The translations under genes were made by a program, and so were the position numbers. The notes beneath the pieces are model-generated. The model ran no database searches, had not been told where the DNA came from, and saw only the letters and a list, made by a program, of their open reading frames with translations. From a virus: a DNA stretch of 64,000 bases. This document shows positions 1 to 64,000 of this stretch, in pieces; position 1 is the first letter of the stretch, and every line of letters starts with the position of its first letter. The stretch is taken from IMG/VR virus record IMGVR_UViG_3300036852_000741, positions 41,352 to 105,351 of that record, one strand, 5' to 3'.

Positions 1-4
1 CTGG

Positions 5-1972
5 GTGACGCGGCTGCAAGAGGCCGTCGAGGAGAGGACGGGCTACACCGTCGCGGAGAAGGGGCGGCTCGACCTGCTGGAGGCGGCGGCGACGGAGGGC
101 CGGGCGCTGCGCCGGGAACTGGACCTCATCGGCTGGAGCGTCCTCGACTACCTCAGCGGGCAGCCCCAGGAATTGCGCTTCGAGGAGCGCAAGAAGATGG
201 CCCAGCAGGCGCGCATGGTCTGGGCCCAGGACCCGCAGGCCGGCGCGGCGGTGGACCTCTCCAACGACTTCGTGTTCGGCCGCGGCGTGCCCAGGCCCAA
301 GTGTCGCGACGAGGCGGTGCAGGAGGTCGTGGACGAGGCGTGGGCCGATCCCGACAACCAGGCTGTGCTGACCTCTTACGAGGCCCAGATCGCGCTCAAC
401 ACCGACCTGGAGCTTCAGAGCAACCTCTTTTTGCTGATGTTCGACGGCGGCGAGGATGGCAAGGTCAAGCTCGGGCTGCTGGATCACGACACGGTGGAGA
501 ACGCGGTGCGCGATCCGCAAAACCGCCTGCGGGTCCTCTACTACGTCGCCAAGACGCGCCACTTCGAGTGGGACTTCACCCACGATCGCCCCGCTCTGCC
601 GGGTGCCGGCGGCAAGCCGCTGGTGTCCAAGACGATGTACTACGACCACTGGCGCAACGTGGCCGACGCCGAGGAGGAGGAACGAGAGGAGCCGCTTCCC
701 AAGCCGCCCAAGGAGAAGCACGCTGACGGCAAGGTGCGCCACGTGGCCGTCAACCGCACCGCGGAGATGGCCTTCGGGGTGCCGCGGATGCGGCGCACGA
801 TCCGCTGGTTCACGGCATACAACGACCTGCTCAAGGCGCGCGTGGACATGGCGCAGGCCGCCGCCGCGTTCATCATGAAGCGCAAGGTCCAGGGGACGCC
901 GACGCAGCTTGCCAAGCTGGCCGCCAAGGCGGTGTCGCGGAGGAGTGACCTGGCGGAGAGCGGCACGCTGACGGGCCCCCGGCCGGCGTCGGTGCTCAGC
1001 GAGTCAGAGACCGTCGAGCACGAGCCGCTGAGCCTGGACTCGGGCGCCGCCAACGCCGCCCAGGACGCGCAGATGATCCGCGCGCAGGTGAGTGCCGCCA
1101 CCCACTTCCCGCAGCATTACTTCGGCGGTGAGCCCGGCAGTTTGGCCGGGGCCACCGCCGCCGAGCTTCCGGTCATCAAGCACATCGAGGGGCGCCAGGA
1201 GGTGTGGGAGGGCGTCTTCCGCTGGTTCATCGACCGGGTGATCGAGAAGGCGGTGGACGACGGGCGCCTGGATCGCTACATCGAGGGCGAGGCGGCCGGG
1301 GGGCAGGGAGCCGAGGCGATCGGCAGCCCGAACGGCGGAGCGCCGGAGTGGGCGCCGGACCTGGGCGCACCGGCAGGCTCGCCGTATCTGGGCGAGGCCC
1401 ACGAGGACCAGGCCGACGACGAGCGCTCGACCGAGCGCGACCTGTCCTACGAGTTCTCGATGCCCAACGCGCTCAAGCGGATGATGGCCGACCTGGTGGG
1501 CGCGGTGACCAACATCGCGCGCACCTTCGACCCCAACAACACCAACGTCGAACTGAGCCGCATCCTGCTGGCGATCGTGCTGGGGGAGGGCCTGGAGGTC
1601 GAGGACCCGCAGGGCCTGGTGGAGCGCATCTTCCCCGAGGACTACGTGGACCCGGCGGTCGCAGCGGCGCAGGCGGCAGCCCAAGGCGGCGGCCCTCCGG
1701 GCGAAGGAGAGCCGCCGACGGCCACGGGCGCCGACGGCGAGCAGCACGGGGCAGGCAACCCATACGGGGCACCCATGAACTCGCCGTACCCCGAGGAGAT
1801 GGCGCAGGGGCTCAGCGAGGCGCGCTTCGGCGACCTCTCCGACGTGCTCCAGGTACGTCAGCGCGGCCGGGTCACCGAGGTCGAAAGGATGTTCAACGAG
1901 GAGGTGCGATCCGTCGTAGACGAGGCATTGGCGGGCCTGCTCGCCGGTGCGTCAACCAACGGCAAGCACTAG
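5..1972 (+). CDS. Phage portal protein
   Basis: 655 aa. Portal-like segments (AGAAVDLSNDFVFGRGV, AFGVPRMR..W, AATHFPQHYFG, RQEVW..VFR) and a low-complexity C-terminus. Lies upstream of a MuF-like gene in a head/tail cluster. The start codon is at the window edge. Confidence 0.8.
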   Translation: MTRLQEAVEERTGYTVAEKGRLDLLEAAATEGRALRRELDLIGWSVLDYLSGQPQELRFEERKKMAQQARMVWAQDPQAGAAVDLSNDFVFGRGVPRPKCRDEAVQEVVDEAWADPDNQAVLTSYEAQIALNTDLELQSNLFLLMFDGGEDGKVKLGLLDHDTVENAVRDPQNRLRVLYYVAKTRHFEWDFTHDRPALPGAGGKPLVSKTMYYDHWRNVADAEEEEREEPLPKPPKEKHADGKVRHVAVNRTAEMAFGVPRMRRTIRWFTAYNDLLKARVDMAQAAAAFIMKRKVQGTPTQLAKLAAKAVSRRSDLAESGTLTGPRPASVLSESETVEHEPLSLDSGAANAAQDAQMIRAQVSAATHFPQHYFGGEPGSLAGATAAELPVIKHIEGRQEVWEGVFRWFIDRVIEKAVDDGRLDRYIEGEAAGGQGAEAIGSPNGGAPEWAPDLGAPAGSPYLGEAHEDQADDERSTERDLSYEFSMPNALKRMMADLVGAVTNIARTFDPNNTNVELSRILLAIVLGEGLEVEDPQGLVERIFPEDYVDPAVAAAQAAAQGGGPPGEGEPPTATGADGEQHGAGNPYGAPMNSPYPEEMAQGLSEARFGDLSDVLQVRQRGRVTEVERMFNEEVRSVVDEALAGLLAGASTNGKH

Positions 1973-1978
1973 GAGGGC

Positions 1979-2170
1979 ATGGGAATGCTTGCGCTCTCTC
2001 GCGCCGATACCGTCTCGGTCGAGGCGCTGCTCGTGGGCCTGCTCGTCACGGTTCTCGTGGCGGCGGTCGTGTACTTCGGAGGACGGGAGGTGGCCCCGCG
2101 GTGGGCGGGAGGCGGCGCCTTCATCGTCCTGCTCGTCGGCTGCCTGCTGACGCTGCTCGCTGCGCTGTAG
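1979..2170 (+). CDS. Small membrane protein (2 TM)
   Basis: 63 aa, two hydrophobic stretches, AGGAGG RBS directly after the portal stop. Confidence 0.6.
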   Translation: MGMLALSRADTVSVEALLVGLLVTVLVAAVVYFGGREVAPRWAGGGAFIVLLVGCLLTLLAAL

Positions 2171-2324
2171 AGGGGAACGGGGTGTTTGAGCATGGTCTTT
2201 TTCAGCACGGAGACGCCGGGGATCGTGGGCTTCGCGGTGCACGTAGGGCCACTGGCGGTGTGCCTTGCCCTGGGCCATATCCCCACCATGGAAGCGGTTG
2301 GCGCGGCCGTAGACTCCGGGGCAG

Positions 2325-2561
2325 ATGGCGTTCCCTCGCGAACTCGGGGTAGCTCTAGCCGCGTTGCCTAGACCACCAGGGGTGGGGACCGACGCGGTGG
2401 CGTCCTGGTATTCGGTCCCCACCCGGCCCTTTCTCGCATGTTTGGTGCGCGGGCATGACTGGACTCAGCAGGCGCAGATAGACGCACCGTCGGGCCGGCG
2501 TTTCACGGTGTACCTGTGCGCCCAGTGCGGGGTGCGCATCCAGTACGACGAGTCGTTCTGA
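2325..2561 (+). CDS. Small putative Zn-ribbon protein
   Basis: CLVRGHDW...CAQCG motif. The stop overlaps the next start (TGATG). True start uncertain. Confidence 0.4.
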   Translation: MAFPRELGVALAALPRPPGVGTDAVASWYSVPTRPFLACLVRGHDWTQQAQIDAPSGRRFTVYLCAQCGVRIQYDESF

Positions 2562-5500
2562 TGGCGGCGCGGCGCCCGCAGCCCGCACCACCGCCGAGCT
2601 TTGACCAGGCAGCCCAGGGGCAGGACGCCGGCTCGCTCAGTGCGCCGGTAGCCGGCCTCGCCGTCGGGGGTGTGGGCGCTGGTGCCGGAGTGGGCGCCGG
2701 CTACGTGGCGGGGGCCGTCACCGCCGCCGCGGGCGCTGCCGCGATCGCCAAGGCCACCAAGGCGATCCTCGCCGCGCTCGTGCGGTTCTTCAGGCGCAAG
2801 AACGCCGACGACCTGGTGTGGCTCGTGGGCGCCCTGCGCCAGGCCCGAGCGGCGGAGGGCGTCACCGACGACGAGCTACGCGCGATCGCCCGCGACGAAA
2901 TCAAGCTGGAGCAGCAGTTTCAGAAGAAGGCGATGGCCCGCTGGGCCGCGGCGCTGCCCAGGCTCCTGGCGATCGCCGACCCGCAGGAGCGTAACTCCGC
3001 GATCGCCAAGTTCCAGGCCCTCGAACGCCACTATCTCAACCTGCGCCAGCAGGCGATGGTCACCCGCGCCGACTCCCGCATCGAGCAGCGCCTGCTCAAG
3101 GAGCTATCCCCCCGCGGCGCCTACTGGAAGCTGTCGCCCTTCGTGATGAAGTCCACCCCCGACTGCATCGCCCTCGCCGGCAAGGTGTGGCCGTGGAGCG
3201 TGATAGATGCCGTGGGCCCACCGCCCCGGCATTTTGGTTGCGCGTGCACCCTCTACGGAGTGGACGAGGCCAAGGCCGCCGGCTGGATCACCGACGCCCA
3301 GGTCCCCACCGACGAGCACGCCGCGCTGCGCCAGGCCCGCGACCTCCTGCGCCGAGCCGAGAAGCTGGAGGAGGCCGTCGGCGAGCACTTCGACCACTGG
3401 GCGGCTTATCACGACGGTAAGACCGAGGACCCCCCCACCCGGGTTGCTGCCCTCGCGCTCGACCACTTTTTGGAGGAGGGCCACAAACCAAAAGCTACGC
3501 AGGCGGAGGAAGCGGCCTACGAGGAGCACCTCCACCCCCGAAACCGACTCGGGCGCTGGGCCGAGGTCCTCAAGTACAACCCCCACCTCCCCGGCGAGGC
3601 GCGCAACAGCCGCTACCGCGACGCCGAAGGCAAGCTCACCGGGCACATCGAGTACGGGCCGAAGTTCCTGGACCTCCCCGCCCGCCAGCAGGAGCACGTG
3701 CTCGCCCACGAGATAGGCCACGACCTGGACGACGACCTGCTGCGCGACCCGCACTCCTGGGTGTGGGACGAGTGGAACTGGGCCGACCGCGCCTTCGAGC
3801 ACCTCATGGGCGGGCCGAACACCACCCCGGGCGAGCGCATCGCAGACGCCTACGCCGCCGCGTTCGTGGGCAGCGTCGAGGACGCCGTGCGCTGGCCGGC
3901 GGTGCTGCGCATCGCCCAAGAGGCCAAGGCGCGCGGGCTCCCGATCCACGAGCGCATCGAGGCACTGCTGCCCGAGGAGCCCAACGACGAGCCCGGCGAG
4001 GTGCTGGCCGACCTGGACTGGCGCGCCGGCTACGAGGGGCGCAGGCGCTGGGAGGCGCTACCCGACGACGCCTGGGTGTGGCTGTTTCACGCCACCCGCC
4101 GTGAGGACGCCGAGGCGTTCGCGCAGCGCGGCATCGACCCGCTGGCCAAGCCGCGTTCGCTGGCGCGCGAGCGCTACGAGGCCGGCGAGCACGCCACCTT
4201 CCAGCCGGGTGCCGGCGTCGGCGGCGGCCTGTACGTCTCCCCCACCGCGCATGGCGCCAGCGGCTACGGCCGCGAGCTACTGGCGGTCAAGGTCCGCAAG
4301 CGCGACGTGATCGTGCCGCCCGAGCAGCACGGGGCGACGGTGGCGATGGCGCTGGGCGTCAGCGACGCGATGGTGGCCAGGGCGATCCCACCCGAGCACG
4401 TGCGACGCATCGAGACCGGTGGACGGGAGCTAGCGCCGGAGGCGGCAGCGGCGCTCCTGCGCGAGCCGAAGGCCGAGCCCGCCCGGCGACTGTACGGGGC
4501 GACCCCCGAGCGCCTGGCCGACTTCGCCGCGGCGCTGCACAGGCTGGACCGGATCACCCGGGCGGACGTGGAGGCGGGGCGAGTGCCGGGCGTGGCGATG
4601 GGCGGGCTGGCCGCGGGCGTCGCGGGACGTGCGGACCTGGCGGAGGGGACGATCACGCTCACCCCGAGCAGCTTCAACGCGGACGGCACGATCGACTCCG
4701 TGCACTTCGCCCACGAGGTCGGGCACTTCCTCGTGCACGCGGTCCTGCGTGACGGCAAGGTGCCACCCGAGCTTGAGGCGATGGCGGCGGGGCATGGTCG
4801 GGCCGAGGGGCGCTACGGCAAGATCGCCGGGGAGGGCGCCAGGCTGTTTGGGCCGGACGCCAAGCTGCCGGAGGAGTTCATCGCGGACTCCTACGCCGAC
4901 CTGATCCACGGCCGAGCGGAGTTCTCCTACGTGCCGGGCCTGGACGGACCCGATGATCCCGAGTCCCGCGAGGCGGCGCTGCGCGAGTTCGACGCCAGGC
5001 CGCAGACGCGGTGGCTGCGCTGGCTGGCGGGCGTGGCCGGGGAGCACGGCCTGCCCGACCGGGGCCTGTGGCGGTTCGTGCGCGACGAGGACGGCATCTA
5101 CCGACTCGTGGCGCGTGAACTCCAGGAGGCCGAGTACGACGACACGCTGCACCCAAGGGGCCGCCTTGAGACGGTCGGGCATGAACTGCCACGGCTGGAG
5201 TGGGTGGACCCGCCGCCGCTCAAGCCCAGAACCGGCGAGCGCAAGGCGGGCGGTTTCACCGCGACCGGCCAGACGACTACCAAGCTCGGCGACCTGATCG
5301 AGGGCCTGCTTGTGGGCCAGCTTGGACTGCGGTCGCTGCTGCCGGAGGGCGGGCGCCAAAGCCCGCTGGACGCGGGGATTGGCGAGTGGGGCTTCGAGGT
5401 CAAGGTGGTCACGACGGCGGCGTCCGAACTGAAGATCAAGCCCAAGAAGCACGAGGTGGCGAGCAAGGTCGCCTACGCGCAGGAGAACGGGCTGACGGCG

Positions 5501-5638
5501 GCGTCGATGATCGTGGTGGTGGACGTGGACGCCAAGAGGGCGTGGGCCTATTGGCGTGAGGGGATCGGCGCCTACCGACTCACGAGGGAGCCCCCGTGGC
5601 ATTTCATGGGGTCGCTGGAGCTACCGGCGGCGGCGTGA
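2561..5638 (+). CDS. MuF-like minor head protein fused to effector domains (2x HEXXH peptidase, ART-like, C-terminal PD-(D/E)XK nuclease)
   Basis: MuF signature (PDCIALAGKVW..PPRHFGCAC); HEIGH and HEVGH; LFHAT...GLYVSP; LDAGIGEWGFEVK. ATG at 2561 chosen because of the TGATG coupling. Confidence 0.7.
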   Translation: MAARRPQPAPPPSFDQAAQGQDAGSLSAPVAGLAVGGVGAGAGVGAGYVAGAVTAAAGAAAIAKATKAILAALVRFFRRKNADDLVWLVGALRQARAAEGVTDDELRAIARDEIKLEQQFQKKAMARWAAALPRLLAIADPQERNSAIAKFQALERHYLNLRQQAMVTRADSRIEQRLLKELSPRGAYWKLSPFVMKSTPDCIALAGKVWPWSVIDAVGPPPRHFGCACTLYGVDEAKAAGWITDAQVPTDEHAALRQARDLLRRAEKLEEAVGEHFDHWAAYHDGKTEDPPTRVAALALDHFLEEGHKPKATQAEEAAYEEHLHPRNRLGRWAEVLKYNPHLPGEARNSRYRDAEGKLTGHIEYGPKFLDLPARQQEHVLAHEIGHDLDDDLLRDPHSWVWDEWNWADRAFEHLMGGPNTTPGERIADAYAAAFVGSVEDAVRWPAVLRIAQEAKARGLPIHERIEALLPEEPNDEPGEVLADLDWRAGYEGRRRWEALPDDAWVWLFHATRREDAEAFAQRGIDPLAKPRSLARERYEAGEHATFQPGAGVGGGLYVSPTAHGASGYGRELLAVKVRKRDVIVPPEQHGATVAMALGVSDAMVARAIPPEHVRRIETGGRELAPEAAAALLREPKAEPARRLYGATPERLADFAAALHRLDRITRADVEAGRVPGVAMGGLAAGVAGRADLAEGTITLTPSSFNADGTIDSVHFAHEVGHFLVHAVLRDGKVPPELEAMAAGHGRAEGRYGKIAGEGARLFGPDAKLPEEFIADSYADLIHGRAEFSYVPGLDGPDDPESREAALREFDARPQTRWLRWLAGVAGEHGLPDRGLWRFVRDEDGIYRLVARELQEAEYDDTLHPRGRLETVGHELPRLEWVDPPPLKPRTGERKAGGFTATGQTTTKLGDLIEGLLVGQLGLRSLLPEGGRQSPLDAGIGEWGFEVKVVTTAASELKIKPKKHEVASKVAYAQENGLTAASMIVVVDVDAKRAWAYWREGIGAYRLTREPPWHFMGSLELPAAA

Positions 5639-6021
5639 CGTAGGTAGCCTGCGCGGCCCCGACGGAGGAGTGCGCGTGCCGAGCCCCCGCCGCAAGTCCG
5701 ACGACCCGCCGCCGGCACCCCGGGTGGTTCGGGGCCCTGGCGACGGGTGGCGCTACACCGACAGGGAGACCGGCGAGACGATCGGCTACGTCGAGGCGTT
5801 CACGCGGATGAGCGCTCGCAAGTTCCGCTTCAAGAAGAAGGCCAAGGAGTAGGCTGCCGGCTGGCGGTGCTGGCGAGACTCCACGGCCGAGTCCTGCGGG
5901 GCGTTGAGGCCAAGAACGAAGCTGCGCGATGAGCGACCGGGTGCGCGCGTAGCCCCTCGTCTGGGGGCACCCGGGCTAGCGCCGCCCCCTCGAACGCCTC
6001 AAGCCAGTACCTTGCCGCGCC

Positions 6022-6174
6022 ATGACCAACACCAATCTGCGAGTAATCGTGGCGGGCCTGGTCGTGACGGCCGCGACCGTCGGGCTCTACGCGATCGAGG
6101 CGCCGTTGTGGCTTCTGGCGCTGGTGAGCGTGGTGGGCTCCCTGTCGATGATCGCCTGGGCGTTTGACGAGTGA
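6022..6174 (+). CDS. Small membrane protein (50 aa, not in ORF track)
   Basis: MTNTNLRVIVAGLVVTAATVGLYAIEAPLWLLALVSVVGSLSMIAWAFDE; GTGA coupling to the next ORF. Confidence 0.55.
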   Translation: MTNTNLRVIVAGLVVTAATVGLYAIEAPLWLLALVSVVGSLSMIAWAFDE

Positions 6175-6458
6175 GCGCTGGGGCGTCCGGGCCGGCTGAG
6201 AGACTGGCGGGCCCGACCTTCCAGGAGGCCCACATGCGCGAGGCGATCATGAGTGAGCTAGCGGCACGCAACGGCGGGCCGGGACTCACGGCCCGTGAGC
6301 TTGCCAGCTTCCTGCACGCGCCCGAGGCGATCGTGCGCAACATGCTCGCGGCGCTCGTGTTCCGCGAGAAGTGCGTGACGTGCGATGCGCGTGGCCGCTT
6401 CTCTATCGGTGAGCCCTCGGCGCTGCTGGCCGCCGGGCCGATGCCGCTGGGGGCGTGA
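6171..6458 (+). CDS. Putative winged-HTH DNA-binding protein
   Basis: GLTARELASFLHAPEAIVRNMLAAL followed by a short beta wing. Confidence 0.45.
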   Translation: MSAGASGPAERLAGPTFQEAHMREAIMSELAARNGGPGLTARELASFLHAPEAIVRNMLAALVFREKCVTCDARGRFSIGEPSALLAAGPMPLGA

Positions 6459-6694
6459 TGGCCGAGGCCGAGGAGAACGGCTGGATTCGGTGTGAGCGCA
6501 GCCACGAGGTCAAGGTGGGCGTGCTCTCCGGTCGGCTTGTGGTCCTGTACGTCAACGTGGACGGCCGCGCGGCGAGCCTCTCGCTGCTGGACCCGGAGGT
6601 CGCGCGCGAGCTTGGTGACGCGCTGGAGGCGGCGGCGGTGAAGGTCGGGGCGCCGATCCGCGCGGCGCATGAGAACCCGAGGGCGGGGCGGTGA
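6455..6694 (+). CDS. Hypothetical protein
   Basis: Coupled ORF with phage-like GC3 codon use. Confidence 0.55.
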   Translation: MMAEAEENGWIRCERSHEVKVGVLSGRLVVLYVNVDGRAASLSLLDPEVARELGDALEAAAVKVGAPIRAAHENPRAGR

Positions 6695-6936
6695 GCATCG
6701 AGCGCATGTTCTACTGCGAGGGGCCGGGCTGTGGCGACCAGCACGACGACGGCCTGCCGGTGCACGCCATCACCGCGAGCCCGTACCCCCATCTTCCGAT
6801 GGGCTTCATCGAGACCCGCCAGCGCCAGGACGGCGAGGACTTCGAGCACCACTTCTGCTCGTGGGACTGCTTGATGAAGTACGCCGCCCAGCACCCACCG
6901 CCGGAGATGATCGAGGTGGAGGACCCCGGCTCGTGA
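6691..6936 (+). CDS. Small Zn-finger protein
   Basis: YCEGPGC...HFCSWDCL. Confidence 0.6.
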   Translation: MSIERMFYCEGPGCGDQHDDGLPVHAITASPYPHLPMGFIETRQRQDGEDFEHHFCSWDCLMKYAAQHPPPEMIEVEDPGS

Positions 6937-7398
6937 ACGCCGAGGATGAGCGGCGGCTGGCGCACGCGTTCTGGCGCGGCTACTACTTCGGCGCGGCCGT
7001 CGGGGTCGCCGGGTTCGTCGGCGGGATGCTGTTGGCGAGGCTGGCCTGATGCGAGGGAAGCAAGCCCCGACGCGCGGGGAGTGGGGGCGGATGCCGGCGG
7101 CCTTCGGCGCGATGATTGTCGTGGGCTTGTACCTGCGCTGGGCCGACCCGCCCGTTGGCCTCGGCTTCGTTGTCCTGCTGGTGTGCAACCTCATCGTGGG
7201 GCGGTGGGTCGAGCATGGCTGAGGGGCAGTGATGGATCGGCTTGGGCCGCGCTGCGGGTGTTGCGGGCAGCCGCTGGACCCGCCGCTGGACTTCCTGGCC
7301 CGAGTGGTGATGCGGGGTGCGGCGACGTGGCTGTGGACGCTGCCCTGCCGAATCTGCGAGGCGTTCGCCCGGCTGCGGGCGCTGCGTGACGGGGGTCC

Positions 7399-7677
7399 GT
7401 GGTGACTGGCGCCCCGCGGGAAAAGCGACTGTCCGTGTTCCGGCGGGTCTACCTGTTCGCCCGCGACTACTTCAGCGAGTTCGGCATCGCCTGGTCGTTG
7501 GCGCGGATGCACGACTGCGAGCGCAACGGCGGACACCGCTGGGGCGACGTGCAGCCCGACGAAACGATGGGCCGCGGGCAGACCTGCTCGCGCTGCGGGA
7601 CCTTCCGTGGCGTGACGAAGACCAGCGGGACGGCTGTCACGAACACGCCGCTGTCTGTCCAGATGCGGACGAAGTGA
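7399..7677 (+). CDS. Hypothetical Zn-ribbon protein (array cassette)
   Basis: C...GHRW...CSRCG; ends in the junction repeat. Confidence 0.5.
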   Translation: MVTGAPREKRLSVFRRVYLFARDYFSEFGIAWSLARMHDCERNGGHRWGDVQPDETMGRGQTCSRCGTFRGVTKTSGTAVTNTPLSVQMRTK

Positions 7678-7689
7678 CCGAGGACAGAG

Positions 7690-7887
7690 ATGACGGTGTT
7701 TGCAGCGTTCAACGATGAGCAACTTGACGAACTGACGGAGGCATTGGATGCCGCCTACCGCGAGGGCGGTTTCGACACCGAGGGCGATCTTGCAGGCGCG
7801 TTACGCACTGAGCATGAGGCGCGTGCAAGGCCGATGGCCAAGGCTCATGGGGCGCCGCCCTGCACGCCCAAGGAGTGGGGGCGTTGA
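7690..7887 (+). CDS. Hypothetical acidic protein (array cassette)
   Basis: GAGGA RBS; lies between two junction repeats. Confidence 0.55.
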   Translation: MTVFAAFNDEQLDELTEALDAAYREGGFDTEGDLAGALRTEHEARARPMAKAHGAPPCTPKEWGR

Positions 7888-7915
7888 TAGCTGCCACATC
7901 GCGGACGGAGAAGCC

Positions 7916-8146
7916 ATGAGGCGCCGCCTCCTGCTGCTGTGGCTGCGCACCGGCTACCGGCCGCTCGCGCGGCTACTCCACCGCTTCGACCTGCACCACA
8001 CCGTTCGCATGGGCCCGCTGGAGGACGGCGTGACCGTCCACCGCTGCGAGTGGTGCGGCGTCAGCAGGACCGAGGTTCCGATGGAGGTCACGATGCGCCG
8101 GATGGCTGCTGCTTCGCGGACGACCGGAGGGACGCCGAATGCCTGA
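7916..8146 (+). CDS. Hypothetical protein with CxxC (array cassette)
   Basis: Starts after the repeat GGAG; H...CEWCG; ends AAASRTTGGTPNA. Confidence 0.6.
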   Translation: MRRRLLLLWLRTGYRPLARLLHRFDLHHTVRMGPLEDGVTVHRCEWCGVSRTEVPMEVTMRRMAAASRTTGGTPNA

Positions 8147-8342
8147 CTGGCAGCAGAACGAGTACGGCAACTGGGTTCCTGCCGAGCCGCTGGAAGGCAC
8201 GTTCGGGCTGCGATGGGAGTTCGCGTGGCAGCATCGCCGCTCGCTGGGCCAAAACATCGTTCGTGCCGTCGTGGGCGGCTGGCGCGACACGCGCACCGTC
8301 GATCGGCTGGCTGCTACGTCGCGGACGGAGAGCCAGCGATGA
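8139..8342 (+). CDS. Hypothetical protein (array cassette)
   Basis: Ends AATSRTESQR; coupled to both neighbours. Confidence 0.6.
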   Translation: MPDWQQNEYGNWVPAEPLEGTFGLRWEFAWQHRRSLGQNIVRAVVGGWRDTRTVDRLAATSRTESQR

Positions 8343-8572
8343 CCCAGCGGGATCGGCGGCAATTGTCACAAACGGCGCTCGCGGAGACTCCACTAGATAT
8401 GAGCCAACCCCGCAAGACCGCAGACGACCTGCTCCGCGAGTGGATGCAGGAGAACGACGACGCCAAGCGCGCAGTCCTCCGCAGGCAGTACTTCGACGCC
8501 AGAGCCATCGAGCTTCGTCGCCCGGCGAAACGACGGGCCGCCCCTAAGCGGACGACCGGAGAGACGCCATGA
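8339..8572 (+). CDS. Hypothetical protein (array cassette)
   Basis: ATGA coupling; ends AAPKRTTGETP. Confidence 0.55.
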   Translation: MTQRDRRQLSQTALAETPLDMSQPRKTADDLLREWMQENDDAKRAVLRRQYFDARAIELRRPAKRRAAPKRTTGETP

Positions 8573-8835
8573 GCGAGTGCGATTGCCCGCACATGCCCGG
8601 ACGCCCCCCGGCGTACCACGCGATCGACTGCCCGCTCGCGCCTCCTGGGGACCAGAAGGTCATCTTCGAGGAACACGCCATCGAGGCGATCGGATGGCTC
8701 AGCGCCGAACTGGCGGGTCGCGCCGACGCCTGGAACGGCAACGCGCCCGACTGGTTCCCTGAGCCGCCCGAGTTCCTCGACCTGTGGCGTCAGGCGTTGG
8801 CTTCTACTAAGCGGACGACCGAGGGGACGCCGTGA
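8569..8835 (+). CDS. Hypothetical protein, Cys/His N-terminus (array cassette)
   Basis: CDC..H..DC; ends ASTKRTTEGTP. Confidence 0.6.
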   Translation: MSECDCPHMPGRPPAYHAIDCPLAPPGDQKVIFEEHAIEAIGWLSAELAGRADAWNGNAPDWFPEPPEFLDLWRQALASTKRTTEGTP

Positions 8836-8990
8836 GCTACCCGTTGCTCTGTCAACGCTGCGGTCGCCCGGCCGGTCTGACAAGCGAGCCCAAGCAGCCC
8901 GATCCCGAACGGGTGGTCGTACGGTGCTGGGACTGCCATCGCCGTGGGCGCATCTCGCTGGCTGTCCCTAAGCGGACGGAGAAATCGTGA
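8832..8990 (+). CDS. 52-aa Zn-ribbon protein (array cassette, not in ORF track)
   Basis: MSYPLLCQRCG...RCWDCHRRGRISLAVPKRTEKS; GTGA coupling at both ends. Confidence 0.6.
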   Translation: MSYPLLCQRCGRPAGLTSEPKQPDPERVVVRCWDCHRRGRISLAVPKRTEKS

Positions 8991-9121
8991 GCGCGGTCTA
9001 CTGGTTCATCCGGTATCTGCTGGCGCTCTGCTTCCGCCGCCCCGACGCCGTTGCGATCTATCGGTCGATGGCTGCTACTTCGCGGACGATCCAGCAGCCA
9101 GCGGAGGGCGAGGGCCCATGA
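8987..9121 (+). CDS. 44-aa protein (array cassette, not in ORF track)
   Basis: MSAVYWFIRYLLALCFRRPDAVAIYRSMAATSRTIQQPAEGEGP; coupled at both ends. Confidence 0.5.
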   Translation: MSAVYWFIRYLLALCFRRPDAVAIYRSMAATSRTIQQPAEGEGP

Positions 9122-9429
9122 CGGAGCCGCGCAATGAGCCGCCAGCTTCCGCTCCGCGGGAAACTCAGAAGCTGGCCGATCCGGACGTGGCCTTCATCCT
9201 TGAGCGACTCAGGCAATCGGGCAGGGAGAAGGACGAGCCGGTGCTGGCGCTTGCGGCGGCGCTCGTCGTGGCCGAGGCCGAGGTCGAGCGGCTGCGCGAG
9301 GCGCTGCGCCGGATCGCCGAGGAGCCGTGCCCGCATCCCGGACCAACCGTCCCGATGTGCCCCTACTGCGCTGAGGATGCGCGCGAGGCACTGGCGCTCG
9401 GTATGCGGACGACCGGAGGGCCGACGTGA
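9118..9429 (+). CDS. Hypothetical coiled-coil/CxxC protein (array cassette)
   Basis: AEVERLREALRRIA...CPYCA; ends ALGMRTTGGPT. Confidence 0.6.
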   Translation: MTEPRNEPPASAPRETQKLADPDVAFILERLRQSGREKDEPVLALAAALVVAEAEVERLREALRRIAEEPCPHPGPTVPMCPYCAEDAREALALGMRTTGGPT

Positions 9430-11381
9430 CGTTCGTGTTGTGGATCAGCGAGGACGATGGCATCGACCTTGGGCCAACGCCGGAACTGCTCGCCGCCTTC
9501 CGTGAGATGGCGCAGGCGGCCGACGGCGACGAGTACGGGCAACTCTGGTACGTCCCGCAGACCGCCGACGAGACGATGCCGGCTGACTACATCGCGGCGG
9601 CGTCCGCCCAGGCGGCGGACCTGCTGGTGGCGGCCGGCGACAGGCTGGGCGGGCACGCGCGCTGGGTCCTGGAGCGCCTGGCGGCGGCGGGTGCCCTGGA
9701 GGAGGCGTTCAGCCCGGACCAGCCGCGCTACCCGAAGGGCCACCCGAAGGCCGGGCAGTGGCGTCCGAAGATCGCCGCCGGCCGGGGCCGGATCGCCCCC
9801 GGGCATCTGAAGAACGACCTGTTCTACCTGCGCTACTCGATCAAGGCCGCCCAGGAGGCGCCGCAGGCGCAGGGCGCGGTGGTGGGCACCCGTCGCCTGG
9901 CGGAAATCGGCCACGAGGTCGAGAAGATCGCGCTGCGCTACTCGACGCGCCGCGACTACGAGAAGCGTCTGGCGGACATCCGCGCGGAGCGCAGGCGCAT
10001 CTCTGATGCGCACTGGGAGCGTTGGGAGGGGTGGGCCCATACCGCCACCGGGGAGGAGTGGAAGGCCGCCTCGATGGACGAGGAGCGCTTTCTGTCCGCG
10101 CGCGACAAGGAGCGCCTGGCGGAGATAGTGACCGAGGAACTGAAGCTCGCGCGCGACCGCGATCGCGCCGACAAGGACGCGATCCTGGGGGTGCTCGCCG
10201 AGATGCGCAAAATGGGCGGCAAGGTGCGCCAGGGGTCAGTGAACATCGACCCGGAGGACCCCGACGGCTACTTCTTCATCGCGCTCAAGAGCGGCGAGCA
10301 GCGGGAGGTCACCCACGAGACGACGATTCAGGCGATAGAGGAGTCGCGCACCAAGGTGCAGGCCGCCTACCGCAACGTGGCCAAGCTGTTGCCGGCGGAC
10401 TGGCTGGCGGATACGTCGGCAAAGGGCGAGGTGCACACGCTGTTGTCCACCAAGCGGGCGTGGCATCGCCGGGAGACGCCGAGCGTGCTGCGCGACCCGT
10501 GGGAGGCGGCCCGCCACAAGTTCACCGAGCTACAGAGCGAGGGCCACAAGTTCCTGGGCCTGCACAAGCAGTACCCGTTCGCGCTGTTCGCCGACAGGGA
10601 CACCGGCGAGGTCTTCGCGCTGCGCCAGGACGGCACTGTGGTCACCGAGGCGTGGGATCGCGTCAGGCTCGTGAGCTTCCCGATGGCCGGCGAGGGCACC
10701 CTGGAGGACATCTTGGTGCCGGCGCACAGTCTGCCGGCCGCCCCGCTCAAGCCGGGCGCGAAGGACTACTACGCCGAGATGCGCGCGGAGGCTCTGCGGC
10801 TGATGCGCGAGGAGGGCTACGCCTGGGTGGGGATGCGCGGCAAGTGGGGAACGCTGCGCTCGCCGCAGGGCGAGGAGGTGAGCCTGGACTGGGCGGGCAA
10901 GCCGCTGACCTCGCAGGTGGGCGCGGGCGGCACCAAGGCCGCCCTGCCGCCGCTGCTGCCCGGTGTGATCCCCGACCCACCGCCACCGAAGGTCGAGGAC
11001 TCCACCATCCGGGTGGACCCTCGGGACGAGCACAAGGTCCTCCACGAGCTAGCCCACCGTATGGAGGTCGTGGTGGGCGAGGAGAACCAGGCCGGCTACC
11101 GTCCGCTGCACTATGCCGCCCTGCTGTTCTTGCAGCAGCGCACCCAGGGTGAGAGCCTGGTGAAACTCATCGACCTGTACCCCGGCTACGCCTACGAGGA
11201 CGACGAGGTGACCCGCCCGGACAAGTTTGTGGACGCCTACGTTGGCAAGGACTATGGCGGCCGGGCCACCGAGGTCATCACAATGGGCCTCGAAATGCTG
11301 TTCTATCCGCGCTACAAGCGTGATCTGGCCGACGACCCGGAGATGAAGCGATGGGTGCTGGGACTGCTGGCAGCGGCGTGA
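9426..11381 (+). CDS. Putative head-associated modular protein with C-terminal HEXXH metallopeptidase-like domain
   Basis: LEEAFSPDQPRYPKGHPKAGQW motif; HELAHRME...YVGKDY...EVITMGLE. Confidence 0.6.
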   Translation: MTFVLWISEDDGIDLGPTPELLAAFREMAQAADGDEYGQLWYVPQTADETMPADYIAAASAQAADLLVAAGDRLGGHARWVLERLAAAGALEEAFSPDQPRYPKGHPKAGQWRPKIAAGRGRIAPGHLKNDLFYLRYSIKAAQEAPQAQGAVVGTRRLAEIGHEVEKIALRYSTRRDYEKRLADIRAERRRISDAHWERWEGWAHTATGEEWKAASMDEERFLSARDKERLAEIVTEELKLARDRDRADKDAILGVLAEMRKMGGKVRQGSVNIDPEDPDGYFFIALKSGEQREVTHETTIQAIEESRTKVQAAYRNVAKLLPADWLADTSAKGEVHTLLSTKRAWHRRETPSVLRDPWEAARHKFTELQSEGHKFLGLHKQYPFALFADRDTGEVFALRQDGTVVTEAWDRVRLVSFPMAGEGTLEDILVPAHSLPAAPLKPGAKDYYAEMRAEALRLMREEGYAWVGMRGKWGTLRSPQGEEVSLDWAGKPLTSQVGAGGTKAALPPLLPGVIPDPPPPKVEDSTIRVDPRDEHKVLHELAHRMEVVVGEENQAGYRPLHYAALLFLQQRTQGESLVKLIDLYPGYAYEDDEVTRPDKFVDAYVGKDYGGRATEVITMGLEMLFYPRYKRDLADDPEMKRWVLGLLAAA

Positions 11382-11650
11382 CCTTCCACTGGCGGGGAGC
11401 CCTGGACGGCCGTCCCGTCGAGGGCGAGGTGGACGAGGGCATGATTCTCGGGCCGCCGGTGGTCACGATCTGGGTGGAGGCGCTGGTGGACGGCAAGGCG
11501 CACGTGGGCGAGGGCCCGTGGTCAGGCCGGGCGACGCTGGACGACGAGGTGCTGGCTCGGGCGACGATCGCCGCCGTGCTCGACACGGGGAGCGCCAGCT
11601 TCGATCCGCCCGCGCCGGTGGACGATGTTCCCGTCGATGCCGTGGCGTGA
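11378..11650 (+). CDS. Small acidic protein, possible partner/immunity protein of the upstream gene
   Basis: GTGA-coupled to 9426..11381; D/E rich. Confidence 0.5.
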   Translation: MTFHWRGALDGRPVEGEVDEGMILGPPVVTIWVEALVDGKAHVGEGPWSGRATLDDEVLARATIAAVLDTGSASFDPPAPVDDVPVDAVA

Positions 11651-11653
11651 GAC

Positions 11654-12251
11654 GTGGCCGAGCCATGCACGGTGCTCCTAGACGGCTCGCCTATGACATG
11701 GGCGGCGGCCCTGAGCCTCGTGCGCGCCGGCCACGCCGCTCGCGACCATCCGCCGCTGGAGTTCGACTCGGCCAGCGACCTGCCTTGCCCGCTTGCTCGG
11801 ACGCTGTTCGTCTGGGGCGAGAAGCGCGCCCCCGGTCGCGTGACTATCAAGATGGGAGACACCTGGCGATGATCGAACATGGCGGCGGCGGGTGGACGGC
11901 GAGGCATCTGCTGGCCGACTACAAGGCGGCGCTTGTGGCCGCGCGCGAGCGTGCCGACCTCTACGAGCGCACGCTGCGCGGTATCGCCCAGCGCGGCGAG
12001 TGGGCGACTGCGCGGGCCGCTCGCCGGGCACTGAAGAAGGCAGAAGCAGCACTGGAGAAGGCAGAGGCAGCATGACGACGATCGCCCCACCGCGTCGGTG
12101 TGACCCCGAGGCCGAGCACGGCGAGGGGCACGACCTGTTCGTGGGCGCCTGCGAGGAGGGTCCGTACGCGCAGACGCTGTGGATGAAGTGCCGCGACTGC
12201 GGCTACTGGTGGGAGCGCCGGCTCGACTTTGGCTACGAGGGCGTCACCTAG
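11654..12251 (+). other. Three coupled small ORFs (11654-11872, 11869-12075, 12072-12251; the last has a Zn ribbon)
   Basis: ATGA overlaps; CRDCG in the last ORF. Confidence 0.5.
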
Positions 12252-12271
12252 CTCACGTCGCGTGCTAGGCT
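12249..12271 (+). promoter_or_regulatory. Operator/extended -10 element
   Basis: TAGCTCACGTCGCGTGCTAGGCT, then a hairpin and CGACCAAGGGAG. Confidence 0.75.
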
Positions 12272-12316
12272 CCGCGCGATCGAGACCGTTGGGTCTCGCG
12301 CGACCAAGGGAGCGCC

Positions 12317-12484
12317 ATGACGGAGAAGCCGGAGAGGCCGAAGTCCACACCGGGCAGGCCGATCATCAAGGACGGGCCGCGCCACGGGCAGCCACGCACC
12401 CGCGTGCAGGGCGGCGGGTACGGCAAGCCGCCGCACCTGCGCCGCACGCGGAGCGACAAGGGCGTCCCGCGCAAGCCGAAGTGA
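12317..12484 (+). CDS. 55-aa highly basic protein (not in ORF track)
   Basis: MTEKPERPK...RRTRSDKGVPRKPK; AAGGGAG RBS behind the operator/promoter. Confidence 0.6.
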   Translation: MTEKPERPKSTPGRPIIKDGPRHGQPRTRVQGGGYGKPPHLRRTRSDKGVPRKPK

Positions 12485-12491
12485 CGGCCGA

Positions 12492-13013
12492 GTGAGGCGC
12501 AACGCCAGGCAGAAGGCGCGTCTCAGGGCACTGCGCGAGGTGTACGAGCGGCTGCCCAGGCTGGACTGCAAGGGCTTGTGCGGGCACTCCTGCGGGCCGA
12601 TCGGGATGTCGCCAGCCGAGTACGAGCGCTTCTGCGACCGGTTGGGTCGCGAGCCCAGGGAGCGGGTGACCTACAAGAACGATGGCGCGACGATGCTCAC
12701 GGCGACCTGGTGCCCGGCCTTGACGGCGGTGGGCCGCTGCCGCATCTACTCCGACCGGCCGATGGTTTGTCGCCTCTGGGGCGTGGTCGAGTCGATGCCC
12801 TGCCCGTACGGCTGCCTGCCCGAGGGCGGCTTGCTCAGCGACGTGGATGGGATGGCGCTGCTGGGCGACGCGATGGTGGCGGGCGGGGCGGTCTTGGTGG
12901 ACGGCGAGACCTTCCGGCAGCGGGTCGCCGAGGACCCGTCGCTGCTGGAGTTGGGGCGGCGCTGGACTCGGGATGGCATGGCGGCCGAGGAGCGCCGCGC
13001 CGGCTTACGCTAG
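12492..13013 (+). CDS. YkgJ-like cysteine cluster (Zn/Fe-S) protein
   Basis: CKGLCGHSC...CPAL...CRIYSDRPMVCRLWG. Confidence 0.75.
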   Translation: MRRNARQKARLRALREVYERLPRLDCKGLCGHSCGPIGMSPAEYERFCDRLGREPRERVTYKNDGATMLTATWCPALTAVGRCRIYSDRPMVCRLWGVVESMPCPYGCLPEGGLLSDVDGMALLGDAMVAGGAVLVDGETFRQRVAEDPSLLELGRRWTRDGMAAEERRAGLR

Positions 13014-13033
13014 CTCATGATGTGTGCTACCAT
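13011..13033 (+). promoter_or_regulatory. Operator/extended -10 element
   Basis: TAGCTCATGATGTGTGCTACCAT, then a hairpin and CCGACCGAGGAG. Confidence 0.75.
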
Positions 13034-13074
13034 TCGGGTGCCCTCATGGGGGCGCACCCGACCGAGGAGCGCGG

Positions 13075-16000
13075 ATGACCGACCTGACGACGATGCCGGA
13101 TCGCCACATCGTGGACGCGATGATCTACGCGGAGCGCCGGCTGGCCGAGCATCTGGAGATGGACTGCATGGGCGGCGGCGAGTACGACTGCCCACGGTGC
13201 TCAGCCGACCGGGACTTCATGCGGGCCGCCAACGCCGAGATGAAGCGCCGGGAGGAGGCGGGCATCCTCATCGAGGACCCAGACGAGCCGTCGTTCGAGG
13301 AGCGCCATGCGCCGTGGGGCCCGGAGTGGCAGCTTGAGCAGCGCGAGCGGGAGGGGTGGCACAGCCTATGAGCTTCAAGCCCGAGGTGATCGCCGACGCC
13401 AGCGGCAAGTGGGCCGGCAACGCGCTGCGCTTCGCCACCCGCGGGGAGGCGGAGGCATACGTGGCCGACCTGGCGAGGCGCTGGACGCTTGTGCGCGAGA
13501 CGCGGGTGGTGGAGTCCGAGGACGCGGTGAACTACCGGATCGTGGCTGGCATGATGGAGCGGGTCGAGCTATGAGCCGGATCAGGGTCAAGCTCGACGGT
13601 GGGCGGGAGGTTGTGATGGGCTGGGATCAGCCGATGCGCACCTACTACGCGCAGTTGTGGGACTCCGCGTTTGACCCGGACTTCGATCTTGGCGCGCCCG
13701 CCAAGGCGGCTGGCTACCACGAGGCGGAGAAGATCGCGCCACTGGCGGGCGAGTACGGGCCTTACCCGATCACGACGATCGCGGCTCTTGAGGAGCAACT
13801 CGCATCGTGGGGCGTGGCCCAGGCGCTGACGAGCCGTCGGGCCGACGAACTGGTGAGAGGCAGAGAACTGGCACAAAAGGAGTCTGAGCGATGGGTGCGC
13901 TGAACGCGATGGGCTGGGTGCTGTGCGTGAGCGCGGCCGAAGGTCCCGACGAGGTGTGGGACCTGCTCAACGAGTTCGGTGAACGGACGGGTACCGACGG
14001 CCCGACGGTGCACGCGATGGCGCGCGACAGCGGCCAGCCGCGCTACTGCGTGCACCCCGACTCGACGCCCGAGGTGGAGTTCCGCCATGACGACCTGCGC
14101 GAGGCGCTGCTGCTGGGCGCCGTGTGGAAGGCCGAGCGGATGGATGCGGCCGAGATGTGGCGGCGAGATGGGTGACCTTGCGGTGGGTCGGCGGGTAGGC
14201 ACGGTGCACGGGCCGGGCACGGTGGAGGGGGTCGAGCCCGACGCGGTGCTCGTGGCGCTCGATGATGGCGTGCCGGCGTGGTTTGTGCCTAACCTGGTGC
14301 ACCCGATCGAGGAGACGGTGTGGCATCGGCGTGACGACGATCAGCCGGTGTACCGGCCGTGAGTGGGGAGGCGGCCCACCTAGTGGGGATGGGCCTGGGG
14401 CTCGGCTTTGCGGTGGCGTACGCAGCGTGGAGACTGCCGAGACGGAGACGTATGGCCCCTGGCGCCAGCCGGGAAGGCTGGAGGCCGGCATTTCGTTCGT
14501 GGCAGCGGATCGCCTTCTCGATCCTCTACGCGTGGGCGATCTACGGCATGTGGGTGACGGACGCCCAGTTCGCTCGCGTCACCGCGACGGGATTTTTTGT
14601 TGCCCTGGGGCTGCTTACTTGGCGCTTGCGGGTGCGCTCGTGACGCGGGAAAAGCAGGGGACAGTCTCGTGGCTCTGCCCAGCCTGCGGGGCCATGATGT
14701 ACGAGGCTCGGCTCCTGAAGGGCTACCCGAAGACCGGGCCGGAGAGCGAGCGCCTGACGTGCGCGCTACATGGGCCTCGCGGCCGGTTCCACCACATTGC
14801 CACCGACCGGCGGGCTGCCGTATCGCGGACAAGGGGGGCGCTGGATGGCCCGTCGTGACGATCGTCCCCGCGTCCGCTTTCGCGGGGGCGGACTCGACGG
14901 CGCGATCGCTCCTGCTGGCGAGGTCGAGCCCAAGGTGGACTACCGGGCGTGGCGCCTGGCGCCATGCGCGAGCACGACCGGGCCCCAATACGACCTGTAC
15001 CGCTGGGAGCCAGGCGGCGGCACGATGGCCTACGTGGGTACCGTGTTCGACCTGGATGGGCCGGCGCTGGCGCGCGTGCCCGAGCGCCCGCTGCCGAAGA
15101 TCGACCCGCCGAAGCGGTGGAATTGGAGGTAACACATGGGCGTCCGCATCCTGCATGACCCCAGCGAAGGCAAGGCCGCGCTCTACGACTCCGTGAGCGG
15201 GCACGCCTTCGGGCCGGTGATAGGTGACCTGGAGCTATTCGCGAGCGCCCAGGACGCCGCCCTGGCGTTCCTGGACCATCTCAACGTGGACGCTCGCACC
15301 CTTGCACCTTCCATCCTGGAGGTGCGCCTGGAGGCGTTCCGTCAAGCGCTGGAGAAGGCCACCGAGTGAGTCGTCCCCAGCCTGGGTTACGCTCCCGGTG
15401 TGAGCGAGGTGGAGTGCTGCGCGGCGTGCGGGTATGAGCACGCGGACCCCAAGACAGCGGTCCGCGTTGGGATCGCCTTCATCGCGGCCGAGTGCGCCTG
15501 GACGCTGCGCTACCCCGGCCATTCGGCCAACGAGGTCATCGACATGCTGGAGGCGCGGATCGCCGGCTACGCGGAGGGCGGTGTCACCTCGAAGGCCGTG
15601 GAGTCGTGGACGGCGCCACCGGGGCCCGAGCCGAGTCCGGCCCGCAACGGTGATCCCGACCCGGCGCTGACGGGCCTAACAGAGAAGCTGTGTCCGGTGT
15701 GCGAGGGCGACGGGGAGCTTGTGGACCCAGCGGTCCCCGACACGGTGGTGGTGTGTGCACGCTGCGATGGGAGCGGTCGCGTCAAGGTGATGGCGTGACG
15801 GATGGGGATTCAGGGGCGGATCGCGGTGTTCAGGAGGCTGCCGGTGGGGACACTGCTGACGCTGGTGCTGGGGCCCGCCGAGCCGCTGCCCGATTCGCTG
15901 GGGGAACTGGAGGGCACGACGCGGGTGCGGGTGCGCGGGAGCTACATGGGGCTTAGCGACGCTGGGCTGGCGTGTCCGAAGGTGCATCTGCGCTATTTCT

Positions 16001-18140
16001 CTCGCGCGGGCTATGAGCAGGAGGCGGTATTCCTGCTGGCCGATGTCGTGAGAGTGGAGAACGTGTGCCTGCCGGAGGCGGCGTGAGAACGCAGCGGCGA
16101 TACGTGGGTTACGATGTGAGCTTCGTTTGTTCTCGACCACCGATAGGGGTGCGCTCATGAAGGAAGCTCTCAAGGCCATAGAGGCCGCGTTGACGGATGC
16201 TCGCGAGGCCCGTGACAGGGCCCAGGTCCGACTGGCTGACGCGCAGGCGGCGGTGGACCGGCTGGAGGCCGCCAAGGCGGTGCTGCGAGGCGAGCCGGTC
16301 GCCGGGGCCGAGCGCGGAAAGACCGAGCGCGACCAGGTGGCGCAGGGAAGGTCCAAGCGTCTGTCGGCGCACGCTCGGCCGCGGGGCGGCTCGCCGCGGG
16401 CGCGCAAGAACGGAGGGCCGACGACATCGCAGGCTGCCGCCACGCTTATGGAGGAGGCGATGCGCAAGGTGGGCAACGGCGGCATGACCGAGCACCAGTT
16501 GGCCGAGGCCATCGGCCTGGTGGGCCGCGGGGCGCACATGAAGCGCCAGGCGGCGTTGCGCTCGCTGGTGGCTGCCAACGTCTTCGTCGTGGCCAACGAG
16601 TCTTCCTCGGACGGCTCGCCGCTGTACACGCTGAGTGCCAGGGCCGCCGGGGCGGTGGCCGGGGGGCCGGCGGAGGTGGTTTGACGTACGCCTACCTCTT
16701 TACCTTGGAGGCGGTCGGCCGCTGTGTGAACGAGCGCGATGCGGAGTATTGGCTGCGCGTCGCTGCGCACGCGCTTGAGCAGGCGGGGTTTGTGATGGAC
16801 GACGCGCAGGCCATAGGGATCGACGGGGGGCGGGGGGCGGCGCTGGACTTCCCCGACCCGGTGGCCCGGGTGCTGGTGGATGCCAACCGTGCCGATCCTG
16901 ACACGCGCCGGTTCTCGGACGTACCGGGTCGACTGCGGTGACCGAGCGGCAGGCGGCGGCCTTCGCCGATCCGCTGGCACGAGCCACGGGCGAGCTTGAG
17001 CGCTTCCGGCGCTACCGCGGCGTGTGCGGCGGCGTGCTCACCACGATCCTCACGGTGAACCGCTGAATGGATGCGTTTGACGGCGTGCCCGTGTGGCACG
17101 TCTCGCTGAGCTTCCAGAGGGCGCAGGCGGTCGTAGCGGTGAACGCCTGGCCGCGCGAGGTACGCGCCGAGGTCGAGCGCGAGGCGCGCAGGCTGTTGCG
17201 TGGCGTGGGTGCGGGGCCGCGCCGGTGGGAGCACGGCGAGGCGGCACACGTCCTACACGTACGCCAACGGCTCAGCGACGCGGAGGTTGCGGCTTTGCCG
17301 CGGGGACCTGAGCCGGTGGACATGGCGGGCGGCGGCCCGCTCTACCGTCCGCTTACGGTGCGACCATGACCGCCGTGGACGACGACGCCCTCGTGGCCCG
17401 GTTCCCGGCGATTGCATGGAGAGCGCCGATCCTCATAACGGTCGCGGGCGGTGCGACGGGGCTCGGCTGTCGGCTTTGCATCGCTCGCAAGGGCCTCCAT
17501 GCCAGCCAGGTCAAGGCGCTGGCGCGCACCCAGGCTGAGTTCGAGCGCCACATGGAGCGGGAGCACCCGCAGTGACCGAGGTGCAGCGCATCCGTGCGGC
17601 GTTGCCCAGTCTGGAGCGCCAATTCACCGGGCACGATGTGGACTTCGTGATCCCGCTGGGCGACAACTGGCTGGCCGCGTGGAACTGGGCGCTTAGGCTT
17701 GAACGCGAGCAGGGCGTCGACCACCAGGCGGCGCTGCGCGTGGTGCACGCCAAGCACTTTGTGGACCGGCAGGGCCGGCCGTGAATCGCGCCGAGACCGA
17801 GCCGAACCCCTATTTCGGCGACCTGGAGGGCGTGCCGGCGACCGAGGGTGCGCGCAGGGTCACGACGCCGACGGGGGCGCGCTGCCTGTACTGCCGTGAG
17901 GCGGTGCGGGCGGGCGACAGCGGCTACCTGATGGCGTCCTACGAGCCGGAGGGCGCCCGGGTGGTGGCCGTCCACGCGGAATGCCAGCTACGTCAGGTCG
18001 TTGGTGGGGTGGAGTGCCTCAAGCGTCAGCACGCGGGCACGCACGTCGTGGGCGACCACGACCCCGACCCACCGGGGCTGAGCCGGCGCGAAGCGGCGCA
18101 GGCGACGTGGGCGTGGATTCATGAGCATGGGCTTCCGTAG
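13075..18140 (+). other. Cluster of about 20 small coupled hypothetical ORFs (e.g. 13075-13371, 13368-13574, 13571-13903, 13891-14175, 14640-14858, 14845-15132, 15136-15369, 15400-15798, 15802-16086, 16681-16941, 17067-17369, 17366-17575, 17572-17784, 17781-18140)
   Basis: Head-to-tail ATGA/GTGA overlaps and many CxxC motifs; typical of phage early/accessory genes. Confidence 0.55.
16157..16684 (+). CDS. Coiled-coil plus winged-HTH putative DNA-binding protein
   Basis: N-terminal heptads, basic linker, GMTEHQLAEAIG...LRSLV..YTL. A degenerate operator lies upstream at 16107-16122. Confidence 0.5.
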   Translation: MKEALKAIEAALTDAREARDRAQVRLADAQAAVDRLEAAKAVLRGEPVAGAERGKTERDQVAQGRSKRLSAHARPRGGSPRARKNGGPTTSQAAATLMEEAMRKVGNGGMTEHQLAEAIGLVGRGAHMKRQAALRSLVAANVFVVANESSSDGSPLYTLSARAAGAVAGGPAEVV

Positions 18141-18143
18141 TGG

Positions 18144-18749
18144 ATGAGCGTGGAGGTTTTCCTGTGGACGGACGGGAGCGGCACCACGAGTGGGCCGATC
18201 GGCTGGGCGTACGTCCTGAGAGCGGTGGACCCGGAGACGGGAGCGGTGCTCAAGGAGCGCGAGGGGATGGGGGCGTTCCCGGAGGGGACGAGTCAGCGCG
18301 CTGAGCTTATGGCGGTGATCGAGGGGCTGCTGGTTCTCTCGCGCCGCGCCCGGGTGACCGTGGTGACCGATAGCAAGTACGTGAGGATGGGTGCCACCGA
18401 GTGGGTGGCCGGCTGGGAGAAGCACCGGTGGCGAACCGTCGGGCCGTCGGAGCGCGACGACCCCGACCTGGCGTGGCAGTGCCCGCTGTGCGCCTGCCCG
18501 ACCAAGGCCGAGGCGGACGTGTGCGCCCGCCACGACCCGCCGGCTGCTATGTGCGCGTCCTATGATTCGCGCGCGGTGCGCAACCGGGACCTCTGGCAGA
18601 TGCTGCTGGGAGCGATGAAGCTCCACGACGTGTCGTTTCGCCAGGTGCCTGGCCACGACAAGCAGGGGCGCTACCCGCTCAACGAGCGTGCCGACGAACT
18701 GGCGGGGCAGGCGCGGCGGGCGCTGATCGAGGCGTGTACGACCGTCTGA
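18144..18749 (+). CDS. rnhA: Ribonuclease HI with Cys/His-rich insertion
   Basis: WTDGS, TSQRAELMAV, VTDSKYV, VRNRDLW, VPGH, NERADELA. Confidence 0.9.
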   Translation: MSVEVFLWTDGSGTTSGPIGWAYVLRAVDPETGAVLKEREGMGAFPEGTSQRAELMAVIEGLLVLSRRARVTVVTDSKYVRMGATEWVAGWEKHRWRTVGPSERDDPDLAWQCPLCACPTKAEADVCARHDPPAAMCASYDSRAVRNRDLWQMLLGAMKLHDVSFRQVPGHDKQGRYPLNERADELAGQARRALIEACTTV

Positions 18750-18976
18750 AGCTCGTCCCGTCCGAGCGGCGCGCGATCGCCTACCTCAGCCACTCGCACT
18801 GGGCGTCGGCCGAGCAGGTGGGTGACGGCGTGGGCCTTACCGCGCTGATCGCCGCCGGCAAGCTGCGCCGTCTGTCCAGCCGGGGGCTGGTGGAGTCGAT
18901 GCCGGGGCGCGGCCGGCGGGTCTACCGGCTCACCAAGGCCGGCGTGCACTACAAGCGCACACTGCCCCGCGAATAG
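18734..18976 (+). CDS. Winged-HTH (MarR-like) protein
   Basis: LRRLSSRGLVES...RRVYRLTKAG. Confidence 0.65.
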   Translation: MYDRLKLVPSERRAIAYLSHSHWASAEQVGDGVGLTALIAAGKLRRLSSRGLVESMPGRGRRVYRLTKAGVHYKRTLPRE

Positions 18977-19022
18977 GCCCGCGTGGCGTTCGGTCTCCCC
19001 GAGCGCCTACGATGGGTTCACC

Positions 19023-21953
19023 GTGACCCAGCCTGGCGCAGAGGAGCTTGTCGTGGGACGGGTCGATCCGTTCGTCGCTTTGCGGGGGCGGATCGAGGAG
19101 GCCAGCAACGGGGGCAAGGATGCTGGCGAGCGGGCGCTGGCGCTCAAGCGGGTGCGCTACGGCCTGCTGGCGGCACTGAGGGACGTGGAGGGCCGCATCG
19201 AGGAGGCCGAGGGCGACCGCGAGCGCGAGGTGCGTCGCGAGGTGCTGCGCCGGGTGCGTGAGAACGCCGACCTGCGCGAGCAACTGGAGCGCCGGGGGCT
19301 GGTGGCGCCGGAGCGCTTGGACGCGATGGGGCTGGTCTCCCATGACGCGCTCGATGAGGCCGGGGTCGAGGGGCGCCTGGAGGAGTTCGCGGCCGGCGCC
19401 CTGGCGAAGCTCGACAACATCGGGCAGGGCTCTGGCGTGTTGGGCAAGTGGCTGGAGAAACTGCACCCGCGCGATCGCGGGGGCCAGTTTGCGAAGAAGC
19501 CCGGCTCGGGGGTGATGACGGCTCACGTGGGCCCGGACGCCGGTGGCAGGGGGACGGTGAAGCGTACGGTCAAGGCACCGGCCGCCAAGCGGCCCGAGCG
19601 GGTGTTCAAGACGCAGAAGGTCATGCCCGAGGAGCTTGTGGCTCAGCAGAAGACGCCCGAGCAGAAGGACGTGCCGGAGGCCGAGCGTGTCGGGTTCGAG
19701 GGCCTGGCCCCGGGTGCTCGCCCGGCCGGGATGAGCGAGCGGCAGTGGCGCCAGGAGCGTGCTCGTACCCCGGAGGGGGCTCGTCGGACCAAGGGGCCGG
19801 TGCAGGCGCCCGAGGAGATTGAGAAGGCCAAGGCCAAGGACCGCGAGAAGCGCCAGCGGGGAATGGCCAAGCGTGTCGAGCGCGAGGTGGCCAAGGGCGT
19901 CAAGGGCGGGGCCGCCCAGCACTTCAATCCGGCCGGCAAGGTCAGCCAGAAGGCGCTGTTGGACTACGTGCGCAACACGCTGACCACGCCGTCAACGGCC
20001 GATGCGCACTCCGAGGTGCGCGGCGAGCAGCGCTTCTATCACCCCGACCGCAAGCAGCTTCACGACACGATTATCGACACGTTGCTGCGGCGCCCCAACG
20101 AGGACGGCACCATCTCGGCGTCCAACGAGTACCTGCCCTCCCAGGAGACGCCGGAGGTCCTGTTCATGGGCGGCGGCTATGCGGCGGGCAAGTCGAGCGC
20201 GGAGAAGTTGCTGCGGGCCCGCAACGAGGTGCCGGCGGACTCGCTGAAGATCGACCCCGACCAGATCAAGTCGATGCTGCCCGAGTTCGTGGCGACGGCC
20301 GGCCACGACCCGGAGGCCAACCTGCGCGTCTACGAGGAGGCGTGGGACATCGCCCAGGAGCTTCAGCGTCAGGCCAAGGAGCGCAAGCTCAACGTGGTGG
20401 TGGACGGCATCACCAACACCTCGGCCGACGAGGTGTTCGGTCGGGTGCAGAGCTTCAAGGACGCCGGCTACGGCAACGCGCGGATCGCCTACGTGGATGT
20501 GCCCACCGACGTGGCGCTCACCCGGGCCGCCGACCGGATGGCCAAGGCGATCGAGCGTGGCGACGGGCCGAACATGCGCCACATCCCCGAGCCGATCATG
20601 CGCGCTGTGCACCGCGACGTGGCGGCGACGATTCCGGCAGTGATGGGCGACCCCCGCCGCGAGGGCCTGGGGGTGCATGTGGACGTGTACGACGGCCAGT
20701 CGGGGGCGCTGCCGATCGCCTCGATCGCCCCCGACGCCGCCGAGCCGACGATCCACAACGACCCGGCGTGGGCGCGGCTGCGCGAGAAGGCCGACGAGAA
20801 GATCGCCGGGGTGGACGCGGCCAAGAGCGCCACCGACCCGTGGGCTGCCGGGCGCCTGGCGGAGAACCACGAGGACTTCTTCAACGTGACGCCGCAGACG
20901 ACGCGGGTGTCGCTGGACAAGCTGCGCCCGTCCAAGCAGCCCGAGAGCCAGCCCAAGTCGGTGGACAACGCCGAGCGGTTCATGCGTCAGGCGGCGGCCG
21001 GCGAGAAGGGCAAGCGCGACCCGATCAGGGTGCGCGACGATGGCGATGGGACCTACACCGTGCTCGACGGCAACGCCACCTACGGGGCGGCGGTGCGCAA
21101 CGACTGGAAGGACCTCCCCGTCGAGGTGGTCAACGCCAAGCCCGGCGGCGAGACCACGGGCGGAGCGGCGGTGCGGCCCGGCGATGACGAGGCCCGAGCC
21201 GTGCACCAGCGGATCGTGGAGTCTGTCGGCGATGTGCCCGCGGAGGCGCCTCCTCAGCCGGCCAGCACCGAGGAGGAGTTGTATGCGCTGGCGCCTGCCG
21301 CCCAGGAGGGCTTCGTTGACATCCTGGACCGCGGTGTGGGCGTCTCAGCGTCGTTGGGGGCGCGTACTCACCAGATCACGAACGAGGACGACTTCAAGGA
21401 GGCGGTGGCCGCGGTCGAGGCCGACCCCGACAGCCCGCACATCCTCCTGGCGCCGTTGAAGGGCACCGAGCGTGCGCGCGAGAAGGTCGAGGGCAAGTAC
21501 AAGGGCGACTGGGGCAAGCTCTCCGATGTTGTGCGCGGGACGGTCGTGGTGCCGGACATCGAGACGCTTGAACAGGCGATGGACGCGGTACGCCGGGAGG
21601 CGGAGGCCAACGGCTGGAAGGTCAGCGCCCTGGAGAACCGGATGGTCAACATCCAGGGCGAGGGCAAGCGTGCGCCGGGGCCGACCTCCTCGGGCTACAC
21701 GGACTTCAACATCCGCCTGGAGGCGCCCAACGGCATCCAGGCTGAGCTTCAGTTCAACACCTCGCACATGGTGATCGCCAAGGAGGGCACGCCAGGCGGC
21801 CACAAGCTGTTTGAGGAGGAGCGCACGATTGTGGATCGGGCGAACGCGAGGGGACTCCCGCTCACCGCCGCGGAGCGCGCCAGGGTGTTCGAGCTTCGCA
21901 AGCAGCAGACGGCGATCTACACCCAGGCATGGGAGGCCGGCATCCCATCGTAG
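19023..21953 (+). CDS. Zeta-toxin-like P-loop kinase / ParB-like / RelA-SpoT (small alarmone synthetase-like) fusion
   Basis: LFMGGGYAAGKS, IDPDQIK, VVVDG; PIRV...YTVLDGN; PLKGTERAREKV, LSDVVRG, SGYTDFN, AELQF, HKLFEEER; N-terminal WLEKLHPRDRGGQF. Confidence 0.8.
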   Translation: MTQPGAEELVVGRVDPFVALRGRIEEASNGGKDAGERALALKRVRYGLLAALRDVEGRIEEAEGDREREVRREVLRRVRENADLREQLERRGLVAPERLDAMGLVSHDALDEAGVEGRLEEFAAGALAKLDNIGQGSGVLGKWLEKLHPRDRGGQFAKKPGSGVMTAHVGPDAGGRGTVKRTVKAPAAKRPERVFKTQKVMPEELVAQQKTPEQKDVPEAERVGFEGLAPGARPAGMSERQWRQERARTPEGARRTKGPVQAPEEIEKAKAKDREKRQRGMAKRVEREVAKGVKGGAAQHFNPAGKVSQKALLDYVRNTLTTPSTADAHSEVRGEQRFYHPDRKQLHDTIIDTLLRRPNEDGTISASNEYLPSQETPEVLFMGGGYAAGKSSAEKLLRARNEVPADSLKIDPDQIKSMLPEFVATAGHDPEANLRVYEEAWDIAQELQRQAKERKLNVVVDGITNTSADEVFGRVQSFKDAGYGNARIAYVDVPTDVALTRAADRMAKAIERGDGPNMRHIPEPIMRAVHRDVAATIPAVMGDPRREGLGVHVDVYDGQSGALPIASIAPDAAEPTIHNDPAWARLREKADEKIAGVDAAKSATDPWAAGRLAENHEDFFNVTPQTTRVSLDKLRPSKQPESQPKSVDNAERFMRQAAAGEKGKRDPIRVRDDGDGTYTVLDGNATYGAAVRNDWKDLPVEVVNAKPGGETTGGAAVRPGDDEARAVHQRIVESVGDVPAEAPPQPASTEEELYALAPAAQEGFVDILDRGVGVSASLGARTHQITNEDDFKEAVAAVEADPDSPHILLAPLKGTERAREKVEGKYKGDWGKLSDVVRGTVVVPDIETLEQAMDAVRREAEANGWKVSALENRMVNIQGEGKRAPGPTSSGYTDFNIRLEAPNGIQAELQFNTSHMVIAKEGTPGGHKLFEEERTIVDRANARGLPLTAAERARVFELRKQQTAIYTQAWEAGIPS

Positions 21954-21973
21954 CTCACGATGTGTGCTATCAT
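21951..21973 (+). promoter_or_regulatory. Operator/extended -10 element
   Basis: TAGCTCACGATGTGTGCTATCAT overlapping the stop codon. Confidence 0.75.
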
Positions 21974-21994
21974 TCAGGCTGGAGGTGATGCCAC

Positions 21995-22306
21995 GTGGCA
22001 TCCAATGAGACCACGCCAGAGGTCCCCACCGGGGCCACGATGTACTACAGGGACAACGAGGGCAGCCTATTCCGGGAACGAGACGGGTGGGGCGGCGAGA
22101 TACTCAACGGCGACGAGTGGCAGTTCTACGCGATCGACATGACCAGGGTCGTGACGATTGACGAGGCCGAGGCCGAGGAGATGGCCGCCGGCACACCGCT
22201 GGACGCCGAGAACCAGGGGATCAGCGTAGCGGCCGGCATCAGTGCTGACCAGTACGCCGAGGAGACGCCTGGCGAGAAGCCGGAGGAGGAGCAGAGTGCC
22301 GTCTGA
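21995..22306 (+). CDS. Small acidic protein, candidate antitoxin/immunity protein
   Basis: GGAGGT RBS; very acidic; directly downstream of the toxin-like gene. Confidence 0.6.
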   Translation: MASNETTPEVPTGATMYYRDNEGSLFRERDGWGGEILNGDEWQFYAIDMTRVVTIDEAEAEEMAAGTPLDAENQGISVAAGISADQYAEETPGEKPEEEQSAV

Positions 22307-23133
22307 GCGCAAGGACGAGGGCAAGGAGACGAAGGGCAGGGAGCCCGCGATCGCGCCCGGGATGTCGCACGAGGACATCGCGACGGCCGGCGGGATGATC
22401 GACCTGCCCTACGAGGCGCCTCCGGGCGACGCGCAGCCGCTCCAGTACGCCGACGACCTGCCCGACGAGAAGGGCTGGACACCCCCCGAGGGGTTCAAGA
22501 TCGCGGGGGTGGACTTCGCAGACGCAGTGGCCGGGATCGGGGGTGGCGCGCAGATACCACCGCCGGCCCCGGTCGAGGAGGAGGAGAACGGCTCGACCGA
22601 GTAGGAGCGGGGCATGGCGGCAGAGAGCCGGGCGACGCCCGCCGAGCAGATGCGGGTGCGTCTGGAGATAGCCAAGCGGGCAGGCATCCCCTTCCCTGTG
22701 GCCTGGGAGCGAGGGTGGCGGCGGGTTAGGTGGCCGCACGACACCGCCCATCGCCGTGATTGGAAACGGGCGCTTGGGGCAACCCGAGTCTCATGGGAGC
22801 GCGCCTATGACGGCGACCTCTGCCCCGTGGAAGGACAGATGACTGCTATGGAACTGGTTGCCTGAGCCAAGCGTGTTGGACGGAGCGTTCGAGGTGTTCG
22901 TGAGCTTGCTGTGGACCAGCGGCCTGATCGTCGGGGCGCTGATCTTCGCCGTGGGCTGGCGACTGGGCTCGCGCGCCCGCGAGCGCGACGAGATGATGCG
23001 CCTGTACTACGAGCGCCCGCACCTGCTGCGAGCGCGCACCGTGCTGGGGCCGTTGGCGCCGCGTCACCCGGCCGACGAGGACGAGTTCGCGCCCGAGGAT
23101 GGGCCCACGCGCGAGATGAGCGCCGTCGGGTAG
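22296..23133 (+). other. Three small ORFs (22296-22604 acidic, 22614-22865, 22858-23133 TM)
   Basis: Coupled ORFs with plausible RBSs. Confidence 0.5.
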
Positions 23134-23153
23134 CTCACGTCGTGTGCTAGACT
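23131..23153 (+). promoter_or_regulatory. Operator/extended -10 element
   Basis: TAGCTCACGTCGTGTGCTAGACT, then CCGACCAAGGGAGG. Confidence 0.75.
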
Positions 23154-23192
23154 CCCTGGACTGACCGACCAAGGGAGGAGGCGAAGACGCTG

Positions 23193-24146
23193 ATGGGGCG
23201 CCCGCGCGGCACCTATCTCAAGTGGGAGCCGCAGCCGGAGACGAAGGTGCTGCTCGGCCACGTCCGCCAGGTGCTGATCGAGTACCAGAGCTATCTGCCG
23301 CTGACGCTGCGGCAGGTGTTCTACCGCTTGGTTGGCGCGTTCGGCTACGACAAGAAGGGCACGTACGAGCGCCTCAAGGAGCACGTCCCCAAGGCTCGCC
23401 GGGCGCTCATGATCCCGATGTGGGCGCTGCGCGACGATGGCATCAGCGTGCGAGAGAACGCCGGCTACGACGGGCCCGCGCACTTCTGGGATTCGGTGAG
23501 GGCGAGCATCGACGGCTACCGCCGCAACCGCCAGGAAGGCCAGCCGCAGTTCATCGAGTTGGCGTGCGAGGCCGCCGGCATGGTGCCCCAGCTTGCGCGT
23601 GTGGCAGAGCCCTTCGGTGTCCCGGTGTACTCGGGCGGCGGGTTCAACTCGATGAGTGCCGTCATGGAGACCTACGACCGGGTGCTCACGCGCGACGTGC
23701 CGACCGTGTTCTTGCACGTGGGCGACTACGACGCCTCGGGCGAGCACATCTTCCGCTCGTTTACCAACGACGTGGAGAAGTTCGTGCGCGACATCGGCAT
23801 CCTGCGCGAGGGTGGTCATACGACCGCCGTGGGGCAACTCACCAACGTCGAAGACGTACAGCCCGGCGCGGAGTTCAGGCCCTATCGGATCGCGCTCACC
23901 CGCGAGCAGATCAGGGAGCACCAGGTCGAGATGGCCGATGCCAACCCCGAGGATGACCGGGCCTGGGATGGCGACCTGGAGGGGCGCACGGCTCAGTTGG
24001 AGGCGCTGCCGCCGGACGTGCTCGCGGACATCGTGCGCGAGGCGATCGAGGCGCGCTTCGACGCCGACGCCTTCCAGGCGATCCAGGACCGCGAGAGCGC
24101 GGACCGCGACAGGCTCTGGGGGGACCTGGATGACGCCGGTCTCTGA
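23193..24146 (+). CDS. Topoisomerase VI-A/Spo11-like Toprim protein
   Basis: LTLRQVFYRLV N-terminal helix; ELACEA; YSGGGF.S; HVGDYDASG; RIALT.EQI; QLEAL.P. Confidence 0.75.
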   Translation: MGRPRGTYLKWEPQPETKVLLGHVRQVLIEYQSYLPLTLRQVFYRLVGAFGYDKKGTYERLKEHVPKARRALMIPMWALRDDGISVRENAGYDGPAHFWDSVRASIDGYRRNRQEGQPQFIELACEAAGMVPQLARVAEPFGVPVYSGGGFNSMSAVMETYDRVLTRDVPTVFLHVGDYDASGEHIFRSFTNDVEKFVRDIGILREGGHTTAVGQLTNVEDVQPGAEFRPYRIALTREQIREHQVEMADANPEDDRAWDGDLEGRTAQLEALPPDVLADIVREAIEARFDADAFQAIQDRESADRDRLWGDLDDAGL

Positions 24147-24363
24147 GCGGGAATACATGCGCGAGCCGTCGGAGGCGCCGACCGAGGAGATGCGGGTGGC
24201 GCCGCAGGTTGCCCACCGGCCGGCGTGGCTGACCCAGCCGTGGTGGGTGTGGAGCCTGGCGTTCGCCACCCTGCTGCACCCCGGCATCCTCGGCGTGGTG
24301 CTCGCCCTGTGGCTGGTGGTGGCGTGCCTGTTGGGGCTCGTGCGCTGGCTGGATCACCACACC

Positions 24364-24386
24364 TAGCGCACATCGTGTGCTACCCT
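24364..24386 (+). promoter_or_regulatory. Operator/extended -10 element
   Basis: TAGCGCACATCGTGTGCTACCCT, then CCGACCAAGGA. Confidence 0.7.
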
Positions 24387-24406
24387 GAGCGGAACCCGAC
24401 CAAGGA

Positions 24407-26751
24407 ATGACGATGGCTGAGCCCACCCCTGAGCAGTTGGAGCGCTACAACCGGATGATGGTCCTCGAAGGCAACGACATTGCCTTGGAGGTCACCAACA
24501 CCTACGGCGCCAACCTCAACGCGGGTGGGCGGACGGTCAGCCGCGAGGCGCTGGACTACCTGCTGCGTGAGATTGAGACGTGGGTGGGCACTCGCCTGCT
24601 CAAGCGGATGCAGGCCGACCTGCCGGCGAGCAAGGTGACGGTGCACCTCAGCGTGGAGTTCCCCCGTGAGTGATCCCGTGACCTTGCGTGCGCGGGGACG
24701 CGGGGTGCGGGGGAATCCCGACTCCGAGCCGGGAGACCACTGCGACTTCTGTGCGCGCAAGGACAGCATTGTCGCGCACTGGGGGGTCCGGCCGTTCGAG
24801 CACGAGTTCCGGCTGCCCGACGGCCCGTCGCAGAAGATCGACTACTCAAGCGCCTGGGGGGCGTGCGCTACTTGTGACGCGGCGATCCGTTCCGAGGATC
24901 GGGAGGCTTTGCGCCGGCATACGCACAGCGCCAGGGAGATGATGACTCGCGAGCTAACCCCCGAGGGGCGCCTTGTCATGCTTGATGCGCTGGACCTGCT
25001 GCACGACGACTTTCTCGCGCACAAGACGGTGCGGCGTGCGCTCCCGCCATCCGACGACCAAGTGGAGGGGCCCGTGGCCGAGGAGCCGAATGCCCTGGAA
25101 ATGCCCGAGCCGGTGTCGTTCGAGGTGATGCCCGACGTGCCCGGGATGCCGGGCCGCCAGACTGGGATCGCGATTCTGTCGGGCATCAACGCCGAGGGCA
25201 AGCCGTTCTGTCACATCTACATCGACGGCAGGCCGCATGGCCAGTTGACGCCGAACGAGGTGCGCCGGATGGCGATGAACTGGCTGGAGGCCGCCGAGGC
25301 CGCCGAGCACGACTCTGCGGTGTACCTCCTGTTGACGGACGAGGGTGACGGCAAGCCCGCGATGGAGCGCGAGACTGCCGTCGCGTTCATCGGAATGCTG
25401 CGCGACTACCGCGGAACGCAGAGCAGCACCGCCAGGCCAGAGGACCTTCCCCGGTGATTGACTCGGCGGGATATGGCCGATCCGAGCGACTAGAGGAGGC
25501 GCTACTACGTGCTGCCAAAGGGGGGCTCGCTGATCCCGACCTGCGGATGGGCCTGACGGCCCGCGAGGTCACCGCGCGGACCTTCCCCGAGGCGCCGGAC
25601 GACCTCGACGGGCCGCCGGAGGTGCGCGTCGGGGTTATGGAGCGCCTGGAGGTGGAGGTCGCCACCGCGCTGGACTGGATGGTGGACCAGGGCAAGATTG
25701 TCCGCTACGTGCCGGAGGGCGACACCGAGCCGCGCTACTACGCGCCCGAGGCATTCGAGGTGCCCTCGATCGTGTCGGCCATGATGGCCCGCGACGAGGA
25801 GGGCCACGAGTGGCTGACGTTCCGGCTCACGGGAGGCTCGCTGGGCGACTCGCCCTACCTGCTGCCCGACGTGAACGAGCGGCTGCGCGACACCGGTGAC
25901 ACCGAGTCCGAGGTGCGGGTCCTGGAGCGCACCGAGGAGTACGCGGTGGTCGCGGTGCGGGGGCCACTGGCCGAGAAGGTCGCGACTACCTGGGACGGCG
26001 AGACGGCGACGATGCGCTGGCGGTGGCGCTCGGATGGCCTGGAGTTCATCTCCTTCGAGCCGCTGGACGAGGAGGAGTGGGGGCGCAAGGCCGCGGGGGC
26101 GGGCTCGACGCTGGCCAAGCTGGTGGACGATCCCCACGGGCGCTCGATCTACCGGCTCACTGGTCCGCTGGCGGAAGCTATGCACCGGCAGATACTGAGG
26201 TCCGAGGCGACCGTCGAGACGCGCTACGAGGTTTTCGTCTCTCGCCATCCGCCGGCTGACGTATCGTGAGCGACATGACAGAAGTGCTCTACGAGAAGTC
26301 CTACAAGGGACTCGTTCACTTCCGGGTGGTGGATGCGCCCCGTTGTGACGATCCGCACTGCGAGGCGTGCACCGACGGGGGGTTCGCTGTACGGCTGATC
26401 TTTGCCGCCAGGGAGGGCACCGACTCCTGGCTGGCCGTGGGTGGCGACTCCACCGGGAGCGTGTGGGACGACGAGATGTTCGACGCCCTCTGCGAGGAGC
26501 ACGAGGGCTGGTTCATGGCCCGCATGGCGATGCTCATTGGGGCACCCTGGCGGCTGCTCGACCGCGGCTCGCACCTGAGCGACGTGGCGTCGCGGCAGAT
26601 GGCCTGCCAGGCGGACCTGCCACCCGCCGTCCTGGCGCTCATCCGCTGTCTGGACGATGACTGGGTGCCGGTGCTACGCGAGCGGATGCAGACGCTGGCC
26701 GAGCAGGAGCGGCGCGCTCACGAGCGGTACGCCGCGGCCCGCTTCAACTGA
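24407..26751 (+). other. Four coupled hypothetical ORFs (24407-24673, 24666-25457, 25454-26269, 26266-26751)
   Basis: Overlapping starts and stops; CDFC...CATC in 24666; wHTH-like N-terminus in 25454. Confidence 0.6.
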
Positions 26752-26796
26752 GCGCTGCCATGTAGCCGGCGTTGGTGCCGGCCGTACCATGGGGCC

Positions 26797-29547
26797 GTGA
26801 GCACGGCGGTCGGGACGGAGGTCCTGGAGGAGGCTCCGGCCTCGGCCGGGGCGGCACTGGCGGCGCGTGGCGGCCGACCCGCGGTCCGCTCCCGTACCGG
26901 GAAGTCGAATCCGACCGCCGGCATGAGCCCCCAGCAGGCGGCCGAGTTCGAGCGCCTGCATCCCCGGGCTGCCAAGGGGCGCACGGGCGGCGGCCAGTTC
27001 GCCGTGAAGCAGGGCGCCGGCATGGAGGGGGCGCCCGACGACCAGGTTCGCGAGGTGCAGCGGCGCATCAACACGGCCGGCACCGGGCGCGTGGTGGTGG
27101 ACGGCCGGTTCGGGCCGGTCACCGCCGAGGCGGTACGTCACTTTCAGCGCCAGGCGGGCCTGAACGCCAACGGCATCGTGGACCGCAACACCTATGAGGC
27201 GCTGACCAACCCGCCGCCCTTGTCGCGCCAGGAGGTCGTGGCTCAGGAGCGCGCGGACGCGGCCGGCGGCAGCCGACGCCTGGGCCGGGCCGATGCGCAG
27301 TCGCGGCGCGAGCGCGGCGGGAGCGGGGGTGGGAGTGGAGGCGGGACCACAGGACGGTCGCGCAGCGGCTCGGAGACGCGGTTGGACCCCACCGATGTCC
27401 ACGCGATCGAGGACTTCCAGCGCGAGCACGGCCTGAAGGTGGACGGGGTGATCGGCCCCGACACCCAGCGTGCGCTACGCCGCGAACGTGAGCGCGGGGA
27501 CGGCGAACGCCGCGGCGAGGGTCGCTCGACGCGAGGTACTGGGACGCTGCGGCGCGGCGACGGCGGCAAGCGGGCCGGCAAGCAGGTCAAGGCGATCCAG
27601 CAGATGCTCCAGGACCTCGGCTACGACCTGGGCGACGAGGGCACCGACGGCGAGTTCGGTTCGGCCACCGAAGCGGCGCTCAAGAAGATGCAGGACGACT
27701 ACGGCCTGGACCCCGACGGGGTGGTGGGGCCGCGCACCCGCAAGCTGCTCAACCGGTTGCGCTCGCGGCTGAAGGCGGAGACCCGGCAGATGGCGTCGGG
27801 CAAGGCGCCCCGTGACGACTACAAGCTCGTGGAGGGACAGATGATCGAGGAAGCCACCCTGACCGCCGCTGCGCGCAAGGCGCTGCCCAAGTCGGCCTTC
27901 GTGTTCCCGGAGCGCGCGCCCGAGTCGGGCTCGTACCCGATTCACGACGAGGGGCACGCCAAGGCGGCGCTGGCCCGCGTCAAGCAGCACGGCTCCCCCG
28001 ACGAGCAGGCCAAGGTCAGGGCGGCGGTCAAGCGCCGCTACCCGAACCTGCTCCAGGAGGGAGAGGCGCTCCACGAGGACGCCTGGGGCGGCAAGCCCGG
28101 CACGAACTGGAAGCAGGTCGGACCCGAGGCCAAGAAGAAGCTCAGCCCCCTCATCAAGCACTACATGGGCAAGCCGCACCCGTTCACCGCCTGCGTGCGC
28201 GATAACTCCAAGCGCTTTGGTGAGGAGCGCGCCAAGAAGGTGTGCGCCGTTCTCAAGGACCTTGGAGCCCGGACCACCAAGTGGCGCAAGGGGCCCAAGG
28301 GCAAGGCCGAGGAGGCGTTCCTGGAGGAGGTCCTGATCGACCTCGTGGAGGCCGGGCTGGAGACCGAGGCCGACGTGGACCTGATCGCCGGCTTCCTCCA
28401 GGGGCAGTTGATTCAGCCGGTGCTCTACGACGCCCACCTGCGTCTGGAGGAGGCGGTCGAGGTGCGCAAGGCGGCCAAGGGTGGCGACGAGTTCGCGCGC
28501 GCTCGGGCTCGCGAGCGGGTGCTGCGCGAGGCGGTGGGCGCGCTGCACGGGCTGAGTTGGGAGGCGCGGCTACATCCGCGCGATCGCGAGGGCCGCTTCC
28601 GCGATGTGATCGGGTCGCTCGCCCCGGGTTCCTCCATCGACCTGCCGGGCAACGTGACGGTGGGGCGGCTGGCGGACACGAAGCCGGCTGCGGACACGTT
28701 CTCGTCGCGGATGGCTGGCTTGCCGCGCATGGACCCGATGGCGGCGCGGGCTCCGGCGGGCAGCCACGGGGGCTATTGGGTGTCGCATCCGCCGACGAAG
28801 AACCCGACGCGGGCGCACTGGAACCACGAGCAGAGCTTCCACGACACGCCGCAGTCGGCGGCGAAGGCCACGATGAAGGCGCTGTCGGACGAGGGCATCA
28901 CGTTCGACGCTGACGTGCACCCCGGCCAGGGGACGCTGGACGTGGACAGGCCGGCCCGCGACGCCAAGCATGAGGACCTCAAGCGGCGACTCAAGGACGC
29001 CGAGTCGCGCGGCGACACGGCATCAATCCAGGCGCTGCGGCGGGCACTTGCGAAGCAGGGGTCGATCGCTGGTGTTCGCGCGGAGCGCAAGCCGACGCCC
29101 GCGAGCGCGCACCTGGAGCAGAAGGTCAACTACGGCGGCGTGCCGACCGCGCGCGGCGACGTGCTCAAGGACCTGGAGCGTAAGGGCGTGTCGCCCGCGG
29201 CGCGCGATCGCTACATGCAGGGGCTGGAGACGGGCGCCAAGGCGCGTGCGGAGGCGCCGGCCGCGGCGAAGCCCGAGGTCGATACCGCTGCGATCAAGGC
29301 GGCACCGCTGAGCGACCTGGCGGCGATGATCCAGCGCGACTGGTCGAGCCAGGGCAAGGGCGTGAACTTCGCGGCCAAGCCCTACCTGGAGGCGATGCGC
29401 TCGCTGACCACCGTGCGCGATCGGTACGGCATGGACCCCGGGGAGTCGATCGTGGCCTACTTCCTCAGCAACGCGACCTCGTGGAAGGGCCCGACCGCCA
29501 AGGCGGTCAAGACGGAGCTTCGGCGCCGGCTGAAGGGCGGACGCTGA
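26797..29547 (+). CDS. Modular protein with three peptidoglycan-binding domains and two HPR motifs
   Basis: DGRFGPVT..AVRHFQ..GL..NGIV; FQREHGLKVDGVIGPDT; DGEFGSAT..Q..YGLDPDGVVGPRT; FERLHPR..GGQF; WEARLHPRDREGRF. Confidence 0.75.
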   Translation: MSTAVGTEVLEEAPASAGAALAARGGRPAVRSRTGKSNPTAGMSPQQAAEFERLHPRAAKGRTGGGQFAVKQGAGMEGAPDDQVREVQRRINTAGTGRVVVDGRFGPVTAEAVRHFQRQAGLNANGIVDRNTYEALTNPPPLSRQEVVAQERADAAGGSRRLGRADAQSRRERGGSGGGSGGGTTGRSRSGSETRLDPTDVHAIEDFQREHGLKVDGVIGPDTQRALRRERERGDGERRGEGRSTRGTGTLRRGDGGKRAGKQVKAIQQMLQDLGYDLGDEGTDGEFGSATEAALKKMQDDYGLDPDGVVGPRTRKLLNRLRSRLKAETRQMASGKAPRDDYKLVEGQMIEEATLTAAARKALPKSAFVFPERAPESGSYPIHDEGHAKAALARVKQHGSPDEQAKVRAAVKRRYPNLLQEGEALHEDAWGGKPGTNWKQVGPEAKKKLSPLIKHYMGKPHPFTACVRDNSKRFGEERAKKVCAVLKDLGARTTKWRKGPKGKAEEAFLEEVLIDLVEAGLETEADVDLIAGFLQGQLIQPVLYDAHLRLEEAVEVRKAAKGGDEFARARARERVLREAVGALHGLSWEARLHPRDREGRFRDVIGSLAPGSSIDLPGNVTVGRLADTKPAADTFSSRMAGLPRMDPMAARAPAGSHGGYWVSHPPTKNPTRAHWNHEQSFHDTPQSAAKATMKALSDEGITFDADVHPGQGTLDVDRPARDAKHEDLKRRLKDAESRGDTASIQALRRALAKQGSIAGVRAERKPTPASAHLEQKVNYGGVPTARGDVLKDLERKGVSPAARDRYMQGLETGAKARAEAPAAAKPEVDTAAIKAAPLSDLAAMIQRDWSSQGKGVNFAAKPYLEAMRSLTTVRDRYGMDPGESIVAYFLSNATSWKGPTAKAVKTELRRRLKGGR

Positions 29548-30101
29548 TGGCCGAGCTACCACCCGGGGTCATCCGTGAGGCGCGGCGCCTCCAGGAGGCG
29601 GTCCGCGAGCGCCGTGAGGCGCACGCTCGCCATGACGCCGAGGCGTACGCCCGCGCGACCGCGCGCGAGGAGGCCCTGGCCGGCTGGTTGTTGGAGGCGT
29701 TGGAGGAGGCGGCGGTCGCTCATCGGGCCGGCGACTTCGAGGGGCTCCATCCGCGCGACCGGCTCGGCCGGTTCATGGAGAAGCTGGATTCCGAGCTTCA
29801 TGCGGCGCTCTTGCGCGCCAGCCGTGTGCGCACCGGGCGGCGCCTGGCACGCGATGACCGGCGCTTGGAGCGCCGGGCGCTGCGCGCCCAAAGGCATGGC
29901 CGGGAGTTGGCGTCGTTGGGTGGGCTGCTTCCTCACAGCCAGGTGCCGGGTCCGGGCGCCCTGGGGAGCCGCGCGCTGCGTGCCAGCGCTGAGCAGCCGG
30001 TGCCGTTGACGCGGGGGGCGAAGGTCAAGGCGCTGGTGGCGTCGGGTCTGGCAGCCAGCGCCGACGAAGCTCGCGAGCTTCTGCTGGACCTGGGCGAGTA
30101 G
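29547..30101 (+). CDS. HPR-motif protein
   Basis: RLQEAV, LLEALEEAA, FEGLHPRDRLGRF; TGATG coupling. Confidence 0.6.
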   Translation: MAELPPGVIREARRLQEAVRERREAHARHDAEAYARATAREEALAGWLLEALEEAAVAHRAGDFEGLHPRDRLGRFMEKLDSELHAALLRASRVRTGRRLARDDRRLERRALRAQRHGRELASLGGLLPHSQVPGPGALGSRALRASAEQPVPLTRGAKVKALVASGLAASADEARELLLDLGE

Positions 30102-30106
30102 CACGC

Positions 30107-30129
30107 AAGCTCACATCGTGTGCTATCCT
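30107..30129 (+). promoter_or_regulatory. Operator/extended -10 element
   Basis: AAGCTCACATCGTGTGCTATCCT, then CCGACCAAGGAGG. Confidence 0.75.
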
Positions 30130-30156
30130 TGGTTTCCGACCAAGGAGGAAGCGCAC

Positions 30157-30636
30157 ATGTCACCAGCTACCCACGACCGCGACTTCACGGACGAGATTGC
30201 TGTCCGCGAGGAGCAGGCCGGCTATGCAGGGATTTCGCGTAACGAGGCGATCAAGGCGATCCGGGCGGCGCTCAAACGGCGCACCGGCAAGACGTGGAGC
30301 GTGACCGGCGGCCGGGGGAGCGCCTGGGGCTGGATTCGCATTGACGCTCCGCCGAAGCGGCGCACTGCCGTCAGGGCCAAGACCGGCGAGAAGGACGCGA
30401 GCACCGGCTTCGACCTTCTCGCGCTGAGGGACACCGGCATCCCGCAGGAGTTCGGCCACATGACCCAGGAGGACCACGACCTTCTCTGCGAGACGCTCGG
30501 ATGCACGGACGCGATCGGCGGGTGCCTGCACAGCCAGGGCATCCAGGTTCCCGCCAGCAGCGACTACCGCGCCGAGTACATCGCCCGCGCCGAGGGCCGC
30601 AAGCCCGCGGTCTACGGGGTCCAGTATTGGGACTGA
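30157..30636 (+). CDS. Hypothetical protein (possibly LPD-type domain)
   Basis: Strong RBS. IRAALKRRTGKTWSV..GRG resembles polyvalent-protein-associated domains (tentative). Confidence 0.6.
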   Translation: MSPATHDRDFTDEIAVREEQAGYAGISRNEAIKAIRAALKRRTGKTWSVTGGRGSAWGWIRIDAPPKRRTAVRAKTGEKDASTGFDLLALRDTGIPQEFGHMTQEDHDLLCETLGCTDAIGGCLHSQGIQVPASSDYRAEYIARAEGRKPAVYGVQYWD

Positions 30637-30821
30637 TAGCGCTGACCGTGGCCAACGTTGCCGATCTGCTCGCGCGGGTCGTGCTGGGCGGCGGGGTGAT
30701 CCTCGCCGCCACCTGGGCACTCCCGGAGGTGCCGGGCTTCCGGGAGTTCCACTTCAGCCTGCCGTGGATCGGGCTGCGATGGCTCGTGATGGCTGCGAGC
30801 GTCGGTCTCGCCCTCCTAACG

Positions 30822-30852
30822 CTGCTCACATCGTGAGCTAACCTGGTACACT
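30822..30852 (+). promoter_or_regulatory. Operator element with -10 candidates
   Basis: GCTCACATCGTGAGCT (perfect GCTCAC/GTGAGC arms), TAACCT or TG-G-TACACT, then CCGACCAGGAGG. Confidence 0.7.
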
Positions 30853-30897
30853 TTGTGTGCGGTCGCGAGGCCGCGTTCCCGACCAGGAGGTGACGTG

Positions 30898-32269
30898 ATG
30901 GCGCAGCAGAAGACGGTTGGTGCCCTTGGGAAATACTGGGTTGAGGGCAAGTGGATGTGGTGCATGAACGAGGCGCTGAAGTACGCCAGGAGGAAGGGCG
31001 CCAAGCACGTGTACGCCACCGACGGCTGGACTCCCACGGCGGTGATCGCATGGGCCTGATGGGCTACAAGCCGCAGGACTTCAAGGTCGGCGAGCGGGTC
31101 TACGTCGTCACGGGGCAGGGCTTGCGCAGTGACGGCACGGTGCGGGCGGTCGGCGCCGTGGACATCGCGTTCGAGGGCGTCGAGGTTCTCGTCACCGTTG
31201 AGTGGGACGAGGGCGACCTGACCGCGGAGCGCGCGATCGACCTTCTAAAGGGGGGGCGATGAGCAGGACGACCCAGCCGATCCCGCTGGTCTCTGACTAC
31301 TTCGGCGACAGCGACGCCCCGATCATCACTGCCGAGTTTCGGCCGGGGCGCGGCTGGGTGCGCACGAGCTTCAAGAAGCGCGTCAGCCGGGCGTGGCTAC
31401 GCAAGCTGCGAGCCGAGGGCGTCACCCATGTGGCGCTCACAGCGCGGGAGGGCCGGACCGCGGACTTCGCGGTGGCCGAACTGCTGCGATGAGCCCCGGC
31501 GAGCGGGTCGATCCCGGGAAGATGCCCGAGTTCATCGAGGGCGAGGCTTACCGACTCTACGAGGCCATCCAGGAGGCCGAGAGCGCCGCCCGGCGGCTGG
31601 CGGAGGCGCTGGACTGGGAGGTTGCGAGCGGCGACGCGGAGGCCCGTCCGCGCCGCACCCGGGCCCGCCGGCTGCATCGCCGGCTGTTCGGGCTGCTGGA
31701 CGCCGCCGAGACCGTTCTTCACGAGAACGAACGCCCGCTGTAGTTACGCATCGGCGTGTGGGCTCCCCAGCCTGGGGCGCTTATCCTCCGGCCTATGGGA
31801 AGCGCCCTGACGCTCGGCCGGATCGTCGGCCACGTAGACGTGTTCAAGCGCGACGAGGACAGCGGCGAGAAGGTCCTCATCAGCACAACGCGGCCGTGCT
31901 ACGAGTGCGGGCAGCCCCTCGAAGGGGTCGTGGTGCCGGTCGGAGGCGAGCACCAGGCCCACGCGAACTGTCGTCGGAGCCGGAGGGTGATTCATGCCGA
32001 GCAAGACCTTTGACCCGTCCGTGACGCCCCTGGCCTGGGTCCCGGAGGAGAACTGCTACCGGATCGTGGAGCACAGCATCGAGACTGTGACGATCGGAGG
32101 CTCGGAGCAGAGCTTCGAGGTCGCCACGATGGGCGACAAGGTGGTCTGGGTGGACGACGCGCCGGACGACATCCAGGACGGCTCCGGGCACTTCGAGGTC
32201 TACAGCGGCGCCGACGAGGACTACCGGCCCTCGATGGCCAACCCCAACCCACCCGCGCAGGAGGGCTGA
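30898..32269 (+). other. Small ORFs 30898-31059, 31059-31262, 31259-31492, 31489-31743, 31795-32013, 31994-32269
   Basis: Coupled short ORFs. Confidence 0.5.
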
Positions 32270-32272
32270 TCC

Positions 32273-32794
32273 TTGGCCGAAATCTTCCCCAACGAGGCGC
32301 TGACGTACCTCATCGAAATCCAGCCGCGGTCCAACACCGGCTCGTTCCCGGTGACCACCGCGATGTACATGGGCCTGTTCTCCAGCCAGACGGCCTCCAC
32401 GGTGCCCTCCGCGGACGCCACGCTTACCGGCTCGGCGTCCTCGCCGTACACGACCGGCACCGCGCTGCCCGTCGAACTCACGTCCACCGGCGGCTACGCG
32501 CGCGCCGCCATCGGTACCACGGCCGCGGCTCTCCAGACCTCCTGGCCAGCCCCGGTCGTCTCCGGCTCCGGGATGCGCTCCACGATGGTCTCCCCGGGCA
32601 CCAGCTTCGCGGAGTCCACCGGCGCCTACAACGCCACGATCAACGGGTTCTTCGTGTGCACCACGTCGGCGAGCACCGGCCAGAACACCGGCAAGACCTG
32701 GTTCTACGCCAACTTCTCGGATACAACGGCCATCACGGTAAATGCGGCCGGTTTCACAATCCGTATCGCGGCCTTCTGGCATATCGACGGATGA
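32273..32794 (+). CDS. Thr/Ser-rich virion structural protein (fibre module)
   Basis: Y.GLF...EL...GGYAR...F.....INGFF pattern of small phage fibre/structural proteins; TTG start with GGAGG RBS. Confidence 0.55.
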   Translation: MAEIFPNEALTYLIEIQPRSNTGSFPVTTAMYMGLFSSQTASTVPSADATLTGSASSPYTTGTALPVELTSTGGYARAAIGTTAAALQTSWPAPVVSGSGMRSTMVSPGTSFAESTGAYNATINGFFVCTTSASTGQNTGKTWFYANFSDTTAITVNAAGFTIRIAAFWHIDG

Positions 32795-32836
32795 CCTCAA
32801 GCTAGCGCTGTCCGCCCAGGCTGGGAGGATGGCGGA

Positions 32837-34649
32837 GTGCGCCGGTCACAGCGACTTCTCGGTCATTCGCTGTGGGCGCTGCTTGACGGCTGGGCGGTCC
32901 TGGGGGGCGACTGCTGCGAGTGGATGCGCCGGCTCCCGGCGGAGTCCATCGACTCGATCGTGTGCGACCCGCCCTACGGCTTGAAGTTCATGGGCGTCGC
33001 GTGGGACACCATCGACGGCCGCGATGGCGATGGGCAGCGCCGGAACATTGGTGAGCGAATGGACAAGGCTGGGGGCAACCACAACCCCGTCGACTCAGCC
33101 GACGCCTCGCGCACCCGCGCGAGTGAGAACCGCAAGATGCAGGACTGGCATGAGGCGTGGGCGCGCGAGGCGCTGCGCGTGCTGAAGCCCGGCGGGCATC
33201 TGCTCGCGTTCGGGGGGAGCCGCACCTATCACCGGCTGGTGTGCGCGATCGAGGATGCCGGGTTCGAGGTCCGCGACACGATCGCGTGGATGTACGGCTC
33301 GGGGTTTCCGAAGTCGCTGGACGTGGGCAAGGCGATCGACAAGGCGGCAGGCGCGGAGCGCGCGGTCGTCGGGCGGCGCAACCGCTTAGATCAGCAGAGC
33401 AAGCCCGTTCACCGAATGGGCTACAGCGGCCCAATGCGTGACCAGGACGACGCGCTTGACATTACAGCCCCCGCCACCCCCGACGCCGAGCGTTGGCAGG
33501 GCTGGGGGACCGCGCTCAAGCCCGCCCACGAGCCGATCGTCGTCGCCCGCAAGCCGCTGGCGGGCACCGTAGCGGCGAACGTGCTTCGCTTCGGCGTTGG
33601 AGGATTGAACATAGATGGCTGTCGTATCGGGACAGGCGCGGACGGTTCATCACATCAACGGGGTCAAGACGGACAACTGCCCAGAGAACTTGCAGGTGAT
33701 GGACTGGGCGGACCACTCGCGGGAGCATCGGACGACGCTGCGGCGTCTGGCGAGCTTGGAGGCGGAGAACCGCATCTTGCGCGCTGCACTTGCGGCCCGC
33801 ATGGCCGAGTAGGAGAGCCGTCCGCACAGCGCCGCTACACCGACCGCGGGAGCACCAACTTCGCTGCGACGCCCGGTCCGCGTGGCGGTGACGCCCTCGG
33901 CCGCTGGCCTGCGAACGTGGTGCTCTCTCATCACGAGGACTGTCGTCTGGTGGGGACCCGGCGGGTGAAGTCCAACGCTCCGGCTCGGTATGTGAACGAC
34001 GGGGCCGAGGCGACGCTTTACGGCGATGGCATGGGTAAGCGTGAGGTCGGCGATGAGCGTCCGGGATATGCCGACGCCGACGGCATGGAGGCGATGGAGG
34101 ACTGGGAGTGCCACTCCGACTGTCCGGTGCGGATGCTGGACGAGCAGACGGGGGAGCTACATTCGCAGGACCCCAGTACGCGCCGGGCGACAGGAGCATC
34201 CGGGGGTCAAATCATTCCAATGCCGGGCATGTCGTCGTGTTACGCCGACTCCGGCGGCGCGAGTAGGTTCTTTTACGTGGCCAAGGCGTCCAGCGCCGAG
34301 CGCAACGCTGGGCTGGGGGGGGTGATCGAGGGTGGACGGCGTAACGTCCACCCGTTAGGCGACCGTCAAGCCGGTGGACCTTATGCGCTGGCTTGTGCGG
34401 CTCGTGACGCCGCCCGGCGGGCTCGTACTGGACCCGTTCGCCGGCAGCGGGACGACGGGGATCGCGGCGCTTCTGGAGGGGTTCAGCTTCGTCGGGATCG
34501 AGAAGGACCCCGAGTACGTGGCGCTGGCGCGGGCGCGGATCGCCTGGTGGCATGGTCAGCGACCTGGGTCTACGGCGTCGATGTTGCGCCGGGCGGCGTT
34601 CTTGCGCAAGGAGGGCGAGCGGCGCCAGGACCAGCTTCGGCTCGTGTGA
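32837..34649 (+). pseudogene. N4/N6 DNA methyltransferase (beta class), frameshifted by a 7-nt insertion
   Basis: DSIVCDPPY, RVLKPGG, GRWPANV. NVHP|TTAGGCG|TVKP..LMRWL..LDPFAGSGTTG continues in the +1 frame (34362-34649). Confidence 0.85.
33615..33812 (+). pseudogene. HNH endonuclease fragment nested out of frame in the methyltransferase
   Basis: VHHINGVKTDNCPENLQVM...H...H. Confidence 0.7.
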
Positions 34650-34699
34650 GCCCTGTCGGCATGTAGCGCCGTCCCGGGCCGCCCGTAAGCTGAGGGGCG

Positions 34700-35116
34700 A
34701 TGGCGGACTCCAGTCTCCCCGTCGCTACCCCGCCCGGCGGCGCACCGCAGTCCAACACGGCGACGCGCACCCGGCCTGATGGTGCGCACGTCCAGCAGAT
34801 CATTCTGGCCGAGCCGGATACCGGCAACGTCTACGGGATCACGGATGGCGCTCCGGTGTTCGACCCGGCTTCCGCCCGGGGCCAGTCGCTGTATCCACCG
34901 CGGGCGCTCCAGTACGCGCGCGATACCCAAGACCAGATGCGGGTGGTGGTCGCGTCCGGCGCCGCCATGGCCGTTCACCAGTATTGGGGCAACACGAACA
35001 CGTGGCCGACGTGGTACTCGACGGGCTCTGGCAGTTCGATGGATGTCCGCGAGGAGCAGCGGGAGCGCTCGTTGCACACCTTCCAGGTCCAGCGCAATAG
35101 GTGGACGTTTACATGA
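34700..35116 (+). CDS. Hypothetical virion-module protein
   Basis: 138 aa; first gene after the methyltransferase. Confidence 0.6.
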   Translation: MADSSLPVATPPGGAPQSNTATRTRPDGAHVQQIILAEPDTGNVYGITDGAPVFDPASARGQSLYPPRALQYARDTQDQMRVVVASGAAMAVHQYWGNTNTWPTWYSTGSGSSMDVREEQRERSLHTFQVQRNRWTFT

Positions 35117-35376
35117 GGGTGTGCCGACTGTGCGGCCAGAACTGGTCTGACGATGTGCTGGAGTGCTACGGGTGGCCCGATCGGTCGCACGAGGCGGTCC
35201 TCACCGAGTCGCTGGACGAGCCGCCGCCGCCACCGCCAGACCAGGTTCCCGACCCGGTGGAGCGTCGCGCGGACCTGCTTGTGACGGCCGCCGACAACTA
35301 CCGCTCCGGGGCGTTTGCCGCGACGGCCTACGTCGCGGAGTGTCAGGCGATCATCGACGGGCAGAGGGACTAGCCC

Positions 35377-36861
35377 GTGGGCGTCACCTACAATTTCAAG
35401 AAGGGCACGGACCTTTCGTCATGGCACTGGCTCAACCAGTACATGACGGGGGCGTCGCAGCCCGGGTGCGCGAACGCCTACGACGGCTCCCGCTACATCT
35501 ACTGGGCGATCCAGTCGGGGTCGGCCACTGCCGCGAGCACGACGCAGCTTTGGCGCCACGACACCTGGTCCAACGGCTGGCAGTTTCTGGTCGCGCTGAC
35601 CAACGCCTTCACGGGCATCGACATCGAGTACGACTCGGTGCGCAACGTCCTGTTCGTCGCGGAGGGCAACAACACCACGGTGTGGAGGTACTTCAACCTC
35701 AACACCACCGCGATCACGCTGCTGGGGCTGACGACGAACCCGTTTGCGCTGTCGTCGGCCATTGGCACGGCGTTGCCGGCGGCGGCAACCACGGGCGCGT
35801 CGATCGCGATGACGGACGATGTGAGCGTGCAGTACCCGACGCCGCTGACCGCAAGCGGCGCCACCACGAGCACCCTCACGTCGGCCACGACGACGGCGAT
35901 GGGGGACACCGGCCCGGTCGAGTTTCACAGCGGGATGATCGGCTCCTACCTGCGCATGACCAGCGGTGCGCAGTCGGGCCAGAAGCGGGTCATTACGGCG
36001 GTGACCGACGCCAACAACCTGACGGTGGTGGCGTTCGGGACGGCACCTGTGGCGGGCGACTCGTATGTGATCGAGCTTCCCGGGGGGGATGGGCCCACGT
36101 CGGCGGCGCTGCTGACGGCATCGAGCGCGACGGCGAGCACGCTGGTGCTCACGGGCGCAAGCTGGCCGACCAACGCCTACCGCGACCACGATGTGGTCAT
36201 CTACGGCGGCACGGGCGCCGGGCAGCGGCGGCGCATCGCCTCCAACGACGGCACGACGCTGACCCTGGCGGCGGCGGTGACCGGCAACAACCGCACCGGC
36301 AACTGGACGACGACGCCGGATGCCACCAGCACGTTTCGCATCGTGCCCTCCTCGGACTTCCTCTACCTGTTCGTGGGGTCCACGAGCATGTATCGCGTGG
36401 ACGTGCTCGCCACCACGATCGCGTTCACCACGTTCGCCACGGTGCCGGCCGCGCCGGGCGCGGGCTCCAATGCCTTCCACACGCCGGTGTGGTCGCCCCA
36501 GTCGCTGGTGGTGTTCCGTGGCGGGGCCACCACCACCGTCTACCGCTACCACATCGGCCTTCAGACCTGGACGACGCTGACTTCCGCGTGGGGCGCCGAG
36601 ACGCTGACGACCGGCGGCACTGCCGCGCGCATCCCGGGCCGGGGGCGCTTTTTGGTGCACATCGGCGGCTCAACTCGCCTGTACATGTACAACCCGATTA
36701 CCGGGGAGTTGCAGCCGATGACGCCGCCGCCGTATGCCGTGCCGACGGCACTGGAGGGCAAGCGGCTGCGCCATGTCAAGACGGCGGACGGCGTGGAGTT
36801 CATCTACATGCTGCGTGCGGGCGGCCAGGAGTATTTCCGGCTCCCGGTCGAGTTTTTGTGA
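35377..36861 (+). CDS. Beta-propeller-like virion/receptor-binding protein
   Basis: Repeated WRHD/WRYF/YRVD/YRYH blades, Thr-rich, two internal GQ[KR]R.I beta domains. Confidence 0.6.
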   Translation: MGVTYNFKKGTDLSSWHWLNQYMTGASQPGCANAYDGSRYIYWAIQSGSATAASTTQLWRHDTWSNGWQFLVALTNAFTGIDIEYDSVRNVLFVAEGNNTTVWRYFNLNTTAITLLGLTTNPFALSSAIGTALPAAATTGASIAMTDDVSVQYPTPLTASGATTSTLTSATTTAMGDTGPVEFHSGMIGSYLRMTSGAQSGQKRVITAVTDANNLTVVAFGTAPVAGDSYVIELPGGDGPTSAALLTASSATASTLVLTGASWPTNAYRDHDVVIYGGTGAGQRRRIASNDGTTLTLAAAVTGNNRTGNWTTTPDATSTFRIVPSSDFLYLFVGSTSMYRVDVLATTIAFTTFATVPAAPGAGSNAFHTPVWSPQSLVVFRGGATTTVYRYHIGLQTWTTLTSAWGAETLTTGGTAARIPGRGRFLVHIGGSTRLYMYNPITGELQPMTPPPYAVPTALEGKRLRHVKTADGVEFIYMLRAGGQEYFRLPVEFL

Positions 36862-36911
36862 TCCGGGGTTAGCGATCCCGTAGCGTCGAGGGGCGCCGGG
36901 ATACTGGACCC

Positions 36912-39900
36912 GTGGCCACCTTCGTAGATCGCTCGAACGGCGGCCAGGTCGGGCGCGATGGGTTCCGGCTGGGCTACGAGCTTCTGGGCATCGACCGGCT
37001 GGGCCCGTACGACACGTTCACGGGCAACGTCTCGGGCGGGCTCAAGCACCTGCTGGTCGGCAAGTCGGGTGGCGCCTACCCGGGCTACTGGGCCCTGAGC
37101 GGCGGGCTGTTCGGGACGTTCGGGTCGCCGCTCGTCGGCGGGGTCGTCGCTGGCGGCGACAAGCACTCGGCGATCACGAAGCCCGGCGGAGCGAGTGCCA
37201 GCGGACAGGCCGGCGGGACGCGCACGGTGCTGCGCTCCGCCTCCGGCGGCGGGACCGGGCCAGCGTCGGGCGGTGGCACCAAGGCGCCGCTGGCGACTAA
37301 GGCCGGAGGTGGCAAGGCCAGTCCGAACCTGCTGCGCAACGGTGATTTCGAGGTGGACGTGGCGGGGTGGGCGGTCTACCTATCGGGCACGATCACGTTT
37401 GTCCGGGCGACGGACTGGGCCGACACGGGCGCTGCCTCCATGCGGGTGACCGCCGCGGCGGCTGGCAACTTCATCACGAGCGATCGGGGCACGGCCGGGA
37501 TGCCGGTGATCGCCGGGACGAGCTACACGCTGGCAGCCACTCGCAACGTGCTCGACCCGACGACGGTCATCTACGTCCAGTGGTTCAACTCGGCGGGCAC
37601 GTACCTCACCCAGAACTCGGTGCTCTCCTCGACGCTGACGGGGGCCTTTCGTCAGCAGGCGCAGGTCACTGCCCCGGCGAATGCGGCGTTTTGTGCGCTC
37701 GTTCCCGGCGGTGAGGCCAGCGCGTTCGATTTCTACCTAGACACGATTCGCTTTGGGCTGGCGGGCGCGGCGCCTGGTGGCGTCAGGACCATCTTGGTCA
37801 CCAAGGGCGGCGGAGCGACGGCGGCGGGCGCTTCGGGTGCCGTCAAGCATCCCGCCATCTCGAAGGCGAGCGGGGCGGCGGGCGGCTGCATCGGTGGAGG
37901 CGCACGCTCGACGCTGGGCTCCAAGAGCGGCGGTGGGGTGATCCCGCTGGGCGGGGCGCTCATCAACCTGCTCACCAACCCGAGCCTGGAGACCAACACC
38001 ACCGCCTGGGCCATCAACCCGGGTGGGGTGGGCGGTAGCGCCACCCTGACCCGGATCACGACCGACTCGGTGGTTGGTGCGGCTGCGGCCCAGCAGGCGG
38101 GCACGTCTGGCAGCAGCTACGGCATCTACTTCTACGAGGCCGCCGGCACAGAGCCCTTTGTGTCCCCCGGCCAGTCGATTGCGGTGCGGGCCTCCGTGAA
38201 GATGGTGGGCGCGGCGTTCACGAACCTGCTTCGTGTCGGGGTGCGCTTCTACAACACGGCGGGCGCCTACCTCTCGGAGAACACGGTCGGTTCCGTTAGC
38301 AACCCGGTGGCCGATACGTGGTACGCGCTGAGCGGCAGCATGGTCGTGCCGGCGGGGGCGTACCGGGCGTCGATCCAGGTCAACACGAACTCGCTGGGGC
38401 TGGGCACCTCGTTCACCCTGGTCTACGACGCGCTGCTGATGGTCATGGGCGCCACGGTACCCGCCTACTTCGACGGGGACTCGGCGCTGGCGGGCTGGAC
38501 GGGCACGGCGCACGCGTCCACCTCGAAGCTCACGGTGATTCCGGGAATCGGCCGGTCGATCCTGGTCACCAAGCCCGGTGGTGCGGCGGCGGGCGGGAGC
38601 GGCGGTGGCACTCGAACGGAGCCGGTCTCCAGGGCGGGCGGGGGAAGCGCCCGGGGGGCGGCCGGTGGCGACAAGGACATTCTGGTTACGAAGGCCGGGG
38701 GCGCGACTGCGGTCGGCACTCCTGGTGGAATCAAGCACCCGGCCGTTGCCAAGAGCGGCGGCGCGCAGGGCGCGGCGAGTGGCGGTGGCGTCAAGCATCC
38801 GGCGGTGACCAAGCCGGCGGGCGCCGCGGGCGGTGGGACCGCGGCGGGTACGCGCACCGTCCTGGTGACCAAGCCGGGCGGCGCCTCGGGTCGCGGTATC
38901 GCCAGCGGCGACAAGGATGTCCTGACCGCCAAGGCGGGCGGTGCGAGCGCGACGGGCACCCCCGGTGGCGTCAAGCATCCGGTCGTCCTCAAGGCCGAGG
39001 GGGCGCCCGCCGCCGGTGTGGGGGGCGGCATCAAGCACGTTCTGTTGCCCTATGCGTCCGGGGGCGCGATCGCGACCGGCAGCGCTGGCGGCACGAAGAA
39101 GCCGCTGGTCACCAAGCCGGCCGGCGCGGCGGGCGCGGCAAGCGGTGGGGGGGCCAAGACGGCGCTGGCCACCCGGTCGGGCGGCGGGGTCTCGCAAGCC
39201 GGGCCGGGCCCAACGGACCTGCTGCGCAACGGGTCGCTTGAGCAGGGCAACACCGGCTGGACGATCAACGGGGTCGCCACGGTCACCCGCATCTCGGGCG
39301 CTGCCTACGACGGGGCGTGGCTGCTTTCTGTGGCCGCCCCCGGCTATGTGGATGGCGGGGCGTTCATCCCGTTTCACCAGGTTGCGCCGGGCGATGTGCT
39401 GAGCCTGTCGGTGTTTGTGCGCGGCGAGGTGGGCGGCGAACGGGTCCACATCCGTGCGCGCGAGGGGCTGCTCAATGGTGGATTCCTGCGCGAGAACACG
39501 GGCTCGCACTTCACGCTGACGACTGGCTGGACGCGGGTGAGCATGGTCACCCCGGCGATGGGTGCGAGCACTGCTCTGCTGACCCTCAAGATCGTCAACT
39601 CGGACACCTTCGCGGCCACGTTCTATGTCGATGCGGGCCAGGAGACCCAGGGGGCTGACCTCAAGGCATACGTCAGTGATCCGGGCGCTGGCACTAAGAC
39701 CGTCCTGGTCGGCAAGTCGGGCGGCGCCGTGGCCAGCGGTGTCGGGGGCGGCGTCAGGCACGTGCTGTTGCCCTACGAGGCCGGGGGGGCGCAGGGCACC
39801 GCGAGCGGTGGCGCCGTCAAGCACCCCGCGGTCTCCAAGGCCAACGGCGCGAGCGCGGCGGCCTCTGCGAACGGAACGCGCAAGAGCTTGGCTACCAAGC

Positions 39901-42900
39901 CGGGCGGCGGCCAGGGCGTGGGCGTTGGTGGCGGCACTCGCACGGTGCTGCTCACCAAGCGGGCGTCGCCGTTGACGTTCATCAGTGCGGAGGCCGATCC
40001 GCAGCCGCGGGGAAGCGGCGTCGGCGCTGGGGCTGTCGCCGCGTACTGGAGTGCTGTTGAGGATTCGGCCTCGCCGTCGGGCTGGGCCCTGGTCGCCGCG
40101 GACGTACCGGCGGCGGTGAACAACGACCCCTACCACCAGCCCTCCGATAGCCCCGGCGCGCTCGTCATGTACTTCGGCGTGCAGGCCGGGGATACCGTGA
40201 CGCTCAGCGTCTGGATGCGCATGAACGCTGCGGCGATGGCGCAGGCGGCCAACGTCGGCAACGGCCGCGGGGTGGCCCAGGTCTGGTGGCACACCTCCAG
40301 CGGCTATTTCGTCAACAGCCTGCCGCGGCCTGCGACGGCGGACACATGGGAGCGTGTGCGCGCCACCTATGCGGTGCCGGCCAACGCCGACGCCTTCTTC
40401 CTGCGCTTCTACGGGTCCAGCGACCGGGCTGGCGGCGAGGTCCGCTGGGCGGGCATCCAGCTTGCGCGCAGCGCAACGGTGATGGCCCCCAACGAGGGGG
40501 CCGGCGGCGGCACTCGCACCATCTTGGCGACGAAGGCTGGCGGCGCGCTGGGGACGGCCAACCCGGGCGGCGTCAAGCACGTTCTGTTGCCCTACAAGGC
40601 CAATGGGGCGCAGGGAGCCACTGTCGGGGGGGGCGTCAAGCATCCGGCGATCACCAGGTTGGCGGGTGCCAACGCCGGTGCAGTCGGCGGCGGCACGCGC
40701 ACCGACTTGGCGACCAAGCCGGGCGGCGGGCAAGCCGCTGGTGTCGGTGGCGGCACGCGGTCGGTGCTGGTCTCGAAGGCCGGCGGCGTCAGCGGCGTGG
40801 CGGGCCACGGTGGCGTCAAGCACCCAGCGGTGAGCAAGGGCGCGGGCGCCAGCGGCTCCAGCGCGGGCGGCGCGGTCAAGCACCCGGCGGTCGGTAAGTC
40901 CTCCGGCGCGATCATGGTGTCGAGTGCCGTCGGTACGCGCACCACCCTGGTCTCCAAGCCGGCCGGGGGGGCTGCGGCGGCCACTGCCGGCGGGTCCAAG
41001 ACGGCCCTGGTGACCAAGCCCGGCGGCGCGGCGGCTGCCGGCTCGGTGCTGGGTACACGCACCGTTCTTGTCACCAAGGCGGCGGGCGCCACGGCGGCGG
41101 GCGGGCATGGTGGCGTCAAGCACGTCGCGCTCGGCAAGGCCAGCGGGGCGTCGGGTGTCACGAGCGCAGCGGGTACTCGCACGATCCTGGTCACCAAGTC
41201 GGCGGGCGCCAGCGCGCTGGCCTCTGCGGGCGGGGCTCGCACCGAGCCGGTCGGCCGGGCGGGCGGCGGCCAGGGCGTGGCGGTTACGGGGGGTACGCGC
41301 ACCGCGCTGGTGACCAAAGCTGGCGGCGTTGTGGGCACCGCGGCTCCTGGCGCTGTCAAGCACCCGGCGGTCCGCAAGGACGCGGCGGTGGCGCTCGCGG
41401 CGACGGCGGCCGGCGGTATCAAGCACCCGGCTGTCGGCAAGGCTGGCGGCGCGCAGGCGATGGCGGTGGCCGGCGCCGTCAAGCACCCGGCGATCACGAA
41501 GTCCGCCGGGGCGGTGGCATCGGCGTCTGCGGCCGGCCCCCGCACCCTCCTGGTCGGCAAGCCCGGCGGCGGCCAGGCGTCGGGGGCCGGAGCGGGCACC
41601 CGGACTCTGCTGGTCTCTCGGTCCGGCGGCGGCCTTGGGGTGGCCAGTGCTGCTGGCACTCGCACGGCGCTGGTCACCAAGCCCGGCGGCGGTACTCAGG
41701 CCGGGGCTGGCGGCGGAGCACGGACTGACCTGGCCAGCAAGCCGGGCGGTGCCATCGCCGTTGGCACCTCCGGCGGCGTCAAACGCCCCGCGGTCTTCAA
41801 GGCCAACGGCGCGACGGCCGCAGCGAGCGGCAGCGGGGTGCGCAGCGTTCTGCTGCCCATCCGCACGGGAGGAGGCGCTGCGGGCGCCAGCGCTACTGGT
41901 ACACGCACGAGCCTGGTCGCCAAGTCGGCGGGCGCGCTGACGACTGGGCTGGCCGGCGCAACGCGTACGGCCCTGATCGCTCGCTCGGGTGGTGGCCAGG
42001 CGGTCGAGCAGGCCGGTGCGATCAGAACGCTTTTGCTCGCGAAAGCCGGAGGCGCCGTTGCCTTCGGAGCGCCGGGCGCCGTCAAACATCCGGCGGTCGC
42101 GAAGTCCAATGGTGCGACGACGAGTGCGAGCGCCGGTGGCATCAAGCATCCGGCTGTCACCAGGGCCGCCGGTGCCGTGGCGGGCGCGTCGAGCTTTGGT
42201 GCGCGCACCGTCCTGGTCACCAAGTCGGCCGGGGGCACCGGGGGCGCAAGCGGCGGAGGCACACGTACCCAGCCGGTCTCCAGGGCTGGCGGTGGCATCG
42301 CAACCGGTAGCGCAGGCGGTGTTCGCAGCGCGCTGGTGACCAAGCCCTCGGGGGCAGTTGGTGTCGCGGCGCCTGGGGGAATCAAGCACCCCGCCGTCGC
42401 CAAGGCCGGCGGTGCGGCGGGTGTGGCTCTCGCTGGGGGGGTCGGGCACCCGGCCGTTGCGAAATCGGCTGGCGGGACAGGGGTCGCGTCGGGGGCGGGC
42501 ACTCGCACCGCTCTGGTCACCAAGTCGGCGGGCGCCGCCGCTGGCCTGGCTGGTGGCGGCACACGCACCGAGCCGGTTTCTAAGCCGGGCGGCGGGTTTG
42601 CGCTTGCTGTCCCTGGTGGCGTCCGCACCGTGCTTGTCACGAAGGTCGGCGGGGCAAGCGCTGCCGCTGGGCCGGGGGCCGACAAGCACCCGGTGGCAAT
42701 CAAGGCCAACGGGGCGCTGGCGTCGCTTGTTGGTGGCGGGGGGAAGCACCCAGCGGCTTCCAGGTCCGGTGGCGCGGCCACTACGACGACTGCCGGGGGT
42801 GACAAGCATCTAGCGGCCACCAAGCCGGCCGGGGCGCTGGCATCGGGAGCGGGCGGCGGCACGCGCACGGTCTTGATCGCGGAGGCAGGAGGGGGCGCTT

Positions 42901-45900
42901 CCACCGCCGTTGCCGGCGGCGTTCACACATTGCTGGGCATCAAGACTGGGGGCGGCCAGGCGACGGCAGCGCCGGGCGCCGACAAGCACCCGGCTATCAC
43001 GAAGCCGGCGGGGGCAAGTGCTGGTAGTCAGGCGGGGGGCACTCGCACGGCGCTGGTCACCAAGCCCGGCGGTGCCAGTGCGGTGGGTGACGCCGCCGGG
43101 AACAAGTATCTGCTGGTCACCAAGGACGGCGGTGCCATCGCCGTTGGCGCCCCCGGCGGCGTCAAGGTGCAGTCGGGCGGCGCCGCCATAGCAGCCGCCG
43201 CGGGCGGCACCTGGGCGATTCTGCTCGGTCGTTCGGGCGGCGGCGTGGTGGCGCTCGGCGGGCAGCCGATCAACCTGCTCATCAACCCGAGCGCCGAGAC
43301 GGACACCGTGGGATGGACGCGCTCTCCGGGCGGCGCGGGCGGTAGCTCCACGCTGACCCGGATCACGACCGACAGTGTGGTGGGCACCGCCGCCTTTGAG
43401 CAGGCGGGCACCTCCGGCAGCCAGTGGGGCATCTACCTCTACAGTGCCTACAGCGACGTGGCACCCGGTCAGCGGGTCGCGGTGCGCGGCTGGGTCAAGG
43501 TGCCGTCCGCGGTCACGGGGCTCAACTCGCTGACCATCGGGGTTCGCTACAGCAACGCCGCTGGCGGATACCTCACCGAGACCACCCTCCAGGCGCGCAG
43601 CAACCCGGCCGTCGACACGTGGTACGAGCTAACGGGCACGATGGTCGCGCCGGCCAACGCGCGCCAGGTTGCCGTCCAGTTCGTCACGAACGCTCTGCCC
43701 CTGGGAACCGCGTTCGCGCTGCGTTACGACGCGGCGCTCATGGCGCTGACCGAGGCCCTGCCGGCGTATTTCGACGGCGACACGGCGGGCGCAGCATGGC
43801 TTGGCACCCCGCACGCCTCGGCGTCGCGGTCAACGACGGTTCTCGGGATCGGCCGGTCGGTCCTGGTCACCAAGCTGGGCGGCGCGAGCGGGACTGCGAA
43901 TGTCGGGGGTACGCGCACCGAGCCGGTTGCCAGGACGGGCGGCGGCAGTGCCAGCGGGGTTGCCACTGGCGACAAGAGCGCCCTGGTCATCAAGGCCGGC
44001 GGGGGCCTCGTCGGCTACTACGCGGTGCCTTCCGGGCTTCTGCTTGACCTAGCGGGCAGTGTGGTGGTGGGGGGGATGGTTGCGGGTGGCCGCAGGGCCG
44101 CGATTAGCACTCGGCTGGCCGGTGCGGTGGGCTCGGGGGCCGGCGGCGCAGTGCGTACCGTTTTGGTCGGCAAGGCGGGTGGGGCCGTTGCGTCCGGTAC
44201 GAGTGCCGGCTCCCGGACCGCCCTCGCCACCAGGTCGGGCGGCGGGCGGGCGGTCGCAGCGCCTGGGGGCGCCAAGTACCTCGCGGTGGTCAAGGCGCAG
44301 TCGCCGCTGAGCTATATCAGCGCGGTCTCTGACCCGCAGCCGCGTACGAGTGGCGCCGGGTCGGGAGTGGTCGCCCCGTACTGGAGCGCCGTGCCGGACT
44401 CCTCGTCGCCGTCGGGGTGGGCACTGGTGGCTGCCGATGTGCCCTCTGCGGTGAGTTCTGATCCCTACCGCCAGCCGCTTGACGGCAACGGCGTCGTGAC
44501 GATGTTCTTCGGCGTTCAGCCGGGCGATACGGTGACGCTCGCGGTCTGGATGCGCCTGAACGCCGCGGCTTTTGCCCAGCCGGTCGGGCCCGGCAACGGG
44601 CGCGGCGTGGCCCAGGTGTGGTGGCATGTCCCCAGCGGCTACGTCAGGAACCACCTACCGCGGCCGGCGCTGGTGGATACGTGGGAGCGCGTGTGGGCGA
44701 CCTACACGGTGCCGACGGACGCGGACGCGTTCTTCATTCGCTTCTACGGGTCCGGCGACCAGCCGGGCGGCGAGGTCCGTTGGGCTGGCATCCAGTTGGC
44801 GCGCACGGCGGTGGCGGCCCCGAGCCCGAATGAGGGTACGGGCGGCGGGGTGCGCACGGTGCTGGCCGCCAAGGCGGGCGGCGCACTCGCAGCGGGCGTG
44901 ACGGACGGCACGCGCAGCGCGCTCGTCACGAAGGGCGCAGGAGGCGTTGCCGCGGGCGTGGGGGCGGGAGACAGAACCGAGCCCCTGTCGAAGGCCGGCG
45001 GCGGCGTGACGGCGGCGGCGGCCGGTGGCGTCAGGCGAGCGGAGGCCCTCAAGGCTGGGGGCGCGACCGCGGGCGCGGTGTTGGGCGCCAGCACGAGCGT
45101 TTTGCTCTCCCAGGCGGGCGGCTCCGCGGCCGTGGCTTCGGCGTTCGGGTCGCGCACCGCACTGGCCTCCAAGGGCGCCGGTGGCCTAGCTGTCGCGGCG
45201 AGTGGAGGGGTGCGCGTTGTCCCGGCGGTCAAGCTGGGCGGTGCCGCGGCGTCGGGCGTTGGCGGAGGCACGGCGACTCGGGATAGTAGGCGCACGGGGG
45301 GTGCGCAGGCTGCGGGCGAGGGTGGCGGAAGCCTCACTCTGCGCGTTGGTACCTCGGGCGGGGCGAGTGCCGTTGGCATCTCGGGCGGCGATAAGCACGT
45401 CGCCTGGCGCCGCGGTCAGCATGAGGTGTCCCGGCCGGTAGCGCGGGCCGGGGGCATCAAGACGCTCGTGCGCACGGCGGTGGGCGGCGCTGCCGTTAGT
45501 GCCAGGGCCGCCGGCCAGCGCACGGGGACGGTCGACAAGGCCGGCGGCGGAGCGACCGGCCACCTGGCATGGCAGTTGCTCATCTTCGGCCAGACGTACA
45601 CGGGCGGTGCCCAGGCCGGCGGCGTCAAGCGTCCGATCGTGACCCGGACGGCAGGCGCGGTGGCGGCGGGCGCCGGCTCCGGCGGGCGCCGGGTCCAGGT
45701 CACCAAGCTCGGGCTGGGTGGCTCGATGTACCCGACCTTCGGTGGCGGCGTCCGCACGCTGCTGGTGACCAAGGATGGTGGTGGCCGGACCTCCGGTCAG
45801 GGCGGCGGGTCTCGCATGGTCCCGGGCGCCAAGGACGGCGGCGGGGCGTTGGGTGCGAGTGCCGGCGGTCAGCGCGTCGCTGTCTTCTCGCTGCGGGGCG

Positions 45901-46829
45901 GCGGCGCCGTGCTGGCGCAGGGGGCGGGCAGCGCATTCCGTGTTCTGGTGCGCAACGGAGGCGCGGCGGTCACTGCCGTCGCGGTTGGCATCAGGAGTAC
46001 GGCGATCAGCAAGGCCGCTGGCAGCCTGGGGGCGGCGACGGCTCTGGGCGTCCGCACAACGGTCGTCCTCAAGGCGGCTGGTGCGATGGCCGGCGCGCGG
46101 GCGGGTGGCGCTCGTCTTGGTGTGCTTGTCCGCACCGGCGGGGCGCGGGCCGTGGCCAGCGGCGCCGGTGACCGCACGGTCGGCGCGCTCAAGACGGGCG
46201 GCGCCAGCGTGCGGGCGCAGGCGCATGGAGTGCGCTACCTGTTGCGCGTCGCCGTCGGCGGGGCCCTGAACGCGCTGGCCACCAGCGGGGTCCGCTCGGT
46301 GGTCGTTGCCCGCTCGGGCGGCGCCACGCTGAGCCTGACCACCACGACGACGCGCGAGGGGCTGGTCACGCTTGGCGGCGGCGCGCGAGCGAGTGCGGTG
46401 GCCGGCGGCGCGAGGGGGGAACAGCGCCTGGCCGGTGGCGCGCGTACCAGCGCGACAGTCGGCGGGCGGCTCACCCTGCTCATCGTCCGCCCTGGCGGTG
46501 GCGCTTTCGGCGGACGCGGCGGCGAGGTCACGGCCCTGCTCGCCCTGCTCGCTGGGCTCGTCCAGCCCTACCGGGTGCGGTTTGTTGGTGACCGCACGAG
46601 CGTGACCGTAGAGCCGACCGCCACCGTTGTCCTGCTCGTGTCCGTGCGCGCCTATGCTGTCCTCGAACTGCCGATGGATGCGCGCCCGATGCGTGAGGAG
46701 TACGCGGCCACCGTCGAGCCTGGCGGCACTCTGCGCGTCGAGGACGGGGACGCCGACGCGGACGTGCAGGACGCCACGACGGTCGTTGTGGGCGCTGCCC
46801 GCGGAAGGTCGCTGGAGGAGTACGGCTAG
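36912..46829 (+). CDS. Giant Gly/Ala repeat fibre protein with CBM-like domains
   Basis: 3305 aa. About 21-aa repeats (GG..A...GG.KHPAV.K / GG.RT.LV.K); NLLRNGDFE, NLLTNPSLE, DLLRNGSLE and NLLINPSAE domain starts. Confidence 0.75.
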   Translation: MATFVDRSNGGQVGRDGFRLGYELLGIDRLGPYDTFTGNVSGGLKHLLVGKSGGAYPGYWALSGGLFGTFGSPLVGGVVAGGDKHSAITKPGGASASGQAGGTRTVLRSASGGGTGPASGGGTKAPLATKAGGGKASPNLLRNGDFEVDVAGWAVYLSGTITFVRATDWADTGAASMRVTAAAAGNFITSDRGTAGMPVIAGTSYTLAATRNVLDPTTVIYVQWFNSAGTYLTQNSVLSSTLTGAFRQQAQVTAPANAAFCALVPGGEASAFDFYLDTIRFGLAGAAPGGVRTILVTKGGGATAAGASGAVKHPAISKASGAAGGCIGGGARSTLGSKSGGGVIPLGGALINLLTNPSLETNTTAWAINPGGVGGSATLTRITTDSVVGAAAAQQAGTSGSSYGIYFYEAAGTEPFVSPGQSIAVRASVKMVGAAFTNLLRVGVRFYNTAGAYLSENTVGSVSNPVADTWYALSGSMVVPAGAYRASIQVNTNSLGLGTSFTLVYDALLMVMGATVPAYFDGDSALAGWTGTAHASTSKLTVIPGIGRSILVTKPGGAAAGGSGGGTRTEPVSRAGGGSARGAAGGDKDILVTKAGGATAVGTPGGIKHPAVAKSGGAQGAASGGGVKHPAVTKPAGAAGGGTAAGTRTVLVTKPGGASGRGIASGDKDVLTAKAGGASATGTPGGVKHPVVLKAEGAPAAGVGGGIKHVLLPYASGGAIATGSAGGTKKPLVTKPAGAAGAASGGGAKTALATRSGGGVSQAGPGPTDLLRNGSLEQGNTGWTINGVATVTRISGAAYDGAWLLSVAAPGYVDGGAFIPFHQVAPGDVLSLSVFVRGEVGGERVHIRAREGLLNGGFLRENTGSHFTLTTGWTRVSMVTPAMGASTALLTLKIVNSDTFAATFYVDAGQETQGADLKAYVSDPGAGTKTVLVGKSGGAVASGVGGGVRHVLLPYEAGGAQGTASGGAVKHPAVSKANGASAAASANGTRKSLATKPGGGQGVGVGGGTRTVLLTKRASPLTFISAEADPQPRGSGVGAGAVAAYWSAVEDSASPSGWALVAADVPAAVNNDPYHQPSDSPGALVMYFGVQAGDTVTLSVWMRMNAAAMAQAANVGNGRGVAQVWWHTSSGYFVNSLPRPATADTWERVRATYAVPANADAFFLRFYGSSDRAGGEVRWAGIQLARSATVMAPNEGAGGGTRTILATKAGGALGTANPGGVKHVLLPYKANGAQGATVGGGVKHPAITRLAGANAGAVGGGTRTDLATKPGGGQAAGVGGGTRSVLVSKAGGVSGVAGHGGVKHPAVSKGAGASGSSAGGAVKHPAVGKSSGAIMVSSAVGTRTTLVSKPAGGAAAATAGGSKTALVTKPGGAAAAGSVLGTRTVLVTKAAGATAAGGHGGVKHVALGKASGASGVTSAAGTRTILVTKSAGASALASAGGARTEPVGRAGGGQGVAVTGGTRTALVTKAGGVVGTAAPGAVKHPAVRKDAAVALAATAAGGIKHPAVGKAGGAQAMAVAGAVKHPAITKSAGAVASASAAGPRTLLVGKPGGGQASGAGAGTRTLLVSRSGGGLGVASAAGTRTALVTKPGGGTQAGAGGGARTDLASKPGGAIAVGTSGGVKRPAVFKANGATAAASGSGVRSVLLPIRTGGGAAGASATGTRTSLVAKSAGALTTGLAGATRTALIARSGGGQAVEQAGAIRTLLLAKAGGAVAFGAPGAVKHPAVAKSNGATTSASAGGIKHPAVTRAAGAVAGASSFGARTVLVTKSAGGTGGASGGGTRTQPVSRAGGGIATGSAGGVRSALVTKPSGAVGVAAPGGIKHPAVAKAGGAAGVALAGGVGHPAVAKSAGGTGVASGAGTRTALVTKSAGAAAGLAGGGTRTEPVSKPGGGFALAVPGGVRTVLVTKVGGASAAAGPGADKHPVAIKANGALASLVGGGGKHPAASRSGGAATTTTAGGDKHLAATKPAGALASGAGGGTRTVLIAEAGGGASTAVAGGVHTLLGIKTGGGQATAAPGADKHPAITKPAGASAGSQAGGTRTALVTKPGGASAVGDAAGNKYLLVTKDGGAIAVGAPGGVKVQSGGAAIAAAAGGTWAILLGRSGGGVVALGGQPINLLINPSAETDTVGWTRSPGGAGGSSTLTRITTDSVVGTAAFEQAGTSGSQWGIYLYSAYSDVAPGQRVAVRGWVKVPSAVTGLNSLTIGVRYSNAAGGYLTETTLQARSNPAVDTWYELTGTMVAPANARQVAVQFVTNALPLGTAFALRYDAALMALTEALPAYFDGDTAGAAWLGTPHASASRSTTVLGIGRSVLVTKLGGASGTANVGGTRTEPVARTGGGSASGVATGDKSALVIKAGGGLVGYYAVPSGLLLDLAGSVVVGGMVAGGRRAAISTRLAGAVGSGAGGAVRTVLVGKAGGAVASGTSAGSRTALATRSGGGRAVAAPGGAKYLAVVKAQSPLSYISAVSDPQPRTSGAGSGVVAPYWSAVPDSSSPSGWALVAADVPSAVSSDPYRQPLDGNGVVTMFFGVQPGDTVTLAVWMRLNAAAFAQPVGPGNGRGVAQVWWHVPSGYVRNHLPRPALVDTWERVWATYTVPTDADAFFIRFYGSGDQPGGEVRWAGIQLARTAVAAPSPNEGTGGGVRTVLAAKAGGALAAGVTDGTRSALVTKGAGGVAAGVGAGDRTEPLSKAGGGVTAAAAGGVRRAEALKAGGATAGAVLGASTSVLLSQAGGSAAVASAFGSRTALASKGAGGLAVAASGGVRVVPAVKLGGAAASGVGGGTATRDSRRTGGAQAAGEGGGSLTLRVGTSGGASAVGISGGDKHVAWRRGQHEVSRPVARAGGIKTLVRTAVGGAAVSARAAGQRTGTVDKAGGGATGHLAWQLLIFGQTYTGGAQAGGVKRPIVTRTAGAVAAGAGSGGRRVQVTKLGLGGSMYPTFGGGVRTLLVTKDGGGRTSGQGGGSRMVPGAKDGGGALGASAGGQRVAVFSLRGGGAVLAQGAGSAFRVLVRNGGAAVTAVAVGIRSTAISKAAGSLGAATALGVRTTVVLKAAGAMAGARAGGARLGVLVRTGGARAVASGAGDRTVGALKTGGASVRAQAHGVRYLLRVAVGGALNALATSGVRSVVVARSGGATLSLTTTTTREGLVTLGGGARASAVAGGARGEQRLAGGARTSATVGGRLTLLIVRPGGGAFGGRGGEVTALLALLAGLVQPYRVRFVGDRTSVTVEPTATVVLLVSVRAYAVLELPMDARPMREEYAATVEPGGTLRVEDGDADADVQDATTVVVGAARGRSLEEYG

Positions 46830-46994
46830 CGTCAGATTGCGAGGCGAACGTGCCCGTGGACTGGGGCACAATGGGGTGGCCCCCCGAGAGCGAGGACCTC
46901 GGTGAAATCCGCGTCGTCCCGGAATCCATTGTCCTACGTCATGGCGGTCCCATGTGAGGACAGCCCGCGGGCGCGCAAGCTGGACGGCTAGCTC

Positions 46995-48632
46995 GTGTCG
47001 CAGGTAACCGGGCTCAAGTTCGCCACCACGTCGGCGTCGCCCGACACCGGGCTGAGCGTCAACTGGACGAACATCGGCAACGTGTTCGCCGACGACGGCG
47101 CGGACGCGGCGGTCACGATCACCTCTACGGCGCTGAACTCGGAGACGCTGAAGGGGCAAACCTTCAAGCTACTGAGCGAGGACGGCGGCCCGATCGTCGC
47201 CAACGCCACGATCATCAAGGTCACGATGGAGATGCGGGTCAGCATCTCCGTGACCGACAACCTCACCGCCAACGTGGCGACGGTGAACCTCCGGGGCCAT
47301 AGCCCCGACGGCACCGACCAGTTGTCCACGTCGTTCACGCAGGCCGACAACACGAACTCGGACCAGATTCGTACGTGGAACACGGGCGGGACGCAGGCCA
47401 GTCCGCAGACCACGTTCACCCGTGCCGAACTCGCCGATGGGCAGTTCACGGTCGCCATCGACGTGCACCTTCCCACCGGGGCGCTGAACCAGGCCACCTG
47501 CTCCGTTGACTACATCGGCGCGCAGGTGGAGTGGATCGCCTACGTCGACAAGGACGGCGGCGCCCGGGGCCGCGGCGACGGCGGGTCGCCGGCTGTCGGC
47601 CGGACGGTGCTGCTGACCCGCGTCTCTGCGGGGGCGAGCGCACCGGCCTCGGCCGGCAATCCGGGGCCGCCGTACAAGGGCATCACCCTGAGCAAGCCGG
47701 CCACCCCTCAGTCGGTGCTGCACGGTGGGGCAGCCGCCGGGCAGGGCGGTGGCGTAAAGCACGTTGTGCGTGCCAGTGCAGACGGCGCGCTGTGCGCGGC
47801 GAGCGGCGGTGGCGTCAAGCACCCGGCCATCTCCAGGTCCGGGGGGGCCGGCGCCACGGGCCTGGCGGGCGGCGCTCGCACCATCTTCGCCAGCAAGGCG
47901 GGCGGCGCGCTCGCACCGGCTGCCGCTGGCGCAACGCGTGCGACTCTGGTTGCTCGCTCGGGCGGGGGGCAGGCGGCCGGGCAGGCTGGCGGCACCAGAA
48001 CGCTTCTGCTTGCGGGGGCGGGAGGTGGCATTGCCTTTGGAGCGTCTGGCGCCGTAAAGCACCCCGCCGTCAGCAAGCCAGCGGGGGCGGTGGCGACGGG
48101 GAGCGGCGGCGGCCAGAAGACCCTGCTGGTCTCCGGGGCGGGCGGGGCGCTGGTGGTCATGGTGTCCGGCGGGGCAAAGCACCCGGCCCTCGGGAGGCCC
48201 GGGGGCGCTTTGGTCGTTGCGGCGCCGGGAGCCGAAAAGCACCCGGCCGTAGCCAAGGCAGGCGGGGCGCTGGCGGATCACCTCTCCAGCGGCAGTGTGC
48301 GCCGGGTGCTCGCCCGCCGTGACGACGGCGGCCTGGTGGGCAGCACGGCGGGCGGCGATGGGCGGCTGTACACGTACGGCCTCTCGGGCTTCTCGCGCGC
48401 CGCCACGGGAGCGGTGCTGCCGACTGCCGACGTGCGCATCTTTCGCTCCGACACCGATGTGAAGGTGGGCCAGATCGTCTCCGACGCCAGCGGCGCCTGG
48501 TCGGTGGCGCTGACCTCCGAGCCCGTGACCTATTGGGTAAGGGCCGACAAGCTGGGGTCGCCGGATCGGTTTGGGACCACTGCGCGTGACATCGCGGTGG
48601 AGGAGACGCTCGTGAGCGGACCTCCGCCGTAG
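46995..48632 (+). CDS. Fibre-repeat protein (paralogous repeats) with globular ends
   Basis: Same GG.KHPA/GG.RT repeats; Ig/carboxypeptidase-regulatory-like C-terminus. Confidence 0.65.
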   Translation: MSQVTGLKFATTSASPDTGLSVNWTNIGNVFADDGADAAVTITSTALNSETLKGQTFKLLSEDGGPIVANATIIKVTMEMRVSISVTDNLTANVATVNLRGHSPDGTDQLSTSFTQADNTNSDQIRTWNTGGTQASPQTTFTRAELADGQFTVAIDVHLPTGALNQATCSVDYIGAQVEWIAYVDKDGGARGRGDGGSPAVGRTVLLTRVSAGASAPASAGNPGPPYKGITLSKPATPQSVLHGGAAAGQGGGVKHVVRASADGALCAASGGGVKHPAISRSGGAGATGLAGGARTIFASKAGGALAPAAAGATRATLVARSGGGQAAGQAGGTRTLLLAGAGGGIAFGASGAVKHPAVSKPAGAVATGSGGGQKTLLVSGAGGALVVMVSGGAKHPALGRPGGALVVAAPGAEKHPAVAKAGGALADHLSSGSVRRVLARRDDGGLVGSTAGGDGRLYTYGLSGFSRAATGAVLPTADVRIFRSDTDVKVGQIVSDASGAWSVALTSEPVTYWVRADKLGSPDRFGTTARDIAVEETLVSGPPP

Positions 48633-48634
48633 CC

Positions 48635-49444
48635 ATGGCCGTCGACGTGTACCTGCGTCCGGGTGCGGACGCGCTGGTCCCACCCTTGGGCGCCAAGAGC
48701 GACGCGATCCTGCGGCCCGCCGGGGCGGATACGGACGGGGCCCTGTTCCTCGATGCCGAGGGCGGCGGCCGGGCGACCTGCGCGGCCGGCGATGACCGGC
48801 GCCCACTGGCGGAGAGAGGAGGCGGAGGCGTGGCGCCGTGTGTTGCGGGCGCTGAGCGCATTCTGGAGCGCACCGTGGTCGGCGGGGCCAGTGTCGCGGC
48901 GCAGGGTGGCGGGGATCGCGGTCTCCCCCTCGGCAAGACGGGTGGCGCGATGGTGGCAGGCGCAACCGGCGGCGCCGCCCACACGGTGCGGGCTTCGAGC
49001 GGTGGCGCGAGCGTCATTGCGGACGCTGTTGGCGCTAGCCACCCGGCCTTCGATCGCAGGGCTGGCGCTCGTGCCACTACGACGGCTGGCGGAGACCGCC
49101 TCGTGGCCCTCGGACGAGCGGGCGGTGCCACTGCGGGTGGGAGTGCGGGGGGGGAGCGCCGGGCGATCGAGTGGCGCGACGGCGGGGGGGCCCAGGCCGG
49201 TCGCAGCGGCGGGGCGCGGGCCGTGCTGTACCCGGTTCGCGGTGGCGGCGCCGAGGCATCGCCCGTGGGTGGCGGCGCGGGCGCTGGGCTGGTTGTGCGC
49301 CTGGGCGGCGGGCAGGTGACCGCCCTGGCGGGTGGCGAGATGGCCGCACAGGTCGCGATGGTCTTCCGGCCGCCGCTGCACGCGGTGCTGGAGCGGATGC
49401 GCACCTCTGCCAGCATGGACAACTACGTGCTGGGCGCGCTGTGA
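48635..49444 (+). CDS. Fibre-repeat protein
   Basis: Degenerate copies of the same ~21-aa GG repeat. Confidence 0.6.
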   Translation: MAVDVYLRPGADALVPPLGAKSDAILRPAGADTDGALFLDAEGGGRATCAAGDDRRPLAERGGGGVAPCVAGAERILERTVVGGASVAAQGGGDRGLPLGKTGGAMVAGATGGAAHTVRASSGGASVIADAVGASHPAFDRRAGARATTTAGGDRLVALGRAGGATAGGSAGGERRAIEWRDGGGAQAGRSGGARAVLYPVRGGGAEASPVGGGAGAGLVVRLGGGQVTALAGGEMAAQVAMVFRPPLHAVLERMRTSASMDNYVLGAL

Positions 49445-49465
49445 GCAGGGGCTACGATCTGAGAC

Positions 49466-49798
49466 GTGCCAGGGCCCTACGTCCTGAAGGCGAACGACAC
49501 CGCGACGCCGATCCGGGCCACGCTGTATGACGCCGACGGCAAGCCGGTGCCGTTGCCGCAGGGCACGGTGGTGAGCTTCGCGATGCGCCCGGCGGTGGTC
49601 GGACAGGAGGGGCCGACGTTCAAGAAGGCGGCTCGCATCGTGTCCGACCCGGGCAAGGTGGCCTATGACTGGGAGTCCGAGGACGTGGAGGTCGCGGGGC
49701 CGTTCAAGGCGGAGTGGGAGGTCGTGATGCCGACGGGTCCGCAGACCTTCCCCAGCGACGGCTACCTCGACGTGATCGTCCTCGCCGACGTGGGCTAG
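49466..49798 (+). CDS. BppU-N-like adaptor protein
   Basis: LKANDT.TPIRATL.D.DG.PV.L...G.V.Y.W..D....G.F.AE.EV...QTFP..GY. Confidence 0.65.
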   Translation: MPGPYVLKANDTATPIRATLYDADGKPVPLPQGTVVSFAMRPAVVGQEGPTFKKAARIVSDPGKVAYDWESEDVEVAGPFKAEWEVVMPTGPQTFPSDGYLDVIVLADVG

Positions 49799-50046
49799 TT
49801 CTTCGGGGTGCGGTCTCGGTCGCCGTAGAGTGGCCCGTGGCGCCGTAGCGCTGCTGCCGCGGCGTGGATGGCGTCGCGGACTTCGATGACGCTGGCGTAG
49901 GCCAGCACCTTGATCGGGCCGAGCCGTCCGGGACGGCGGCCGACGGCTTCTGCCAGCGCATTCAGGGCAGCTTCGGCGGCGGCCAGGGCTCGTACCGCCG
50001 CGCGGTAGAGGTGGACGACCTCGCCTCGTCCGCCGGACGCCATCAC
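49795..50046 (-). CDS. Small reverse-strand protein
   Basis: Fills the gap exactly, with a convergent stop overlap; minus-strand TAGACT -10 at 50054-50059. Confidence 0.5.
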   Translation of the reverse strand: MMASGGRGEVVHLYRAAVRALAAAEAALNALAEAVGRRPGRLGPIKVLAYASVIEVRDAIHAAAAALRRHGPLYGDRDRTPKN

Positions 50047-50065
50047 CCACCCGAGTCTAGGACGG

Positions 50066-50119
50066 GATCACAACGTGAGCCCAGCGGGGGTTGGATGTGC
50101 TCACGATGTGCGCTATACT
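50066..50119. promoter_or_regulatory. Divergent promoter region with two operator copies
   Basis: GATCACAACGTGAGC (50066-50080) and GTGCTCACGATGTGCGCTATACT (50097-50119), then CCGACCAAGGAG. Confidence 0.75.
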
Positions 50120-50160
50120 CCTGGTGCGACGCAGTGTCGCGATCCCGACCAAGGAGAGGC

Positions 50161-51705
50161 ATGACCGCCAAGGCCGTCTATGAGCGCCAGGAAGCGCTCC
50201 TCCGCGCACGCCACGATGTGGGTGCGGCGTTTGAGGCGGTCTGGTACGCGCTGGAGCCCGGTGCGCGCGAGCGCACCGACGCGAACGCCCACCCCGATGT
50301 GGTGGCCGCACGCGAGCGCGCCGAGGCCCTGGGTCGTGAGGTTGTTGGCTTGCACGAGGCGATCGGGGGGAAGGTCTACCGCGTTGTCACGGTGAAGCTC
50401 GCCGAGCTTGAGGAGCGCATCGCCAGGCTCAACAAGAAGGCCGCCAAGCTCGGCACCGGCGCGATCACCCTCACGGTGACCGACGAGCGCGAGGAGGTTG
50501 TCCGCAAGGTTCCCCGCACGCTCGACCAGGAGGTCATCGACATCTACGGGGTCGAGGCCACCCACCGCGAGGAGGTCGTCACCTATGTCTACGTCATCCT
50601 CGCGGGCGAGACGCCGATGGTCCCCGGCTTCGTCTTCATGGCGACGCTGGACCACACCGCTTCGCAGGGTCACGAGGATGAGGCGGTTGGCATTCGCCGC
50701 GTTCCCGCGCTGCGCCACCACGCGCTGAGCGCGGAGGCCATCGAGGCGATCGACGCCGCCGACCTCGCCGCCTACCGCCACGTCGAGAACAAGTGCGACC
50801 ACTGCGGCTACGTCCGCCAGCGCCTCCAGACCTACCTCCTCTACGAGGTCGAGGGCGGCGCGATCCGCCAGGTCGGCTCGACCTGCCTGCGCGACTACAC
50901 CGGTGCCAACTCGCCCGAGAGGGTCGCCGCGTGGGCCGAGTGGCTCGCGGCGCTCGATCACGACCTCACGGCCGGCGAAGACGGCTTCGGGGACGTGGAG
51001 TTCGGCGGTGGCCGGGTCGCGATCGGCACCACGTTCTACCTGGCGCACGTCGCAGCGGTCATGCGCGAGAGCGGCTGGCGGGCGCGCTGGGCGCGCGATG
51101 AGTACAGCGGTGAGTCGGTGCGCCAGCAGGGCACCGCCGATTGGGCGCACAGCAACATTGCCAACTACGGCAAGAGCGGGCGGCGCGGCGAGTCTCTGTT
51201 CGTGGAGGTCACCGACACCGAGTGGGCCGAGGCTGCCGAGGCGCTGGAGTGGGTCCGCGAGGACCTCGGGGAGCGCGAGGAACTCGATGAGTTCCAGCAC
51301 AACCTGGTCACCTACTGCCGCTCGGATTACCTGCCCGAGAAGGGCGACGGGTTTGTGGCCTACGCGGTCATGGCGCTGCGTCGCGAGCGTGAGAAGGCGC
51401 TGCTCGCCGAGAAGGCGGCGGGCTCCGAGTGGATCGGCGCGGTCAAGGAGCGCATCAAGGCGCTGACCTTCACGGTCACCTTCGTCAAGCCTTTCGAGGG
51501 CCACTACGGGACGCGGTTCCTGACCAAGGGCTACACGCCCGAGGGCAACCTGATCCTCTGGTGGGCGGGCCGCGAACTGGAGGCCGGCAAGACCTACACC
51601 GGGTCGGCCACCATCAAGAAGCTGACCACGGATAGCTACAGCGCCGACGCGAAGGTGAGTGAGGTCACCAACGTGCGTGGCATCAAGGAGGCGGTGCCGG
51701 CATGA
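50161..51705 (+). CDS. Phage protein with Zn finger and C-terminal OB-fold-like domain
   Basis: CDHCG..R.R..Y...QVGSTCL.DY; C-terminal WIG.VKER...YG..F...GN...W...TIK. ATG at 50161 follows AAGGAG. Confidence 0.65.
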   Translation: MTAKAVYERQEALLRARHDVGAAFEAVWYALEPGARERTDANAHPDVVAARERAEALGREVVGLHEAIGGKVYRVVTVKLAELEERIARLNKKAAKLGTGAITLTVTDEREEVVRKVPRTLDQEVIDIYGVEATHREEVVTYVYVILAGETPMVPGFVFMATLDHTASQGHEDEAVGIRRVPALRHHALSAEAIEAIDAADLAAYRHVENKCDHCGYVRQRLQTYLLYEVEGGAIRQVGSTCLRDYTGANSPERVAAWAEWLAALDHDLTAGEDGFGDVEFGGGRVAIGTTFYLAHVAAVMRESGWRARWARDEYSGESVRQQGTADWAHSNIANYGKSGRRGESLFVEVTDTEWAEAAEALEWVREDLGEREELDEFQHNLVTYCRSDYLPEKGDGFVAYAVMALRREREKALLAEKAAGSEWIGAVKERIKALTFTVTFVKPFEGHYGTRFLTKGYTPEGNLILWWAGRELEAGKTYTGSATIKKLTTDSYSADAKVSEVTNVRGIKEAVPA

Positions 51706-52109
51706 GCGACATCGAGGTCACCTTCGACTGGGACGAGGGGGACCGTAGCGTCGGGCTATTTCCGGGCTGGGGCGAGGAGACCGGCGCCGTGGTGCGCATG
51801 GGCGACCTCACTGTCGGCTTCGTGTTTATCGTGGCGGAGACCAAGCCGGTGGCGGAGTGGGTACTCGATGACGTGTGGGTACGGCACGCTCAGCGTCAGA
51901 CCATGCTGGCCGACGCTCCGCCGATCGCTCGACACGGCGCCGAGAGAACGCTGCTGGGCGAGCTACCCGACGTGTGCGCGGCGGTAGCCAGGGAGTGGGA
52001 GCGCATCGGCGCCGAGCGTGAGGCGGCGGCCGAGGCTGAGGCCGAGGCGTGGGCGGAGCAGGAGCGCTGGCTGCGAGAGGTCGAGGCCGAGGAGCGCGAG
52101 CAAGCCTAG
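51702..52109 (+). CDS. Hypothetical protein
   Basis: ATGA-coupled; acidic. Confidence 0.6.
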   Translation: MSDIEVTFDWDEGDRSVGLFPGWGEETGAVVRMGDLTVGFVFIVAETKPVAEWVLDDVWVRHAQRQTMLADAPPIARHGAERTLLGELPDVCAAVAREWERIGAEREAAAEAEAEAWAEQERWLREVEAEEREQA

Positions 52110-52152
52110 AAGTGGTGTAGCGGAGTCCGGGCGCGCCGGTAGCGTCCGATCG

Positions 52153-52194
52153 GCTCCCGCTCGTGCCGCCTCTACCTCCCGTGCGGGCGGGAGC
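52153..52194 (+). terminator. Stem-loop, possible intrinsic terminator
   Basis: GCTCCCGCTCGTGC...GTGCGGGCGGGAGC, a 14-bp stem with G-U pairs and no U tract. Confidence 0.4.
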
Positions 52195-52276
52195 ACCCAC
52201 GTGTATGCCTTTCGCCATGAAGTGGGCTGAACTCTGATGTAGGGCGCGCCCAGGGCTGGGCTTACCATCCGGCTCA

Positions 52277-53548
52277 ATGACTGCCACCGCGACAGCGGAC
52301 GCGCCAGCCGAAGTGCTGGAGCTTCACGAAGGCGCGTCTGCCTCACCGACCGGCATCCAGGACGACGGGCGCGTCCTGGTCCACGTCATCCGGCCCTGCG
52401 TTGGCCGGGGACGCGGACGCCATCTTTACACCGCCGAGATGCTGAGCGAGAACGCCCAGAAGTTCGTCGGCTGGCCGATGTATGTGGACCACCTCTCCCC
52501 CGAGGCCCGTCGCGCGGCCGGCGGCCTGCCGCGCTCCCTGCGCGATGTGGGCGGAGTGATCGAGGAGTCCTGGTGGGACGAGACCGTTCCTGCCGACCCC
52601 GCGCGCGGCTACGGCGCGGGAGCCATTGTCGCCCATGCGCGTCCGTTCGGTCTGGCCAAGAAGCTCATCGAGCACGACCCCCGGCTGGTCGAGGCGTCCA
52701 TCAGTGCCAATGCGACCGGCGTCAAGCCGACGACTCACAACGGTCAGCGGGTGTGGCTGGTCGAGGGCATCGAGGACACCGGCAGCGTGGACTGGGTGAC
52801 GCAGGCTGGCGCGGGCGGTCGGGTCGTGTCACTCATGGAGTCGTTGTACGACAGCGACTCTGAGGACCTGCTCTCCGACATGGGGGACGAGGAGTTCCTC
52901 GCATACCTGGACCGCGAGCGCCCGCACCTACGCGAGGCGCTCCAGGCCGACGACAACGCCGATGAAGGAGGCGACATGGGAGAGGTCACTCCCGAAGTGC
53001 TCCAGGAGGCTCTCCGGTCGGAGGCCACCCAGGAGGTCATCCGCAGTCTCGTCAACGATGGAATCGAGGAGCGCCTTCCGGCGCTTGTCGAGGCGGCGGT
53101 GGCCAAGGAGCGCGACCTCATCCGCGCCGAGGCTGAGGCCGCGTCTGATCGCAAGGTCGATCTGCGGGACTTCCGCGAGGAGGCCCACCGAATCATCGCG
53201 GAGGCCAAGCTCCCGGACTCCTGGAAGGCGAGCCTGCGCTCTCGCTTCGACCTCACCGAGGGCGGGCAGCCCACCCCGGCGCTGGACGTGATCGACCAGG
53301 TGGACGACGACGGCAACGTCACGAAGTCCGCCCGGCAGGTCCTGCGTGAGGCGGTCGCCGAGGCGGTCGCCGAGCAGCGCAAGCTCCTGATGGAGGCCAG
53401 GCCCACCCGCGTGACGGGGCAGGGCCCGGCGAAGCCCACTGGTGGCGAGCAGGAAGGCGAGGCCGACAAGAAGTACGACGGCACGCTGACCGCCTCGCTG
53501 CTTCAGGAGGCCGGCATCGACCCCGAGACGGCCTGGGCCAAGGTCTGA
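52277..53548 (+). CDS. Capsid maturation protease / scaffold
   Basis: MYVDH, EASISANA, SVDWVTQAGAGGRV; acidic helical C-terminus; upstream of the capsid genes. Confidence 0.8.
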   Translation: MTATATADAPAEVLELHEGASASPTGIQDDGRVLVHVIRPCVGRGRGRHLYTAEMLSENAQKFVGWPMYVDHLSPEARRAAGGLPRSLRDVGGVIEESWWDETVPADPARGYGAGAIVAHARPFGLAKKLIEHDPRLVEASISANATGVKPTTHNGQRVWLVEGIEDTGSVDWVTQAGAGGRVVSLMESLYDSDSEDLLSDMGDEEFLAYLDRERPHLREALQADDNADEGGDMGEVTPEVLQEALRSEATQEVIRSLVNDGIEERLPALVEAAVAKERDLIRAEAEAASDRKVDLRDFREEAHRIIAEAKLPDSWKASLRSRFDLTEGGQPTPALDVIDQVDDDGNVTKSARQVLREAVAEAVAEQRKLLMEARPTRVTGQGPAKPTGGEQEGEADKKYDGTLTASLLQEAGIDPETAWAKV

Positions 53549-53566
53549 TCGAAAGGAGCTAACGAG

Positions 53567-53944
53567 ATGCCTTACGAACGTCCAGGCCAGGGCTACTACG
53601 CCACCGCCACCAAGGCCCTCACCCACGGGGACCCGTGCACCGAAGATGGAGTGGTCGGTGTCGCGATCAAGCAGAAGGCTCCGGCGTGGGATGCCGGCCT
53701 TGCGGATCAGGACGCCATCGCCATCGGCGAGGCGTTCCACATCCGCACCAAGGGCATTCACCAGGTGGCGTTCGTGACCGGCGCCGCCAAGGGTGACCCC
53801 ATCTACATCGTCGCGGCCGACAACACGCTGACCGAGACGGCCAGCGGCAACATCAAGTTCGGCCGCGTGGTCGAAATCGAGGGCCAGCGTGGCACGCCCA
53901 CCGGCTTTATGCGGGTGGACCTCGATCTGAAGGACGGCTTCTGA
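53567..53944 (+). CDS. Capsid decoration/cement protein (DUF2190-like)
   Basis: 125 aa between protease and MCP; GVVGVA...AKGDPIY. Confidence 0.7.
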   Translation: MPYERPGQGYYATATKALTHGDPCTEDGVVGVAIKQKAPAWDAGLADQDAIAIGEAFHIRTKGIHQVAFVTGAAKGDPIYIVAADNTLTETASGNIKFGRVVEIEGQRGTPTGFMRVDLDLKDGF

Positions 53945-54041
53945 TCGCGATGGGCCGCTCGTACCTGTTCTCACTGACGGGCCTGCGCTGTGCAGGCGGC
54001 GGCTGCCCCGCCGGACCCACCTTCAAGGAGGTGAACCCCTG

Positions 54042-55091
54042 ATGTACGGACCCTACGGGGAGTTCGGGAAGCCCATTCGCCTCCTGGAGGCGTACAAGGA
54101 ATGGCGTGACCTGCGCCTGGAGGAGGCCGACTCCAAGGCCGACTTCCCGTCGTTCCTCATGGGACCGGTGACGCAGAGCCTGTGGCATGGCTACTCGCGG
54201 GCGCAGTCGCAGTACCGCCGCTACACCCGCGTCGAGAACGTCCAGGACTTCCGCGAGCGTCGTCTGCGCGGCCTGAACGGGCTCAGCGGGATCGGCTACG
54301 TCGGCGACCACGGCGAGTACCCGGGCATGAAGCGGACCGAGCGCCCGACCGCCACTCTGGTGATCGACACCTACGGCGGCGTGTACTCGATCACGCGGCA
54401 AGCGATCCGCAACGACGACACGAATGAACTGCTCAACCGCAACCCCGCCGACATGGGCTACGCGGCCGGGCTGTTCGTCCTGGAGACGATCGTCGCGCTG
54501 ATCGAGTCCAACCCGACGGCGCCCGACGGCGCCGCGATGTACTCGACCGGCCGCGGCAACCAGACGACCTCTGCGCTTGCCGAGGACTCGCTGGCCACCG
54601 CCGTCGGTGCGATGGAGGACCAGCTTGACGACGACGGCCGGCGCATCCATGTCACGCCCGCCGTCCTCGTCGTCAAGAACGCCCGGATGCAGTTGATCGC
54701 CAACCGCATCCTCAACTCGCAGTTCACGGGTACCCAGGCCACGTACACGGGCGCGGCGGGCGCCGGGACCGCGGTGTTCGACAAGGGCACCGTCAACCCG
54801 CTGGCGGGCATCCTGCCGGCCAACGGCGTGGTCCGCGACCCGTTCTTCTCGGACCCCAACGACTGGTACATGTTCGCCGACCCCAACGACGTGCCGGCGT
54901 TCGCCGTCGGCTTCCTCGATGGGCGCGAGGAGCCGTTCGTCGGGCTCAAGGACCCGATGGTGCGGGCGGCGCTGGGCGCCGGGACGGACCCGTACTCGTT
55001 CGAGTTGGACGCGATCGACCTCAAGGTCAGGTTCGACTTCGGGTCCGCTCCGGTCGACCCGAGAGGCACGTATCGGGGAGTGGTGGCGTGA
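54042..55091 (+). CDS. Major capsid protein (Mu gpT-like)
   Basis: ADFPSFL, V.DFR, TYGGVYSITRQAIRNDD, GFLDGREEP, KVRFDFG..D.RG. Confidence 0.9.
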   Translation: MYGPYGEFGKPIRLLEAYKEWRDLRLEEADSKADFPSFLMGPVTQSLWHGYSRAQSQYRRYTRVENVQDFRERRLRGLNGLSGIGYVGDHGEYPGMKRTERPTATLVIDTYGGVYSITRQAIRNDDTNELLNRNPADMGYAAGLFVLETIVALIESNPTAPDGAAMYSTGRGNQTTSALAEDSLATAVGAMEDQLDDDGRRIHVTPAVLVVKNARMQLIANRILNSQFTGTQATYTGAAGAGTAVFDKGTVNPLAGILPANGVVRDPFFSDPNDWYMFADPNDVPAFAVGFLDGREEPFVGLKDPMVRAALGAGTDPYSFELDAIDLKVRFDFGSAPVDPRGTYRGVVA

Positions 55092-55465
55092 TGGCACGTG
55101 GAAATGACAGCCAGGCGGCAGCGGCCGAGTTCCGTGGCCAGTATGGGGTGACGGGTAACGCCGAGAACCTGATCGAGGCCAACCGGGCCGCCTACCCGGC
55201 GGAACTGCGCACTGCATCGCTCCAGGGCCTGGACGAGGAGGCGACCGCAAAACTGCGTGAGGACCTCAGCAAGGTGCAGTCCAAGGTCGAGGGCGGGACG
55301 GTGCTCGATGTGGCGGTGCGCGGTAAGAACATCATCGCGGTGGTCGAAACCGAAGCCGGCTACACCTACAAGCAGGTGATCCCGGTAGAGGAGGGCGCGA
55401 GCGCCTCGACGGAGACCAAGACGACCACGCAGGCCAAGACCACCACCACGGCGCCGAAGGAGTAG
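55088..55465 (+). CDS. Hypothetical head-module protein
   Basis: Coupled to the MCP stop. Confidence 0.6.
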   Translation: MMARGNDSQAAAAEFRGQYGVTGNAENLIEANRAAYPAELRTASLQGLDEEATAKLREDLSKVQSKVEGGTVLDVAVRGKNIIAVVETEAGYTYKQVIPVEEGASASTETKTTTQAKTTTTAPKE

Positions 55466-55558
55466 GCGTGGGACTTCGGGTGCCGACCCGGACGCGGAGG
55501 TCGGGCAGGGGACGCTGAGCGACCGCCCCTCCTGTCCCGGCCTCCGTCGTAGGAGGCC

Positions 55559-56098
55559 ATGATGGACCCGATCACCGCCGAACGCATCCGTCAGATCAGT
55601 CAGTCGCCCCTGGATGAGCAGGGCTACGCTGAGGCCGACCCCGACCCCCTGGACGCCCTGCTGCTGCCGGCGGCCTCGCGCTTCGTCCTGGACATGACGG
55701 GCTGGAAGGAGTACGGCGCCGTCCCTGCCGAGAAGGCGCCGCTGGTGGAGTTGGCGATCCGCCTGGCGGTGGAGATGACGGTGGCGCAGTCCACGCCCGA
55801 GTACCTGGAGGGCCTGTCGGACTTCGACCTCATCTCCAGCTTCTCGGCGGGCAGCTACTCCGAGACGCGGCGCTCGCCCGAGGATGCGGCCAAGGCCAAG
55901 ATGCTCGCGGCCTGGCCGCCGCTCAACGCGGCGCTGGTGGCGGGGATGACCGACGAGATGCGCGAGTGGTACTGGGCGTGGCTGAGCGGCAAGGCGGTCC
56001 CGGACTTCGCGGTCAGCGAGGTGGACTGGTCGGGCTGGGGCTGCGTCTCGCCGTGGGGCTGGTCTGACCCGATGTACGCCTGGAGCCGGGAGTGGTAG
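55559..56098 (+). CDS. Head-tail adaptor
   Basis: Position; SFSAGSYSET motif typical of adaptors. Confidence 0.6.
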   Translation: MMDPITAERIRQISQSPLDEQGYAEADPDPLDALLLPAASRFVLDMTGWKEYGAVPAEKAPLVELAIRLAVEMTVAQSTPEYLEGLSDFDLISSFSAGSYSETRRSPEDAAKAKMLAAWPPLNAALVAGMTDEMREWYWAWLSGKAVPDFAVSEVDWSGWGCVSPWGWSDPMYAWSREW

Positions 56099-56515
56099 AT
56101 GGCGCTGGGTGCCGTTTTGGTCGATCGCGCGCGCATTCTGCGCCGGGCCCCCGCGCCGGTGCGGGTCGAGGGGCGCACCCAGTTCACCACGGTGACGGGC
56201 GCCTGGTTTCGCTGCCGACTGGACCTGCGCTCGCGTAGCGAGGGCCGCGAGCCCGAGTCGGGCTTCCCGCGGGTGGTCGAGCAGCCGTCGCTGATGTTCG
56301 GCGTGCGCGACACCGAGGGCCGTACGGTGGACCTGGCGGCCAGCGACCGCCTGGAGGTGGTCTCCCCGCAGCTTGGCCGGGCGCTGTGGCAGGCGCAGGG
56401 CGACCCCATACCCATGCGCAAACGGCGGCGCGTCATCGGCTGGGAGGCCACGATCAAGCGCGTCGAGGAGCACGCGTTTGACGAGACGGGCGCGATGGCC
56501 GGCGGCACGGGCTGA
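56099..56515 (+). CDS. Head closure/stopper protein
   Basis: Position and size; beta-rich. Confidence 0.55.
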   Translation: MALGAVLVDRARILRRAPAPVRVEGRTQFTTVTGAWFRCRLDLRSRSEGREPESGFPRVVEQPSLMFGVRDTEGRTVDLAASDRLEVVSPQLGRALWQAQGDPIPMRKRRRVIGWEATIKRVEEHAFDETGAMAGGTG

Positions 56516-57084
56516 TGGGCTTCGAGTATGTCAGTCGGGTTCACCTTCCCGACCTTTTTGCACCGGAGCCGGTGCATCGGGCGCTGCGCCAGATGGCCCG
56601 CCACGGCGGCGATCGCATGGTCGACTTCACGATCATCAACACTCCGATCGACACGGGCAACCTGCGTACGTCGTGGCGCCAGAAGCCGGTGACGGTGGCC
56701 TACACGTCACGCGGCGGTTTGGTCTATGAGAGCGGCGTGGAGACCGACGTGGAGTACGCGCCCTACGTCGAGCACGGCACCGGCCTGTTCGGGCCGCAGC
56801 ACCGCAAGTACCTCATCCGCGCCAAAGGCAAGGCGGCCGGCGGCGCCGACTACCTGCGCTTCGTGGTCGGTGGTGAGGTCGTCTACGCCAAGGAGGTCTG
56901 GCATCCGGGCTCGCCGGGCGCGCACATGGTGGCGATCGCGGCCACTATGGTCGAGGCGCAGCTAGATGTGATCTTGCGCCCGGTTCTGGAGGTCTGGCGC
57001 CGGGAGCAGGAGCGCGGAGATGTCGGTGTGCGGCTGCGCTCGGCGGTGGACTTCCCCGGGTCACTGGGGAGGTACCCGGGATGA
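56515..57084 (+). CDS. HK97 gp10-like neck/tail completion protein
   Basis: TPIDTGNLRTSW, VEYAPYVEHGT, VWHPG. Confidence 0.8.
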   Translation: MGFEYVSRVHLPDLFAPEPVHRALRQMARHGGDRMVDFTIINTPIDTGNLRTSWRQKPVTVAYTSRGGLVYESGVETDVEYAPYVEHGTGLFGPQHRKYLIRAKGKAAGGADYLRFVVGGEVVYAKEVWHPGSPGAHMVAIAATMVEAQLDVILRPVLEVWRREQERGDVGVRLRSAVDFPGSLGRYPG

Positions 57085-57944
57085 TCCGCACGGCCGAGGA
57101 CGTGCTGCGCTCGCTGGCCAAGTATCTGGCGGAGGCCGTGCTCATCGACTGGGAGGTGCGACTCGCGATCGAGGAGGGCACCTTTCGCCGGCCGTTTTGC
57201 CGGGTGGGCCTGGCGGGCCCGCAGGCGTTCACGGGCCCGGCGGTGCACACCGATGTGCTCGCGCCGTTTGCGGCACACCTGTTCCCCGTCGAGCAGTCCG
57301 CCCCGGAGGAGGCGCTGCTGGTGGCGCTGCGCGTCCAGGAGTTGCTCTACCAGGGCTTTCGGGTTGGCGGCGGCACGCTCGGCGCGCCGGGGCAGCCTCT
57401 GGCCACCGCCACGGCGGGCAGCCTGGCCGCCGGCAGCTACCGCTATGTGGTGACGGCGACGCGCCGCGGGGGCGGTGAGTCGGTGGCGTCCAGCCCGGTC
57501 TCACTCACGCTCGCTGACGTGGGCGGGGTGGCGCTGACCTGGCCGGCGCTGGGTGGTGCAGACGGCTACCGCATCTACCGGGGGCCGGCGGGTGCCGAGC
57601 GCCTGCTGGCGGCGGTGGGTGCGGCGTTGGCGTTCACCGACGATGGGACGCGTACGGCACATTCGACGGCGGCGCCTCCCAGCGCTGGGACAGCGACGGT
57701 GGGGGCGCCGATGCGGGTCCCTCTGTATGACAGTGCGGGAATGCCCCTGAGCAGTCCGGCGAGTGTTCGGGGGCCCAACGATTTTGCCCGCGTCAACGAC
57801 CTGTCGGTCGGGCTTGCGGTGGACCCCGAGGACGAGCGCAAAGTGGTTGTCACCGCCGACATCAGACTGGCCTGGCGGCGGCGCGGCCGGGTGCCCACGG
57901 CAACCCAGACACTGGCGGCCGTGAGGGCCGCAGGAACGGTCTAG
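57081..57944 (+). CDS. Tail terminator-like protein with inserted Fn3-like domain
   Basis: Position before the sheath; insert YRYVVTA..GES..LTW..GYRIYRG..FTDDG. Confidence 0.55.
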   Translation: MIRTAEDVLRSLAKYLAEAVLIDWEVRLAIEEGTFRRPFCRVGLAGPQAFTGPAVHTDVLAPFAAHLFPVEQSAPEEALLVALRVQELLYQGFRVGGGTLGAPGQPLATATAGSLAAGSYRYVVTATRRGGGESVASSPVSLTLADVGGVALTWPALGGADGYRIYRGPAGAERLLAAVGAALAFTDDGTRTAHSTAAPPSAGTATVGAPMRVPLYDSAGMPLSSPASVRGPNDFARVNDLSVGLAVDPEDERKVVVTADIRLAWRRRGRVPTATQTLAAVRAAGTV

Positions 57945-58050
57945 GTCCGTATGTCGGGGCGCGCTGGGGGTGCCGTACCCTCTCTGCCAAGGAGGCTTCC
58001 GACGATTCGCGACCGAGCCGTGACCCAGGACTGGAGTGGAAGGAGACTCT

Positions 58051-58296
58051 GTGGCTGAGGAGCAGAAGGACCAGCAGTCCGAGACGGCTCAGACGCGGCC
58101 GAAGGCGGGCCGCGCCTCCTCCGACGAGGAGACGTTCCCCGTCGGGCGCCTCTTGGACGACGCCCCGGCACTGCTCGGCCACCCGTCCCACGTGCTGGCG
58201 GGCGCCCTGGATCACGCGGGCATCACCAAGGACAACCTGACCACCGACGAGGCTCGTGAGGCGATCGACAGTTTTCTCGCCCACGAGGTCGCCTAG
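58051..58296 (+). CDS. Small pre-sheath protein
   Basis: AAGGAG RBS; typical small gene before a sheath. Confidence 0.6.
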   Translation: MAEEQKDQQSETAQTRPKAGRASSDEETFPVGRLLDDAPALLGHPSHVLAGALDHAGITKDNLTTDEAREAIDSFLAHEVA

Positions 58297-58313
58297 CAGC
58301 GAGGTGATCTGAC

Positions 58314-59771
58314 TTGCCTGGCACGTTCTCCAAGGCATCTCGGCCGCGCCGTCCGGGGGCCTACGTCAACTTCGAGGCGGTCCAGCCGACCGTGCTGCCG
58401 CCCGCGACCGGCTCGGTGGTCGCGATCCCGCTCGTGCACGACTGGGGGCCTTTCAAGACGCCGACCCTCGTGCGCTCCTACGCCGAGTTTCTGGCGACGT
58501 TCGGCTCCTCGGAGACCGCGGGTCGCCTGGCGGTTCGGCAGGCGTTCCAGGGCGAGGGGCTGCCCGGTCGCCCCGGCGCTGGCGCTGTGCTGGTCTACCG
58601 CTTCGGGGCTGCCGCGGCGGCGAAGGCGACTCGCATCCTCCAGAACACCACGCCGGCCACTGCGCTGACCCTGACGGCCAAGTACGAGGGCGCGCTGGCC
58701 AACGACCTGACGGTGACGGTGCAGACGAACGCCACCGACGCTTCTCAGAAGGACGTGATCCTCTACCTCGATGGGGTGGAGGTGGAGCGCTACACGCAGA
58801 CCGCTACCGATGTGGACGGCCTGGCCGCCAAGATCACCGACCTTTCGCGCTACGTCGCCGCCGTCTCGAACATCAGCGGCGTGGCGCTGAACAACGTGAC
58901 CGCCCAGGCGTTCACCGGTGGTAACGACGGTGCCACGCTGATTGCCGGCGACTGGACGGCGGCGATGTCGGCGCTGGAGTTCGAGCGCTTCGGCATCCTG
59001 GCGCCCTACGACCTCACGGACTCCTCGATTCTGGCGTCGCTGAAGACGTGGGCTCAGGGGCGCAACAGTTCCGGCCAGCGGTTCATGGTGGTCGTGGGCG
59101 GGGCGGCAGCGGAGTCGGTGGCCACGGCCAACAATCGTTCGACCACGCTCAACGACCCGGTGTTCGTCAACATCGGCGGCGTGCAGGTCACCGACGAGAC
59201 CGAGGATGCGGGGGCGCTGTCGACCTCCCAGCTTGCCCCGCGGATCGCCGGCATCCTCGCTGCCCGGGGCGAGAACCGCTCGATCACTTTCGCCCGGCTG
59301 GCGGGACTCACGCTCACCGTGGCGCCCACCAGCGCCGAGGTGGACCAGGCGTTCAACGCCGGCACGCTCGTGCTCTCGCGCGACTCGAACTTCAACGCGC
59401 CGGTGCGCGTCGAGAAGGCGCTGACCACCTTCTCGACCACGACCGAGGTGATCCGCCCGTACGCGATCTTCCGCAACCCGAAGTTCGTGCGCACGATGAT
59501 GGGCCTGGAGACCGAAATCACCGAGTTCGCCGAGTCGCCGGGGATCATCGGGGAGCTTGGCGTCAACGACAAGACGCGGGCGGCCCTGGTGGCGGAGATG
59601 TCGGCGCGGCTGAAGGGTCGCGAGGACGCCGGAGTCCTCCAGCCCGGCTGGACGGTGAAGATCGACCAGGACCCGCCGCCCTCCGACGACGACGAGTTTG
59701 TGGCCTTGCGCTACGCGATCAAGTTCCTGCGCTCCGTCGAGCAGGTGTACTCCGTCATCGTGGTCGGCTGA
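58314..59771 (+). CDS. Contractile tail sheath protein
   Basis: RPGAYVNF, HDWGP, AKYEGALAN, FTGGNDG, VRVEKALTT. Confidence 0.9.
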   Translation: MPGTFSKASRPRRPGAYVNFEAVQPTVLPPATGSVVAIPLVHDWGPFKTPTLVRSYAEFLATFGSSETAGRLAVRQAFQGEGLPGRPGAGAVLVYRFGAAAAAKATRILQNTTPATALTLTAKYEGALANDLTVTVQTNATDASQKDVILYLDGVEVERYTQTATDVDGLAAKITDLSRYVAAVSNISGVALNNVTAQAFTGGNDGATLIAGDWTAAMSALEFERFGILAPYDLTDSSILASLKTWAQGRNSSGQRFMVVVGGAAAESVATANNRSTTLNDPVFVNIGGVQVTDETEDAGALSTSQLAPRIAGILAARGENRSITFARLAGLTLTVAPTSAEVDQAFNAGTLVLSRDSNFNAPVRVEKALTTFSTTTEVIRPYAIFRNPKFVRTMMGLETEITEFAESPGIIGELGVNDKTRAALVAEMSARLKGREDAGVLQPGWTVKIDQDPPPSDDDEFVALRYAIKFLRSVEQVYSVIVVG

Positions 59772-59814
59772 GGCGTGGGACCCGTGAAGCGCCACGACTG
59801 GAAGGAGGGCTGAC

Positions 59815-60354
59815 ATGCCCGTGACGGTCAACGAAGGGCTTTACAGAATCGGCGGGATGTACGGCGCCGCTTACCGCGCCGGCAAGCTGCTTGCGGAGGT
59901 CGTTGAGGTCACGGCGGCCGTGGAAATCAACCGCATTGAGGTGCCGCTGACGGGCTCGACCAAGCAGGGCTACAAGCCCGGCCGGGAGACCCGCGAGGGC
60001 ACCATCCGCATCCAGAAGATCGACACGTCGTGGGAACTGGAAATCTTCCAGTTCCTCTCCCAGGGCCTGGAGGAGCGCCGCGCCGCGCGCGGTACGGCGC
60101 AGGGTGCGTTGCGCCCCTTCCAGTTGGTCCTGGAGTACGACGACCCGGATGCGCTGGGCTACGAGGCGTGGCAGCTTGACGGCTGCCTGTTGTGGCGGAT
60201 GCCGCTGGGCTTCTCGATCGCGGATGACATCGTGGATCGCGAGTTCCCGCTGACGTGGGAGGCCGAGCGTCCGCTGGCGGCGTTCCGGCGCACTGGCGGG
60301 ATCAACGCGGCCACCGGCCAGCCCGCCGTCGAGTACCCGTTCTCCACGAGCTAG
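59815..60354 (+). CDS. Tail tube protein (XkdM-like)
   Basis: Follows the sheath; GYK...GTI..KI, YDDPDALG.E, EFPLTW. Confidence 0.8.
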   Translation: MPVTVNEGLYRIGGMYGAAYRAGKLLAEVVEVTAAVEINRIEVPLTGSTKQGYKPGRETREGTIRIQKIDTSWELEIFQFLSQGLEERRAARGTAQGALRPFQLVLEYDDPDALGYEAWQLDGCLLWRMPLGFSIADDIVDREFPLTWEAERPLAAFRRTGGINAATGQPAVEYPFSTS

Positions 60355-60366
60355 CCGGGGCCGACG

Positions 60367-60711
60367 GTGGCCCTGGTTGACTACCAGCGGGTCGTTGTGG
60401 AGCTTCGGAGCTACCTGCTCACGAAGCCGAACTTCGGGCAGCGCGATCTGCTGGCGACCCTCGCCCGGCTCGAAGCCGATGCGATGGTCCGCGACGACGA
60501 CTACCGCGAGTGGCTCGCCCGGTTTGGCGAGGAGGTCGCGGAGGCCGTGCTCAACCTGCTGCCCACCCCCGACCCGTCTGCGATTCCTCCCGGCGCCGCG
60601 CCGCCGGCTGCGACCCGTCAGGCGCTTCACCCGTCGATCGCTCCCGAGGGGGAGCACGAAGGAGACGCATCATGGACGCATCCCGGGAGCGCGCTCGCGC
60701 TTCACAGGTGA
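60367..60711 (+). CDS. Hypothetical protein
   Basis: ORF between tube and chaperone. Confidence 0.45.
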   Translation: MALVDYQRVVVELRSYLLTKPNFGQRDLLATLARLEADAMVRDDDYREWLARFGEEVAEAVLNLLPTPDPSAIPPGAAPPAATRQALHPSIAPEGEHEGDASWTHPGSALALHR

Positions 60712-61292
60712 TCGAGGCCGCCGGCAACGGCGGTGAGGTCGAGACGCCCGAGGGGCGCTCCGGCCCGGAGTTGATTCGCAAGGCGGCCGAGGGCACCAAG
60801 CTCACCGCTGAGGAGCAGGCCGATGCGCTGGACTGGTTTCTGTCGGCCGAGGAGGGCGAGTTCACCAAGGCCATCCGCCTGAACGTCGGCGGCCCGGTGG
60901 ACGAGGACGGCGCCGCGGTCAGCGCCGACCATCCGCCCCGCTGGGTCGAGTGGGTCGTACGCCCGCTGGACCTGGACACGATCAAGCGGGTGCGCCGGCA
61001 GGCCAGCGGCGTCTCGCGCCGGCAGCGCCGGCAGGCCGCGCAGACCGGCGAGTTTGACGACACGCTGTTCAATCTGGGCATCGTGGTCGAGGCCACCGTG
61101 TCGCCGGACCTGCTGGAGGCGGCCCGGCGCATGGGCATTGCCGACCCGCGCCAGGCGGTCAAGCTGCGCTTCCAGCACAAGTCCGGGCTGGTGGGGCAGA
61201 TCGTGGGCGAAGTGCTCGACCTCTCCGGCTACAACGAGAACGACGTGCGCGACGCCAGCGAGGTGGCCGCCGCGGGGGAATCATCCGGGTAG
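60672..61292 (+). CDS. Tail assembly chaperone (short form)
   Basis: GAAGGAG RBS; IVVEATVSPDL...LDLSGY; position. Confidence 0.75.
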   Translation: MDASRERARASQVIEAAGNGGEVETPEGRSGPELIRKAAEGTKLTAEEQADALDWFLSAEEGEFTKAIRLNVGGPVDEDGAAVSADHPPRWVEWVVRPLDLDTIKRVRRQASGVSRRQRRQAAQTGEFDDTLFNLGIVVEATVSPDLLEAARRMGIADPRQAVKLRFQHKSGLVGQIVGEVLDLSGYNENDVRDASEVAAAGESSG

Positions 61293-61525
61293 AGGGGAGC
61301 GAGGCGCGTGCGCTCTACCTGGCGTGGAAGTGGGGCGGGGCCGACCCCTACGCCTTGTTCAACGGCTTGGACGAGCGCTACGTGCCCCTCGATCCCGAGG
61401 ATGGCACCGAGCCGCTTCCCCCGCCCTACCCCTCGCGCGTGCGCTACTTCACCTACGCCTGCGCCGTCGTCGCCGAGGGCGAGCCGGTGAAGGTTCTCCA
61501 GGTGCAAGGCGGTGGCGGCAGGTGA
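61274..61525 (+). other. Programmed -1 frameshift (G GGG GAA) and extension of the tail chaperone
   Basis: GGGGGAA at 61274-61280; the -1 frame is open to TGA at 61523-61525 (IIRVEGSEARALYLAWKWGG...). Confidence 0.75.
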
Positions 61526-61608
61526 GCGTCTGGGTCGTCATCGCCATCTTCGCCGGGTTCATCGTGCTCCTCGTGCTCCTGCTCGCGTTCACCGACCGCC
61601 AATGGTGA
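61522..61608 (+). CDS. 28-aa single-TM peptide
   Basis: MSVWVVIAIFAGFIVLLVLLLAFTDRQW; GTGA coupling. Confidence 0.45.
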   Translation: MSVWVVIAIFAGFIVLLVLLLAFTDRQW

Positions 61609-61654
61609 CCGGCTCGACAGGGACCCGGAGGACTGGCGGGGTGAGCTTCCCTTG

Positions 61655-64000
61655 GTGACCGTCGAGGGGGTATTTCGCATCGTGGACCGCGCCTCGGCGC
61701 CGCTGCGGCGCATCGAGCGCCAGGCCCGGCAGACCGAGCGTGCGCTTGAGAATGCGGGCGATCGCCTGGACAACATTGGAAGCCGGTCGCAGCTTCGCTC
61801 GCTGGAGCGCACCGAGCGCGAGATGCGCAACGTGGGGCGCGAGGCGCAGGTGGCCGACCGTAACCTCAGCCGGGCGGGCACGTCGATGCGCCGCACGCAC
61901 CGGGAGTCCGACGGCCTGGGCGAGTCGGTTCGCCGGCTGGGCTCAACCTTCATCGGGCTGCGCAGCGTTATGCGGCCGGCGATGTTCCTGGGCATCCTCG
62001 CCGCCATCAAGCCGCTCATCTCGATCGTCGGGGCGCTGGGCGGCGGGGTCGCTGCCCTGGTCCCGAAGATCGTGGACCTGGGTGGGGCTGCGGGGGCGCT
62101 GCCGGCGACGTTTGCCGGGATCGGGCTGGCAGTGGTGACGGCCAAGCTCGCCTTCGCCGACCTCGGCAAGGCCATGGGCGGCAACAAGAAGGCGATGGAG
62201 CGCCTGACGCCCGAGGCGCGCAGCTTCATGCGCACCCTCAAGCAGTACAAGCCGGTCATGCAGGACCTGCGTCAGGAGGCGCAGAAGGGCATATTTCCCG
62301 GCCTGGAGTACGCGCTGCGCCGGCTTCAGCGCGGGGTGCCGGTCGTCCGTGGCTTGCTGCGGCAGATGGGCGCCGAGATGGGCCGGCAGGCTGGGGGGTG
62401 GGCGGACCTCCTCACCGGTCGGCAGAACCTACGCGACTTCCGGGCCATCGGGGAGCAGGGCGTGCGCATCTTCTCGCGCATGAGCCGCGGCGGGCAGAAC
62501 CTGGCGGCGGCGCTCATCGACATCGCAGTGGCTGCCCGGCCGTTCACCGACTGGCTGACCCGCGGGCTTCTGCGTGCTACCGCGAACTTCCGCCACTTCA
62601 TCCAGGCTGGCCGGGACAGCGGGCGCCTGACGATCTTTTTCCAGCGCGCTCGGGCCGCCGTGAGCCGGTTCGTGTCGATCTTCGGCAACCTCTGGCGCAC
62701 CTTCCGTGGGATCGGGCGTGCGAGCCGCGACCTGGGCGACGACATGTGGAAGTCGTTTGACCGGATCACCGCGGGCTGGGCGCGGTGGACGAACTCGGTG
62801 CGTGGCCAGCGGGCGCTGCGGCAGTGGTTTGAGGGCCTGCGCCCGACGCTGCACGAGCTTGCCCTGCTCACCGGCGACCTGGTACGCGCCCTGTTTCGGC
62901 TCACCGGCCCGCAGTCCCAGCGCCAGACGGCGGGCATGATCCACCAGCTTCGCGAGTGGGTCCCCGTCCTGGAGCGAATCCTGAACTCCGCCACGGCGGT
63001 GTTCGGCCCGGCGATGCTCGAAGCGATCAAGCAGTTGGGCCGCGCCGTCGAGACGATCGTCGGCCAGGCCGGGTCCCCGCTGGCGCTGTTCGTGCAGACG
63101 CTGGCCACGATCCTGCGGCTGTTCAACGACATCGTGAGCGCGGTCCCCGTCCTCGGGCGCGTGCTGGCTGTCGCCTTCACGATCTTCGCCGTCAACCGGC
63201 TGATGACCCGCATCGCGGTGTTCGGCGGCGAGGTCACGACCCTGGCCAGGAAGTGGTGGGGGGTCAAGGGCGCGGCCGACGCGGCTGCGGCGTCGGAGGC
63301 AGCGGCGATGCGCGGCGGCTTCCCCGGCGGCGGCTTTGGGGGTGGCGCCGCTGGTGGCGGTGGCGGCATGGTGGTTGGCGGTGGCCGTGGCGGCGGCGCT
63401 GGCGGCGGTCGACTGCGCGGGATGTGGGGCAACTGGCGCGAGAACGCTCGCCTGCGGGGCGTGGCGACGGCCGGCGCGACACTGGGCGAGCGCGAGGTGG
63501 CGCGAGCGGCGCTCGCTACGCGGGCGGCCCAGGGACTGACGCTCGGCGGCGCGGCGCGCGGCCGGGTGGGCGGGACGACGTATGGCGCGATGCGCAACAT
63601 CGGCTTCGGCCGTGGGGCCGCTGCGGGAATAGCTGGTACGGCCGGGCTTGGCCGGCTGGGTGGCGGCCTGCTGCGTGGCGGTGGGATGCTGCTGCGCGGC
63701 GTCGGCAAGGCCGCCTGGCCGGTTGCCGCGCTGATGGCGGGCCTGGACTTCGCCACCTTCAAGGGCAACATTCGCCAGCGTTCGCAGGCGGCGCTCTCGG
63801 GCGCGACCTTCGGGCTGATCCATCGTCCCAAGACCGGCGAGGAGCTTGAGGCCGCCGGCCAGGAGCGCGCCGGGCAGTACGTGGGGCGCTTGACGCAGGC
63901 GGAGGGCGTGACGGGACAGCGCGCCCGGGTGGGGGCCCTGCGGCGTGAGATTGGGCGAGTCCGTGCGGTCGAGACGCGGGGAGCGATGCTTCCCGGGGGC
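61655..64000 (+). CDS. Tape measure protein (partial; runs off the window)
   Basis: VTVEGVFRIVDRASAPLRRIE...; long Ala/Gly/Arg-rich amphipathic open frame after the chaperone. Confidence 0.85.
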   Translation, partial: MTVEGVFRIVDRASAPLRRIERQARQTERALENAGDRLDNIGSRSQLRSLERTEREMRNVGREAQVADRNLSRAGTSMRRTHRESDGLGESVRRLGSTFIGLRSVMRPAMFLGILAAIKPLISIVGALGGGVAALVPKIVDLGGAAGALPATFAGIGLAVVTAKLAFADLGKAMGGNKKAMERLTPEARSFMRTLKQYKPVMQDLRQEAQKGIFPGLEYALRRLQRGVPVVRGLLRQMGAEMGRQAGGWADLLTGRQNLRDFRAIGEQGVRIFSRMSRGGQNLAAALIDIAVAARPFTDWLTRGLLRATANFRHFIQAGRDSGRLTIFFQRARAAVSRFVSIFGNLWRTFRGIGRASRDLGDDMWKSFDRITAGWARWTNSVRGQRALRQWFEGLRPTLHELALLTGDLVRALFRLTGPQSQRQTAGMIHQLREWVPVLERILNSATAVFGPAMLEAIKQLGRAVETIVGQAGSPLALFVQTLATILRLFNDIVSAVPVLGRVLAVAFTIFAVNRLMTRIAVFGGEVTTLARKWWGVKGAADAAAASEAAAMRGGFPGGGFGGGAAGGGGGMVVGGGRGGGAGGGRLRGMWGNWRENARLRGVATAGATLGEREVARAALATRAAQGLTLGGAARGRVGGTTYGAMRNIGFGRGAAAGIAGTAGLGRLGGGLLRGGGMLLRGVGKAAWPVAALMAGLDFATFKGNIRQRSQAALSGATFGLIHRPKTGEELEAAGQERAGQYVGRLTQAEGVTGQRARVGALRREIGRVRAVETRGAMLPGG

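Follow-up and report, generated by a model that had tools for sequence, protein, structure and literature searches.

A phage protein joining Zeta-like kinase, ParB-like and Tas1-like synthetase domains, with a candidate cognate immunity gene

A single gene of a large uncultured high-GC phage, whose host is probably an actinomycete, encodes a Zeta-like kinase, a ParB-like domain and a Tas1-like alarmone synthetase on one polypeptide. The triple fusion, proposed in an earlier note from the letters of the sequence, is confirmed, with every catalytic motif intact. The gene is followed by a small acidic open reading frame (ORF), and we consider it probable, if short of firm, that the two form a phage polyvalent effector, likely packaged, with its cognate immunity gene. 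This explanation builds on the identities of the domains, the conservation of their motifs, the modular makeup of the protein family and the genetic linkage between the family of the small ORF and the synthetase. The window, meaning the whole stretch of 64,000 nucleotides that was analyzed, covers positions 41,352 to 105,351 of IMG/VR record IMGVR_UViG_3300036852_000741. The features of the locus, in window coordinates, are as follows.

19023..21953, + strand: the large gene (P0001), encoding the Zeta, ParB-like and synthetase protein; the ORF is open for 976 codons (976 aa)
19050..19421, + strand: N-terminal helical module, aa 10-133, modelled with pLDDT >90 and common to relatives with other cargo domains
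19446..19505, + strand: the "HPR tag" KWLEKLHPRDRGGQFAKKPG, aa 142-161, with the core LHPRDRGGQF at aa 147-156
19506..19922, + strand: basic linker, mostly disordered, aa 162-300 (pI 10.6 for aa 141-300)
19995..20822, + strand: Zeta-toxin-like P-loop kinase domain, with Walker A K390, D411-P-D413, D461 and R505 present
20877..21137, + strand: ParB/sulfiredoxin-fold domain, aa 619-705, with a conserved DGN(A/S)T loop replacing GERRxR
21240..21950, + strand: Tas1/Apk-like RelA-SpoT-homologue synthetase, aa 740-976, with all five Syn motifs
21951..21973, + strand: promoter-like motif TAGCTCACGATGTGTGCTATCAT, in which the extended -10 has the form TGnTATCAT and the TAG doubles as stop codon of the large gene
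21987..22002, no strand assigned: perfect 16-bp palindrome GATGCCACGTGGCATC, unique in the window, in the leader of the small gene and spanning GTG 21995
21995..22306, + strand: small acidic ORF (P0002), candidate immunity or antidote gene; 103 aa from GTG 21995 (Shine-Dalgarno GGAGG) or 88 aa from ATG 22040

The large gene has a GC3 of 0.91, typical for coding genes here, and its true start is probably GTG 19053, behind the Shine-Dalgarno sequence GAGGAG, which gives a protein of 966 aa, the length called for P0003. No paralogue of any of its domains was found elsewhere in the record. Six orthologues, at 49-63% identity, hold K390, D411, D413, D461, R505, K813, R817, K821, D835, R838, Y892, D894, E908, Q910 and H927 invariant. 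The earlier note had let its reading hang on whether catalytic residues would misalign in HMM searches; they align, those of the Zeta domain to 1GVN and those of the synthetase to Tas1.

Pfam Zeta_toxin (PF06414) matches aa 369-540 at an E value of 9.1e-23 and 81.2 bits (cut-off 22.3), and the Walker A sequence GGGYAAGKS lies at aa 383-391, as had been noticed from the letters. Against the PDB, a single-sequence phmmer search of this region gave only noise and a profile was required; the profile matches zeta 1GVN at an E value of 5.6e-7, with K390, D411/D413 and the lid residue R505 aligned. The GTxR motif, which in the Zeta/PezT literature binds UNAG, is absent, the EGTGRT of zeta being aligned with DGITNT in P0001. 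Because the domain lacks this motif, phosphorylation of UNAG, a cell-wall precursor, is not to be assumed.

For the ParB-like domain the sequence evidence is weak (Pfam ParB_N, E value 0.011 and 16.2 bits, against a cut-off of 26.3; Noc, E value 0.006) and the ParB/Srx fold is clear, with Foldseek matches to Noc, KorB, ParB, sulfiredoxin, SbnI and SerK. The VLDGN sequence remarked on earlier is present at aa 680-684. An arginine box, either GERRxR or DGxHR, is absent, and the loop reads DGNAT here and DGN(S/A)T across the clade. Every detected copy of this domain type (66/66) lies directly N-terminal of a synthetase, and the two behave as a fixed two-domain unit. As neither the Zeta nor the ParB-like domain has the canonical substrate motifs, either could be regulatory or inactive on known substrates.

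The RelA/SpoT motifs that had been read from the translation are all found (K813..R817..K821, D835..R838, G891-Y892, E908-L-Q910 and H927..F930-E931), and the catalytic residues of the synthetase are also invariant in sets of 32 and 57 more distant relatives. Tas1 (6OX6) is recovered by phmmer with an E value of 1.9e-6, by profile with 5.6e-18 and as the top Foldseek match with 3.9e-8; the model of the domain has a pLDDT of 92, and Tas1, SaEAS, SAS1 and RelP are its top structural matches. Pfam RelA_SpoT (PF04607) gives no match on P0001 and matches 14 of the 57 synthetase-module relatives (E values up to 0.001), most scores seen being near the 27-bit cut-off.

Signatures of adenosine 3'-pyrophosphokinases (Apk) have been defined as R-x-T at syn2, G-x-N at syn3 and the lack of I-R at syn4 (PMC12226406). 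In our alignment the Apk-type features match Tas1, with D-x-x-R-x-T at syn2, a final N rather than H at syn3, and F-N at syn4 where guanosine enzymes have I-R. Within P0001, R838-G-T840 of syn2 and the F-N of syn4 fit, and syn3 reads D-F-N, in which the N fits and D takes the place of G. An enzyme with similar motifs, SaEAS, makes (p)ppGpp as well. Judged by these sequence signatures, an adenosine 3'-pyrophosphokinase producing (p)ppApp would fit better than a (p)ppGpp synthetase. The earlier note had left the alarmone as either compound; its identification of a synthetase stands, and the signatures shift the predicted product toward (p)ppApp.

The enzymes do stand behind an HPR tag, as previously proposed. 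Residues R150 and G154 of the tag are invariant, and the tag occurs in 67 of 190 relatives, often ahead of each effector module, as well as in three more proteins of the same phage (window 3533, 28573 and 29748); it may be a capsid-loading label. Other relatives carry different cargo on the same N-terminal module and tag, such as a double Zeta domain. The fold of the module itself has no significant match in BFVD (best E value 0.4) and only generic helical matches (Z under 6) among 48,161 PDB representatives, and an Atlas search came back blank.

The downstream neighbor had been described as an acidic, independently timed antitoxin with its own operator-promoter across the stop codon of the large gene. 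The acidic ORF exists, with a pI of 4.05 and 24 D+E against 5 K+R, and it may start at ATG 22040, where the family alignments begin, rather than at GTG 21995. When an HMM of a family of ~70-aa small proteins was built without P0002, P0002 was the sole match among 1463 six-frame segments of the record (E value 1.3e-4, 18.5 bits), aligning from the start Met to the IDEAEA..M motif. It is a weak and divergent member, from which the GPAR and DWG motifs of the family are missing, and only one close homologue (P0190) was found. Among viral loci that include upstream DNA, the small family lies directly after a Tas1-like synthetase gene in 16/16, and in three of five whole records, including that of the cultured Bordetella phage PHB04, an HD_4 hydrolase comes after the small-family gene; no such hydrolase was found in the present record. 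A comparison of P0002 with the PDB gave no matches and no detectable similarity to Tis1, Pfam Tis1_ImmP (PF24154) had no match in this record or in the five small-family records, its first-look filter leaving no candidates to score, and Atlas offered only a weak lead on Tis1 likeness (0.81). Family and position together make P0002 a credible candidate for the cognate immunity or antidote gene.

The regulatory part of that description fares less well. The promoter-like element is real and overlaps the TAG, but the record has at least 12 near-identical copies, this one included and all of them intergenic; an element so generic is nothing peculiar to the small gene and does not imply independent timing of the antitoxin. 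A generic sigma-70 scan of 17-25 kb found nothing, and the promoter reading comes solely from the repeated motif. The palindrome is a single copy and by itself not statistically remarkable. In a comparison of three loci, one in which a second Zeta replaces the ParB-RSH unit (L003) fills the downstream slot with an unrelated acidic ORF behind the same kind of promoter, and one with Zeta alone and no second effector (L004) has no ORF there.

How the pair might act, from its products and toxicity to neutralization by binding, packaging and timing, is something we infer. The family-specific N-terminal helical module and the short LHPRxRGGKF tag would serve as a carrier, followed by the basic disordered linker and by three domains predicted to handle nucleotides on one chain, the Zeta domain with its catalytic residues intact and an acceptor pocket apparently unlike that of UNAG kinases. 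The synthetase would move pyrophosphate from ATP to ATP or ADP, giving (p)ppApp, and this synthesis would drain ATP and so block growth. Experiments on Tas1 and Apk2 have shown such an ATP drain and growth block by (p)ppApp synthesis. The small acidic protein would bind and block the synthetase, leaving the producing cell (or lysogen) protected, and it may also turn the enzyme off after entry, P0001 itself probably being packed into the capsid and entering along with the DNA.

Packaging in the virion and injection are plausible by analogy, because the synthetase module has relatives that form fusions with portal or MuF proteins; among the 57 relatives of this module, portal domains are the partner in 5 and MuF in 1, with InPase, topoisomerase IB, ADP-ribosyltransferase (ART) and NUDIX domains as further partners. 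The case for injection also uses the shared HPR tag and the place of the gene between a portal-like gene (window 5-1972) and the capsid gene (54042), TerL lying further upstream. P0001 could instead be made during infection and never packaged, a host-takeover enzyme that rewires nucleotide pools or shuts off host metabolism while the small protein tunes its activity. Such a role would suit a protein without a MuF, portal or peptidase domain (MuF, PAAR and metallopeptidase domains were sought in P0001 and none was found), encoded at a distance of 17 kb from the portal, in the company of an RNase H gene and numerous small ones, in an arm across which the same promoter-like motif is scattered. 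However, fusion to portal or MuF proteins recurs among relatives of the Zeta module and of the synthetase module alike, the HPR tag is common to other large head-region proteins of the same phage, and a basic disordered linker would, we infer, be typical of internal head proteins; an unpackaged takeover enzyme seems unlikely to us. We give very little credence to a prophage toxin-antitoxin or abortive-infection defense, expressed in the lysogen and triggered by superinfection in the manner of the toxSAS systems (CapRel, Phrann gp29/gp30). IMG/VR does label the record a provirus, a predicted toxic synthetase sits beside a candidate neutralizing partner with its own promoter, and toxSAS modules with roles in phage defense are documented in the available text of PMC7229694 and PMC11245113. 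Yet P0001, at 976 aa and with several effector domains, is co-oriented inside the terminase-portal-capsid arm, its family members are portal fusions, and the solved protein nearest to it is Tas1, a secreted effector, and not CapRel, which ranks 38th in Foldseek for the synthetase; moreover, no host flank or integrase was identified in the record, the left arm of which consists of phage replication genes. A 592-aa ORF at genome 20267, without a Pfam match, had been considered as an integrase and was dropped.

The small ORF might also be no immunity gene at all, acting as a chaperone or adaptor or being an unrelated phage gene, with its family resemblance arising by chance from two short acidic motifs. 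A family match of only 18.5 bits with GPAR and DWG missing, the lack of similarity to Tis1 or Tis1_ImmP and the finding of a single close homologue lend this some weight. We nonetheless find it doubtful: the match is the only one among the 1463 segments, it falls in exactly the expected slot and orientation with an alignment running from the start Met to IDEAEA..M, the family and the synthetase are linked in every one of the 16 loci, and a chaperone would still make P0002 a cognate partner. A bolder proposal, to which we assign a low likelihood, starts from the ParB-like/synthetase pair as an obligate and undescribed two-domain enzyme, its ParB-like half binding or processing a nucleotide (or DNA/RNA) substrate and its product or target not being plain (p)ppApp. 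The whole protein would then be one of several cargos loaded into the capsid by the undescribed LHPRxRGGKF tag, and the separately promoted antidote would silence the injected enzyme after the infection has begun.

The preferred reading, a polyvalent effector with its cognate immunity gene, places the locus close to several known systems. Among solved structures, and also in sequence, aa 740-976 come closest to Tas1/Apk1, the type VI effector of Pseudomonas aeruginosa (6OX6), with which they have syn2, syn3 and syn4 signatures in common; Tas1 is delivered by PAAR/T6SS, whereas P0001 is carried by a phage, and at syn3 the P0001 family has D894 where Tas1 has Gly. With the Zeta/PezT toxins (1GVN) P0001 shares the P-loop kinase fold family, the Walker A Lys, the DxD catalytic Asp and the lid Arg, but it has DGITNT for GTxR, and no epsilon/PezA-type antitoxin gene is present here. 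MuF-Zeta fusions also belong among these neighbors, and the "minor head protein" of Cyanophage PSS2 has a related Zeta domain. The locus had no Megablast match among 50,697 phage records, and tblastn matches were limited to the Zeta domain of Cyanophage PSS2 and the synthetase domain of Bordetella phage PHB04. Single-protein and orthologue-alignment searches of viral and genome collections found no triple-fusion locus, and the relatives recovered in a metagenome scan had the N-terminal module and Zeta domain only.

At least two conflict-related effector domains in one polypeptide of a portal-terminase phage are the mark of polyvalent proteins, and P0001 bears it. The available text on phage polyvalent proteins (Iyer, Burroughs, Anand, de Souza and Aravind 2017, PMC5512222) likewise describes several conflict-related enzyme domains per polypeptide in terminase-portal phages, counts RelA/SpoT, ParB-superfamily and Zeta-like kinase domains among their parts, and expects such proteins to be packaged in the capsid and injected. 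P0001 differs from these proteins in having no detected zincin metallopeptidase, MuF, ArdC or LPD domain and a ParB-like domain that is not of the DdrB type by Pfam. The triple combination, the fixed ParB-like and synthetase unit, the N-terminal helical module and the HPR tag are not described in the available text of PMC5512222, where "HPR" appears 0 times.

A second close comparison is with the Apk2 MuF polymorphic toxins and their IapK and Aph1 immunity (Ahmad 2023, PMC10083569; Paulet 2025, PMC12226406; Jamet 2017, PMC5576092), which have in common with our locus a phage-borne Tas1-like (p)ppApp synthetase, predicted in our case, at the C terminus of the protein, and a small gene for immunity, here a candidate, directly behind it. 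In PHB04-type relatives the order of portal, synthetase protein, small gene and HD hydrolase mirrors apk2-iapK-aph1 (PMC10083569, PMC12226406). In contrast, P0001 has no MuF domain (no PF04233 match), its gene is not beside the portal gene, and the record has no Aph1-type hydrolase; the synthetase is preceded by two additional domains, Zeta and ParB-like, and the small gene has a promoter-like element and does not abut the toxin gene.

The locus is a new combination in a known class of multi-enzyme phage proteins, not a new kind of system; published forms of the class are the polyvalent proteins and the Apk2/MuF toxins, for which IapK/Aph1 provide immunity. Strongly toxic through their drain on ATP, (p)ppApp synthetases have been described in type VI secretion, in toxin-antitoxin modules and in MuF proteins of phages. 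The partner family of the synthetase is widespread and unnamed, and the locus provides a natural test case in which such a synthetase shares a chain with two further nucleotide-handling domains and is carried by an N-terminal module other than MuF.

The gene at 19023 to 21953 (+) had been described in an earlier note as a fusion of a Zeta kinase, a ParB-like domain and an alarmone synthetase, read as an injected nucleotide-manipulating effector with an independently timed antitoxin beside it. The observations behind that description stood throughout and the interpretation for the most part. The reading frame is open across all 976 codons (protein P0001), with a better ribosome-binding site, GAGGAG, ahead of the GTG at 19053, where the catalogued 966-residue form begins. 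The Zeta kinase is recovered by Pfam Zeta_toxin at residues 369 to 540 (E 9.1e-23; 81 bits against a cut-off of 22.3), and a profile from 22 relatives aligns the domain to the zeta toxin structure 1GVN (E 5.6e-7). Checking the catalytic residues in the HMM alignment, we found K390 of Walker A, D411-P-D413 and the lid residue R505 all conserved, and D411-P-D413 lies opposite the catalytic Asp region of zeta in the 1GVN alignment. The domain looks like an active kinase. In the Zeta/PezT literature, GTxR is the signature of UNAG binding; the zeta segment that contains it, EGTGRT, is DGITNT in P0001, and from this replacement UDP-N-acetylglucosamine is probably not the substrate. The Zeta domain of a 1,311-residue relative, P0028, is split just past the Walker A region by a LAGLIDADG/Hom_end homing-endonuclease region, probably an intein.

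The last 377 residues of P0001 form two domains in a model built with an alignment of 32 relatives (mean pLDDT 92.1). The best Foldseek match of this model is the (p)ppApp synthetase Tas1 (PDB 6OX6; E 3.9e-8); next come SaEAS, an exported synthetase from Streptomyces, and two small alarmone synthetases, SAS1 and RelP. Residues 619 to 705 match Noc, KorB and ParB, and also sulfiredoxin, SbnI and SerK (a free serine kinase). A sequence profile of the region also finds Tas1 (E 5.6e-18) and Noc (E 0.006). Pfam RelA_SpoT gives no score on P0001 and matches 14 of 57 relatives at E ≤0.001, with most scores inspected near the 27-bit cut-off. The RelA/SpoT motifs proposed from the sequence are in place: K813, R817, K821, D835, R838, G891, Y892, D894, E908, Q910 and H927 define five synthetase motifs, whose residues are unchanged across six orthologues (49 to 63% identity) and mostly so in two wider sets of relatives.

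Adenosine and guanosine pyrophosphokinases are distinguished at syn2 (R-Y-T versus A-V-R), syn3 (G-x-N versus S-x-H) and syn4 (Y-H versus I-R) (Paulet et al., PMC12226406). P0001 has R838-G-T840, D894-F-N896 and F911-N912, the last resembling the V-N of Tas1. These residues agree with an adenosine-type synthetase, D894 being particular to the family, and an adenosine product is predicted; SaEAS, with similar motifs, produces both alarmones. The arginine box is absent from the ParB-like domain, where the loop is DGNAT in P0001 and DGN(S/A)T clade-wide. By local HMM, a synthetase lies about 90 residues downstream in all 66 sampled proteins with this domain type, a sample collected by similarity to P0001 in which ParB-only proteins could be missed; subject to that restriction, the pair behaves as a single unit.

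Sequence searches returned five more full-length orthologues, as well as dozens of proteins in which the N-terminal module and Zeta domain are followed by a different C terminus, for example a second Zeta domain. The N-terminal module, the first 133 residues of P0001, is confidently helical, has no recognizable fold relative and ends with the HPR tag, [FW]xExLHPRxRxG[KR][FW]. This motif is present, sometimes twice, in 67 of 190 proteins (P0001, its acidic neighbor P0002 and fetched relatives), usually 100 to 170 residues ahead of an effector domain; residues 141 to 300 of P0001 form a basic (pI 10.6), largely disordered segment. Three other proteins encoded in the window carry the tag as LHPRxRxGR[FW] and are candidate fellow cargo proteins:
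3533, HPR tag in a 1,040-residue protein after the portal
28573, HPR tag in a 916-residue protein with three peptidoglycan-binding domains
29748, HPR tag in the next ORF, 206 residues
On a related contig (L005, 481 to 5907), a single 1,808-residue protein has four tags, at residues 11, 339, 609 and 1147. The analysis of the tag covered its recurrence and position, and neither the paper on polyvalent proteins (Iyer et al. 2017) nor a text search yielded a description of it.

In the record, 105 kb and labeled a provirus in IMG/VR (completeness estimate 85%), neither host flank nor integrase was found; the window covers its bases 41352 to 105351 and has a G+C content of about 70%. Its left 19 kb, on the minus strand, carries replication and recombination genes (DnaB, RecT, a PD-(D/E)XK nuclease and ParB), and the remainder is plus strand, with these landmarks:
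upstream of the window, plus strand, large terminase of the lambda-gpA type
5 to 1972, plus strand, portal-like gene (PHROG E 2.6e-33)
54042 to 55091, plus strand, major capsid gene
58314 to 59771, plus strand, tail sheath gene
The P0001 gene therefore occupies the long interval that separates portal from capsid, where its neighbors are many small genes and one for RNase H. A 3,305-residue ORF at 36912 to 46829 has a CBM_4_9 carbohydrate-binding domain at residues 2121 to 2259, probably a fibre or appendage protein.

Fusion partners bear indirectly on delivery. Portal domains (Portal_Mu, Phage_portal_2 or Phage_portal_3) occur in 5 of 57 synthetase-module relatives and MuF in one, with polyvalent-type InPase, topoisomerase IB, ADP-ribosyltransferase, NUDIX or peptidoglycan-binding domains in others; Portal_Mu plus Mu_F fusions also occur among Zeta-module relatives. 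The same domain network was described for phage-type polyvalent proteins, with packaging and injection predicted (Iyer et al. 2017). P0001 itself has no portal or MuF virion domain, and its packaging in the virion is an evenly balanced call. A 317-residue protein at 23193 to 24146 has a PHROG match with the annotation DNA topoisomerase (E 2.7e-27); since topoisomerase IB is fused in 4 of the 57 relatives, the neighborhood may correspond to a larger polyvalent protein that is split here into separate genes.

The neighbor at 21995 to 22306 is acidic, as proposed (pI 4.05), and only one close homologue of it was found. We compared three loci of this phage lineage at this slot. Where a second Zeta domain replaces the ParB-synthetase unit (L003), the slot holds an unrelated acidic 97-residue ORF with a similar promoter-like motif ahead; where the protein stops after its first Zeta domain (L004), there is no slot ORF and a homologue of the window ORF at 22242 follows directly. 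Across these three loci the slot gene thus changes together with the C-terminal effector, a pattern known from toxin-immunity pairs.

A separate promoter had also been claimed for this neighbor, and a 23-nt promoter-like element, TAGCTCACGATGTGTGCTATCAT, does start at the TAG stop of the P0001 gene. The motif, TAGCTCACGATGTGTGCTAYCAT, is generic, however, with at least 12 plus-strand copies in the record (genome 22069 to 71470; window 13022, 21962, 23142, 24375 and 30118 among them), all in short intergenic gaps and several ahead of unrelated neighboring genes. Its TAG is often the stop codon of the preceding gene, and a conserved leader, CCCGACCAAGGAGG, often follows. No copy occurs in the structural genes beyond window position 30 kb or directly upstream of the P0001 gene, the nearest being at 13022. 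The motif reads as an extended -10 promoter, so that the small gene probably has its own transcription start; it may be timed differently from the P0001 gene. A perfect 16-bp palindrome, GATGCCACGTGGCATC (21987 to 22002), unique in the window, lies in the small-gene leader and spans the alternative GTG start.

P0002 shares the motifs M-x-Y-x-x-N-E-G-x-L-F-R and I-D/S-E-A/E-E-A-x-x-M with gp033 of Bordetella phage PHB04, where a gene ending in a Tas1-like domain is followed directly by gp033 and then by a metal-dependent phosphohydrolase gene. In PHB04-like phages the small gene abuts the synthetase gene, whereas here the promoter-like element lies between them. A profile search extends this family to at least 87 members of about 70 residues, none with a Pfam domain. 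An HMM built without P0002 finds its ORF as the sole match among 1,463 six-frame segments of the record (E 1.3e-4; runner-up 2.9), with the alignment starting at ATG 22040. No similarity of P0002 to Tis1 or Pfam Tis1_ImmP was detected, and an Atlas search gave only a weak lead. Among viral loci fetched by the small family alone, upstream DNA was present in 16 of 17, and each of the 16 has a gene with a Tas1-like domain that ends where the small gene begins (hmmsearch E 1e-46 to 1e-52). A portal-synthetase fusion found independently (L013) has a family member directly after it, and in two near-identical viral contigs (L017 and L018) a 935-residue Phage_portal_3-synthetase fusion (RSH E 5.9e-43) and the small gene are arranged tail-to-tail rather than in succession on one strand.

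As far as could be found, three things are new: a carrier other than MuF bearing the Zeta/ParB-like/synthetase combination, the constant pairing of ParB-like domain and synthetase, and the link of an unnamed small-protein family to Tas1-like synthetases. The locus itself falls into classes already described, the polyvalent proteins of phages and the phage toxins in which a (p)ppApp synthetase is paired with immunity. An HD_4 hydrolase gene immediately follows the small gene in three of five whole records, and this order in relatives, synthetase, small-family protein and HD_4 hydrolase, matches the published apk2-iapK-aph1 layout (PMC10083569, PMC12226406).
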